Shown here: piece after piece, positions 1 through 64,000 of the stretch
Numbering within the stretch: position 1 is the first letter of the stretch
Layout of the letters: each line of letters begins with the position of its first letter
Source: Catajapyx aquilonaris
Taxonomy: Eukaryota
Assembly: GCA_000934665.2 (NCBI GenBank)
Contig: KZ538357.1
Coordinates: 1 to 64,000, forward strand
Length of the DNA: 64,000 nucleotides
Reading direction: 5' to 3'
Translations under genes and position numbers: made by a program
Notes under the pieces: generated by a model
What the model was told of the DNA's origin: nothing
Seen by the model: the letters and a program-made list of their open reading frames with translations, nothing else
The model's database searches: none

Positions 1-11
1 CCCCCCCTTTG

Positions 12-782
12 TATGAGAGTTGTACCAAACTGATTCGCTATTTATATTTTTGCTACACACACAAGGCCCATGCAGGTGGGAAGATAGACACACATTATCG
101 ACGGAATCTTCCTGGAGCCAAATGCACTGGTGCATGTGGCAGCCTCTCTAGGCCCTCCAAGAACCATGTTTTGGAGGTGCCGCACACCCACTTCTGGACA
201 ACTGCTCGCAGTTCAACAATGTCGTTAGAAATGGTGTTGGCAAAGGGTCTTTTTCGTGTTTTGGGACATGAAGAGCATCATCTTCATTGATTGGCTGGTA
301 CCTGGCACTACTATCAACAGCCCCCACATACACGATGACCCTCCATAGCTTGCAGCACGCCATCCAGAAAAAATGGCTAGGGAAATGGGTGAAAGGTGTG
401 CTTTTGCAGTATGAAAATGCACGTGGCCCCCTATGAGCCAGGAACTATGGCTGCCATTGCCAAGTTTGGGTTCCAAGTGTTTCCACACCCACCGTACTCC
501 CCTAGCCTGGCCCGCAGTGACTCGCTTGCTTGAAGCCATGGAAAAACCCCTTTGCTGACGCCATTTTGAGGACATAGTTGACTTGTGACAGATGTCCGGG
601 AGTGGGTGCACCACACCTCTAAAACATGGCTCCTGGAGAGCCTGGTGAGGTGGCCATACCCATGATTCCTGTGCATTTGGCTCCAGAATTCTACCAGTAA
701 TGTGTGTGTATCTGCTCACCTGTAAGGGCCCTGTATTTGTGACAAAGAGTAAATTGTAAATCAATTTGGTACAGCCCTTGCA
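12..782 (+). mobile_element. Mariner-derived palindromic non-autonomous element
   Basis: Long imperfect inverted arms (TATGAGAGTTGTACCAAA..TTTGGTACAGCCCTTGCA); internal transposase remnants VLLQYENAR and PHPPYSPSLARSD (cf. mariner HDNAR and HPPYSPDLAPSD). Confidence 0.8.
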
Positions 783-1265
783 CATGCTCATTATCTGATG
801 GGTAATGTTCCAATAGTATTGCTTGGTGGTGCCCTTTGATCTGATGTCTCATTATTGGTCAAATTACAGGAGCCGAGCCTGCAGCTATGAATCAACCCCC
901 CTTACATGCAGTCTATAGGCTATAAGGCTTCAGCATCACCCTGCCCCACCTTAATAGTGCACCCCTGGGGAGGCTCTTGGCCCTTACCCCACTATCGAAG
1001 CAGTTATTGATACACATATAATTTTTTAAACTGAAAGTAGTCCCAACTGAGTTAATTTTTGCATTCATATTTTGAATGTCAATTTATAGATATTGCTTGA
1101 CGTATAAAGTAATGTTGCAATATGTTGTATGGTGCATAGCAAATTGATTTTGATGTATGGTGAAATATAATTCCAGGTAAGAAGCAATGTCCAGATGACT
1201 ACACAGCCTTCCTGAGAAAGTGGGAGGGAAACACTGGCAAGCCTGAGGAGGCCAACTAACCAGAA

Positions 1266-4200
1266 ATGGCGCGTAGGCGCAAGGCCGCCAGGAGAAAAGC
1301 TCCGGCTCGGGGAGCCAAGAAAAAGGCTGCAGCGGCTAAAAAGCAGGCCATTGCAGAACCTATGATAGTTGCAGAGGATGTGGCAGAAGACGAGACCATT
1401 TCAGAATCAATTGCAGAAGATGATAATGCAATTTTAGAATCAGATGAAAAAGGAGAGGCTACCATATTGGAATCAGAGGAAAAAGAAAACAGTTCAGTTT
1501 CAGAGTCGCAGCCTATTGAGAATAACATGGGTGTTGCTGTGGAGTTGCAGGAGATCATAAGTGAAGAAGCATCACAACTGGCGACTGAAGTTCTAACAGT
1601 GTCAGAATCACTAGCAGTTGTAAATAAGGATTTCATTGCTACATCTCTGGAACCCACTGATGAGGCAATTTCTTCAGATTTGCAATCCATGATAAAACCT
1701 GAGGAATTGTCCATTGTAGACATGACTGTCATTGAAGACCAGGGAGTGACGCATGGTGTGACATCCATTTTGGAAGCTGAGATTGTGACAGAGGAGTCAG
1801 CAACTGCTTTGGAGTCAGAGATGACTATCGTGACAGAGGAGTTTCAGGTGGTAGACTTCAGCGACAAGGACATCATGGTTGTTGAAGATGAAGAGGTGGT
1901 GATTGCTGCTGAGGAGGAGGTTGTTATTGCCATAACTGATGACATTGCCCTTGAAGCTAATGAATATGAAGATGCTGACACAGAACTGAATAGAGTTGGG
2001 ACTATGGGAAGTGATGAGTTGCATGTTACAGGTTCGAAGGAGTTGGGTCCTGACAAGCCCTTGCTAGATGCCACTGCCAGTGAACCACCTCTTGACCCCA
2101 CTGTTTATGAAACCACTCGTGACTCTCCTGCTATTGAGGTTGCATTGGGTTTAACTAGTGATATTCCAACTGCCAACACCGCCATTGAAGAACCGGTTGT
2201 TACCACTGCAGCTGAGGAAAAAGCTAGATTGACAACAGCTGAAGAAGAGCCTGCTGCTTCCACTGAAGTTGACAAATTGCCAGCCAATGGGTCAACTGCA
2301 GTTGATGAACCTGCTGCTTCCACTGAAGTTGAAAAATTGCCAGCCAATGGATCAGCTGTAGTTGAGGAGCCTGCTCCTGTTGTGGCAGTAAATGGCTCCG
2401 CCGAGGAAGGACAAGACTCACCTATCCAACCTCAGCTGCATAAGAAGTTTGGTAAGTTCCGTTGCCTGTCAATGGAAGGAGGAGAAAGTATGGACTCTGT
2501 GAGGTCAGAAGAGTCAGGAGGTAGCGATGTGACAGCTGTGCAGGTGACTAGTGCTCTCCCAGAAGTGAAGGAAGTGAAAGGGAAACGTGGCAACAGGAGG
2601 AGAGGTGGTGCAAGTGCAAGCCCAGGTGCCAAAGCCAGGTTGGCAAGGGACAGGAGTGCCAGCACAGACACCACAGAGTCTGAGAGCAGCAGCTCATCAG
2701 GATCAATCAGGCGCCGGAGCTCAAGGCTCAAGATAATGGAGGAGAGGCGGAACAACGACATTGCCAGGTTAGTGGCCATTGCCTTTTTTTAAATTATTTC
2801 ACCCTATGCTGTACATTCCAGGTGTTAGTCTCAAGCCATACCTATGAGTAGGCTACAGTACACTGGGAACATATGCCCAAGTGCCATTATTTATCCAATG
2901 AACTGGCAAAGTGTTCAATATTGATAAAGGATTCACAGAAGGCTTGCTTATATTTACATGGGAGGATTTTAAGAAACATTGTGCATCTTGAAGCATGCTG
3001 ATGAAATTCAGTGATGTCAATTAAGACAAATTATTTATTTTATGATGTAACTGCCTTCACTAGGTTTAAACTGGACATGCATCTAAATTACACGTGATGT
3101 ATGACTGTGCTGTGATGTTGCAGCAGCTTACTGGTTTACAATAAGGAAGCAAATCGAATAAACTGCCACCCTCCTTCCCTCTCTAGGGGATCTCCACCTT
3201 GTCATAGCAGTGGGGCTTAGTTTCTCTGGTGACTCCTGAGTTATATTGTCAGTAACTTCATCTACTGGCTGGGTGACCTGTGCATAAGGGTTTTGTAGGC
3301 CGAGATACTGTACCACCATTTCTCTCCATCTGTCCATCTTTATATTCTAATCGCCAGATGGACTGGCTTGTTTGACTTCTTCCCTCAAACAGACAAACAA
3401 ACCCTCCCGCCTGTAAACTTCCCCTCCCCAGAAAATGTTCACTTCTTGACACTAAACAGCTAATCAAGCATGTATGAGGAGTCTCTAGTCAAATGACCAA
3501 CTTATATCTGATAAATGTAGGCTGTTGCAGTGTTTGATAGCAACACCTGATCTGACAAATTGCATTTTAAAATGTAGCAGCAACCATAGACGGAACGATG
3601 GTTTAAAAAAAATTCAACTTATGACATGGTCACAGTCATAATGATCAAGTTTTACTGTAGGTTACTGCCAACAACTATCAAACTAGTACAGGGTTCTTAG
3701 TTGCACATCAATTAGGAGAGTGACTTTATTTGGATGGGTGGCATTTTCATTGTACCAAAAATTTTCCTGCAAAAATGAGGGAACTGTAAGCGGAATTTTC
3801 CCATGCTTTCCTAAGAAAATTTCATGCTTTTTCACAACAGCATAACGCATATTTCACTTTAAGAAAACAAAATTGTTGCCATATCCTCCTGAGACCCGAG
3901 AAGAATTTTTAATGCAATGTCAGTTCCTATTGGATTTTCTGAACATTTTCCCAATAAGAAACAAGAAAAAAAAAAGTTTTACAATGTCGACAAAAATAGT
4001 GACAAACAACCAATGAGAACATTAGGACCCAATTGCTGCTACAAAAGCAGAACGGATGAACGCTGAAAATTTAAATACCACTTAATGGATCACTAACATA
4101 GTGCTCTATCCTCAAAACAATGTTTTTTAAATTCATTTGTGGAATTCGTAGTAGCAATTCCTCTAAGAAGACAATTAAAGATAAATGAAATTATTTTTGA

Positions 4201-7200
4201 ACGCCACCACTCCAGGCATGGGGCTTGCCCCTTCCCTTCTTACCCGCTAAAGTGGTACCTTGCTATTCTCGATTTTAAGACTGAACTGCATAGTGCAAAG
4301 CACACTTCCTTATGAGTGTATAGGTACAGGCACTTAAAGAATAGTCACAGCCCATTCAGCTAAAAATGGCATTTTTCGAATGTCCATTTAAATGGGCATT
4401 TGGTCTCAGGAAGAAATGAAAATGACCAGTTCTCTACAGCAACAAAGATTGTCACGGGCACATCTTTGCCTATTTCCTAATACACATTCCTTGCGAATCC
4501 CTGCACATTCACTGCATTGCGAAAATCGCACTCTAAATATGAGTAAAAAAATAAAACTTATCAGATGAGAGCCTAGCTTCAGCAGCGGAATCCGCCATTT
4601 TCATAAGTGATTCAATTGTCGTGGCCAAAGTCAGATATTCAACACTAGGTGCCTACACCTAATAGGTGAATTCGTTTATGGCTGAGTGTAGCAATAGTGT
4701 AGCTCCAGCGAGAGTTCTGCATTCGTTTATGACGAAGCTGCTCTAAAGGGGCGGGGCTTGGCGTAGCACTGCATTCGTTTATCCCAGTGCAAGGGTCGGG
4801 TGTAGCGCGAGTGTAGCTCTGGCCTGCACGCTCGTTCGGGAGGGTGCAAGGGGTGTAGCAGTGGGTGTAGCTCCTCTTCCACTGTGACGTTTCACACACG
4901 TGACCAGGCTGCGCTAGAGCTACACTCCAGTGCTACACTCAGCCATAAACGAATTCACCTAATGAGGCCAGATTGTAATCATGGGATACCAACATATTAC
5001 AGTTCTGTTGGCATCACTAGTTGGCGCCAAAAGAATCTTTTGCTGATGTGGACACCAGGTCTCAGGAGGGTATAGTCTATTGAAAAATGTGTCATTCCTG
5101 CATTTCAGATTGCACTCAGAGAAGGAGGACCTCCAGCCACCTTCAGAAGCCAAAGATGCACCGTCTCCTGCCCCTGCCTCATCCCCTGCCCCAGCCCCCT
5201 CCCCCTCTCCTGCTGCCCTCCTCCTGAATCCCACCCCAGCTGCCACTCCAACACCTCCTTTGACTCCCCAGCCCAGCAATAATCCCACTCTTGAATTTAC
5301 TGCCTCCATGTTCAGGGATAATTCCACCTCCTCATCACAGGATGGAGAAAATGACCCTGCTCCACCACCTGCATCACAAATTTCAACTCTCCCCCTCCCA
5401 CCTCCACCCCCACATAACTCAGATATCTCTCTGCCAACCTTCCGTCCTGTCAAAGTTAAGTCCCGATGGCGGAGGTCAAGTGAGCTGGAGATGGGGGGTG
5501 GGAAGAGCAGCGACAGCGAGGTGGGAACCCCTCCTCCAGGTCCTGCTTCCCCCATGTTGGCAGTACCCACGCTGCCAACAGTGGCAGAAGTTGACAACAA
5601 AGAGAATGTGGCAGTCAACTTGGCTGGGGTAGCTTCCAGCTGGGCAGTCAATGCAGTGGCCCTGAAGTTGTCTGACAGATTACGGGCATTCGCACCTATT
5701 GAAGAGAACCTCTACCTCACCGAAAGGTATTCAAGTCTATTGTATTTTGTTTTCCCTGTAGTGTCTAGCAGCTAGGCAAGCATGCTCGTGATTATAATTA
5801 TAATAATTGGGTTAGTGCACCACTGCCCATTTGATGGATCTTTGGCACGGTACCTTTATTTGCTTTTTAGGTGTACAAGCTTTGTTGGTCCTTTTCTGTA
5901 ACGCCCGGGTACCGCGAGTGAGGGGGGGATGAGTGGGATGGGATGTGCAATGTGCAGTGCAGTGCAATGCAATGTCGTTGCTATGGTCATTTTGTGAACT
6001 CCCCGAGTGGTTAGTCTCAAGGAATCCCACTCTAGACGAAGCCAGAGATGGACCTGAACTCTGTACGAGATGAAGGGGGAAATGCCCGGGCTTAGGATCG
6101 AATCCGGGACTCCTACATCTGTAGCGCCAAAACTAGTTATTTCTTCAACGATGCTACAGTGACCCTGTTCGGGCTTCCGCCGACTGTCCCGTCGGGATGG
6201 TGGAAGCACTTAGGTACCACTCACACTAGACACATACAATACACATACAATGTCCACCCAATGTACACTGGCGGCGCTCACAAGCGGGAGCTGGCCAGGT
6301 ATAGACACTAGCATACACTCATGTTCATTTGCCATGTCCCTATCTAACAATTAAACACACTGTTCAGTTTAACACTGTACCTGCGACTGGCCAAGTCAGG
6401 GGTTAACAAAGTTATTGGAGCAAGGTTCGAGAGGACCTTACCCCTTGAGTGCTCAGGCTCAACTGACTTTATTTGGGGAGGCGGAGTGGTGCTGCGGTAA
6501 CGCACGCGCCCACGGTTGTTAAGGTCCCGGGTTCGATCCCAGTCCGGGGTTCCCCCCTTCATCTCGTGCCGAGTTGGGCCATCTCTGGCTTCGTCTCGGG
6601 TGGAAATTTCCACTAGACTAATCCACCCGGGGGAGTTCACAAAATGACCAATATACGACATTGCACTTGCACTTTGCACATCCCCTCCTACTTACCCTTG
6701 GAACAATTAACATGTATACATTATATGGTTCCAAAAATAGTGGTATTCCACTCCCCTGATAAGGGCCCAGGGCCTGATAATGGGGTACAGGAAAAAAACA
6801 AAAAAAACAGACTTTATTTGACTTGGTTCAATCCTTTTATTCCAAAACCTTGTTTACTAATATGATTAATGAAACGATGGTTACATGTGGGTGAGTGTGA
6901 CCAAGGTGATATAACAATAATTCAGAATACACAGTACATGAAATTAATTGGACATGTCTTCTTTTCGGGTATTACACATCCGTGGGCGCATACATTACCA
7001 GAAGGCCACTCAGCCGCCCCTGTATGCTCCTCATTGCTGCTGATGTATATGTAACTTCCACCTGGCACATTCAGTGTTTTCCGAGTATTTAGCTCCTTTT
7101 AGTTATCTCACATTTTCTCAGAAGTTATGCTGCTTTTTGCACCCTGATCGAGATGCCCAGTTGTATAGCAGCCGCTATTTCATACCACACCTGGGAGTAA

Positions 7201-10200
7201 TTGGGCACCTTGACCAGGTGCAAAAAGTACACAACTTCTGAGAAAATTGGTTACAACTATGATGACCCTAATTCTTAAAACACTGCACAGTGCTGGACAT
7301 ATTAGCCGTCGCTGAATATTTTTTTCCGGCGGCTGCGGCGTTATTTGGCAACCCTGTCCGGCGTGCCAATTCAAACATCAGCCCATGGAGAGCGCTTCCA
7401 TTGTTGCCACTGTTTACAAATCGAGTGAGTGAGTGCGCAGGCAGAAGAGACCCGTCGCTGGGTCGTCCGCGTCACTCGATTTGTAAACAGTGGCAACAAT
7501 GGAAGCGCTCTCCATGGGCTGATGTTTGAATTGGCCCGCCGGACAGGGTTGCCAGGTAACCCCGCCGCCGCCGCCGCCGCCGGAAAAAACATTCAGCGAT
7601 GGCTAATATGTCCAGCACTGTATGTAAAGGCTGTTAGCATTTAAATTTAGACATTATTCTCAGTTACACATTACATTACATGACATGGTTATAAGGCAAA
7701 GCATTTTTCACTGCTGTGAGATTTTGAAGATGCTGGCTAGAAACTGTAAGATTAATTTTTAACACTAGCTGAATTGCTGGTACATGTGCGGCACCAACAA
7801 TGAATAAAAATAATAATAATTCATACCCCGTTATCAGCCGGCGGCTCTTTAGGGGGGGGGGGGGGGNGGGGGGGGAGTTCATCCCAATTTTGTTTTGACT
7901 GGAACGCTTTGCTTTCATTTTTACTTCGCTTTTTGGGATAGGATAGTGACGGAAAGAAGCGGCTGTGGCCTATTATTTAGGACGCTATCCCGGAATTCTC
8001 CTGGGGGGACCGTGGGAAACCACAGAAAACCACGGTTAGGATTGCCGGCACCGGGACTCGAACCCAGGACCTCCAGATTAGCAGTCGAACACCTTATCCA
8101 TTCCACCAAACTGCTTCGGTGATAAAAATTATTATAGCAGGCCAAAATATTTTAGATGGTCAGGAATGTAGTTTCTGTGTTGTTATGTTAGAATAACACG
8201 TGTACTTTTTTCAGTTTAAAAAAATGCCAAAAATTAGCAAGGCACATTTTGCTATTACTGATTTTGGCATATTTGCAGTCTGAAAAGAATTCTGCAAAAA
8301 GAAAAGGGAGCTTATCTTGACTTTGCAATTTCACTGTGGAGGACTGCCTTGCCTCAGCAGTGTATCCAATCAAAACTTACACTCAATGGCACTGTATCTA
8401 GTTTCAAAATCAATTTCAAGATTGTAAGTGCACATTAGGGGGATTTCCCTGGAATGTCTCGATGTACTATATCACTCAAAAACATAGAGACGATTTTGCA
8501 TTTGATTCAAGTGCAGGCTGCACTTGAGTCAAATGCAAAATCGTCTCTAATGCATGTGCATGCATGTGTGGCTGAGGGTTTGGTCACAAGAAGCATGGAT
8601 TGGGGGGGGGGGGGGGGGTTTTCCTCCCCTCTGCCAAGGCTTTGCAATTTTTCCATTCATGTGAGACATTTTCCATTTGGGGGCAGCACCAGGCACAGCT
8701 GTTGGTATAGGTCTTGAGGAATGTCGCATGATGAAAAACAAAGAAAAGATGTGCCACAAATACCCTTCAAGCTTCTCAGAATGAGGCACAGTATGAAGGG
8801 CATTCTTGGAGTGTTTTTTCACCGTGACTCATGTGCCACAGCCAGGCATGTCTCAGCTGTGGACATCTAGTGCCATTTCAGCAATTTCAAGTAACGATAC
8901 TGGCTTTTTTTTTCTGCTGGCCCTTCCCGAATTAGCTAAAAGCTGCAGTGCAGCTATTGTTAAAAATTGATGGGTCTGTTTCATTGTAAAGGAAGCAGTG
9001 ATGTAGGTACTTTGAGACGTACAAGTAGTTGGCTGTGACATCAATATGCCATGGCAAAGTCTGCTTTTGAAGGCCCAAGAAATGTGCTTTTTATACTTTC
9101 ACATGAAACATTGCACATTTTTGAGGTGTGCTGTGTTTCATGTGGGCACATTTGGGCAGGCATGTAATTATACAGGATGGATCAGAAGTCTGTGCCTATT
9201 TTTATTTCCAAATAACTTTCCAACGAGTACACCTACGGAAGTGAAACATGATTCAAAATGTGTGGGAATTCATAAGAATTTATCTGGGTGACACCTCAGT
9301 GACACCTTGTCACTGTGTGTCGAGCGCAGCTTGACACTTCTTCCGCGGTGACGCTTTATCGGTCGCAGGTTGACACTTCTTGCAGTGGTGGCGCTGATAA
9401 CAGGGTCAGCTGTGAACACAATTTCGGACCACCTGTCTGTGACATACAAATGGAGACGAGTGTTTGGGGGCTGGTCTGTGATACCACAGAGCGAGAGAAG
9501 TGGTCCGACATTTTGATCACAGCTGCCCCCATTATCAGCGCCACCATGGCAAGAAGTGTCAACCTACGCCATCGCTGAAGAAGTGTCAAGCTGAGCTTGA
9601 CACAGTAGCAAGGTGTCACTGAGGCAGGGCCGGCGCGACGCGGTTAGCAGGCTATGCATGGCAGGGGGGCATCGAAGAAAAGGGGCGCATCGAAGAAAAG
9701 GGGCGCGGCCCCGGAGCTCTGCATTCACCTAAGCTTGTGTGACCTTGAACCCCACAAAATTTCAGGGCTTCCTCTCCCCCCCCCCCCCCCCCCCCCNGGG
9801 GGGGGGGGGGGGGGGAGGGCGCCGGAAACCCCAGAACTGGCCCTGCATTGAGGTGTCACCCAGATAAATTCTTATTTTGAATCATGTTTCACTTACGTAG
9901 GTGAACTCTTTGGAAAGTTATTCGGAAATAAAAATAGGCACCGACTTCTGATCCACCCTGTATAAAACTGATGCACATTTTTGTAAGTGACGTGTAAAAA
10001 TTTAAACACACTGGAATGCTGTCAAGTATTGAATTCTCCCCCTGATATTTTTCTCGCTGCTGTGCTTTTTCATATTCAGGGCCACTATCAGTAAGCAAAA
10101 GTCCTGCAAGTTCTGCTGCACAACTGTTTTACACATGTAACATTGCAGCAGCCTCGTAAATTTATTCCTCTCCCTTGCTATTCCAACCTGATTTATCTCG

Positions 10201-13200
10201 GCATGCATGAGTGTAATGGATAACCAATATGAAGAAAAGCTTTGAAATACATGATCAGAATAAGTTGGTGCTGTGTCACACTCAACATCCACAGGGAACT
10301 AATATTAATATATGCGCTTTACAGGAAGAGGAGTAAAGAGGTCAAGCGAATGACCTGTGACTGCTTCCTAACTAAGGAAGAGATTCAGAGAGGTGATGTT
10401 GGATGTGGAGAGGACTGTCTCAATAGGCTGCTCATGATTGAATGGTAAGTACCTTTTTAAAACATACATAATGTTAACTTTGTTGCATACAGTTTCTGAT
10501 TGCCATGAGGGAAGCAGAGCGCTGGGGAGTCTAACACTGCAGATGTGCATCTGCCTGAGTATTGATTTCGCTCCCCCCCTCCCCCCCTTACCATATACCC
10601 TTCAAACAGTAAGGGGAGAGAGGCCCTGCACACCACAGGAGAGTCTTCGTACCAACTGCAGCAATAAGCTTTATGAAATGTGCATAATTATGAGCAGTGT
10701 GCCCTTGGCATGTGCTTTTTTAAATCCCTGCATTTATTCAAATTATTCCAAAAACTGGTCAACAGCCAAAATGTCAAGGTGATGAAATCAGTCAATTTTG
10801 TATGTCCTATTGGGCTGAATATGAATGTTTAAAAGAATAATTAGCTGTAATTTCGATACAACATATTTTTCTAAGCATTGAATTTTGAAATATTGGGGAT
10901 GTTTTTGTACCAGGCCTTGTGAATGTGGTAACCCTGCTAAGGTTTTGTGATGGGGTATTGGCTAAACTGTCCAGATGAATTCCTGTGTTGCCAAGTAATC
11001 TGATCTAGCATTTTTGAGCACAGAATGAGTTTATCTGGCTAGTTATCATAAGTTATTTCTGGTTATTTCAATATGCTACATGAATTTGTATGTAATGCAG
11101 AAAACTTGTTATACAACGGGGTTCAAATACGACCTGCACTGATTTTTTTCGGAACAAATAAATCACCCTACTAATTAAGGACCTTGCACAATTGAAGACT
11201 AAACCCATCCCCTCTGTTCATCATATGGGTGATCCTGCTCAGTCTTGTCAGGAATTTCCAGGAGAGATAACCGAGCAGAGAGTGCCACGGAGCGTGGAAA
11301 ACTCATTGTCATCAAATTTCTTGTTAGGGAAAATGTCAATCCATTAGAAATTTGGCAGGGAGTTTAAAAAACAGCATGGGGAAGAGTGTCTCTCTCGAAC
11401 CCATGCATTTGAGTGGTGTTAAGCCTTCAGAAAGGGAACAGATAGAGAAGAGAGCCTCAAGACCCAAAAATCCGCGAAGGACATCCTCGGCTGGAAACGT
11501 TATGGCGACTTTTTTGGGGGACTGGAAGGGACTTATTCATGTTGATTTGTTACCAGAATGCAGGACAATCACTGTAGAATACTATTCAGCCCTTATCTTA
11601 ACAGAAGCGAAGAAACAAATCTGATCCAAGAGTAACACTGGCAGAAATCAGATATGCTTCCTCCAAGACAACGTGAGACCCCGCACTGCCAAAAAAAACC
11701 ATCAAAAAGTAAGGTGGGACCTCCTGCCAAACATACCCTTTATCCCAGATATGACCTCAAGTGATTTCTACGTGTTTGGAAGACTGAGTTGGATACAGCC
11801 AGAGTGCGCGGTGTGAAAACAATTGTGATGGCAATTGTTCCAGTGTTCCTCCCACAACCAAAACACATTTTTGAAAGGGGGATTAAACAGCTACCAGAAT
11901 GCTGGAAGAAATGTGTAGTAGCCATTGGGGAGTTCCTCGAAGGGTGACATGTAAAAGAAGTCAATATGTAATATGGAAAGTTCTAAAAAAATTCAGTCCT
12001 GTTCATATTTGAACCACCTTGTTTTTAGTGTTAAGTGACATTTTCATAATGGAAACATTCAATTACTTACGTTATTAAGAAAGTCTGTCAGTATTACTTT
12101 GAATTCGAGTTTTGAGACCAAGATAAAGGCTGGGCTGCACACATTTGCTGCAAGATCTGTGCTTCAACCTCGGGATCTGCTTGAGTTGCAAAGGTCATTC
12201 AAAATACTGTAGTCTCCAGATATATCAGACTTTAAGGGACCATGGAAATTGGTTGGTTATAACCGAGGTTTGTTACAGCCGAATACAGCCATACCTGGAA
12301 GTATGGCGGGACCCGCCTTTCGAGTCTGTTATAGCCGAGGCTGTTGTATCTGGAGTCAACTGTATTGCTATTTTCTCTTGGAGTGGGACATCAAATGATG
12401 GTTTTACCACTATGAAATAAAATGTCCTACATGAAAATCTGTAGATTTTGGGAAGTAAAAATGTGCAGTTTAATTCAGTGGTGCTCCCTGGAAAGAACTT
12501 AATGACGGCAATGAACCAAGATGGGTAGGCTTTAATATACCTTTAAAAAATTTTAAACACTGGCTGTTGACAAAAAAATAAAGGAATGAATATTATTAGG
12601 CAATCAAATAGGCATACATGACCATCTAAAGGGTGAATATTTCAATCAAACTCTCCAAGAAAAGTAAAATTTGTCAACGAGTGTTGTGCTGCTACTGGGT
12701 CTTCCATGCAAAGTATAGCAAAGGTGGTGGCTCAACCCTTATGGAATTTTACATATGAAAAATAAACAAATTATGCGACCCTCAAGAGGGGATGTAGAAA
12801 TCCAAGTAACATAAATTTGCAGTAATGCCGAGAAACCCTTCCTTACTGGACCCTGAGTATAGTGGAATCTTTTCCAGTGCAGAATTATTCCTGGGAATGC
12901 GCATAGGACGTGCAATGTATTTTTGACGGATATAACAGAAAACTGTGCAGAATTGAAATATTTTGTGTCCCGCCCGATTCCACTATACACAGGTACCGGA
13001 AATATGACAGTTTCAAAGTGGCATCAGGTCCACATTCAGCTTGTCACCAACAATTTTTTTTTGCACTTCTGTAATTGACACAGGCCACATTGTCTCACAC
13101 ACAAAATTGAACAAGAAGGAAATTAAGGATCATGTGATACTATTACATTAAATGAGAAGTAAAGTTTTTCAATGTCATTGAGACTGGTGGAGAGGGACTA

Positions 13201-16200
13201 GCCATAAAATGGAATAGGATGTGTTTGTGAAAGCTTCCAAAATGTCGACCTTTGTCAATCATCTCATTGATAACTGATACTGATTTGTCACTTTTCTCTC
13301 TCTAGTGGATCCCGATGTCCTTTGGGTGACAGGTGCACCAATCGTCGCTTCCAAAGGCGAGAGTATTGCAAATGTGAAGTGTTTAAGACAGAAAAAAAGG
13401 GATTTGGTCTGAGAGCAGTTGAAGATGTCTCAGCGTGAGTTTTTTTCTTTCGCCTAATGCAGTATACTTGCACTAGGCGAGATAAAATATAGGTACATTT
13501 TGTCTATACAGAGGGGGTTTTCTACTGGAGTACGTCGGGGAAGTTCTGGATCCTAAGGAGTTCAGGCGGCGTGCCAAAGATTATGCAAGAGAAAAGAATG
13601 CTCACTATTACTTTATGGCCCTGAAATCAGACACCATAATTGATGCAACGATGAAAGGAAACACTTCACGGTTTATCAACCACAGCTGTGATCCTAATTC
13701 CGAGACACAAAAGGCAACTTTATATATTTTACCAGTTGCTGTGCATGCATTGATGCTGTCGTAGTGTTCTAAAGGTGCCTTTCTTTCTTGTAGTGGACTG
13801 TGAATGGAGAATTAAGGATAGGCTTCTTTGCTAAGAGGGCCATCAATGCAGGGGAGGAAATCACATTCGACTACCAACTGCAGAGATATGGGTGAGTTTG
13901 CTGTTGACAAAATCGAAACCTGATTAATGATGATAACATTTCAAGGAGAATTTTACAATATGTCTGCCTTAAAAAATCTGCTGTTCAAGATACAAGTAGG
14001 AACTGCTTTGTAAAATTGTGCTATATATTTTGGACCATTGGGTCTGATGTGATGTAGCACAATTTTACCAAGCAGTACCCACTTGTGTGCCAAGCAGTAG
14101 CTTCTCCCAGAATTCGGAGCTTTTGGAGCTCTTTTGAGTCTTTCTTGAAGCTTTCGTTTGTGTAGTCACTATAATCAGTTTGTTCAAGTAATACGCTAGT
14201 TGTGTTTTGTAAGCTCTCTCAAGAGAGTGGTTGAGCTTTTTCCTATCTTTATCATGTTAGCAGAAAGCAACAGAGGGCCCTGCAGGGAGTATAACCTTAT
14301 CCCTTATGATGTCAGTACTTGTCCACCAACTTTAGTGTTGACACTTCCACATGATCAGTGATTGTTCTTCTGTAATTGCAGCAAGGAGGCTCAGCGTTGT
14401 TACTGCGCAAGTGCAATGTGCCGTGGCTGGATCGGAGAAGATCCAGAAAAAGAGAAAGATGAGGAGCGAGAGAGGTTCAAGAAGGAACGGCGGGAAAAGA
14501 AGAAGAGTGTAGCTGAATCTGTTGTCACTCCACCTACCACTGTCACTGCCAGCACAGTAACAAACAACCGGAAGAAGGAGGTAGCCCTGAAGGAATTCCT
14601 GGAGGACATGGACCTGGAGGAAGAAATAGAAAAATTGGCTCGCTCAGGCCTCAAGAACCGTAACCATACACTAACTCTTTGCCGTCTGATGGTTCGAGCA
14701 GAAGATGCTGGCTCTAGATGTACCCTGCTTGCCTTGCTGAGGAATGGAGACCAGCCTTGTCGAAGACTTTTTCTTGACTATCATGGACTTCGGCTGGTCT
14801 GGAGCTGGATGGTAGATGCAGATGGAGGAAAGGGACAGGAAGGAATGCATCTCAAAATGGAGGTCAGTGTTTTCGTAATTCAATTTTTGTTTCCACACAT
14901 GAAAAAAATAAATTATTTAGGATATGAAATGATATAAAACATTTTCTGGATGTGGGGTTAGGGGGAGGGGGAAGACGGACATTGGCTACGTAGCCGTCTT
15001 TGTTCAAAACTGTTCAACGAAGGACAGTGGATTTGGGTCATATCATGAAAATCACTACAGTAGACATTAGGCAGTAAACCATACAAACAGCAGAAGATTC
15101 AGCCAATGTTTACGTCCGAGCATACTTACGAACTGCATTTTTCTGCATACATATCCCTCTTTATAAATTCAATGTTTTCATTGTCTGTATTAGATGGCCA
15201 ATTATAGATTTGGCCTGAATTATGCCTCCCAGCAATTTTTATTTTGGCATACTCAGCCTAGTTACAGTTTCATGGCTCATGGGTTCAGCTTCAAATGTCA
15301 TGGCACCATTTCATCGGACATCCTGGCAGAGAGTATTACCTGTCCTGATCACATTTTAAAAACTTACACTCTATTCCCTTGATCAGCATTCATGAGTCTG
15401 GCACTACCCATAGCCGGAGACCAATTGTTGGTCCAGAAATATGTCTCCTGTAGTGCTAGCATGAATTAAGCTAGGCTACTACATAAGGCTGGATTAGCAG
15501 AGCTGAATGGAGCCCCCATTGCCTTTTTCCTACAGCATCTGGGGTCGGTGGCTGAACTCACTTCTTCCTAGCTGAGACCCTCTTTAGACTAGCTGAGAAG
15601 GGTGCAAATGACACTGCAATAAGCATTTTAGTGCATAGGTTTTTGATGAAACAAGTATGGTGTGGCAGCTAATTTTCTAGTAATGAACTTTCCTACACGT
15701 TATGAATAATAAAGCTGGTGTTTTTCCATGGTCATTCACATGTTATTAATGTTAATCTTAATGACTTTGGCAGTTACTGAAGACATTGGCATCACTTCCT
15801 GTACCAAATAAGACAATGCTGCAGGATAGCAAGGTCTTGGGAGTTGTGGAGAAGTGGGCACGTGAACTGGATGTCAAGACTGCAGCAGAGGAGGCAGAAG
15901 CAAAGGAAGATCCTAAGTCTGAATTGGAAGTGGAAGCAAAGGCTGAGGCCTCGACAGAGAATGGGGGACTGAGTGAAATACCTGTGATGGATGAAGAGGT
16001 TTCTTTGGAAGGCAAGCCAACTGAAGCAAAATTATTGCCTGAACAGGACGTTGTCTCCAAAACACTGACATTTGATAAGAATGAAGAGCAAGATGGAAAG
16101 AAGACACCCTCCACTGACTCATCTAGGTGAGTCATGATGCCATATTATCCCTGTTATTATCTGAACTAGTATTGAATTTTGATTTTGTGCTTAATTATGC

Positions 16201-19200
16201 CAGTGACAGAGCACATTTGGACAGGTCTGACAGCCGGCACTGTGATTGACGAGTCACCAGATATGTTAAAAACTATGCAAAGATCTGGTTTTGGGCTGAG
16301 GCGGATGCTGTTATGTTGTTCATTTCATGATGCCAGTTCCCCTGTATATTTTTGGTGGATAAATTGCTTCACCGTGGTGGGAAAAGGAAAGCGGTAGAGC
16401 GTGCGGGCGAGTCTCGAGATTTATATGCTTCAATTTCAACCCCTCGAGCGCTACTGTGATAATGATTAAACTTTCAAAAAGTGCACACATGACATGCAAA
16501 TGTCATTCTTGCACTAAATATCATAAAGTAAACTGCGAATTACATTAGAATATGAATTCTGTGTATATGCTTGTTGGCAGCCATGAAAGCCTTTGATGCC
16601 ATTGGCTTATTCCAATCTCTATCCATGTCATTGGCAGGGCATGCAGGAGGTAGGACGCAATGCACACTGCGAGTATACATTTTCATTCAAAATTTCACAC
16701 TGGTGGGCTCTCATTTGACCTTGTACATGTCTCTTACGTGAAGTGTCAGGGATATCGCTTGATGTAAATGGTAGCTGCAGGTACTTGAGGATTGGTCACA
16801 TAAAGAGAGTGAAATTGTGAAGAACAGCAATAGTTTCTCACGTGCACTTGATCTTCCATAAAATTTAGAAGGGGAGCTTATACTCAACATGCACTCAGGA
16901 ATGTTTATATTTGTAGGTTATCTGCAGAGGATGATGATTCCTCACAGCAGTTCCGTTCTGGTCTGGAAAATGCAGAGGAAAAATCAGATGAGCCCAAAGT
17001 GGAAAGTGAAACTTCTGGAGAGGAAACAAACAGTGAGGCTGTAGGTATCACACCAGTGGATGAAGCTAACAATCAGCTCGAGGCAGAAGCTTCTCTAGAT
17101 TCGGCTGTTACTGAAGTGGAAGCAGACGTGGAGGTGACACAAAAAGTCGAAGTGAAACTACAGGGTGACGCTGAACCAATGGAAATAGATTCATCAACTT
17201 TTAAAGAAAACACAGATTCTACTGTCAGTCAGGAGGCAAAAATGGTTTCTGATGTTACTCTTGACTCTGCTGTAACCATAGCATCTGAGACATCAGTTAA
17301 ATCAAATGAGGTAGCCAATTCAGAAGTGTGCCTCAAAGGTGAATTATTGGAACCTGAAACTGGTGATAAATCCGAAGAAAAAATGGATTCCACAACAAGC
17401 CATACACAAAGTGAACCTGCTAGTACTCAGAAAACTGAACCACAGCCAGAGTTGGAGTCCTTGGAAGTGAGTGCTGTTGAAAGTAAAGCAGAGGAAAGGG
17501 ATCCAATAGAAGAGGAGATGCGAAAGCAGGTTGCAGATCTGACTTTGAGTCTACTGGAAATATGGAGCAGCTTGAAGGAAGTGTTCAGGATACCCAAGAA
17601 GGAGAGAATAGAACAAATGAAAGAACATGAGAGAGAAGCAGGTATGTTTTGCAATATGATTTTCTTCACTAGCAGATGTAGAAAATCAAGTCATGGACAA
17701 AAGCAGTGTCTTTTTCTGGAAAGAAGCATGTTGTGAGGAAACAGCACATATTTTTTTTTAAAGTTTTTTAAAAAATACAAAGGACAGCTTCTAAAATTTC
17801 TTGTGTGGTAATGTGTTAACGTTATTCAAGTGGGCTGACTTCTTATTTTAATCATTACTCAGGCATAAAATGTTTTAGTTTAGCATTCATAAATATAACA
17901 GCATTAAAGATGTGGTTGTTTCAGATCAAGGATACAAGGAAGATGGGGATCGCCATGAGCCTCGCAACCATTATGATCGGTGAGTACAGATGTTGTACAT
18001 TTTGCATTTGTTTTGTTCAATTTTCTGTCTAGAAAGGATTGGTACAGTGTAATAAACTTTGTCAAAAAGAGTAATTGGAAACGAATTGCAATAATTGAGT
18101 AAAAATGAACTTCTGCAAGGTCACCAAAACTAATGCTAATATGCTCCAAGCAGTTAAAACAAAGAAGTTAATATGACTTTATAGATTCTTAAAATGAGAA
18201 CATTATTTCATTTGTGTAAAAGCAGCATACCTTTTTTCCAGCATTACTGCCCGCTGTGTGTAAAGAATACAGCAACACACACCCCCAATCGAGTTGGGAG
18301 AAAATTTGATGTCGCGCTCACTCATCATGCACCAAACAATTCTGCAAATGTGCAAAGCAGAAGAGCTCGGAAATGGTCGTGTCTGGTTCCGAAGACCTGG
18401 GAAATTCTAATCTGCTAGAGCGTAGCTCTTCTTTTTGACAAGGTTGTTGCTGTACCAGCCCATGGTTTAGTGTTGCATGAATTTTTGCATGTGTGTATAT
18501 CAATACTGGCACTTGTTCAGACATCATTTTGAGAGAGAATGTAACTACTGCTTGAAATCATTGAATAGTTCGTTTTTCTGTTGATGGCACAGTTTCACAG
18601 AGCACTTAAATTGCCACTATCTGGCGTAATGTGTTGCCCTATTTTTCAAAGTAAAACTGCTTGATCACAATTTATGAATGAATGTTATTGCATTTACTGC
18701 TGCAATCCTTGTACTACCAGTCAAATATGGTAGTGCAATGAATAACTTGAAAATCTAAATTCTTCTGTGACTTGTCAAACTTGTCAACATGTACTGTGGT
18801 CTTTGAGACACTGTTGCTCATGCACATGAAAGAGCTTGTTATACATACACATTGGGTGGAATTTTTGTCCCACTGCTAAATTGCTAAATTAGCAGTACCA
18901 AAATATTGGGGCTGGCTAGGAAGCTAGTGGTGGACAGCCTCTTTCATTTCCATGTTGTCACTGAAGTGCCGACTGGCCAGGTGCTTCTTCATTGGTACGA
19001 AATGATGGTCATAACCATCGTCTACCATCTCTTCAGACCAAAAAAGAAGCACTGGCTTTTCAAGACCTCAGTGGCATTGAGGAAGTGAAAGAGGCTACCC
19101 ACCACTGGCTTGCGAGCCAGCCTGACCCTTTGTTCTACAGTGGCATGGAAAAACTAGTGTCCCTGTGGGACAAGTGCACCAAAGTGTGTGGTTACTGTGT

Positions 19201-22200
19201 CTAAAATTAGAGAAAGACTTTTCACATGTACATGTTAGTTTCAGTTTCTGTTGTGAAGCTTCAGAATTTAAAAAGTTGTGAATTATTGTTTGATTTACCC
19301 TCGTACTGGTTACTTAACAATATCAATATTTCTGATTCAGTAGCTTATAGTGACTTGAATTTTAATGTGACAGTTTAGTGAGATTGCAGCAGTAATTCTT
19401 TGTACTAAATTTTTGGTGAGTTTTTGGTCACATATGAAAACGGAACTTATGCATGAATCCAAAGGTGCATTATTCATGACACAATATACAGTATAAGGAA
19501 ATTATAATTGTAATCAAGTGAAGGTTGTTGTTTGTATATCACTTTGGTTGCGAAAGCATTGAAGAGTTGGCATTTCACTGCAGCAATTTATTAGTTTCCT
19601 GTTGCTGGATATGTGTTTGTGTAATTGTTTTGAAAATGCAATGCGACATCAACTTGGTAGTTGGCAATAACTGGTGCTTTTTATTCCATAGATTTGGCCG
19701 ATCAGACCGCTATCGCAGTGATTATGACAGGCGAGACCGGAAAAGGAGGCTCGACTCCCCTGATCGTGAAAGGTCAAGAAAAGCTCCTCGCGTAGATGAG
19801 AGGTAATTACAATAATAATTAATGTCCCCTGAAGCTTGTATACGGTATTTATAAGAAATTCCTTAGTTTGAATGTGACTGAATTTGTATTTCATTGAAAT
19901 TCAAAACCAGTTTGATGGGACAAAGCATTGCACGATTTTGAGGCAGACTGGCCTAAGAATTTGGCAGGCAAGTATCGGAAAGGAGGAGGCACAAAATATA
20001 TGGGCTAGTGGCCTTCCGTTCGATTTGCCTGAAAATTGGATATGTTGTGGTCCAGACCATCCTGACCAATGTTGGATAGGGACATTTCGAGGTAGGACCT
20101 ACAGGGAGCATGCTATTGACCTCCGAAGGTCATATGGGATATGCTCTGGTTTTCCGTTCGATTTGGCTGAAAATTGGATACGTTGCAGCCCAGACCATCC
20201 TGATCAATGTTGGATAGGGACATTTCGAGGTAGGACCTACAGGGAGCATGCTAATTGCTATTCATCGAAGAGGCTAGAAGACTGCTGTGAGAGAAACCTC
20301 GCTTCCTTACATTGACCCAATGAATGTTGAAGTGCAGCTGGAGGAAACTCCAGATGACAACCTTCAAGGAGTAGAATTTGAACCAGATGAATAGGCAATA
20401 AAGATTAATAGATAATTTAATGCAATAACCATTGAGTTCCTGAGACTTATTGTAGTCTATACTACTACTCCTATTACCTGCGGAGGTCATTAGCATGCTC
20501 CCTGTATTTTGGGCCTCATCCTTTATCATGAATCCAACCTGTTGCAAACAGTCCTTGCATGGAACGTTCCAGTGAAAGAAAGGATCTTGTCGAATGAGAA
20601 AGGAATTCGTGGGAGGCGTACTTTGCTCTGGGAACTAAGGGATTTTTTAGGGTGCAAATGGTGCATAAGGAAATAGTATGAATGACAAAAGTGAAAACTA
20701 GGATTGCAGGAGTTGCTAGCAACTGAAATACAGGGATCAGATTGTTGCAAATTGCAATTTTCTAAAATTTCCAACTGTCACAGGAAGGCATCAGAAGTGG
20801 GAGGAATTTGATATTTTTGTATCAGTGGTAAATGAGATCCTATTTTTTAAGTGGTACAGTGCACTCAACTTGCGGTATCTTTTTTCTTAAGCAGGACCCT
20901 AGTGCAAATACCTCGGATGAGCAAGGAGGAGCGCCGTCAGCTGTTTGCCCTCCGTGTGGCGCAGGAAGAGGAAGAGGGGCGCCAACGACGGCAGCAGGAG
21001 GAATTGTGGCGCCAGCATGAGGAACGCTGTCAAACAATGGGATTGGATCCCATGCAGACGCCCATGTTTGATCCTTACCTCTACTACTATGAACATGGAG
21101 TGGGGCCATGGCAGACAGCCCCCCCTGACACTGCCTCCCAACCCCCTGAGTCCTCCTATGAGTCCTGCTACCACCCAGATTACGTGCCACCAGAGTACTA
21201 TGAGTATGATCAGACTGAATCCATTCCTGAACCAGATCCTATTCCTGGCTACTACTATTACAATGGAATGATGCTGGCTGTTGCAGATATTCCCCTTCCA
21301 GACGAGTCTCCCACAGAGGTTCCTTTCTTAGCCCTGCCTGATCCCACTCCTGACCCCGATCCAGTATGTAATACTGTGTTTCCAGAGATGCCTTCAGAGT
21401 GGGCAGAAGAAGAGGAAATCGATCCTGTGGCACTGATTCCACTTCCCCCTTGCTCACCACCTGAACCTAAGGCAGAAGTACAGCTGCCACCAAAGTGGAA
21501 GCAGGCAACCGACTCTGAAGGAAGAGTATATTATTACCATATAAAACGGAGGTGTCCGCAGTGGTTGCCACCCCAGTGGGGGGAGGATGAGGATGAAGAT
21601 GACGATGACGACGAAGATGAGGATGAAGAAGAGGAAGATGAAGATGAGGAGGAGGAAGATGAGGAAGAGGTGGAGCGTGAGGAAACAATTAGGAAGGAGG
21701 AGAGTGAAGAGAGTGAAGAGGATGAGGAGCTGGAAAAGGAGTCCACATCATCAACTGAAGATGACGAGCAGAGACTAGAAGTCAAGGTGAGGGGAATGTT
21801 TGATTGAGAGGAATGTTGCTAAAGCCAGTGAGAGGAGAAAAGACACATTATGCAGTATACCATGAAAATCGTGACTGTCATTTTCATGTTCGGTCTCAAA
21901 TTTTTTTTAAAGCAGTTATGGTAGGGTTGTGCCTACAATTATGGTAGGTTTATGTTTGACTATCATTTTGTCACTCAAAACTGCAACCTTTCTAGGTGGT
22001 GGAACAGGTACGTAATGGCGAAGTAGCTGAAGTTGAGGATGAAGCTGAAGAGGATGAAGGAGTGGAAGAGGAGGAGCTTGAGGAAGGCGAGATCAGGGAA
22101 GACGTAATACCAGTTGCTGCTGCTGCACCCAAACTAGAGACTCTCTCAGAAGGGCAGGATCCCATGGACGAAGAGGATGAGGGAGGAAGATTTGCTCGTC

Positions 22201-25200
22201 GGAAAGAAGAGAAACACGAGAGGCGGAAAAGAAGGAAGAGGGCGGGGTTGGTACAAGAGCGGATCATTAGTGTGAGTATTTTTACTCAATCTGGTAAATT
22301 GGGAGAACACTGGAGTATTAATGTGCATGTAAAATTCAGCTTGTTTTACTTGCATGTTGAAATTAATGCACTTCAGGTAACTTCTTAATTGAGGTAGGTT
22401 GGAAATCATTTTGATATGGTTTCAGTGGCTATGAATAAGTACGCACAGGCTGACAGTAAGAACAGCAGTCCATCTCTTTGCAGTGGATGGGAACAAGTGC
22501 ACCAATATTTCTGGAGAGTGACAATTATTTTCTGTGTGCAAAAAAAAGTGGTCAAAATGTGAGAATAGCCTGTTAAGTTCACCAAGGACAATGGCAGTAG
22601 TAGTTCTGCTGTGTCTGAGCTAAACCATCAAGATAAATTTGCAATTCCAGTGTCAAGCAACTGTTTATTACTTATTGGTGTTATTAACCATCAATCATTT
22701 CAGATGTCGAGTTATTTCACACAAATAGGCAAGAGTTTTTAGTGTAGAAAATTCAGACACAGTTTAAATACGAGGGGGCAGTCGGAAAATAAGTTTCGCG
22801 ATGCTACCGTTTTGATGCCATGTGACGGACAGGGCAAAGAGGAGTGTGATCAGGTACATAGATCCTTCCAGTACTTTATAGGACGGGTAGACGCTGCGTT
22901 GCAGCTTATGCAGCCATTGAACAAGACTGAGTGGCAAGCCCAGCATGCCCGTCCATATGCCTCCAGGAAAAGTCATGGCGGACAGCATTGGTCACATGGA
23001 CCTTGGCGGAAGTGAGGGGCAGATGTTCGCTACCAGTGGTCGACATTCAACATACAACATTCGTTGCCAGCTAGTGGAGTGTATGGTCCGGAAATGTAAT
23101 GTCTGAGAAAATAGTGCAGTGATTTGGTGCCAGCAATTTTGGAATAAACTCGCGACCGTGAAGGACAACCAGAGGCCCAGACTACCGGCCACAGAAATTA
23201 CCAACAGTGTCCTAACTTGTGCCTTAGTCCATGTGACCAGCACTGTCTGGCATGACTTTTCGTGGCAGCATTTGGGGGGGCATGTTTGGCTCGCCACTTG
23301 GTCTCATCCGACAACTGCCGTGCCTGTGCATAAGCTGCAGAAGGCACCTACCCATCCTATAAAGTGCCAGGAGGATCGATGCACCTCCTCATGCTCGTCT
23401 TTTTCCTGCCTGTCGCATGGCGTCAAAACTGTATCGTGAGATTTAATTTCTGACTGCCCCTCCTATGTCACTTTATTTTTGGATGATATTGTAACACTTG
23501 AAAATTTTTGTATCCAAATTAAAAATCCATTGTACTTTGGGGATTTTACAGAGTGCAATGTTTTTCAACACACTCATTAATACTGGGCTAACAATGAGTA
23601 ATCCTGCAGGAGAAGTTTTACTTGTTACGTACCCTAAAGAGTGTTCTGAATATACTGCTAAAAATATTTAAGAACTAAATTATCCGCATATGAAGTGTTG
23701 CATTTATTTGTCATTTCAGCCAAGGCGTGAGCAGGACAAGGAAGACCTAGAGAGGTACAGGGAAATTAAGGAGAAGGTAAAGAAGCGGGTGGAGCAGAGC
23801 CGCCGAGGAAGACGTGAAGGTGAACCTGTAGTAGGATGGGAAGAAGAAGCTGATGAGGCCAAGGAAGAGGAGGAAACTGAAACTAAGGAAGAGGAGGACA
23901 CCAAGAAGAAGGAGGAAGAAGAGGAGGAGGAGGAGCAGGAGCCACCCCCACCACCAAAGAAACCTAAGAGGAAGGAGGAACAGAAAGAAAAGCGCGAGAG
24001 TAAGCGTGAGAACAAACGTGAGAGTAAACGTGATAGTAAACGCCATCCATCATCACGCAAAAAAGAGAAGCTCAAGAGTGAGCGCAAGAAAGATAGCAAG
24101 AAGGAGAGCAAGCTGAAGGAGGTCAAATCAAAGGAGAAAACTACATCCTCCTCGACCTCCTCTCATGGCAGCAACTCCAAATTGGAGAAGCCAACTACTG
24201 CACCAGCTGACACATCAAGTGACTCAGCACGGCGTATCAAGGATGCCTTCAGAGTGAAGATGGCTGGCTGGATAGTGCAGTGCCTCAACCCTTACAGGAA
24301 GCAGGATTGCAAAGCAGGGAGGATAACAAGTACTGAAGACTTCAAGCACCTTGCCAGGAAGGTATGTCAAATTCTTACAAGTATTTCCCAGCAGCAACAT
24401 CTTTGTTGTAGGATTCAGTCTCTCTGTCAATTTGTCCTAATCATCAAGAAGTATGAATTCACAATTTCTTGCTGTCAAACATATCTTTACCACAATTTGA
24501 GTAATACTCACCATACCGTACCCTCCTCCTTTTCCTGCATAAAAGGGCTGTTTGTGCCATCTCTGGAAGGGAGTCTCCAGCTCACCTTCGACATGTGTCC
24601 AACCAAGTCAATAAAAGTCCTGGTGACCCCCACCAAAATATTTGTCTTGGGCTCCATTCTTAGTGCTATTATCACTACTGTCAGCACAATATTAGGTGTT
24701 GAGACAATATTGTTTGTGTAGGTTAACAGGCACATGTATCGACTCTGATGGATCTTCAAGGGACGTACCATATTGATTTACAATATTTTTTTTTGCACAA
24801 ATACAGGGCCCTTACATGTCAGCATATAGGCACACATTATTGACGGAATCTTCCTGGAGCCAAATGCACTGACGCCACAGGAGTGGCAGCCTCTCCAAGC
24901 TCTACAGGAACCATGTTTTGGAGGTGCAGCACACCCACTTCCAGACAACTGTTTGCAGTTCAACGTTGCACTTGAAATGGCCTTGGCGAAGGGTTGTTTT
25001 TTTTCACGTTTTAGGACGCGAAGGGCATCATCCTCATCAACTGGCTGGAACAAGGCACTACCATCAACAGCCCTTAGTATGTGGCGACCAACAGTAGTGT
25101 GCTGTGTGCTATCCAGAAAAGGGGCCAAGGAATGAGTAAGAGGTATGCTCTTGCTTCATGGCAACTCGTGCCCCCACACATGCCAAGATACGATGGCTGC

Positions 25201-26166
25201 CATTCCCGAGTTTGGGTTCCATCATCCTCCACATCTGCCATACTCCTTCGAACTGCCCTGCAGAGACTTTCACCTGTTCAAAGCCATGAAAAAAAACCCT
25301 TCACCAACACCATTTTGAGGACTTATGTTGAACTGCAAGTTGTGCCACACCTCTCAAAACATAGTTCCTGGACGGTCCGCCACACCCATGGTGCCAATGC
25401 ATTTGGCTTCTGGAGGATTCTATTGATGATGTGTGCCTATCTGCTGTCCTGTAAGAGCCCTGTATTTGTGGTTTAAAAAAAAGTAACTTAAATCAATCAG
25501 GTGTGGCCCTTGTATATTGGCCAGGGAAGCTGCATGAGGTGCCCACCAACAGCCCTTTTATGCAGCACAACACTACCATCTGATGGTCGAACACAACAAA
25601 AGTAACTTGAGAAAGTATCTCATCTCATACTCCACGTACATGAAAGCAATGGAGCAATATTTTTAAAGTACAATGAAACCTGTACTGAAAATATTTTTGT
25701 AACGTGTGACAGAAATGCATAGAAAATCTGACAGACTCTAGTAAGAGTTTGTGCATGGAGACATTTCTCCTCTATCCAGGTTCCCTTAAGACAGAAGTCA
25801 CTGCACTGCAATGTGTAGGTCTACTTACAGAGAAAAATTAGCTGCATAACTTTTGACCCAGTTCATTGCATTGCATATTCCCAGATGGAAATATTTTTGT
25901 CGTGGCTTTGTACGTAACATGACGATGCAAGTGTTTCTTATAAGAAAGATATGACATGCACTGTGATTCAATTTCGTCTTAATTTTCAGTTAACCCACTT
26001 TGTGATGCTGAAAGAGCTGAAACACTGCCAAAGAATTGAGGACCTGGAATGCAATGACAGCGTGAAACACAAAGCAAGAGACTTTATCCGAAAGTACATG
26101 ACAAAGTTTGGTGGAAAATATCAGAGGTCACCGGAGCGAGATGAAGTAAAGGATGAAGACTGCTAA
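1266..26166 (+). CDS. SETD2: Histone-lysine N-methyltransferase Set2/SETD2 (H3K36), spliced, 15 coding exons, 2126 aa
   Basis: Phase-consistent exons: 1266-2767, 5109-5726, 10325-10444, 13306-13434, 13512-13713, 13794-13891, 14382-14862, 15774-16126, 16917-17641, 17925-17979, 19692-19802, 20895-21786, 21996-22271, 23720-24361, 25990-26166 (6381 nt). AWS ([33 protein letters not shown]), SET ([57 protein letters not shown]), post-SET ([13 protein letters not shown]), WW ([22 protein letters not shown]) and C-terminal SRI ([45 protein letters not shown]). In-frame TAA at 1257 precedes the ATG. Confidence 0.95.
2247..2378 (+). repeat. Coding 60-bp (20-aa) tandem repeat in the Set2 N-terminal exon
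   Basis: [20 protein letters not shown] / [20 protein letters not shown] / EPAP. Confidence 0.85.
3885..4413. mobile_element. MITE with CCTCCTGAGACC termini and ATAT-like flanks (piggyBac-like)
   Basis: ATAT|CCTCCTGAGACCC at 3885 and GGTCTCAGGAAG|AAAT at 4413; a second right end GGTCTCAGGAGG|GTAT at 5058-5069. Confidence 0.55.
4663..4961. mobile_element. MITE with perfect ~30-bp TIRs
   Basis: TAGGTGAATTCGTTTATGGCTGAGTGTAGCA .. TGCTACACTCAGCCATAAACGAATTCACCTA; internal repeats of the CATTCGTTTAT and GTGTAGC motifs. Confidence 0.85.
5935..6140 (-). mobile_element. tRNA-derived SINE copy (reverse)
   Basis: Reverse-complement similarity to 6476-6690 over about 200 bp, including a B-box-like GATTCGATCC and (TGCAC)n tail. 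Confidence 0.6.
6476..6690 (+). mobile_element. tRNA-derived SINE copy
   Basis: A-box-like TGGTGCTGCGG and B-box GGTTCGATCCC followed by a non-tRNA body shared with 5935-6140. Confidence 0.65.
7288..7620. mobile_element. Tc1-type foldback MITE (CAGTG ends, TA flank)
   Basis: About 140-bp near-perfect inverted arms CAGTGCTGGACATATTAGCC..GGCTAATATGTCCAGCACTG|TA. Confidence 0.9.
7940..8120 (-). mobile_element. tRNA-derived SINE of a type common in hemimetabolous insects
   Basis: Minus strand has A box TGGTGGAATGG and B box GGTTCGAGTCC, then body GGTTTTCTGTGGTTTCCC..CCAGGAGAATTCCGGGATAG..AGGCCACAGCCGCTTC. Confidence 0.8.
9173..9960. mobile_element. Tc1/mariner foldback MITE (TA-CAGGRTG ends) carrying a nested insertion
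   Basis: TA|CAGGATGGATCAGAAGTC..GACTTCTGATCCACCCTG|TA with long inverted arms. Confidence 0.85.
9625..9845. mobile_element. hAT-type MITE nested in the previous element
   Basis: TIRs CAGGGCCGG / CTGGCCCTG; 8-bp TSD CACTGAGG (9617-9624) / CATTGAGG (9846-9853). Confidence 0.8.
11112..12023 (+). mobile_element. Degenerate, internally deleted mariner transposon
   Basis: TIR-like ends (GGTTCAAATACGAC..GTTCATATTTGAACC); transposase remnants [31 protein letters not shown] and [13 protein letters not shown]. Confidence 0.85.
12205..12364. mobile_element. Short pogo/Tigger-like MITE
   Basis: TACTGTAGTCTCCAGATA..TATCTGGAGTCAACTGTA with internal GTTATAACCGAG-like repeats; related end at 27625-27654. 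Confidence 0.55.
18905..19305 (+). mobile_element. Mariner 3' fragment
   Basis: [41 protein letters not shown] (mariner C-terminus) and right end TTTGATTTACCCTCGTA. Confidence 0.8.
20014..20507. repeat. 138-bp direct duplication overlapping the left end of a TA-CAGGG MITE
   Basis: 20014-20114 is repeated at 20152-20252; TACAGGGAGCATGCTATTGACCTCCGAAGG at 20099 is inverted at 20477-20506. Confidence 0.7.
22769..23465. mobile_element. Mariner-type non-autonomous element
   Basis: TACGAGGGGGCAGTCGGAAAATAA..TTAATTTCTGACTGCCCCTCCTA termini. Confidence 0.7.
24755..25514 (+). mobile_element. Second copy of the palindromic mariner-derived element seen at 12-782
   Basis: Shares GACGGAATCTTCCTGGAGCCAAATGCAC..GAACCATGTTTTGGAGGTGC and the inverted right arm; [16 protein letters not shown] remnant. 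Confidence 0.8.
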
Positions 26167-27764
26167 CAATTACTCAAAACCACAATGAAACCAGTCTTAG
26201 GTGTTTAGGAAAACACATTGTTCCAATGGATTGCTCTTTTGTCTTCACAACTGAACCTCAGTGTGTTTGTGGGACTGAGCCATGGAGAACAAATTTTTAC
26301 CCCTCCTCTTATTTCTAAGCATCAGATTATTTTTCTAGTTTGCAATTCTCAGGCAGAACTTGGGAGTGATCAATTCTGTGTTCTGAACTGGTGTTTCTCT
26401 CCCCTTGCCATTTGTTGCTCCTTTCCTGCTGCATGCATATTGACTAAGTTATTTCTGCCATTCCCAGATTCCAGACATTGAAATATTTCATGCATAATCA
26501 AGTTCCATGAAGGTTTGGAAAAATCACCTATTTTTGGAAAACTGTTGAAACACTTTTATTGTAATTGGTAATCTTATCAATATGGATTTTGCCACATGCA
26601 GTAATTTATATTATGTGCACAATGTGCACAGCGATGATTTCATATTATTTAAACGGCGACATTGAGCATAAATTGCGCTATATCTTTTTTCTGTACAGAG
26701 CAGGAACAATAATCCCGTGGATTCCGTATTTTTTGAATGTTGATGTATGCAGTGGGGCTCAAGTTGCCATATAGAAAAATGCATTTAGAATGGGGGTGGA
26801 GGAAGGAGGTGTGGTCTGTCACTGTTGCATTGTTCATCAGGACTGCCCTCCCTCTCACCCTGGAGTGTTTATATTGTGACCCAATCTGCAAAGCTATTTA
26901 TGAACAGTTGGAACCTAGCGAAGGCGTAAAACGAGCTGTGTATTATAAGTAAGATTTGTCGGAGCTAGTTGTCATCCCCACTTGTGTAATTTTTCCCCCA
27001 CTTTTGAAATGTATAGTATGTATGTGTGTGAAGACTTTCGCTATGACAGTGAAATACAAGATCCTTTTTCATAGTGTCTTGGATTTTCTTGGTGGGCAGA
27101 GTACTTGATCAAAAAAACAAAAACAAAAAACACACATTGCAGGTAGAGTTGACCTCCATTATAACATACTCGAAAGGCCGGTCCTGGTCGAAAGGCCCTG
27201 TATAATATTGTTACTTCTGATATAACAGACTCATTTTCATCCCACCTACGGCTATAACAGACCATGTTTTGGCCCATCGCATCGGTGGGAAAATATGCTG
27301 TTTTTGATATTCAAATTCTTTTCTCACAGGCAGGAATGTAAAGAATGGGGGGGGATTTTCCCATCTGTCACTGGTATAAGCTACTCAAAAATAATACTTT
27401 TTCTTGTATACGAGTAATTGGGAAGAAGGAGACAGCAGAAGAAAATTACAATTTCTTGGTCTTGCCTAATTTACAGGTGAGCTAATTTTGAATTTTTGTG
27501 TATACAGTAGTTTCATTGATAAATACAGTAGTGTGCACTAGAAGCATGTGGAAAGCAGAAAACTTCGTGTATTTGTTGTGAAAATGGCGATTTGGCCATA
27601 ACATACTTTTTTCCACTGCCCCTTGAAGTCTGTTATATCCAGAGTCAACTGTACTGGATACTCGTAAATGGACTGCGTATAGATGTAGAAGGTGCAAGTT
27701 AAGTGTTGCTAGTTCTAGGTCTTCCAACTTGCCTGCAAGAAATACAACGACAGTGTTATGTAGG

Positions 27765-27883
27765 GAGGCAGGGCGTGTGCCAAAGTTGGCACACGCCCTG
27801 CCTCTTGAATCACTACATCACTACCTGGTCACAAATGAGCAGTTCTGCTCATTTGTGACCAGGTAGTGATGTAGTGATTCAAG
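27765..27883. repeat. Two adjacent perfect inverted repeats (19-bp and 39-bp arms, 2-nt centres)
   Basis: GAGGCAGGGCGTGTGCCAA-AG-TTGGCACACGCCCTGCCTC, then CTTGAATCACTACATCACTACCTGGTCACAAATGAGCAG-TT-exact reverse complement. Confidence 0.95.
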
Positions 27884-28966
27884 TGAAACCTACAGGTGGA
27901 ATCTTCCTTGGTATCCCCCACCACTCCCGTCAAGAAAAAAAATCCGAATGCATAAGAAACATGGTATAATTGCAGGTAGACTTCAAAAATACAGTAAAGT
28001 CGTACAATACTAGGAAGTAGGAAAATGATGTGACCTTGCGGTGCCATGGACCTTGCATTTACTGCTCAAACTTCAAGAGCCCTATGCAAATTGTTCCACC
28101 CCAGCTTCATATTGGTCGATCATGAAATATTGAAGGGGGGGGGGGGGGATGTGTGTGGGTGTGTGTGTGTATTGGGAGGGGGTATTATAAGTGAAGAAAA
28201 ATAGCTTTCTAGCACGTCTTCTCACCTTTCACCCACTTTGGGGCGTTTACAGCAAATTTTGTGGCAGCTGCTTCCTGATGGCGGCCTCTCACCTATCCTG
28301 ACCACCTTCACGCATTTTGATGGAGAGGCGGGGCACCCCACACCACACAGGTGCGAAAATACATACAGATTAGATCGAGTACTGGTGTAAATATCCCCTC
28401 ATACATCTGGATAAGTAATTGCCTAGATCAGAATGTTTTAATATGTCTGTCATGTCATCGAAAGTCATTTTTTTGGCTCCCAAAGTGACTATTTTAGTAG
28501 TAAACAACCATAGTGCACTTTTCACATCTCCGGTGTTAACATCCTAGAGCAACCCCGTTAATTACAAAATTTCTAGCCAAACTCCGCCAGCCCCTAATTT
28601 AGGGAACATTCTGCGTTTGAGTGCTTATTGTGCCGGAGGAAGCTGGCAACAAAATTGGTCCGATCTGGCAACATGTGCGAGGCGGCTCGTAAAGACAGAA
28701 AAGACGAGCCGCTCTTCTCTCTGGGGCGTAATTGCCCCGGTAGGCCATAAAACATAGCCCGGCCCCAACATGTATTTTCACCATCTTAAATTTTCGCGTT
28801 CACCTCCAACAAGAGTCAGAAACAATTATAATAATACAAGAATGCGTATTAAAACATGCATTGGTGTTATGCTATTTATAGCGGGTTGTGTGTATTGTCG
28901 CTTGGTGGTTAACTGGCGCTGTGGTTTTTGGCGGGTTGTATGGTGGTGAGCTTCATTCTTCGCTCT

Positions 28967-28977
28967 TCAGTTCAGTT
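28967..28977 (+). promoter_or_regulatory. Candidate arthropod initiator (TCAGTT twice) of the p75-like gene
   Basis: TCAGTTCAGTT about 100 bp upstream of ATG 29076, in a CpG-rich segment. Confidence 0.35.
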
Positions 28978-29075
28978 GGCGGCTAAGCCTCGCTGGGGTA
29001 GGAAGGTTCTTGACCAGCAGTGGTGCTACAAGCATGGAGTGACTCGGTGGTGACTGGTGAGGACAGGCGACAGAT

Positions 29076-32000
29076 ATGGAGTCGGTTAGCTTTGGGTTGC
29101 TTCTGGCTGCTGTCATCGCGGTAAGTTCAGATGTGCTAACTTTGACCCTTTTTGCGTACTCATTTAGGTGCCATTTTCGGTCGTAATTTTTTTATGAAGG
29201 GATTGTAAAACCTGGCCTTGCGATTTTTATAGTCGAGGGTGGTGTTGCTCCACAACGTGTGATTATTTACACTGTCTCGAGTGATTTTTGCTCGATTTGA
29301 ATTCTATGGCTGGTCTTGCACTATTTGTGACACACATTGTTAACGGAAAAACTACTTAATTGTTCACGCCCTGTTTACTAATCCATGTGCAGTAACGCTA
29401 CAATGTGTCATCCGCTTCTTCAGCAGAATACCTATTGAGAATCCGGGTAGGTTTTTTTCCTTACCGTACCTAAAAGCCTGACAAAAAGAGGATTAGAAAC
29501 TCTTAAAACCTCGATGAGTTTGTAGACCTACTCGAGTATCTCACGTAATCCCCACGTTTCAGCATGGTCCTTTCAAGAGGATTATTCCCCCCTCTACGAA
29601 CAAAGCAAAAGAAACCCATTGATACACTCCATTTCGGGGGACCTGAAAAGCTATACGAAAATCCCAGATTACATTNNNNNNNNNNNNNCCCTCTACTGTA
29701 CCTCATAAGAACGTAATTACATACACGCATTTTTCAGAAGTTCCAATGTAGGCCATATTTTTCTCAAACCCATGATACCATCTAGACACCTGTCATCCAC
29801 ATTTAAGTAATACCCAGCATGCCGAACAGGTCTTTTCGTGTCTCATTAGCATACGTCATGAGTTTTTACATGATGACAGCTTATTACACGTCATGTTACA
29901 CACTTTACCATGTAATTAAAGCATAGTCTTCCGGTCGCATAACCATCAGACCCGATTTGACCTAATATCTCTTGGGAGGTCCATTTTCATAACAATAGTC
30001 CAAAAAGGCGTTGCTCTCACACTGTGATATGTGAAGGTCAGATCCAACAGGAGGAAGTATGGACTGTCGGCCATATGACATCCTGAGGGTTGATGGTGGA
30101 AGGTTCCGTCCGAAGGGAGGGTCTAATAAGCATGAGCCGCCACCGAGGGTTTTTCTTTTTAAGCCCACCGCCAGAGGAAAGCGCCTATTGGGCCCGGGTC
30201 CAAACCCTAGGGGAAAAGGACTCTAATGCAATTGTAGACCAGGATGGAAAGCTAGGGGCAAAAAATTACTAGGGGGGACTAAAAGACGCGTGTAATTTGC
30301 ACCGGCTGCCGACATTTACTAAAATAGATATACCCTAGAGAGGTCATCAATCTAGGATAGGGCATGACATAACTGAGAGGGGGTGTAGTGTCAATGTAGA
30401 GATTACATGTAATTACCGGTCTAGATTAGGGAGATAAGAGAGTCTGGTTTACAACCGGATTCGCACCGATGGCGAAATAGATATAGTTTGCTTTGAGGCA
30501 CGGAAGCCGCCCCTTTTTTTAACTGGAGTAAAAAATAAGCGTCGCTTCCTGAGAGATAAAGCCAGGAGGGCATGGCTTGGGGGATCATTGAAAAGACATT
30601 ATGTAAACCACTCTGGAGTGGCAAAATGTGTTTGTTTGCCTTGCAAGCTGGCAGAACAGGATTTTTTGGGGGATGGCAATTGATGGACTTGTGTGAAAAT
30701 GTCGGCTGGCTATGATCATGTCTGGAACATGTTCGTTGAGTGGAACAACTACTAATGCGGTTTTAATTGGGTCTGGTACGCAGGTGCTTCCATGGTCGGA
30801 GCGTAATAAGGAAACGTTTTAGTTTTTTATGTTACTATCCTTTTGGTAGTAATCAAGTCTGTCCAGATAGATTTTTTCAGACATGCTTGACGGATTTGAA
30901 TTGAATAGAGTGTAAGTCAGGAGTACAGGGTGTGGCATATGTGCGGAGGAGATGATTATCCTGGAAGAAAAACCAGTTCCAGCCTTGATTATTCAGCATG
31001 TGAAACGAAACTGCCGGTGTCCTTTTCACTACTTTTTTTTTATATATCAAACCTTTAAGGCAGCTGCTTCGATGTCACGAAACGTCCTCTAGTTTGACAT
31101 GGAAAAATGGCCGGGCATCGGGGACAAGCTGAAGAGTCACTAAGGCTTTTGTTTGGCACCGACTCAACTATGCTACTTTGCATGCCCCTATCGGAATGTC
31201 GTGCATTGTCAACTAGTGCACTAGTGTGGAAATAATCGGCCGTATACATTATGTTTCAAACAAAAAAAAATGAAAAAAAGAGGGGCAGTGAACGCACGCG
31301 ATGTTTCGTGTCTTATCTCTAATAGCTATGTATTATCCAAGGAATCAGATATAAGGCGAGAAAGTACACGCTCTGGATTCACGCTATCTTGATTATCATC
31401 GGTTGTAATAATGACCTTTTTTATGGGTTTGAAGAATCAGGCTGTTTGGTTCATAATCTCCAGCGGTTTTCAGGGTGACAGTGCTTGGTGATGTCATGCC
31501 AAATAAAGCGGTAAAACTTCAAAGGATGAGTGGATGGGGAAGCCATGTTGACATAGAAGGCGTTGGTTTTTTTTTGGTTGCTTCCCCCCCTCATCCTGGT
31601 ACCAAACTCTCCGTATCCACATGGCTTCCGGAGGCCTTTTGTCGGCGTCGGAACAACAATGGGGGGGTTTTTTTTTTTCCTTTTATGCGGAATGAGCAGG
31701 TGGAGTGTTTGGGAGAACGCCCTTCCTCTAAATGGCCCTGTGCAAATGTTGGGCAATCTGCCGTTTTTATCCGGGGCTATATTTTAAGAAGATAGTCGAG
31801 ATTAATGTATAACCTTAGATAGGGCTATATAGCCATATCTGAGGCTGTATATGGCTTTAGAGTGGGGAGTAATGAGAGGAGTACCTATAAATCGCCGGGT
31901 TGACCACATGGCGTCTGTATCAAATAGGCTTTTCGGTGGAAGTTGGGTAATATTTTTATTAATCGTGTATTCTTCGCGCGAATGTAGCCGAATATGTCAA

Positions 32001-35000
32001 CGCGGTGTCTATGAAAGTTGTGGAGCAAAAAATTAATGTATGCAAGTAAAAAGAGATAGAAGAAATATTCAAAGGTAGTCATTTATCGCACCGTGAAAGA
32101 ACTGAACGCGATCTTTTACACTGATTGTTTCTATATAATACTGTAATGCCATATAAAATGGTGAAATTAGTGTTGTTCAGTTAATGGGACGATTATAAAA
32201 ATCGGGTTGATAATTGTTGGGATTTTTTCATGGTGAGAAAGAACTTTCGAAAGGTATACAATCATTAAAAATTTATTGCGGAGATTACAATGTATATGGC
32301 GCGTAATTAATGAATTGCAGTAACTAAAATGTTAGTGGCGTAATCAGTTTTCAATGACTCGACTAGCACTTCCCCATCGTATTAATTGGCCGCCCAAGGA
32401 GCTACAGTCCTAAAAGTATCTTTGTAATTTCATGACGAGTTCTACCAAAAAATTATTACTAACTCAACACAATGAACTTATAAATACGTTTTATGGTTTT
32501 TGTTTCCGTAAAATAATAGAACATCAGAGCAATGATTCATATCTCAAAATCTGACGACAAATATGTGGCATTATTTCAGGTGGCAAGAATGGAGGAAACC
32601 ACAGTCCGAGCGATTGATCTGACAGTGATCAGCACGTGCCCACCGCACCAGTACAACTTGGAGGACAGCAATAAGTGCTGCCAGAAGTGTCCTCCCGGAA
32701 CCGGAGCAGTGCAACTCTGCAGCCCCGAGTCCGACACCAAGTGCATGTCGTGTACTCCTGGGCTGACCTGGAGTCCCAACACGGACCTGGATGGATGTCG
32801 GCCGTGCTCCTCCTGTCCGGTACATTCCCACGTGGTCCTCCAGTGCAACACGACTAGAGACACCGTCTGCGAGTGTGACAGAGACCACTTCATGGAGGGC
32901 GGAGGATGTCGCTCTTGTGACCTTTGCCCCCACGGCTGGGGAGCCTCTAGGCCATGTACCCCTCAGCACAATACGGTATGCCGTATGTGCCCTCCAGGAA
33001 CATACAGCGGTGTGCTCAGCTCATCACTAGGATGCATTGTCTGTACAGTTTGCGGGAAGGACCAGCATATGCTACAGCAGTGCTCTCCCATACAGGACAC
33101 CGTCTGTCTGGGTAAGTCTCACACTGCCTGTCTCTGTTCTAGAGGCAGCCACCGGAACGGGCCCGTATAAATGGAGCTCCTGTTTGAGAAGCTCAAGGCG
33201 TGTCGACACAACTTCCAGTCAGTGGGTGACACCGCATTCCCTCCAAAAGGGCCAATTTGTTTTCCAGGCCATCAAAAGTAGGGAGCAATATGGCTAGGCC
33301 CATACTTTTGACATGCCCCACCGCACCTCTTCAGAAAAAGCTTCGTCCGTGGAAGAAGCCCCCAGGGAGGGAGCGGTCTCGGTTTCAATTGCAGCCCACC
33401 CGAAATATCCGGAGGGTTCGGAATTTGAGCTTTTACTCTAGCCACCTCTATACTTCCAAAGGCCCATGGGGAGTGGGGCAATTTGACCTTTTGGCACAAA
33501 TGTTCCGTTTTGTGTGTCCCAGACCTCGAAACAAAGGCGGCGGTTGTGTCTGGACCTGTAACAGTCGGTTGGGGGGGAGGGGGGGGGGATATCAACTAGG
33601 ACATATATATTTAGAAAAAAATCAGGGCTGTTGAATGTAGGTAGATATATGTTAATATACAGTACAGTGTTGAACATTAATCGCGTTATACTGCTGGCGA
33701 CATATCCCGACGCGGCAAACTTGCAAATCGAAGTGATAGAGTAAGAAGAGGTAGGCTTTGAATGACGTCTCCGGCTGGGGGGCAATGGAGATAAGGCTTG
33801 TCCCCAGCCAGTGACGACACCCGAGGGCTACCATTTCTTACTCGCACGGCTCGCTCTATCACTTCGATTTGCACGTCTGCCGCGACGGAAAATGTCGCTA
33901 GCAGTATGACGGAATTAATGTCCAACATTACATTCGTTTAGCCCCCACGTTTGCATCCCCCAACTGAGGGACGGTTTTGTAGGCTACCTCGTCTTTCCAA
34001 CACCTCTTGTTGTATAGTGTTGGTGGGCGGTGCGGACTTCTAGTGGAATGGAATTCCAGGGGCAAGGTAGAGGAATGGGGCAAGAGGGGGGGGGGGGCCT
34101 TAGTCTTCTTTCGTGATTAAAGCCACCCAGCCGAACACAACCATAATGGTAATGCAGACGGAGGGGTTGCTCTCCTGTTGTTGCCCTGGCCATTAAAAGA
34201 GACACCACCTGGCACCTCTGCTCCACCCACAAATGAAATGGAGCTAGCTGGGCTCCCCCTTGATTAAATCTGCCTGTTTGTAACGTTCCTCACTTAAAAG
34301 ATGGACTATAGGGGGAGGGGGAAAAAATATGGAAGGGAAAATGTCATAAAAGGTGCAGCTGGTGGATTCACCAAAATGGTGGCAACTTAGCACCTTTTGT
34401 GTGAGATCTTTCACATTTTTTTGTACCTTCTTGGCTGACCGGGCCATTTTGGGAAAAGGTGCGAATGAGACCAAGGAAGGCACGAAAAGTGGCATCTCAG
34501 AGAAGGGGAGTCGTAAAATGGAGCGGTCTATAATTATGGCGGCGGTTGTATTAGCGGTTGGGAGTGTTGCATGATGGAAATGTCCGCCATGCTGGAAGCT
34601 CTTGTGTCGTAAAATTTTTGGGGTTGCAAGCCCCACACTAAAATCATTCAAACTTCAGACCTGAAGAAAATTAAGCACCAGGATATGTCCTAAATGTTGA
34701 AAATTTTGCGTAATTGCACTGTGCCCATTCTATGATGAAATAATTTGGATCCACTTTTTCCACTGTGCACAATGGGTGGGGAGATATTTATGAATGTATA
34801 GTTAGCGTATAGCCGGTAGTTGCGTTGCTGTAAATTGAGAGCAAGGACGGCGCTATTAGAACCGAGAATCAAGCCTGACCAACACTGATTGCAGCAATTA
34901 TCCGCATGTAATTGCCTTATCATATCTACAAACGTGATTGTAAGTGTAGATACATGGAAGTTGGATTTATGGATCTATTTGTTCCGGTAAAAGTTGCTTT

Positions 35001-38000
35001 CGTATAACATGGGCAATTTAACAATATCCTGGCACAGACGCCTCTGCAATTTGGACTGTTGCATTTGCGCAAATAATACTAGAGTACAAGTATTCGTAAC
35101 CATTGGAATCGTGTGAAAGGGCCATAACCAGTAAAATATGTAGACATTCTGCACGCTTTGAATTAAGTGCTGTCCTTAGCCAACTCCGAGTCCAAAAGCA
35201 TTACAAATGGCCATTAATTTGCGGATACAGAACTACCGCGTAAAAATTGTACCCTTCCGGAGGAATTTTTAAACTGATAAAAAGCGCGTTTATGCAGCGG
35301 CACTTCTTTGATTAAGAAGAACCTGCTGGCTCATTATAATTCATGCTAAACATTTCCCAGTATGATATGTGGCATCCTACACGCATTTACCGGATAGGGG
35401 GTTCATTCAACTGCTCGGTCCGGATCACTTTGATGTCATCATTATTCCCGCACTACAGATGGACCTTACTTGGCCTCACCACAACAACACGAAAACAAAA
35501 AGGAAAACCAGTTCTACAAAAGAGGGCGTTATTTTTTCCCTCTTCTTATGATGAATTGGTTAATTAAAGTGCGACCGACCGAATTTTTTTATTGTTCTAA
35601 CATTTCTCCAGTGCTATTAGGATAATATTGAGAATCATGATAAGTCCTGATATAAAAAGTCTCGATTTTTTTTTTGATTAGTTTTCTAAACCCCTGAGGA
35701 TATAAAGTGACAAATGGAAACAGCTTTAGACGCAGCCAAGCGGTGAAAATGACGTAGTTTTTACGACGCATCCAAATTAAGAAGCTGCCGTTGTGTATCT
35801 CTCCATCGCATCTCCTTTATCTCTGCCGTGGATTATTTTATAACTGCTGCACTTAAAAAGCGAAAGGGTTAAAAAAAGTGTGAAAAGGGCCTCCCCCCAT
35901 CATGGTATTTATTTCCTAAGAGGTATCAAATTTCACACGGGATGGAGTACAGCTGTAAACCACAGCAGCCATTTTTATATAGCCCACACACGCAGATTGC
36001 TTTTATTCTTAGTCTTTCATATCGTGTGGGCCATTATTCCACAAATTGCAAATGAAAATGGCCCTTTTTCCTCATTGGTGCTGTCAGCTGAGAGGCAAAT
36101 TACATGAGGCGAGACAAATAGATGGCCGTTGGGCCCGGTGCTTGCTGGCATCCCCACAAAGGACGGATCTGACCTTCCCGTGGTCGGCCGCGAATCCCCT
36201 CGAGATCCGACTCGCCTCGGAGAGAATAAAGGACAAAGACGCCGTAAATTCAGTCGGTGGACAAGAGAGATTTCTCTATGCTGACACGCCGTAAGATTTA
36301 AGATGCATATCTGGACCCGGGGGTGGATGCCACTTGTTCTGCCCTTTTAGCTTTGCCTTAAGTAATACAGGGGTCAGCCGGCATCGGGTTTATTCCAGTA
36401 CCAGTAGCACTAATGACGACATTTATATTACATATCGACATGTACTGTATGTAAAAATGAGAGTGTCCAGGATGGGAGCCAGTCACGGCCAGCATCGCAC
36501 GGCTGCAGCCAATCACGGCCAGTATCGCGCCGCTGCAGCCAATCACGGCTAGTATCGCGCCGCTGCAGCCAATCACGGCCAGTATCGCGCCGCTGCATCC
36601 AATCATTGGTGCCATCCACCCGGACAGACAGCCGGACACTCTCCTTTATCAAGTCCTTTATACTTATAGAGATTCATGCAGGTAATTGAATGAGAATGGT
36701 ATGTACTAAGGATTGTATAATGTACCTGCCGTCATCACTTGCACCATCTCTCTATTGTAAGCCAGTGTGTCCGACAGGATAAATTAAAAGTGAGGCCCAT
36801 CCAGTTTGGCCTAGTCGGCATCTGGTAATGAGTACGGATACCCCGTAGCCCGTACCGTATCATTAGGGGCTGCGCCTCCTTCCAGGGTACCCATTTGGGG
36901 GTCTCAACCCGGGGATTTCTAGCATCCCAACCAACCGGAGGGAATACTTCTTTTCCGCTATTACCTGCCCTTCCCAGCTTGATGATAATGAGGGGGTATT
37001 AGCTGCTATTAGGGTCCGGAGTGAGGAACTTGGTCCGGCCAATTACGGGGTGTCGTTGCAGACGCCATCTTGCTTGCCTATATATGCTAATTGAGTTTTT
37101 TTGTGCGACTCAAGAAGTGGCTTTCAAAGAGAACTTCATTTGTAGTTAATTTTTTTAAGACGGTTGCCTGACTTAAAGGTGCTCGGTTGGAAAAGTAGAG
37201 TTAGCTGGCTAATGAACTGCGGTGGTTCATGAATAGGATTAGAAAATAGGAGTTGTTATTAGCGTGTTATTGAAGGCCAATGACTTGGCTGGGTGTCAGT
37301 TACGCTGTTTGTAGAGTGAGTGATTTGCCATACCAGTTGAGGGTCGGTTATGTCAAATAAAATTCTGATGGAAATCTTCGTTAATAACGGATTATTATGT
37401 ATAAATATCCTTCATTAAGGTTCCTAAATGCGAGTTATTCTTCACGATGTTTGCATTCGATTCAACATTCGTTTACCTATACAAAATCACTGGACCGTTA
37501 ATCTGAATTCAGTGCTTTCATTTTGACTGCATAATTACAGCTTCAAATTCATCCAACTTCCGAACTTTCATTAGAGGCTTCGGGTCTCATCACGCATCAA
37601 TAGCTCCATTCAACCCCAGGGGAAAACGGTGAAAGTGAGAAAAACACCACCAAGGGATTAAATGTACCTCTATATTCACCCTGTGTTGAATCGCCCAGAA
37701 AAATGGATTAGCCCGCATATTTTATGTAACTTACATAATTTTACCATTTAATGACTTCTGGTGACTGGACACTAATCGTTAAAATTACATATTATTCCCG
37801 GATAAGAATATTTCGCTTACTAACAATTGAGTTCAATAACAATATTGCATTATGCAAATTTTTAAATTCCTGTAGTATGGCAAACCGTTCAGCAGGAGAT
37901 GCCTGATCATATCGTTATCTTACATTAGTTTTTTTTGCGCAAAACATTGAAAACAAAATACATTGCGTGAGAAAAGACCTGGGTCACTGGTGTACTCAAC

Positions 38001-41000
38001 TGATGGACCATAGAGCCAAAAGCATCAATTTGTTATTGGCCTCCTCCCTCGAAACCGGCATCTCACCTTTGCAATCCAACCGGTTGCACACATATACTTC
38101 ACGCATCGCCGAGTATGACCTCCCAAAAGTACCACCATTACTATGGACCCTAGGACTATTAAAGTGGCGACTTCACACGCCCAGCACTCACGCAACACTT
38201 TTTGAAGCCCGTACACTAACCAGCTCTAAAATCCATGTTAACAATATACAAGTTTGAGGTAAGACGACGTGAAGGGGTGCGATTAATTGAAAAACAGCCT
38301 GAGGAACATCGCGCCCTCCCTAGACATGTTTGGGACATGTTCGAGTCTCACCCCATCCATGCTTATTAGGCCCCAAATGATAGGGTGGGATGGTTCGGTA
38401 GGTGTTGCCTTTCCCACTCTATTCACGCACGTTGCAGGTGATGTGAAGCTGGCTTGGCTGGCTTGGCTGTTGTATGCATGACAATGGGGAAATTAATTAC
38501 AGATTTACTGATTCCAGATAAGGATATGGGTCGGCTGCACCGGAAGACCACAACGAAGCCGCTCTCCAGCGTTGTTACAGTGGAAGATGCTTCCTACTCA
38601 GAGCAAGGAATCATACCTGTCTACTGTGTCATACTTGGGGCTGTTGTCATTGGTAAGGAACATCAGCAACTGGAGCATGTCCTCACATTACATCAATTAC
38701 AGTGGACAATACCTGTTGAGTTAGCTCGTAGTTACTTAGTCATTATCCATTGTAGTTTTGTATACGCGTGGGGAGTCATATAAATCAACCAACATAATGC
38801 GTGGTTTGCACGAATGATTTGACCAAGTTCCCATTGCAGGCCTGCTGGCTTATGTGGTGATGAAACAATGGCGTCTTCGCAACCAGGGTCCGAAGTTGAG
38901 TGTTGGTGCCATCGCGGTTCCCCTAACGGACCCTGAAGCTTCGCCATACTTTGCAAAGCGTCCTCCGGATGCTGATTCGGGAATTCTGCTGATGCCAGAG
39001 TGTAGAGAAATGAAGCCAGGTAAGAAATACCTCCTGTTTTTTTTGTACCTTTCTTTTTCATGGGCATGACCCCGGCCAGTGGTGGCCCTTTTTTTGTGTA
39101 GCACCATAGTGTCAGCTGGTAACTGTTTCGCCTAATAAGACGTGGCGGGATGAAGATGAGGTTCACGCGAGAAACAGGTTTTAGGACCTTAATTACCGCA
39201 CCTGGAGACGCGAAATTTTCTGCTCTCCCACGTTATAAATTAGTAGAATTATGAAGAAAGATAGCTGAGGCGGACATTAATTTCTGATTATTCTGTCATT
39301 ATTTTTTGGGAGGTTGCAAGGCTATATGTGCGTCAATGTTCGGGTACGGAGAAAAAGATTTATGTCTGAGTTGTAATTACCAAAAATCGAGCTTCACTTT
39401 CCATTAGTAGTGTTACACTAATTAGTATTAATTACATTTTCAGCGGTCGCTTTACTTTACGACCGTAAGGCCTTGAAATATATACTCCTAAAATCGCATT
39501 AAAATTAGTGAAAAATTACACAGGGTGATTCGCTTGCCATCATTATTGTCGCTTCTATTTTAACTTGTGCAGTGTACCATCTTGTGAATATTTAACACAA
39601 TGCGGCATAATAAATTACTTCAATTCTAGAGCATCATTCAAGCTCATTAACATCCTGTAGATTTCTGGATAAAGAATAATGATCCACGGTACAAGAAATA
39701 ACAAGTTCTCAATGTACAAGTACTCAAGACGCATTAGGCACTCACTTATGTGAAATTATGAGCTGTTAACTGGCACTGCAAGTAGTCTACAGGACACCTA
39801 ACTTATGAGTATTAAATTTAGGACATCATGCAGGTACAACGTCTCTCCCACATATTTTACCTCTCAAAATCACTTTGGAAGCCATCACTCTGAGATAAGA
39901 CTTTATCAGCATTTAATGAACGTAACTTCCCCCTGAGGACTTATCAGGCGAGAGAGCCCTGGATCAAACAGTCTGCACACACCGTGAGAAAGCTCGGCAA
40001 ATTCACAAAGAAGACAATGAGCACCGGCTTATTATGTCGGATGGTATTTCACACGGTCCCCCCCATCTCGACCACCCCAACTCTCATGTACCCTCTCAGA
40101 CTACCTTCCATCTTTAATCCGGGACCCGATTTGTCACACTGTGTGGAAGTGTAGATTGCTCTGATAAAACGAAAAATATACTGGATGGCAAAAAATTTAA
40201 CGCAAAAGTAAAACAGGATGGTAAAAAAACATTGTAAGATTTCCGATTCTTTTTGCATATGGTAATACCTTTCAGATTTACTCCGTGTTACTCATTATTA
40301 CTTATTACCTTTAATTGTACCTTCAACATGAACTTTGACCGGAGTTCAGCGTTCCATTGAATTAATTTCAACCCCCCAGAGGACATATGGGGAGTGGTTT
40401 AAATTTCACTGGGGCCATCATATTTTTTTTTTCTACGTTTTTTTTTTTCTCTCTTTCTATCCTGCATCTCGTCCTTGTGGCCGATTTCACGGCGTGGCTG
40501 GGGAAGATCTGAAAGGCGCGACCGGTTCGAAGAGCGTGGAAAATCGCAGGAGATACACCCAAAAAATGCCTGAAGAGGTTACACCGCCTTTCCCACAGGC
40601 AGGGTGACAAATCGGACCAGCCGAGTTATTTAGTAACGGATTCCAAGATGTTCATGTCACGCATATATATTTTTCCTACCAAAAAGAAAGTTGATTCGTG
40701 ATTTTGTGAACAGCATTTTTAGTGCAATCTGGGTTTCGCTTGATGCACTTTTCCCACGATGCAAATGCTGTACACAGTTGGATTTTTAAAAATAGCGTGT
40801 AAAACAAAAAAAAACTGTTCATTCTTGGATATTTTTAATGATGGTTTTACTACATATGAAGTGCTTGTGAACCGCGCACATTAACCTGAAACGTTCTTGA
40901 AATTCCAGTCCTGTCTAGAAATTGTCCGTGAAATTAGCGCCTTGGAAGACAAGGTACGGCCAGATTGGAGGTCCACCTTTTTTTTGCCATTCCAAAAGAT

Positions 41001-41718
41001 ATGGACGGCTAGCTAAATCGGTAATTTCGTTGCTGCCCCACTATCACTTTTTGCTACCACCTTCCATCCGGAAAGGACAGTAAAAAAAAACGGTTTTCTC
41101 AGGATGGCACGACCGTCACGAATTTAATTGTGGTTATTGTAGAAAGAGGCATGCTGTATTATTCCAGGCACAATTTCTTTGAAAATGACCAAATAGAGGG
41201 TGCGGCCAAATTGAGGCATTAGTGACTGCATCATTTTTCATTTTACGAATGTTGTCAGGTGTATGAAGTTTACTGTCCTCTGATTAACTGACCTCTAATT
41301 TCTTTATGTTGCAGTCACAATGGATTCGAGGCTTAGAGAAGTTTGTAGCAGTAAAAGGCGAGAAATGGAATCACTTCTCAATGTTCGAAGAGAGCACAAA
41401 GACTGGAAAGCCCTTGCCAAAGAGCTAGGTAAGTTGTGTTTTACTTTAACAAGATCTAGTGTTGTGTGCACCATTTTACAGTCTGTTTTCAATGCAGGTT
41501 ACACATCGCGTCGAATAGCAGCGTTTGAACATCGGGCAGTGGAAAAGCACAGTATACCTATACGACACCTATTCGCCGATTGGTCCAAAGGGGAAGTCGG
41601 TACGGTGCACAACCTGGTACGAGCATTGAAGAACATCGGGAGATATGACGTGATTCGAGTTCTGTTCCCACCGTGCGAGTGGGCAGATCACCATAGGCAC
41701 CAAGGAGAAATAGTGTAG
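29076..41718 (+). CDS. NGFR: p75 neurotrophin receptor-like TNF receptor (TNFRSF16/NGFR family), 6 coding exons, 413 aa
   Basis: Exons 29076-29120 (signal peptide MESVSFGLLLAAVIA), 32580-33111 (four 6-Cys TNFR CRDs), 38503-38652 and 38840-39019 (TM IIPVYCVILGAVVIGLLAYVVMKQW; juxtamembrane DSGI), 41315-41428 and 41498-41718 (death domain DWKALAKELGY..LFADWSK..TVHNLVRALKNIGRYDVIRVL). All GT-AG and in phase, 1242 nt. Confidence 0.9.
29676..29688. other. Assembly gap
   Basis: 13 N; further Ns sit in G/C homopolymers near 7867, 9797 and 58053-58055. Confidence 0.95.
33665..33930. mobile_element. Foldback MITE with CAGTGTTG-type ends
   Basis: About 75-bp inverted arms TGTTGAACATTAAT..GCAAATCGAAGTGATAGAG / CTCTATCACTTCGATTTGCA..ATTAATGTCCAACA. 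Confidence 0.75.
36477..36605. repeat. 30-bp minisatellite (about 4.3 copies) inside a small inverted-repeat-bounded, Helentron/HINE-like element
   Basis: Unit AGCCAATCACGGCCAGTATCGCGCCGCTGC, bracketed by GAGAGTGTCC (about 36459) and GGACACTCTC (about 36634). Confidence 0.85.
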
Positions 41719-42027
41719 TGGACATCACAAATGATCAAGCTTTACTGTGATATATATACGGTGTGCAAATGTGTGCGAGTGCCTTTCACAGAATGAGTGA
41801 ATATACGGACAATTTTTGACAATTTTTTTTAAAGGTACGAATGTAAGAATTTCCAGTCATGTCATGTATGGTTTATACCGTAATATGCTCTAGTGTACAA
41901 AATTAAGTTCAATACAAAGACTAAGTTAAGTAGTATGCTGATTTTTATTTTTTTGTTCCATGTATTACTGGTGCCATCTATGGACAGCGTCATTTTTACA
42001 ATTTTGTCATAGCAGCTTTTCGTGAAA

Positions 42028-42058
42028 AATAAAACCCGATCAAAAAATAAAAATAAAA
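42028..42058 (+). terminator. Candidate polyadenylation signals of the p75-like gene
   Basis: Cluster of AATAAA hexamers about 310 nt after stop 41718. Confidence 0.4.
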
Positions 42059-45000
42059 ATCTGGCCATCCCGGTGGATCAGGAATCCCGAACTTTGATGG
42101 GTGTTTATGTCATGAAAAGTTGGGTAGGTGGCCTTGCTCTTTCTCTTGCATTCCTCCGAGGGGGAAACTCACCCTCCATCTCGCCGTCTATTAGGAATTT
42201 TATGGCGAAGAGGAACCGGACGCCGGGCTTATATACGCCACATTGGCCACACCGGCCATTTATCAGGACAGGACATTGACCCATTTGTGAAGAGAGAAAA
42301 AAATTACATAAGCTGTTGATAGCCTACATTTTTATCTACAAGATTCATTGCCGTCCTCACATTGCCTACTAATTTTTGAAAAGAAAATGTGATAGCATTG
42401 TGGCTAATATTGCAGGGGGAAAAAACAGGCAAGGTGTTTTGTGGACTATAAAAAAGACAATCACGTAACTTAATTCAGGCGGAATTGTTTTCTTGCCGAA
42501 AAATTGTTGAGAGGTGAGGGGAGGGTGATATGGGGGTGGTTGGTAAGAAAAGGGGGGGTATGATGAGCACCCGCGGCGCCCCACGAGTGTGAAATTCCCC
42601 GCCCACCAATCACAGCTGGCCTTGGACTGACCCATTGTTGCCAGCTGGGTCCCAACAGGTAAGCACCCAAGCTGCTTTATTTGCATGTCAACGCCTTGCG
42701 GCTGCAAATGTTCAAATAATTACTCTTCTACTGTGATGTAATTGCATAGCTCCCGGTAACTACAGCGGTTGAATACGAAAGGTGCTGCAACAACAATTGA
42801 AATGAAAAATTAGGCACTGTTTCTCTATAATTATGAAGTACTTATTTTCCAAAGTGGTTAGGTTCACTTCTTTTTGCAAATAATTATTTGAGAGGTGTGT
42901 CAATATTGTGGCGTTTAATGCCCCCATATCTTTACTCGTGTATAGAATTGGTCATCTCAAATTATACGCTTTGCTGCGTATTATAATATTTTACGATAAA
43001 TAATAATGTCACAATCGGTATTTACTGCATTGGTAAAATTTTCCGCATGTTCAGAAAGACACATTTACACACTTTCAGCCACAGTACAACATGGTAATTA
43101 TTTCAACTAAAAAAAATGCACGAATGCTCAAAAATGAAGCAATTTTAAGAACTAAAAACCGGTCGGGAATTATTATTTAAAAATAAATGTAGGTTCGATT
43201 AGAACAATTCGTAAACCAGTTGATACCCTAAAATTCCACTCCCCACATAATAACAACAATCCTGTACGTAGTGCACACTTTTGAAAGAGGGAACAAAAAG
43301 GTTGGTACCTGAGACCATCCAAACCTGGAATATCATCTAGGGCGCAATGAATCATGGGCCGGGCCTGAGGGTAGATTGCCGGTCGCAGATGGAACATGAT
43401 TACAGAGCTGGAAGAAGCTTCATGAGAGGTTTTGCTGCGGATCCTCGGGAGAAAACTTGCACCTCCCGTGGCAATCATTGCCCACCATCTGAGGAGGGCC
43501 ATTCTAATACAATCCAATCATAGGGAAGGGGGGATGGAAATGACACTCTTGGGGTGTAGAATTTCGAGCCTATCATTGAACCGGGCATTACCTCTCACGC
43601 TATGCTTTCAGATTTACTGGAGCGATCAAGTATTTTAAAAAAAAATCTGAAAGTGGATGGGAGGTGCTTATGTGGACCAGGTTTGTAGTTAACAAAAATA
43701 TGTAAATAATTGTAGTGGAACATAATTATTTTCATTCACGTATAGTGTCTTCCATTTGTTGCTTCTTACTTCCTTCAGCAGTTATTAATGCGTGAAGACT
43801 AGTGACATACTGAGGAGGGCTGTAGATCACATGCTGGGCTATACATGAAATGATGAATTTGGCAACAGCGTGGCGCACGCAGGCTTTGGGCCATCTTGGG
43901 GCCTGGAAGGTGGTAATTACCTGGCTATATCAGAGGGCCTGCTTCTCCACCTGCATACAAAGTGGTTATAACATGTCCCCCACACCCCCTTGCTCCAAGA
44001 TCGTCTTTCGGTTTTTCTTGCCTTCTTCTTTTTGTGATGCATACGCTGAGACTTGGAGTTATCTTTATTGGGTATTCAAGAGTACTTCATGTCACTCCTT
44101 ACAAGTTCCTTATGGGTTATTAAGGCACTTCGTATTCTGTCAGATTCACGCGTCATTCTTGTACGCGTTCTTCCGCAGAATGTACCGGTTCTCAAATGGG
44201 TGTGATAAGTTTAATTTATTTAAGTAAGTTTTTTTGTTGATGTTCCGTCCCTCCATAATTCCTTTGTGCAGCACTAGTAATGCTACATAAATGAATAGAA
44301 AATTGCCGACACAGAGAGTGACAGCAACGAATTCTTTCCAGTATATATGGATAGTTTAACAATCTAATGCAGTATTGTAGGCTGCATTTTAAAGTGTCAT
44401 TAGTTAATGATGATGCATGGTTGGAATTTTGAGTACCACATGCATAAGTATTGTTCTGGTATTGTTAGCTTATCTTTCAAAAATACAGTACAATAATTTT
44501 GTCGCCCGTGCTTAGGACTCTTCATATCAAGCATTACTCTCAAGCCTCTCTCGGGCAAATATGAGGATGAAAACCGTCGTGATGTTTTTTATAGCCAGGC
44601 ATAAAATAGTGAAATGAAAATAATGTAGCAATATGTATCTGACACGTACTGTCTGCTGTGAGAAACAAGACCAAACTCCTGGGAATTCCCGTAATTTCAG
44701 GCAATGAAGTGAAATTATTACCCAAATAGCTGACATGACGATTCTAATCATGTGCTGCACCTGTTCCAATCGCAGGAACAATAGGAAGCAGATCTGGCAG
44801 TTTAAAAATGATACCATTCCTGCCATGTTCGGTCCCGGGATGTCAAATTGGTACTGAAAAAATGACAAACAAAATAATATCTGATGATAACTGTAAGTAC
44901 CCTATAACAATTTATGGCTCATTTAAAAAGGTAGCAGTTGTAGTACATGTACGATGTCGTACAGGTCAAATGGTAATTTGGCTTGTATTACTGATTGGCA

Positions 45001-45395
45001 CAATGCCGCCGATCCATGCTCCAGAGAGTCATGGACTGCATGTATCAATTTTTCAATATTATATTTTCCAATTTCAGGTCGCATTAATGTTGAATAATGC
45101 AATCACTATTCTTATTATGTCAGGTGCGAGTATAGATTATTATTACTGTTTAACATTCAGCAGAAGTGAGCGCTGTTGAAGTCGAGTGAAGTCCTCTAAT
45201 TATTTTCTCTGCCTGGAAATACTGGCGCAACCGTGAGGAGCCTGCTACCAGATTGTATATCACTTGCAACAAGAGGTTTCAATGTTGAGTATTCAAGACG
45301 ATTCAAGATTATGGGTTCATGTCATGCCGGACTATGCTGAAAGACTTAGCCTACTTCACAGAAATAAACTTGGAGAGTTTCATAACTTAGCTCAC

Positions 45396-45452
<57 letters not shown>
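45396..45452. repeat. (TTA)n microsatellite
   Basis: 19 consecutive TTA units. Confidence 0.95.
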
Positions 45453-45453
<1 letters not shown>

Positions 45454-46784
45454 ATGTAGGCCTATTTGAAATATCGAGGAACTATAGACTAACAATGTAT
45501 TAATAACAGCAATGTAGTGCAGTCGTAGTTTCAAGTCGATATGAGTATATAGCCTACATTTAATATCACGACAAAGGCCTGTAACGTGACGTACGGTAAA
45601 TACTATAAAACTTGCACTTAACCTGCTACCTGCATGACATGGACACTGAATGACCCAAGAATGACCCGAATTAGAAAAGCGTATTTTTAGACATCACTGA
45701 TCCAAAAAGTGATACTTTAAAATCAACTAAATACGATTAAAACGGGCAATGGAGTGATGACGCCTGTCCGCAACAGTGCTAACACGGTTAACACCGATGT
45801 GCGAGGCAGTCGTGATGTACAGTACTGACGTTGTACTGTACATGACGGTACACATGATAATGTAACTGATTCCGTTAACTCCAGGTGGGGACACTTTCCG
45901 ACAAGCAAGCAAGCAGTGCAGTGGCAGGCAGGAAGAGGGAGTTACTGGCGTTGAAGGGAAGGAGAAACGCCATTTTGAAATTTCAGCGCGAACTGTCGGC
46001 ACGTGGGATGCTCTCTCGACCTCGGCTTGTCTCTCTCTAATGGGCACCGCACATTACACGGCAACTTCACCTACATTAGTACATTACATACCATTACTTG
46101 GTGCTTGGTTCGACTGTACTACGCCTAGTAGGCCTACTCCGCCAGCATCAAGACGAAGAAATGGACCGGGGCAGCAACGCTGAATAAGGTAAGTCAACAA
46201 TGTAGAAACTCGAACAGATGTTGGCCTCCTGCAGGCTACCTTTCCATCTTCATGACGGTCGGTGGATTTGTGCATATGTTGTTTTTTGTAGGAATTTGTC
46301 ACATGACGGCATTTTATTGCATCAGTGACCATCCATATTATATCTCCTCTGATGGGTCTCTGTATATGGTGGTTTTGGTGTTCTTATGTCATGGTCTGAA
46401 TAATTGTAGGCCTACAGTGGCTTTTTTGCCATCATCCTTATTCGTAATATCAAGAGCTCTTGGTAATATGGGACACTACAGTACCTTAAAGAAGTTGGTG
46501 TTTACTTTGTGTGTATCTACCTTCGACATTATGCCATCGCTGTACTTTCCAATAACCACGTTGCCAATGAACTGTGCTACTAAAATGGTATTACGTTGAC
46601 AAGAGATAAATGTCGCAATTTTTCAAGCGCAATTTGTTTAAATGTGAGGAAATGATAAGAGTAGCAATAATCTACCGGTATTACAAGTGCTGATGTCCCA
46701 AGGCAGATATCCCAGCTTTTTCCGCATTTGATATCACATATCACCATTAAGAAGATTTATTTGACCTTCAAACTGGAGATACGT

Positions 46785-46980
46785 ACAGTAAAATCTCGTT
46801 TTAGCGAATACCAATACAACAAAATTTTAATAGAACGCAATAAAAATAAAATTTTGGTTGGCCAGCCGTAAGAGCTGTAATCCCGTTATTAGGTCTACGA
46901 AATGCGCTACTACGATTTTCAGTACAACGAATACGAAATGTGGTTCCCGGGCTAGTATTGAACACGATATAACGAAATAT
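46785..46980 (+). mobile_element. pogo/Tigger-like MITE 5' fragment
   Basis: TA|CAGTAAAATCTCGTTTTAGCGAA followed by repeated TACAACGAA/TATAACGAA motifs. Confidence 0.5.
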
Positions 46981-48282
46981 GCACTACTAGTACCAGCTAG
47001 TAGTGAAATGCTCCGCCACACGAGCTCCAGCACTGTCTATAGCGATAAGCGAGTGCAGCCCTTGCAAAATTGACGTCAAGCAAGCCATCGACATGTCACT
47101 GAAGCCTGGTCATGCGTAACACCGTCAACAATCGTGAAATGTTGGGGTAAAAGTTGCATCACGGTGTCGGCAGTGTCTGTTTTTTTTTGGGGGGGGGGGG
47201 ACTAAATAAATAAATAAAATACATAAATAAATAATAATAATTGATAAGTGGAGCCAAACCAAACCATTTCTGAAGCTATCTCTTGAATTACCTTTTGCTG
47301 TGAGACGCTCTCAAGTGTGGCGGTGAGATCAGGTAGATATTGTCCCATGAAAAGAGCCACTGTACAAAATACTGCCTTATTTGGTGCAGCATTAATACAG
47401 TCATCTAGCATATTGAAGATTAATTCCTTTTCTATTGGTGAGCCAGAGAGAGGTGCTGGTCTATAATAATTTATTAGCACCATAAGGTTGTGCCAGCGCT
47501 AGTTCAGACTCACGTTCACCTGACCATCTGACAAACAACATTATTTTGTGTAATCTGACAAAAAATGTAGGCCATCAGTTGCTTTGAAACACTATTTTCT
47601 AATAGTGTCTAAAGCAGCGCATTTCATTGTAACTTTTAAACTTCAAACATAACAAAGGGGTTTCTAACTGCGAACTGCTGGTTATTTCTCCCACAACGTA
47701 CCATATTTGCTTCTCCACTCTGAATAATGACTAAGCTGCCAGAAAGAAGGCACAGTACCGGGTACCTGAAGCCAATGCCTGAAGCATTCTTCACATGTGC
47801 TGAATTTTGGCTCAGTGAGACAGTCATAGTGAAAGTGTTGTACTAGGACTGTTGAGATGACCTCACAGCATTGTTTCGCTCTCACTAGCTAACCAAGCAG
47901 GCTGGTTAGCTTCTTCTGTTTTGTGTATACATCTTGAGAAAGCGGCATTAATTTGGCGACATTTCCTATCAGCTTAATTCGGATGTTAGCATAAGTATGT
48001 GTAATTCTCTGCTACAGCAGGACCAGGCCCCTGTATTCGCGATGGGAGCACAGAACATGCTATCAAATAATGAGATACCCCACATTTTGGATATAAATAA
48101 GTATGTATTATAAGAGGGATTTTTAGCTTAAAATTTAACATTAGGTGCATCTTGTGACGCCCCTTTTCCCATACATAGTTAAAGTACACGGTCATGCTAC
48201 ACTCTTATGTGGATTGACCTTAATTGACGAAAGGGAACGATGGTTGCAATGGGGATCGGCCAGATGGGTCATGTGATGCCAA

Positions 48283-51200
48283 CTATTCTGCCCCTTCGGA
48301 TTTTTGGATGTACTTTTTGGTTTGTTTCATGATCTTCTGTGTCTCTTTTCCAGTAGGCGTATCTTCAGTGGGTGTTGATTCTGCCAGCTGCAAGCAGTTC
48401 ATGGCTTCCTCCAAGTTTCCTAGTTTGACTGAAATGAAACGGTGTGGTGTATTGTTAATGACCATTCATGTTGGTGAGGGAGTATGCATGACTTACTGTT
48501 CGCCTGTGTCCTGAGAACCAGCGCATTGAATTTCCAGGTACCACCACTCTTTTCCAGTCCGTCTGCAGTGTTGGTGCACATCTCCGCGTAGTAGTTTGCT
48601 TCATCGAGCTTGTCCATTTCTGTCAATCAGAAAATATCAGAATATTATAGCACCCCTTATGTCACATACTGTACGTAATGAGAATTTCCTTCGACTATCC
48701 TGAATATAATCTAAATACCTAGCCTAGTCTATGTGCAAATAGTCACATCTGTGCTGCCAATTCTGACAGGCATTAAAACACTGTAATTGAGTTAGAGGGA
48801 ACAGCTACATAATTTTTATCAGTGTACTTTCATATATCTCCCCACCTGCCTATAGCCTAATTATATCGCACTATGAAAATAAGTCCTACCGAGGTAGCAT
48901 CGTCCGATTTCGTGGCAGAGCCAGACCCTTTCCATCGGATCCGTAGTGAGTGGCAGCCTGGCCTCCCAGACCTGGACAGCGTTGTTGTACTGGCCTGCCT
49001 TGACGTAGGCCTTCCCCAGCCAGTCCCTGGCCCTTTGCCTGATCTCGTCCGACTCCAGTTCGTCAGCATAGTTCAACTCCTTCAGGAAAGCATTGCAGGC
49101 TGCCTCGCCCTTGTTCATCCCCAATAGGCACTGTCCCCTGACGTTGACGATGAAAGCCACCACCTCCTTCTTCGCCGGGCTCTCCTTCACTCCTACCATT
49201 GCCTTCAAAGCGCGGTTGCACACCAATAGACATTCATCTGGCGTCTTGCTTATCAAAGCTGATGGGCAGGGGGGGTGGGGGTGTAAGAGGACCAGTTCAT
49301 CACATTATACGTGTAGCATGTGATACATTTAAAAAATATACCATATTGACAATGTATACGTACAGTATTCGACATCCTCCTTTCCTCTCTTCAATACTTT
49401 TCTTGCCAAGTCCATCATCATCCTTTGCTTCTCATCTGCGGTTTTGCGTTCGTCAGACTCCGCACGCTCCCTCACCTGTTATACCAGTAAAGGTGATGTT
49501 TATAAATTCACACTTCGGGATATCAGTAGGCTATGCGTACTATGTTACCTTAGCGCTAATATTTTTTTCCACGGCGCGGCAATACAAAGGCTTATGCTGC
49601 CTCCAGAAGTCCTCTCGCGTGTTGAGGTAATTGATGGCATCTCTGACTGTGACTTGCAGACTCGTATTTGTCTTTCCGCCGCTAACCACCAGCTCTGTAA
49701 GAGGACACGAAGTTTAATAAAAACCGACTTTGATTCGAATACACTCCGAAGCCTTTCAAATGCACTGTGACTCTTGTCGAATATTACCTTTGCGGTGCTC
49801 GAGACGTTCTAGGAAGACCTTGTCGTGGTGCAAGGGTCCTAGGAGCTCCTTGCTGATGCGCCTTCCATCGACGGGCTTTCTCTTCTTGCGGGCCATCTCG
49901 ATGGGGGAAGGTCCGGTCGTGGTTGTCTTCGCCTGAGCAGCGCCACCCTTGCGGGTCACTTTGGCCGCCTGCAGTTGTTGAAGCTCGCGTTCATCCATTT
50001 CCCTCATTAGCTTTTCCAATCCTTGAAGGTCGGTGCAGAGTCTGGTCGCACCTTTGTCTGAAATGCACATCGGAAGTGTTTGGGAGACAATTACGGTAAT
50101 TGACAAGGTGACTTTAGCGACTGTGGGAAAGGCCCCTGTTTCAATTCTGTCAGGATACTTACGGCACACTGAATTTTGTATGGCTTCCTGCGCTTTTTGC
50201 ACTCCAACACGAAAGTCAGCTATGTCTGGACGGATGCGGTATCCTCGGTGGAAGTGTACCAGAGCATGCTCGAACATGCTCATTTGGTAGAGGGTCTCCG
50301 CCTTCTGGAGGATCCCCATGATGTTCACGGAGTCCTCTCGAAGGGCTGACTCCACATCCTTCAAGGCACTATGGACGTCTCCCAGCTGTAGGTAGCACTT
50401 GCTACGTGCTACCAAGGCCCTGGTGTTGCCGGGTTCCAACTCCAGAGCCTAAATCGAGATGAGACAGTTTGGATTTAGAATAATTGCGAATGTCTTCATG
50501 AGTATCTTATGCTGCCATTATTCTTAAGAATAGTTGGAAAGTCCCGTGCCAAGTTGTGTTTTCAGTTGATGAATGGGAAAGTTATTAGGGATATAAATTA
50601 CGGCCAAATCACGTGACGGATATTCTCGCGGTTTCCTGAAATATGGCCGCGGAACCTATTACCGTTAATGAGAACCGCTGGAAGAAACTCCGTCGGAGCA
50701 GTTCTTCTGTAGCGTAGATATACTAGTGCAGATATACATGAAATCGAGCAGGAGTGAGTGTTTCTAAACTGCAGTGTGCTAGGGAACATACATATACAAG
50801 CGAGATGGAAGAAACCATCACCTTGTTGAGAGTAGACAAACCCAAATCCAACAAATCCCGCTTTATTTCCCTATCAGCTTGCAGGACAAACACATCCGAA
50901 TCGAACTGGTCCGGTATCTCGAACAGCATCTTCCTCTCTTGCTTCTTCTTGACGCTGAGGTCTTGCTTGATGTCCTTACTGCCCAGGTTGACAGCAGCGG
51001 CCCTGTCCTTGTCCGTGTACAGCTCTTCCCTGACCCGACGTATCCGCCTGGACCCTCTTCGACTGGCACTGTGGATCCTGGACGGTGGTCCGCTCTTTGA
51101 AGGCGAAGATGACCTGGCCGAACTAATGGAGGTGGACTTGGACATTGGCGGAGGGCCTGGAAGACGTCTCTTCTCCTGGACTTTCTTCACGATTTCGCGG

Positions 51201-53431
51201 TGGTCCAGGACCAGGCTCACACCTCGGCGCTCCTTTGGTCGGCCTCGCTGTGTGGCAGAAAGGGCAGGCTTCTTTTGTTCTGGGCGCTGACCCTTTTGAT
51301 CGCTGTCCTCGTCTGAGCATGGTTGGTCGGATTTGCGGACGTACACCTGGAGGGCTTCGGTTTCTTTTGTGGTACTTAGAAGCTGTTGGACAGTTTGGCT
51401 TAGATTTGCCACGCTTCGACGGGGTGCAGCTTGGCCTTCCATCCTAGGGAAAAGTTAAGAGAATAGAATGATAATAGTGACTGTACTGCACTTCTTTTAG
51501 AAGCTTCAGTTACACCAGTTTACGTTTGACATTCCTGTACCACTTATTGTGTCACTAATTGCGGAGGTTTTATAGTACAGTATAATGCATCATTTTCTTT
51601 ATGTTTTATGGTGAATAAGAGTTAAACTAAACAAGAAATATTATCCCAAGAAATTACATGAAACCATCTTTACTATGTAGTAATGCCGCACAACATGATT
51701 TCTTGATTTGCTACATTCGGTTATATTAAATATACAGTAGAACCCCGATTATCCGACCTCTGATTATCCGACCGTCCCTCTCCGGCAATAAATCTATGTT
51801 TTCTCATGAAATACTGTAAAGTTCTACGCATTCGTTTATTTTGCATACAGAGTACAGTAGAGTGTGTGTGTGAAAGAAAAAATATTTCTTAGAAAACCAT
51901 AATATTTACGTCAAAAAAACATTTTTATATGTTTTTGTTGCGCTTTATGAAAGTTTTTTTACTCCTCTGATATTATCCGACCTTTTCGGTTATCCGATAA
52001 TGCCACAGTCCTGTGGGTGACGGATAATCGGGGTTCTACTGTTCTTACAAGGGACCTTTCCGGAGTGATAATAACGGATCCAAATGAAACTGAACATGCT
52101 AATAAAGGACAATATATGACAACCAAAAATGAAGTAATTTCGTGCGGAGGTCCATATTTGCAAAAGTTACGGCGTGTTAAAATGCCAAAAATAGCACATT
52201 TTCATACACAATGGGATTACGTTAAGGACCACGTATAATGACATTGAAATATCTAATCAGATTTATTGTACCAAATTCACATTATTTAACTGTCATACAG
52301 TACAATGTTTATGAAGAAATACATTTAGGTGATTCTGTATTTAATAATCCATTCATTAAAAAGTGAACTGTACGCAGTATGTGTAAATATATTGTATGCC
52401 AGTGAAATAATGTGAATTTGGTACAATAAAACTGATTACATACTTCAATGTCATTATATGCAGTCCCTAACGTAATCCCATTGTGTATGAAAATGTGCTA
52501 TTTTTGTCACTTTAATACGTCATAACTTTTGCAAATATGGGCCTCAGCAAGAAATTACTTAATTTTTGGTTATCATATACTGTCCTCTATAGTATGTTCA
52601 GTTTCATCTGGATCTGATATTATCACCCAGGAAAGGTCCCTTTAGTATTTCCTCATCTATAGTGTGATAAAGACTGCGTGATAACCATCAACCAAGATAC
52701 ACGCAATAAACTTAAAAAATGAAACTAAAATAAGGGCAAATATTTTGTGCACAACTTGACTTACTTCTCAACAGGATAAAATTAGTTTTACCTTGTGACG
52801 TATACATCTCAATATCATTATGGCAATAAATTATGACAATAAAACTTAACTAGTAATGCTTTTTAGAGACTGCTGTGCTGAAAGATTAGGCTCTTTACGG
52901 GCCAAGTATAAAAGCAAATTAACTGTATAGTTTTTGTTTTACATCTTGAGCTAGTCTAGCTGCAGTACTTGCTCCATAATGAATAGAATCTGATTTAGAA
53001 AAATATGTTGTGAAATTAAAAAGTGATAATTTTTGTTTGAGAATTGATAAGTTGAAGAAATTAAAGTTTCCATTGCAATAATATGATAATAATTTTTTAA
53101 AAAGTGAGTACCTCTTTCATACGTCTGTGTATATAAAGAAAGGAGAAGTGTGCTCATACCTGGACCTGCTCCTGGAAGTCCTTCCACTTCCTTTCTTGAA
53201 CACCACGCCCTTTTGACTGAGGGCCGGAGTCAGCACCTTGTGATCATCATCCATCACTCTTTCACGCCTTCGAAGGGGCCTGCTTCCTTTGTTCTCTTCA
53301 AGGTCACTCTTGGCAGGGCCCGTCACCGAGCTTTTCTCCTGGAGCTGTTGGGGCCGCCTCCACAGCTCCAGAGGTGTTGTTTGGTCATGTTCCGAAAAGA
53401 GCACTATGGCCTCAACTACCACCGTGGCCAT
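48283..53431 (-). CDS. ODAD4: Outer dynein arm docking complex subunit 4 / TPR protein 25, isoform A (long N-terminus), about 781 aa
   Basis: Minus-strand exons 53431-53160, 51443-50822, 50448-50163, 50057-49788, 49694-49549, 49475-49364, 49258-48890, 48619-48497, 48428-48283, phase consistent. TTC25 signatures ALVARSKCYLQLGD..GILQKAETLYQMSMFEHALVHFHRGYRIRP..FRVGVQKAQEAI, YLNTREDFWRQHKPLY and WLCHEIGRCYL. The first exon (53160-53431) is less certain; ATG 51442 is an alternative start. Confidence 0.88.
51735..52041. mobile_element. pogo/Tigger-like MITE
   Basis: TA|CAGTAGAACCCCGATTATCCG..CGGATAATCGGGGTTCTACTG with internal TTATCCGA repeats. Confidence 0.85.
52049..52643. mobile_element. Long foldback MITE with AAGGGAC ends (Kolobok-like)
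   Basis: About 250-bp inverted arms AAGGGACCTTTCC..GGAAAGGTCCCTTT with degenerate TTAA-like flanks. Confidence 0.8.
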
Positions 53432-53762
53432 AATAGACACGGGAGGGATATCTCACACGTGCCAGTGTCGAGCTTCGATCCGGTTTCTTTAAAAATACTC
53501 TCCACCACCCCCACTCAAGCGGCCATTACTGGGGCCATTTCGTGAGGGTGGAAAATTTCACTCGATTGAAAGTAGGGGGGTGGGAGAGGGTATTACGAGG
53601 TCCAACTGCTGGCCCTGATGGGAAATTGGCCAACTTGGGGAGTTTTTAGGGAGTCAGGTCTGATTGCAGCCAGCGGGGCAGGTCAGGATTGGTGGCACAG
53701 AGGCGGATGTTGGGGGAGGCACTTTACGATGACAAGTGGGCACCAATATTGGTATCCAAACA

Positions 53763-53776
53763 GTTGCTATGGAGAC
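53763..53776. promoter_or_regulatory. RFX X-box upstream of ODAD4 isoform A
   Basis: GTTGCTATGGAGAC fits GYTRYY-N2-RRHRAC, about 330 bp upstream of ATG 53431 of a motile-cilia gene. Confidence 0.6.
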
Positions 53777-56700
53777 ATGAGGGGGGGGGGGGGAAAGGAG
53801 GAAGTGGGGGGCAAAAGTGGTCGGTGCTTGGCGGGGGAACACTTTCAGGCCTAAGCCTATACTCTTGGTCAGAAATGAGGCAATGCATAATGCGCAGTAA
53901 GTTCTGCTCACCATGAACTGTGTGGACAAGTTTGAAAAATTTAGACGAATATATGGAGGGCGATATTTGTTGTGTCTTTCAGTGAAAATCATAAATACTC
54001 TTACGATCCTTCACGAAAATAATGCAGAAAAACGAACCTAACCGAAGAAAAGACTATGCTGTAAGCTACAGTACTTAGCTGCAGTTTTGTCATAGAAATT
54101 TCAATTTAAACCAGTTTTAAACTGTACCACTGGATCGTTTTTCAAACAAGCCACACACACCCTCATTTGATGTTTGTACATGTTTATGCTTGAGATGTGT
54201 AATGGGGAAACAACAAGGTACAGCTATTCATCGTAAATCTAACATTAACACGGAATGTTGCTGGGTGAGAACGAGCTTAAGCGGATTTCACAATTTGCAT
54301 TAATTCGCCTGGAAGAGGGTTTGAATATTATGGTCGGGACGGACGGGAGCGTAGCCAAATACCTCATTTGGATTATGACAGAGATTAGTGTCCTAGAGAA
54401 CTTCACTAGAGAGCTTTTTTATTTTATTTTGAAAATGTAACATTCATATGATTCCACTGATGAATGATAACAGTTGTGTTTCCCATATGCGCAAAAGCGT
54501 AGCTGCTAATTAGCATTATAAACCGCTATGAATGTTTGAGGAGGTATAAATTAGTAGTTACAGAATTACTCCAAACATATTAATGAAGTGGTCTCTAGCT
54601 TATGAGGCGACAACTACAGTTGCTTATAAGCCATAAACTTTACGGATTGCACTGGACAGGACGCTTAAATCCATTGAAACAAATGCAAACGTGTAAGCCA
54701 AGCTGTTGAACCACCCCTGTGCAATCTTCATGGAACGTTTGCGACCATTTGTAGGAGGCGGACCTGCAAGGTAATTATGCTGTCAGACTAATGCACTGGC
54801 TTGATTTAGCCTAAGTGAGGCCGTCAGCTGCAGATTTTTCCAGCATCAGCCTATACCAAAATTACCAGCGTAAATTACTCCGCACGGTAATATCATAGGC
54901 TAATGACGTCAGGGCTCAGAAATGGTTTGAAAGGAAAATGAGGACTGCCTTCTCAGATAAAGGAAATTGTGATGGCCAGCACTAACCATCCACCATTAAG
55001 AGGTGTGAAGGAGACACTTTGTGCTTGGTACCCTATGATGGATGCCTTCCGTCCATATCTCAACATGCTGACGGGGAGAATAAGCATGGGATAGAATTGA
55101 ATTTCATTTTGAAGCATCGCATCATGGCAGAGCATTTTCTGCGATGGCCCACAAAAATGAATGGAAATAATTTTCTTCGAGACATTTATTTTTACCGTTG
55201 ATACTGCACAAATATCCTTGAATTCACCGATAAAAATGATTTCTGCAAACTTTTTAGAAGTGGACAGAGGCACGGAATTTCGCGTTTTCTTTGGTGGACT
55301 CTTGTCGGAAGAATCGAGAATCAACAGACGTATTGACGTTTCCTTTTTTTTGATGTTCTGGCTACTTCGTGCAGCTTGTCGATTGACACCAACAAGAACT
55401 GCCATAAGTCCGAGGGGGAGAGGAAGAGGGAAACTTATGAAAGTTCTAGTTGAAGAGCAACTTTGACAGTGAAATGACAGAATGCATCTTTTATACCCAT
55501 TTAATGCCACCTTTTTCTGAGCAACTTGCCTTTCAAGAATTCAATATCCACGATTTCTGTAACAGCAAGGCCCTGGATTTCTTTTTTAAAGCCGGAGGCT
55601 AATCGTTACTTCAGAGTTGATGAATTGCAACACTTTGTAAACAGTTTTCCAAAAGGTTCGACGCTGTGCAAGAGTGCTGGCCAGTGGCGGTGCCTAGCAC
55701 CTTTGATATTCGCGATTGTATACTACAGATTGATTCGGTCTTTCCTTCTTCATAGAAATAGTCGTCTGCTACCTACACATATGCGCATTAGGGCACAGTG
55801 GTTATGAGCAATAAAACTCAGAAGGTTTTACAACAGGGCATGATGAACATCAGAATATACTGCATATATGCATGACATGTGTACTCTACATGTATGACTT
55901 TGCAAAGATCATGGTGTATAACCATACTGTACAATGTTACGAAGGAGTATGTGAAAATTTAAGACAAGGAAACAATTAAAAAATTTCTATATCCAAACCA
56001 TGAGATTTGATCTTGGTGTACTCTTTTTGCACTTTCAGAGTACTGTATGTACTTTTTTTGTTCTCAAGCTCACAAAACCAAGTAACATTTACCCTATCTC
56101 CCACAGATTTATGCCCGTTTAGGCTCCACCAGTGATATTACTCACCAACATAGAAAGCAAGGGATAATGCAGGCTGAAAATAAACGATATAGATTGTGAG
56201 GCCAACCGAAAAATATTTGCACTTCCTAAAGCTTAGCTGAGTGAAGCGTGCAAACCGTGCGATTCACGAACACATACGTCAACCAAAGTGTCCTTTACAA
56301 CAGCCGACAAACTCCCAGCAATGTGGATATTGGATGAGTCTCAGCCAGGAAATGGTTCAGGCGAGTTGAAATATGTTTATAGAGGCTGGGAGGGATTGGG
56401 TGCCGGGGTTCCATTTTCTACTTTCATCACTGCTTTTTATGCCTGACAAAAGTTCACCAGTTGATTAGACCGTCATTCACAACTCCGCACCTGTTATGCA
56501 GATTGAACCATTAGTTGCAACTGTTTGTGCGGGACCAGTTGAATTTTGTTTTGGCGCTGTTCCTGCCGATTTTGAAACTTTGGCTCATTTTTGGTGGCAT
56601 TGCATTGCCTTTATAGCGGTGCAGTTTCCTGGATATGTGACATAACCATAGCGTATCTGGCTTAACAAAAGTGGACTGAGATCCCTATCATTAAAAATAT

Positions 56701-58975
56701 CTCATTAGACATACCGGTATGGGAATTTATTATGATAACCTGAGAGCCATTCACCATAATGAATGTGTCACAGTTGTACAGTATACATGTACACTTGCAT
56801 GAGCATCTTGCATTATGTATTTGATAACAAACATTAAGTAATGTCTTCTTGAGGCAAGACCTTTCATTGTTACTTCCTGCAATCGTACAAGAAACTATCT
56901 GAAGCAGTTATCGATATTTTGGTATTAAGCTGCCTATTTCAATCACTTGTCTCCGAACAGTAAAGAGTACTAAAATACTAAAGTTCCACGTATATTGTTG
57001 AATAAATTATTGAATGTGTTCATCTCTGCAGGTCTGGCATACAATATATTATAGCATATACGTGCGAATGGTTCCAAGTCAGTTATTCTGAGTGTCTATA
57101 GCCTACATCAGTAAATCTCCCGATACTGTAATTCAGGATTTGAGGTCTGTTGCAATTCCATATTAGCTGTTTTTATTGTACTATCCCATAAATCAAGAGA
57201 TAATAATAATGTAACTGCACAAAAATAAGATTATTAACAAGGAGCTGACTGCCATTTTAGCCATTAGTTGGAACATCCAGTAAGTAAGTGGAAAGTTAGC
57301 ATTAAAATTTTACACTGGTACGTCTTTACTAAATTACGATGTGAACTACACTACTTAACATATTCTCATACTTATTGTTTCAATTTTCAGACACCCTGTA
57401 CCATTATTCTCACTAGAAATTCCTCTAAAGGGCAATATTATTCCATCCAGACAGAATAAGGAAAATGTTTGCTTTGAGGAGTAGCTCGGTGCCTATCTAG
57501 CACAAATCCGTCGACATGGCGAGAAGTGCCACCTGGCCTTTGGAGTTAACAAAACAGCCTGCAATTTATACCACTTGAGAACGCTGATACGAGGATACTA
57601 CGAAACCATTCCATAAGGATTTCAGTTTTCAGCCCCATGAATTTTCTGCTGACAGCATTAGACTAGTATCCATTTTCTCAGGATATCTATTCTTCTCAAT
57701 TTCAGTACACCGGAAAAAGCCACTGCCATCTTCTGGCCGAACCTGCACACACCCGATGCCGGCAGGTGAGTGCTACCATCTACCAGTCCTCGAAAATACA
57801 AGTCACTCGATTGCCCCTCCACCCCCTTCCTCCAGCTGGGAGGAAATAGGGGAAAGGGCTGGTGGAAATCAATATCATAAGACGGTTGGGGGACTATTCA
57901 GTGGTGGAGTTAAAGGGGTGAGGGGGGTGGTCTGCAAATTTTCACTCGGAATGGGGCGTTGACGAGTCTTCTGGAGTACAGAACACCCCATTCACAACAC
58001 ACTTTTAATTAATCGAAGGGAAACGAAAAGCAGGCCACTTGAATGGGGGGGGNNNGGGGGGGGGGGGGGGCGTCTGGAACCGGAACTTTTGAGTCGAGGG
58101 AAAAGCAGCAGGGCCTCCTAGTTTATAGGGTTCAAAATTAATCGAGAGGCAGGTAATTAAGAGAAAACATTACCAAGAGTTTTGGTGCCAGCCTGGCAGA
58201 ACCTTTTCAACCAAATAGAAATCAAATTCAATCGCAAGACGCCCTTCCGTCAAGAAAGACGTCTGATTATAACTTCCAGCACTTCATGCTGCACTTTTAC
58301 AAGAAAATTACTGGAAAATTGGTATTTGCATATGAGGTGTGCCGAAGTTTTTAAAATTCTGCAGTTTCGGAAACAGTGCACCAAAATTTTTTTTTAAAAG
58401 TTTGCAATAATTTAGCCTATTATTATAAGAAAGTAATATGAGAATGTACAGAATAATACTGCGCTGATAGTATCAGCTTCACTATTGCAAATTCTGTAAA
58501 AATGATTTGATCCTGGCTTGTATGCAACCGCACCTTTGTATCACGGGGAGTGTAACTCGCAGGCGCACGGAAGTGTAGAATAATATTCTGATGGGAACGA
58601 ATTTTTCAGTCGTTAGACAGCATAATTGCCCCCTTTTGCCTGATGGGATGGAATAAATTGCGGGAGAGGAGGGGGAGGATGTTTGAGGAGAGGTTGGTGA
58701 CCACAGTACCGTGTCAATTTATGGGTTCAATAACTACTCCATAGCCATGAAGGAAGTAGTTTCATTGCGGTTGCGTTATTCTTACACTTAGAATTAGCTT
58801 TTCATACGTGACTTAATATTTTCACACTGGTAGCTCTAGGTCTGAAGTTGGTTTAAGCATAATTTGATCTGAGTTATGTCTAAGCTTCAAAGTGTTTTAT
58901 AAAATTCGAATTTGGGTTTCCACCGAATGAGGGTACGGAAAAGGCTAAATACATTGCATCCTGAAAGTACTGACA

Positions 58976-59075
58976 ATATGGATCCCATTCTGGAGGGAAG
59001 GAGCAATATTGAACCGTCAACGTCCTATACACGCGTGTTTTAGCTTTGACAGACTGTGCAGATGAGAGATTAAAG
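58976..59075 (-). mobile_element. Decayed LINE ORF2 fragment
   Basis: NLSSAQSVKAKTRVYRTLTVQYCSFPPEWDPY resembles the post-RT motif (K..AY.TLVRP.LEY...VWDPY) of CR1/L2-group LINEs. Confidence 0.4.
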
Positions 59076-62000
59076 AATTTGGATCGACTTCGGTATTTCA
59101 TACAGGAATTCGTGGTTTGGCCCTGGGTGGGGGCAAAACCATCTTAGAATGACTTCTCGCAGGCTACCATCCATAGTATAGAGCAAATTGCTATCAAACT
59201 TTCCTTTGATTTGCCGACGCCAGACGTGCCGATTAAAACATCGGCGGCGGTGCCTTAAAATCTGCTGGCAGTGCTGAGTGTCGGTGCACACCTCTAGTTG
59301 ATCGGTGTAACGGTCAGGTGATAAATCAATGTCACACCTCTAAAAGGCGGCGAAAGTATTATGGCGGTATATGCCTTCATTCATACCTTTTGTTAACTGG
59401 TTTGGTACTTTAATTTCTTTGCAGTAAATGCTTTTGTTTTCTTTAGAAAGCATAAAAATTCAATTTTCCGTGAACTCTGAATTCCCTTCCTCCCTAGTTA
59501 ATTCCATGCTCTTAGTGAATTATTTACTTCGTGTTCCTTCATACAGATTTTTTTTTCGTAAATGTTTCTACAAACTTTCCGGATGAAATCCTGGGCAATA
59601 AGTATCCCGTTAAATGGAGGTTAGATTGGTGTTCGAAGCCTCGTTGCTGAGATAATTGTATATCCTTATCTTTGCAGCTTTGAGCAATAGTATAACTAAA
59701 TGAAGAGTTCGTTGAATTGTGTTGTTCCTTATACTCTTACAGTATTTGGGTGGTATCCCAAACTGAAGGACATCTACATACTGTGTAAGAGACTAAGAGG
59801 AGATGTTGCACGTAATAAGGCATTATTTATGCCATATCTATAATAACTGCATGGCATGACAGGAAGCAATCTGCAGTAGTTAAATGTCATGACATGGACA
59901 TTAAAAAATAATGAGCCTGCAGCCAATTACGTAGACCGTTTGCATGGGCAGCTGGGATTTTCATGGCTGCCTTTACGAGTAACTTTATATCGCCATGACC
60001 ATTTGATTGACTAAGCCTAATTAAGTATTATTGTGTCGGTCTGCAGCCCATACCTGCCTGGAAAACCAATGCAAATGTGCTGCTTACCATCGTACTTACA
60101 GCCTGTGTGACATTCCCATTATAATAGTGGTGCGCATGCATAAATTGATACACATCCCGTAATCAACTATAGTCGTTAAAATGACGACCAGGAATAGCTA
60201 CTCATAGTCACATGAGCCATACACGTGTAGCAGCACGAATGATTCTATATCTATCCGGGGAAAAATACACTGCATTTATTTCGGAAATGATCTGTTATAC
60301 GCGTATTTCATCCGCCTGATCTGCCAGTCATACCTATTACTGACCATTGCACAACTATCATTCATTAACACGAATTAAAATGCAATAGCAATAGAAGTAG
60401 AAACCACGTATTGATGTGTTTCACAGATTGATGCAATGTTTTCCAATCAAGCGCCCCTATCAACAAAAGCCACCATTACAGCATGACTTTAATTGATTTT
60501 CCCTTTGTTTCATTTGCACACGAACAAGTGAAGCTGGTCCTAATTGTTGGGTTTTCACCCTTTTGGAGCAAATAAGTTGTAACTCCTCCCACCCCCATTA
60601 TGTCTATATCCAAGATTTACATAATTATTGTAAATCTGAGCCTACACCTGAGAAACGTTCTCTTTCGCATTAACTTATAATAATCGTCAGTTTAAAATGA
60701 CCCACTCTACCATTCACACTGGGAACTTGACTTGAAGAATACCACAATACTGTGCAGTGTTAGATTGCGATGTACTGTACTAATGGTTGTGGAGAAGAAC
60801 TCTTTCACAATGTTATTGTTATATTGCCCAAATAATTATGAGCCAAACGCATGGCGTAGGTAATATTCCGAATTTATTATTTACAGAATGCATTACACTA
60901 CTGAATAATATGCGGCTCATGTATGAGTACTCGTATTAATACAAAATAGCTAGAGAGTAATGAAATGTTATCATTGCTACTGAAAGGCCACATGTGGCAT
61001 GACGGATTTTGTGCCATATCTCGTACATACAGGCTGTACTTGAACTGTCACAAGAGTATCTGATAGAATAATCATACTGTAGGCCTATAGTATGTTCCTA
61101 ATAATGCAACCCTCTTGTTTGAATGCTGGACGCAGAAAACAGAATGCATGTTCTACCTCACAATAACTACTTCAGATGTGTATAGAGAAAGGATTGGGGA
61201 AAGGTCAGCGATTGTGGTGTTTTAAAAATTCACCAGATAATCACGATTCAGAACATGAATACGCATGAAGCAATCTGTTACTGCACATGTGAGAATACAT
61301 CAAGTACTACTTGCGTTGCGACCATGCGACACTGTTGAAGACTGTACAAAAAAGTAATGAATCTGACACTTATTATGATTTTTGCATATTTTACTACTGC
61401 TAATATTCACACTGTAGCAGTTTTCAATAATTACAAGTGGTCCCGACCCCGACTACAGACGTCATATTTGGCTTAAAGGGATTCCAAAACCATCATTCCT
61501 TCATATTAATGTGAGCAGGAAATAAGGGATAATAAGGTAGTGGTCACTGAAATTAACCTAGATAGATTAGCAGTCATGCAGTGCAAAATAGATCTATTCT
61601 ATGCGCATAGCCGCATGATAACTGTCCGTTAGTCTTTTCAGAGCCACCCATTCCCAGCTCCATATCCGTGTGAAAGATAATTAATACACACGCATACGCA
61701 CACATTTCTCATGCGACTGTAATGGAGGACTCGATTACAGCAGTAAGCCACGAAGTGCTTCGGGCCAAATTCATTATCGCGCCTGGGCTCAACGACAGCT
61801 AATTAGAACAGGTTATGCAATGCAGAGCACGGCATTAATAGTAAAACGACATGGGTCTCATGCGATACACCGAATTTTTTTGGCTTTTTTTATTTTTTAT
61901 TTGTAAACACAACCATCAGGTTGTTTCTTCTGGACGAATCCATGCAAGCCAACGTCCAATTTGACCTGTTGCTCTGAAAGATCCGGGTCAGCCTTTTACC

Positions 62001-62661
62001 CCAAAATGTGCCAACCACTTGATTGTAAAACGTCCGACCCGAAATTGCACTTGAAATGTGAAGCTCCCCCTCCCCATCCCTTGCTTATTTGCATGACAAT
62101 ATTCTGGAATTGTCTGTGTAAAGTGAGGACGTGACTGCGGGAAACGATGAGAATGCAAGGTCATTAAATTCTGGGAATGCACCGTTTTTTTGTGCCATTT
62201 AAGCCCAAATCAAATTTTTATAAAACTGGATCTAAATCACGCACCCGGTTGACTTTTGCATGTCAGAGTTTGCATTCGTGTATATTTTGTACGTGTGGTT
62301 TTTGGGGGAATTGATCACAGCGATCTTGGGAAAATACATGTTCCATTTGAGCTTGCACGCATAATTGACAGATAGTGTCATTTACAAATTCTGATTGATC
62401 ACGTGAGATCCATTATAATTATAGTGGGGGGGTCAAAATGGCAAAAGCTGATTTTCATCTTTTGCCTGAAAGGGCTATCCTGACCTATCCCCCCGTGTAA
62501 AATATGACCACGCACGAGTACGAGATAATTTGTCCAACCCATATTCATCCGGGCTAATTTATCCTGGGGACGTACACCATTTTTCACTGCTGCATCGATG
62601 AGCCATAAAAAAATTGGGGGCAACGCATAATTACTGCTAAAACTGAACGTCAACAGTATAC

Positions 62662-62772
62662 CTTGTCGTATGATGCCATAGCCTCTTCATAATTCCTGTC
62701 TTTGTAGAAAAAGTTGCCTTCGTCCAGGTAGCCCGTCAGGCTCTTGGGCAGGGATATCTCCTCCTGATACAT
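62662..62772 (-). CDS. ODAD4: Alternative first coding exon of ODAD4/TTC25 (isoform B, about 520 aa when joined to the exon starting at 50448)
   Basis: MYQEEISLPKSLTGYLDEGNFFYKDRNYEEAMASYDK, then a phase-0 GT donor at 62661. Acceptor TTTCAG just before 62794 and an in-frame TGA upstream of the ATG. Typical first part of a TPR that is completed by ALELEPGNTRAL at 50448. Confidence 0.7.
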
Positions 62773-63429
62773 AGTACCTCAGAAGCCGAACAACCTGAAA
62801 TGCATAGCCTTATTTTACTTGCAACAGGGGCTCGCTGCTTTCAACCACAAAATGCATGATATGAAAGCAGAGCAACCGAAAAAAGGATGTCGTCTGTGTC
62901 AAAAGCCGTCCGCGACATTTTCCAAACGACTGCATGAATACTGACATAGAAATGCTGATGACGGCTTACATTTGCGGTATAGCCAACTGTATTTCCCGTA
63001 AGTAATAAATCAGATTGTACATACATTAAAAAATCAGATGGGCTACCTCCCCCAAAAAATTCTGCTAAAATTCATGCAGTTTGACAATTTTGCAGAAAAT
63101 GGGCAAAACAATGCGGCATGATCATGACACGAACTGACATCACACTTTCATATGGGCAAGTACACGTAAATGCTTTATCGCGGGTACGGAATACATGGAA
63201 GCAAAAAAAAGAACGCAAATGCAACCAGAATATGCGGGGACTAGCGTGTGAAATTGAGTTGGACAAAATGTGGATGTGACAGGGTTTTATATGCAGTCTT
63301 ACCCTCTGATACCAGTCGCAGTAAATGGATGAAAGTCGCCCACCAACTTGGCCGAGGATTTGATAGAAGATAGTATTTTTCATTTGGTTCAGCGAGGCGC
63401 GGCCACAACTATTATGATTTAGAATAGAC

Positions 63430-63464
63430 TGTTTGTTTATAGTAACTCTTGTTGTTATGGATGC
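63430..63464. promoter_or_regulatory. Forkhead plus X-box-like motif cluster upstream of ODAD4 isoform B
   Basis: TGTTTGTTTAT (two overlapping TRTTKRY sites), RFX half-site ATAGTAAC and imperfect X-box GTTGTTATGGATGC, about 130-160 bp upstream of a minus-strand donor (GTAAGA at 63302) that could splice to acceptor 62794. Confidence 0.4.
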
Positions 63465-64000
63465 GGGGCCGTTTGTTTTGAATCAGACCGTGCCCTTTGG
63501 CCCTAACAGTCCATTTTTCACGCAGATTTGAACCATACGTTTTATATGAACAGAGGAATTTCGAATGACAAAAATATGAAGATCGATCCTGCAGGATTTG
63601 GAGTCAAACTGTCGATATTTATGGTGTGCTAGCAGTCCGATGTTGTTTATACTTCACGTGGCGATTAATTTGCATTCGTAACTATGGTAATGATGGAATG
63701 TACTCGATCAGAGGAAACCAGGCCCATGTAATACATTAATACTGATTTGGAGTATGAAAATGTATAGTGAATAACCAATCACAATGTCCAGCTCTGGTCA
63801 TTTAATTTTGCTGTGATATGTAATTTACATTTTTCTTCATGCCTTCACGTGAACATGTGATTTTTGCAGGTAATGCGGGTAGTATTTCTTGTTATTATAC
63901 AGGGTGACTCTAAAGTCTGGACGCATAAATAATAATATTATATTGTTGGGTGTCCTTTGGGAGGGATATACCAATTGTCAACCAACAATATAATATTATT

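Follow-up and report, generated by a model that had tools for sequence, protein, structure and literature searches.

A p75-type receptor gene between SETD2 and ODAD4 in a probable arthropod genome

The 64-kb stretch of DNA analysed here (the window) raises the question of whether an invertebrate genome carries a whole p75 neurotrophin receptor (p75NTR) and, if so, how that gene is related to the vertebrate receptors NGFR/TNFRSF16 and NRADD/NRH1. The initial annotation had described a complete vertebrate-style p75NTR in an apparent insect or arthropod genome, with a signal peptide, CRDs holding 24 cysteines, a p75-like TM string, DSGI, a death domain and a -GEIV end, and each of these parts was found in its place. 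We confirmed from the sequence an intact and complete gene of six exons that is predicted to encode a 408-aa type I receptor. A complete p75 gene is present in a probable invertebrate, but the surprise first attached to it was overstated: p75NTR has been published from Daphnia (2009), Capitella and Lottia (PMC2772990), and a 2021 preprint reports PITA receptors, which are p75-like, from chelicerates, from crustaceans and from insects, Hymenoptera among them (bioRxiv 10.1101/2021.12.26.474206).

Gene model of the p75-type locus

The p75-type gene spans 29076-41718 on the + strand, and every one of its introns is of the GT-AG type (Table 1). Its coding sequence of 1227 nt is open and gives a product of 408 aa with two hydrophobic segments, at aa 1-20 and aa 222-248. 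The product contains 28 cysteines, of which 24 lie in the four CRDs (the CC pair included), one (C229) in the TM helix and three in the cytoplasmic region. Exon 2, of 532 nt, is not a multiple of three, and the TM helix is interrupted by an intron at VVIG/LLAY, where the slash marks the junction. A run of N is found within intron 1.

Table 1. Predicted features of the window, with positions counted from its first nucleotide. Slashes mark exon junctions.
Feature	Position	Strand	Content
SETD2/Set2-type gene	1260..26166	+	Upstream neighbour; Pfam SET, WW, SRI
SETD2 SET exon	13486-13761	+	Pfam SET 2.5e-11
SETD2 WW	in 20851-21807	+	Pfam WW 7.6e-6
SETD2 SRI halves	23672-24721 and 25918-26166	+	SRI 2.5e-10; SRI positions 33-77, E 3.9e-13
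p75-type exon 1	29076-29120	+	Start codon and most of signal peptide (MESVSFGLLLAAVIA); donor GCG/GTAAGT
p75-type exon 2	32580-33111	+	Signal-peptide end and CRD1-4
CRD1-4 in exon 2	32637-33107 (aa 35-191)		24 Cys; one NxT sequon, N105
p75-type exon 3	38518-38652	+	Stalk of ~32 aa and N-terminal TM half (IIPVYCVILGAVVI, carries C229)
p75-type exon 4	38840-39019	+	C-terminal TM half (G/LLAYVVMKQW) and juxtamembrane region with DADSGIL
p75-type exon 5	41315-41428	+	Linker and death domain start (to ...LAKELG)
p75-type exon 6	41498-41718	+	Death domain remainder, tail ...HHRHQGEIV; stop TAG 41716-41718
ODAD4/TTC25 (outer dynein arm docking complex subunit 4)	48861..51454	-	Downstream neighbour, opposite strand

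Exon 3 has an alternative in-frame acceptor at 38503, 15 nt upstream, the use of which adds DLLIP and yields the 413-aa product that had been proposed initially. That acceptor does exist, but Priapulus, Limulus and P0108 read C-[LIA]-DKD-[ML] at this point in the alignment, the start of the stalk being kept as DKDM in Priapulus and P0108 and as DKDL in Limulus. Since these homologues have no DLLIP insert, the 408-aa product is favoured. At four of the five junctions the flanking residues are conserved without gaps in homologues (VCL/DKDM, VIG/LLAY, KP/VT and ELG/YT), those of KP/VT and ELG/YT also in Lingula; the signal-peptide junction between exons 1 and 2 is the only one of the five for which the homologues give no support. 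The exon junctions of the model are predictions from homology and splice consensus only.

It may be asked whether the locus is expressed as modelled, or whether it is a recent pseudogene or a model in which exon 1 or some of the junctions are wrong. Such a reading could point to an exon 1 of only 45 nt that lies 3.4 kb upstream and lacks homologue support, to the second in-frame acceptor of exon 3 and to the N run in intron 1. We nevertheless regard it as very unlikely, given that none of the six exons is interrupted and all have consensus GT-AG borders, that all 24 CRD cysteines are retained together with the family-conserved residues of the TM and death domain, that four of the five junctions have conserved residues on either side and that the ectodomain gave a confident AlphaFold2 model.

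Domains and family placement

The four CRDs were recognised as four stretches of Pfam TNFR_c6 in exon 2 (E 1.2e-32). An alignment of the CRDs from 19 sequences contains 23 invariant columns, 20 of which are Cys, and the AlphaFold2 model of the ectodomain (pLDDT 93.1) has a four-CRD TNFR fold. When the PDB was searched with exon 2, OPG (9.2e-18) came slightly ahead of p75NTR (6.9e-17), and a fold search with the ectodomain model matched CD40, TNFR2, DcR3, DR6 and RANK as well, with p75NTR ranking eighth. By itself the ectodomain does not single out p75; other TNFRs with four CRDs give equally good matches.

The TM helix, which aligns as IIPVYCVILGAVVIGLLAYVVMKQW, carries the conserved Cys (C229) and an AxxxG motif (A234-G238). 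Pfam TNFR_16_TM matched it at model positions 6-20 (E 2.8e-4), with a score of 21.5 bits that falls under the cut-off of 25.6 because only the half of the helix encoded by exon 3 was scanned. Over the TM and the following KQW, identity is 17/25 to the NGFR-type protein P0159, 19/25 to both Lingula and a gecko TNFRSF16-like protein and 20/25 to P0108-P0110, and it is lower to other arthropods (Limulus 12/24, millipede 9/25). The TM Cys is retained in 12 of 14 relatives. On the cytoplasmic side DADSGIL occupies aa 281-287; 12 of the 14 aligned family members have D/N-(S/G)-G at this juxtamembrane site, in 11 cases as DSG, and the motif is absent in Limulus and the millipede.

Pfam Death was matched with an E value of 4.9e-9 (36.6 bits, cut-off 22.6). 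A PDB search with the death-domain exons returned four matches, every one of them a p75NTR death domain (best 4.3e-5) and nothing else; identity over this domain is 58/90 to P0108-P0110 and 34% to vertebrate NGFR. The ancestral p75 module that had been put forward, with four CRDs, a p75-type TM bearing the Cys and AxxxG, DSGI and a death domain, is thus present in full. The C-terminal tail departs from it. An S/T-x-V PDZ-binding tail is a defining feature of vertebrate-type p75NTR, and the alignment shows -S-A-V, -S-V-V or -T-A-I in the vertebrate rows, -AEIV in Lingula and -GEIV here. The predicted -EIV end keeps a hydrophobic C-terminal residue and differs in motif class from vertebrate S/T-x-V, so that a PDZ tail of the vertebrate type is not borne out.

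A profile built from the window pieces and Lingula TNFRSF16 was searched against solved structures. It found the p75NTR ectodomain first (4.3e-24), with OPG at 1.1e-19, the NRADD TM plus death domain structure 6hj7 at 7.2e-17 and the p75NTR TM peptide 2mic at 1.5e-7. Two poorly conserved linker pieces were scattered in the alignment of Lingula with the window exon pieces (A2). Lingula TNFRSF16 is also the best named relative (43% over 354 aa, E 8e-85), further named ones being the TNFRSF16-like proteins of Patella, Limulus/Tachypleus and Priapulus at 38-41%, and identity to vertebrate family members is 30-35%. In the protein collections searched, no protein reached above 50% identity over the whole length. 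Among 30 matches examined from the best 150 representatives, 20 were named, nearly all as TNFRSF16, p75 or NGFR; the other 120 may include insect or crustacean members. Public annotations give the name TNFRSF16-like to proteins of horseshoe crabs and of a mite, and list the millipede homologue as a hypothetical protein. Two Atlas look-ups returned chordate-dominated TNFR clusters only.

The relationships were then read from a tree of 33 rows, in which the outgroup consisted of three death-domain TNFRs, unnamed and without the p75 TM, which themselves match p75NTR best. Relative to these three, the p75 family is held together at 100/99 with the window protein inside it, which upholds its assignment to the NGFR/NRADD clade. 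The window protein groups with Priapulus and the arthropods (95/93) and, within these, with Limulus, the mite and the millipede (94/84); its nearest relatives are P0108-P0110 (93/67), as in every tree built. Deuterostomes form a group of their own (96/96), as do the vertebrates (100/99), which comprise three paralogue clades, NRADD/NRH1 being vertebrate-specific. Beyond the p75 family the tree covered these three TNFRs only, with no named vertebrate one among them, and the exclusion of the window protein from other TNFR families rests on its TM, its death domain and its gene position. The gene was inherited vertically, its tree following that of the animals. We conclude that it is very probably the invertebrate single-copy pro-orthologue of vertebrate NGFR/TNFRSF16 and NRADD/NRH1, the receptor type called PITA in one preprint.

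The source of the DNA is, judged from the p75 gene tree, an ecdysozoan and most likely an arthropod. The gene tree is of arthropod type (95/93, 94/84), so this half of the initial proposal stands; the insect half goes beyond it. In the tree of the neighbouring ODAD4 gene the window falls outside the 11 insects sampled, on a very long branch and with a query that included non-coding residues. A first idea, drawn from the SETD2 neighbour, that this was a vertebrate nradd/NRH1 locus was ruled out by the database matches and the trees. That the window should come from a vertebrate, with NRH1/nradd beside setd2, or from some other taxon in which p75 is already well described, is extremely improbable: it was first suggested by SETD2 next door and by a TM much like that of vertebrates (19/25 to the gecko TNFRSF16-like protein), but in the tree the window protein falls within the ecdysozoan clade and not within the deuterostome (96/96) or vertebrate (100/99) one, and is only 30-35% identical to vertebrate members. 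Its four CRDs are also encoded by one exon as in Daphnia, whereas in vertebrates they are split over two (PMC2772990).

Genomic neighbours of the p75-type gene

Apart from the p75-type gene, the window contains SETD2, ODAD4 and a transposase fragment only; Rfam and tRNA scans of it found nothing. The last coding exon of SETD2 ends at 26166, at most 2.9 kb before the p75 ATG at 29076 and on the same strand. ODAD4 was identified from matches to 105 proteins in the database (E<=1e-5), of which those with a name are overwhelmingly ODAD4 or TTC25, and was located also by tblastn with four ODAD4 proteins; its best full-length matches are hemipteran and cockroach proteins, at 36-38%.

Human NGFR lies at 17q21.33 and ODAD4 at 17q21.2. 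The gene order in axolotl is map2k3-nradd-setd2 (PMC6473073), and human NRADDP is grouped with SETD2 at 3p21.31 (PMC4848543). The adjacency of the p75-type gene and SETD2 in the window mirrors that of vertebrate NRADD and SETD2, and its ODAD4 neighbour mirrors NGFR and ODAD4 on human 17q21. As a rough estimate, the chance that one of about 20 near neighbours of NGFR/NRADD would adjoin is a few in a thousand (for about 15,000 genes).

We lean towards the view that SETD2 - p75 - ODAD4 is an ancient bilaterian block, the three being immediate neighbours in this arthropod, and that the two rounds of vertebrate genome duplication left p75 beside SETD2 in one copy (NRADD/NRH1) and on the chromosome arm of ODAD4 in the other (NGFR). 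If this is true, NRADD and NGFR are ohnologues of one invertebrate gene, the position would prove orthology independently of the hard-to-resolve TNFR tree, and arthropods and vertebrates have retained a rare microsynteny in common. Should the SETD2 adjacency be found again in other invertebrate genomes, it would provide an independent argument from position that the p75-like receptors of invertebrates are true orthologues of NGFR/NRADD, and that NGFR and NRADD are duplicates dating from the vertebrate genome duplications.

The significance of the locus is modest overall: the gene is a good but fairly ordinary find, and the new point is its SETD2/ODAD4 neighbourhood. Full-length arthropod examples are few, and the gene adds to them a complete p75 receptor, conservative and with four CRDs; its lineage has no close relative among the protein collections that were searched. 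The accepted picture, in which the components of neurotrophin-type signalling are older than the protostome-deuterostome split, is unchanged.

Proposed function and comparison with known systems

By analogy with vertebrate p75NTR, the CRDs would bind a dimeric secreted ligand, and the receptor may form a dimer that the TM cysteine C229 links and that packs through AxxxG (A234-G238). Binding of the ligand would rearrange the two death domains so that adaptors are recruited, and the short stalk and TM might permit shedding of the ectodomain followed by release of the intracellular domain by gamma-secretase; a PDZ protein might dock at the -EIV end. The dimer with its covalent link, the intramembrane cleavage and the neurotrophin/Trk partner suggested in the initial annotation are possible for this receptor by the same analogy. 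Because its TM resembles that of vertebrate p75/NRH1 as closely as that of Lingula, and more closely than the TM of the horseshoe crab or millipede does, the protein is a good candidate in which to test an ancestral disulphide-linked TM dimer and regulated intramembrane cleavage.

Putative ligands are a neurotrophin, on the pattern of Daphnia-type systems, and a ligand of the TNF/Eiger type. The second choice would make the same gene a death-domain TNF receptor for an Eiger-type ligand, p75 by descent and not a neurotrophin receptor, which we consider a serious possibility though the less probable one. It would suit the CRD exon, which resembles OPG, a binder of a TNF ligand, as closely as it does p75NTR, and the fold search that put CD40, TNFR2, DcR3, DR6 and RANK level with p75NTR. 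The PITA preprint likewise argues that most TNF receptors descend from PITA, and that Hymenoptera have PITA only, without Wengen or Grindelwald (10.1101/2021.12.26.474206); PITA would then be the sole TNF receptor of that order. Set against this, the TM, DSG and death domain are of the p75/NRADD type and of no other solved TNFR, and Daphnia, the published arthropod case, has a neurotrophin and Trk beside p75NTR (PMC2772990). Neurotrophin and TNF ligands are also not mutually exclusive.

The p75NTR of Daphnia pulex (Dappu-p75NTR) resembles the window protein, by description and not by alignment, in its death domain, in a TM highly similar to that of deuterostome p75NTR and in having all CRDs on one exon; it differs in that three CRDs are described, compared with four here (PMC2772990). 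With all CRDs on one exon, no short isoform could arise by skipping a CRD exon. The TNFRSF16/PITA proteins of Lingula, Patella, Limulus/Tachypleus and Priapulus share the architecture over the whole length, at 38-43% identity over at least 354 aa, and Lingula shares in addition 19/25 residues of TM+KQW, the DSG motif and the -EIV end. The TM here is nearer to the Lingula and vertebrate forms than it is to those of other arthropods such as Limulus or the millipede. P0108-P0110 (JGI/Logan, transcript-sized) likewise match Pfam TNFR_c6, TNFR_16_TM and Death, but have lengths of 480-508 aa, CRD2 being separated from CRD3 by a long insert.

Two other kinds of arthropod or invertebrate TNFR could be set aside. 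Drosophila Wengen and Grindelwald are arthropod members of the TNF receptor superfamily, Wengen being described as lacking a death domain (PMC2772990), and both are treated as divergent PITA descendants, with Diptera lacking PITA, in the preprint (10.1101/2021.12.26.474206); a receptor of the Wengen/Grindelwald type is ruled out here by the four CRDs, the p75-type TM and the death domain. The EDAR/XEDAR/TROY (EXT) branch is set apart by description, having about three CRDs and, in invertebrates, no death domain in the preprint's account (10.1101/2021.12.26.474206), versus four CRDs and a death domain here.

Vertebrate NGFR has the same four CRDs, TM Cys and AxxxG, DSGI and death domain, and P0159 aligns over the whole length. 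It differs in having only 33% CRD identity, a much longer stalk, a CRD1 on its own exon and a tail of -S-A/V-V in place of -EIV. Vertebrate NGFR also has six exons and five introns (PMC9965628), as does the gene here. Vertebrate NRADD/NRH1, a vertebrate-specific paralogue, belongs to the same family clade and has SETD2 as its neighbour; mammalian NRADD has lost its CRDs, and the non-mammalian forms keep them, as does the receptor of the window.

Gene model and predicted architecture

Reading in all frames and at base level identified six open stretches with consensus splice borders on the + strand, which constitute the one copy of a p75 gene within the window. A script that joins them by coordinates yields an open reading frame of 1227 nt, which encodes 408 aa. 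The initial annotation had proposed 413 aa, and an alternative in-frame acceptor 15 nt upstream of the start of exon 3 accounts for the five additional residues. However, alignment shows that homologues read C-[LIA]-DKD-[ML] across the exon 2/3 boundary with no insert and do not support this acceptor, and therefore 408 aa is the better model. At four of the five junctions the residues on both sides are conserved in homologues; support for exon 1 is confined to its signal-peptide character and a strong donor. By all available in silico tests, we conclude that the p75-family gene is real. Intron 1 contains a short run of N at approximately 29.6–29.7 kb, a small assembly gap (there are 18 N in the entire window), and intron 2 a 30-bp tandem repeat (36477–36605; 4.3 copies, 92% match) with long spurious ORFs on both strands.

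Table. Positions of the p75-family gene, its predicted protein parts and the neighbouring genes.
Feature	Position	Strand	Remarks
SETD2/Set2-type gene	1260–26166	+	upstream of p75, same strand; SET, WW and SRI exons
SET exon	13486–13761	+
WW and first half of SRI		+	in the SETD2-type gene
Second half of SRI	25918–26166	+
p75 exon 1	29076–29120	+	45 nt
p75 exon 2	32580–33111	+	carries all 24 CRD cysteines
p75 exon 3	38518–38652	+	N-terminal half of TM
p75 exon 4	38840–39019	+
p75 exon 5	41315–41428	+	first part of death domain
p75 exon 6	41498–41718	+	rest of death domain
Signal segment	aa 1–20		N-terminal, hydrophobic
CRD region	aa 35–191		24 cysteines, all in exon 2
Stalk			approximately 32 residues
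TM	aa 224–245		IIPVYCVILGAVVIGLLAYVVM then KQW; single segment, intron cuts after VVIG
Juxtamembrane stretch			contains DADSGIL
Death domain			split between exons 5 and 6
C-terminus			...HHRHQGEIV
ODAD4/TTC25	48861–51454	-	downstream neighbour of p75, opposite strand; 105 matches

The predicted product is organised as a p75-type, type I receptor, and the structural features first read from the DNA (signal peptide, 24 cysteines, TM, DSGI, death domain and -GEIV terminus) are all present in it. Pfam finds four TNFR_c6 stretches (E 1.2e-32) and a single Death domain (E 4.9e-9), the latter exceeding its cut-off. TNFR_16_TM matches the exon-3 half of the TM with E 2.8e-4, which is below the family cut-off because exon 3 carries just positions 6–20 of the 38 in the model.

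Family assignment and relatives

The AlphaFold2 model of the ectodomain has a pLDDT of 93.1, and in a fold search all four-CRD TNF receptors match it alike, with p75NTR at rank 8. Against solved structures the exon-2 query recovered 50 TNFR sequences at E ≤ 0.001, with OPG (9.2e-18) and p75NTR (6.9e-17) about equal. Since this fold is common to four-CRD TNF receptors, the ectodomain does not decide the family. What decides the assignment is the sequence of the TM, juxtamembrane motif and death domain, which place the gene in the p75 family. The death-domain exons gave four matches among solved structures, all of them p75NTR death domains. A profile made by aligning the exon translations with Lingula TNFRSF16 matched the p75NTR ectodomain best (4.3e-24, versus 1.1e-19 for OPG), as well as the NRADD TM and death domain (7.2e-17) and the p75NTR TM peptide (1.5e-7).

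The TM carries AxxxG as A234–G238, and its cysteine is found in 12 of 14 aligned relatives (absent in cyprinid nradd and a millipede). Juxtamembrane D/N-(S/G)-G is likewise present in 12 of the 14, as DSG in 11, and is absent in Limulus and the millipede. The -EIV tail is the same in Lingula, and the aligned vertebrate sequences end in -S-A/V-V or -T-A-I. Over the TM plus KQW, identity is 20/25 to P0108 (a nameless database protein), 19/25 to Lingula and to a gecko TNFRSF16-like protein, 17/25 to the NGFR type, 12/24 to Limulus and 9/25 to the millipede; the TM of this lineage is unusually conservative for an arthropod. CRD identity is 49% to Lingula, 47% to Limulus and 33% to P0159, a database match typed as NGFR by its similarity to the p75NTR ectodomain (2.1e-46); for the death domain the values are 64% (P0108), 44% (Lingula) and 34% (NGFR type).

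Of 100 candidates in a word-indexed search with exon 2, two reached E ≤ 1e-10: TNFRSF16 of Lingula anatina and a TNFRSF16-like protein of the mite Dinothrombium. With a profile, the same search gave 29 among 8000 scored candidates, comprising molluscan and vertebrate TNFRSF16 or TNFRSF16-like and bird NRADD-like proteins. Exhaustive HMMER over 1.84 billion representatives found 1570 proteins at E ≤ 0.001, 72 of them at E ≤ 1e-30. By blastp of the 408-aa product against the fetched matches, the transcript-sized, nameless P0108–P0110 ranked first (300–323 bits, 41–50% identity), followed by a horseshoe-crab cluster (40%), Priapulus (38.5%, aligned to the extreme C-terminus), Patella (41%) and Lingula (43%). 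Identity to vertebrate members was 30–35%, and across its full length the product is not more than 50% identical to any fetched match. Names were sought for 30 matches and found for 20, including Limulus/Tachypleus, Priapulus, Tubulanus, Capitella, a millipede, amphioxus, Callorhinchus, several echinoderms and molluscs, Saccoglossus 'p75 neurotrophin receptor-like' and a cyprinid 'neurotrophin receptor associated death domain'. One further match, P0219, joins a p75 ectodomain and TM to a GFP domain and is evidently a laboratory construct in a public collection.

Three trees were concordant: two quick ones, of 42 and 49 rows, and a careful one of 33 rows and 441 columns with ultrafast bootstrap/SH-aLRT support. 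The careful tree comprises p75 relatives and, as its root, three death-domain TNFRs that lack a p75 TM and themselves match p75NTR best; named vertebrate TNFRs of other families are absent from it, and several of its rows are on long branches. The window protein falls inside the p75 family (100/99), as the initial annotation anticipated. It groups with P0108/P0110 (93/67), then with Limulus, mite, millipede and two nameless rows (94/84), and then with Priapulus (95/93). Molluscs (96/91), deuterostomes (96/96) and vertebrates (100/99) are recovered, and Lingula, Capitella and a nemertean lie in a basal polytomy of the family. Vertebrate rows split into three paralogue clades, one of NGFR type, one of NRH1/nradd type and one nameless (P0171 and P0183, 100/100); the last has a p75-type TM and death domain. 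The gene tree largely mirrors the animal tree. All vertebrate p75-family members share one pro-orthologue, the window gene, which comes from an ecdysozoan, most likely an arthropod.

Neighbouring genes and synteny

Of the 'insect/arthropod' origin first proposed, an arthropod source is most likely, and an insect one is not supported. An ODAD4 tree that includes 11 insects places the window outside them; its branch is very long, having been lengthened by non-coding residues that the rough model includes, and we therefore describe it as arthropod-type. Among matches to the 230-aa ODAD4 exon, those that span almost all of it, at 32–39% identity, are confined to hemipteran and cockroach proteins, a tunicate protein and three nameless ones; the N-terminal stretch (51028–50816) was matched by a psyllid protein alone among four ODAD4 queries. 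A perfect (TTA)19 microsatellite (45396–45452) is located between this gene and p75.

At most 2.9 kb lie between the end of the SETD2-type gene and the p75 start codon. The SETD2 region also contains a presumably intronic mariner-type transposase fragment (11328–11621, +; Pfam Transposase_1, E 9e-9). Human 3p and 17q form a pair of paralogous regions. In the axolotl assembly the genes run map2k3-nradd-setd2 (PMC6473073), and human NRADDP is at 3p21.31 alongside SETD2, KIF9 and KLHL18 (PMC4848543); human ODAD4 maps to 17q21.2 (PMC12468610) and NGFR to 17q21.33 (PMC9965628). Each gene flanking the window p75 therefore has a vertebrate orthologue that is linked to one or other of the vertebrate p75 paralogues, the pattern that duplication of a putative ancestral SETD2-p75-ODAD4 block would leave. 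The p75–SETD2 adjacency matches that of vertebrate nradd-setd2 and is possibly an ancient microsynteny. A literature search on NRADD with SETD2 retrieved nothing on invertebrates, one combining NRADD, NGFR and synteny retrieved no papers, and neither gave a statement of such a block.

Possible signalling and comparison with known receptors

By analogy with vertebrate p75NTR (in part from PMC9965628), the CRDs would bind the ligand, a dimer would form through the TM cysteine, and the signal would pass by rearrangement of the death domains and recruitment of adaptors; an ADAM protease may shed the ectodomain before gamma-secretase frees the intracellular domain. A ligand of the neurotrophin type is the likeliest single option, at somewhat under even odds. 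One of the TNF type is a substantial though lesser possibility: a 2021 preprint proposes this receptor type as ancestor of the TNF-binding receptors and reports it as the sole TNFR type found in Hymenoptera, whereas in Daphnia neurotrophin and Trk accompany p75NTR (PMC2772990). The remaining probability falls to both ligand types or neither.

The initial interpretation is supported in part: the receptor does belong to the p75 family, and its presence in an arthropod is no surprise. p75NTR has been described in Daphnia, Capitella and Lottia (Wilson 2009; PMC2772990), and p75 in annelids (Lauri et al., 2016). Cumming et al. (2021, bioRxiv) report PITA, their invertebrate TNFRSF16-like type, from Arthropoda (house dust mite, horseshoe crab), Brachiopoda, Mollusca, Annelida and Cnidaria; each of the three arthropod classes in their sample had it, Diptera were without it, and in Hymenoptera it was the only type. 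The window gene is therefore a further example of a known receptor type. In contrast to Daphnia p75NTR, the published arthropod case, known here by its description (three CRDs on one exon, a deuterostome-like TM and a death domain), the window gene has four CRDs and a particularly conservative TM.
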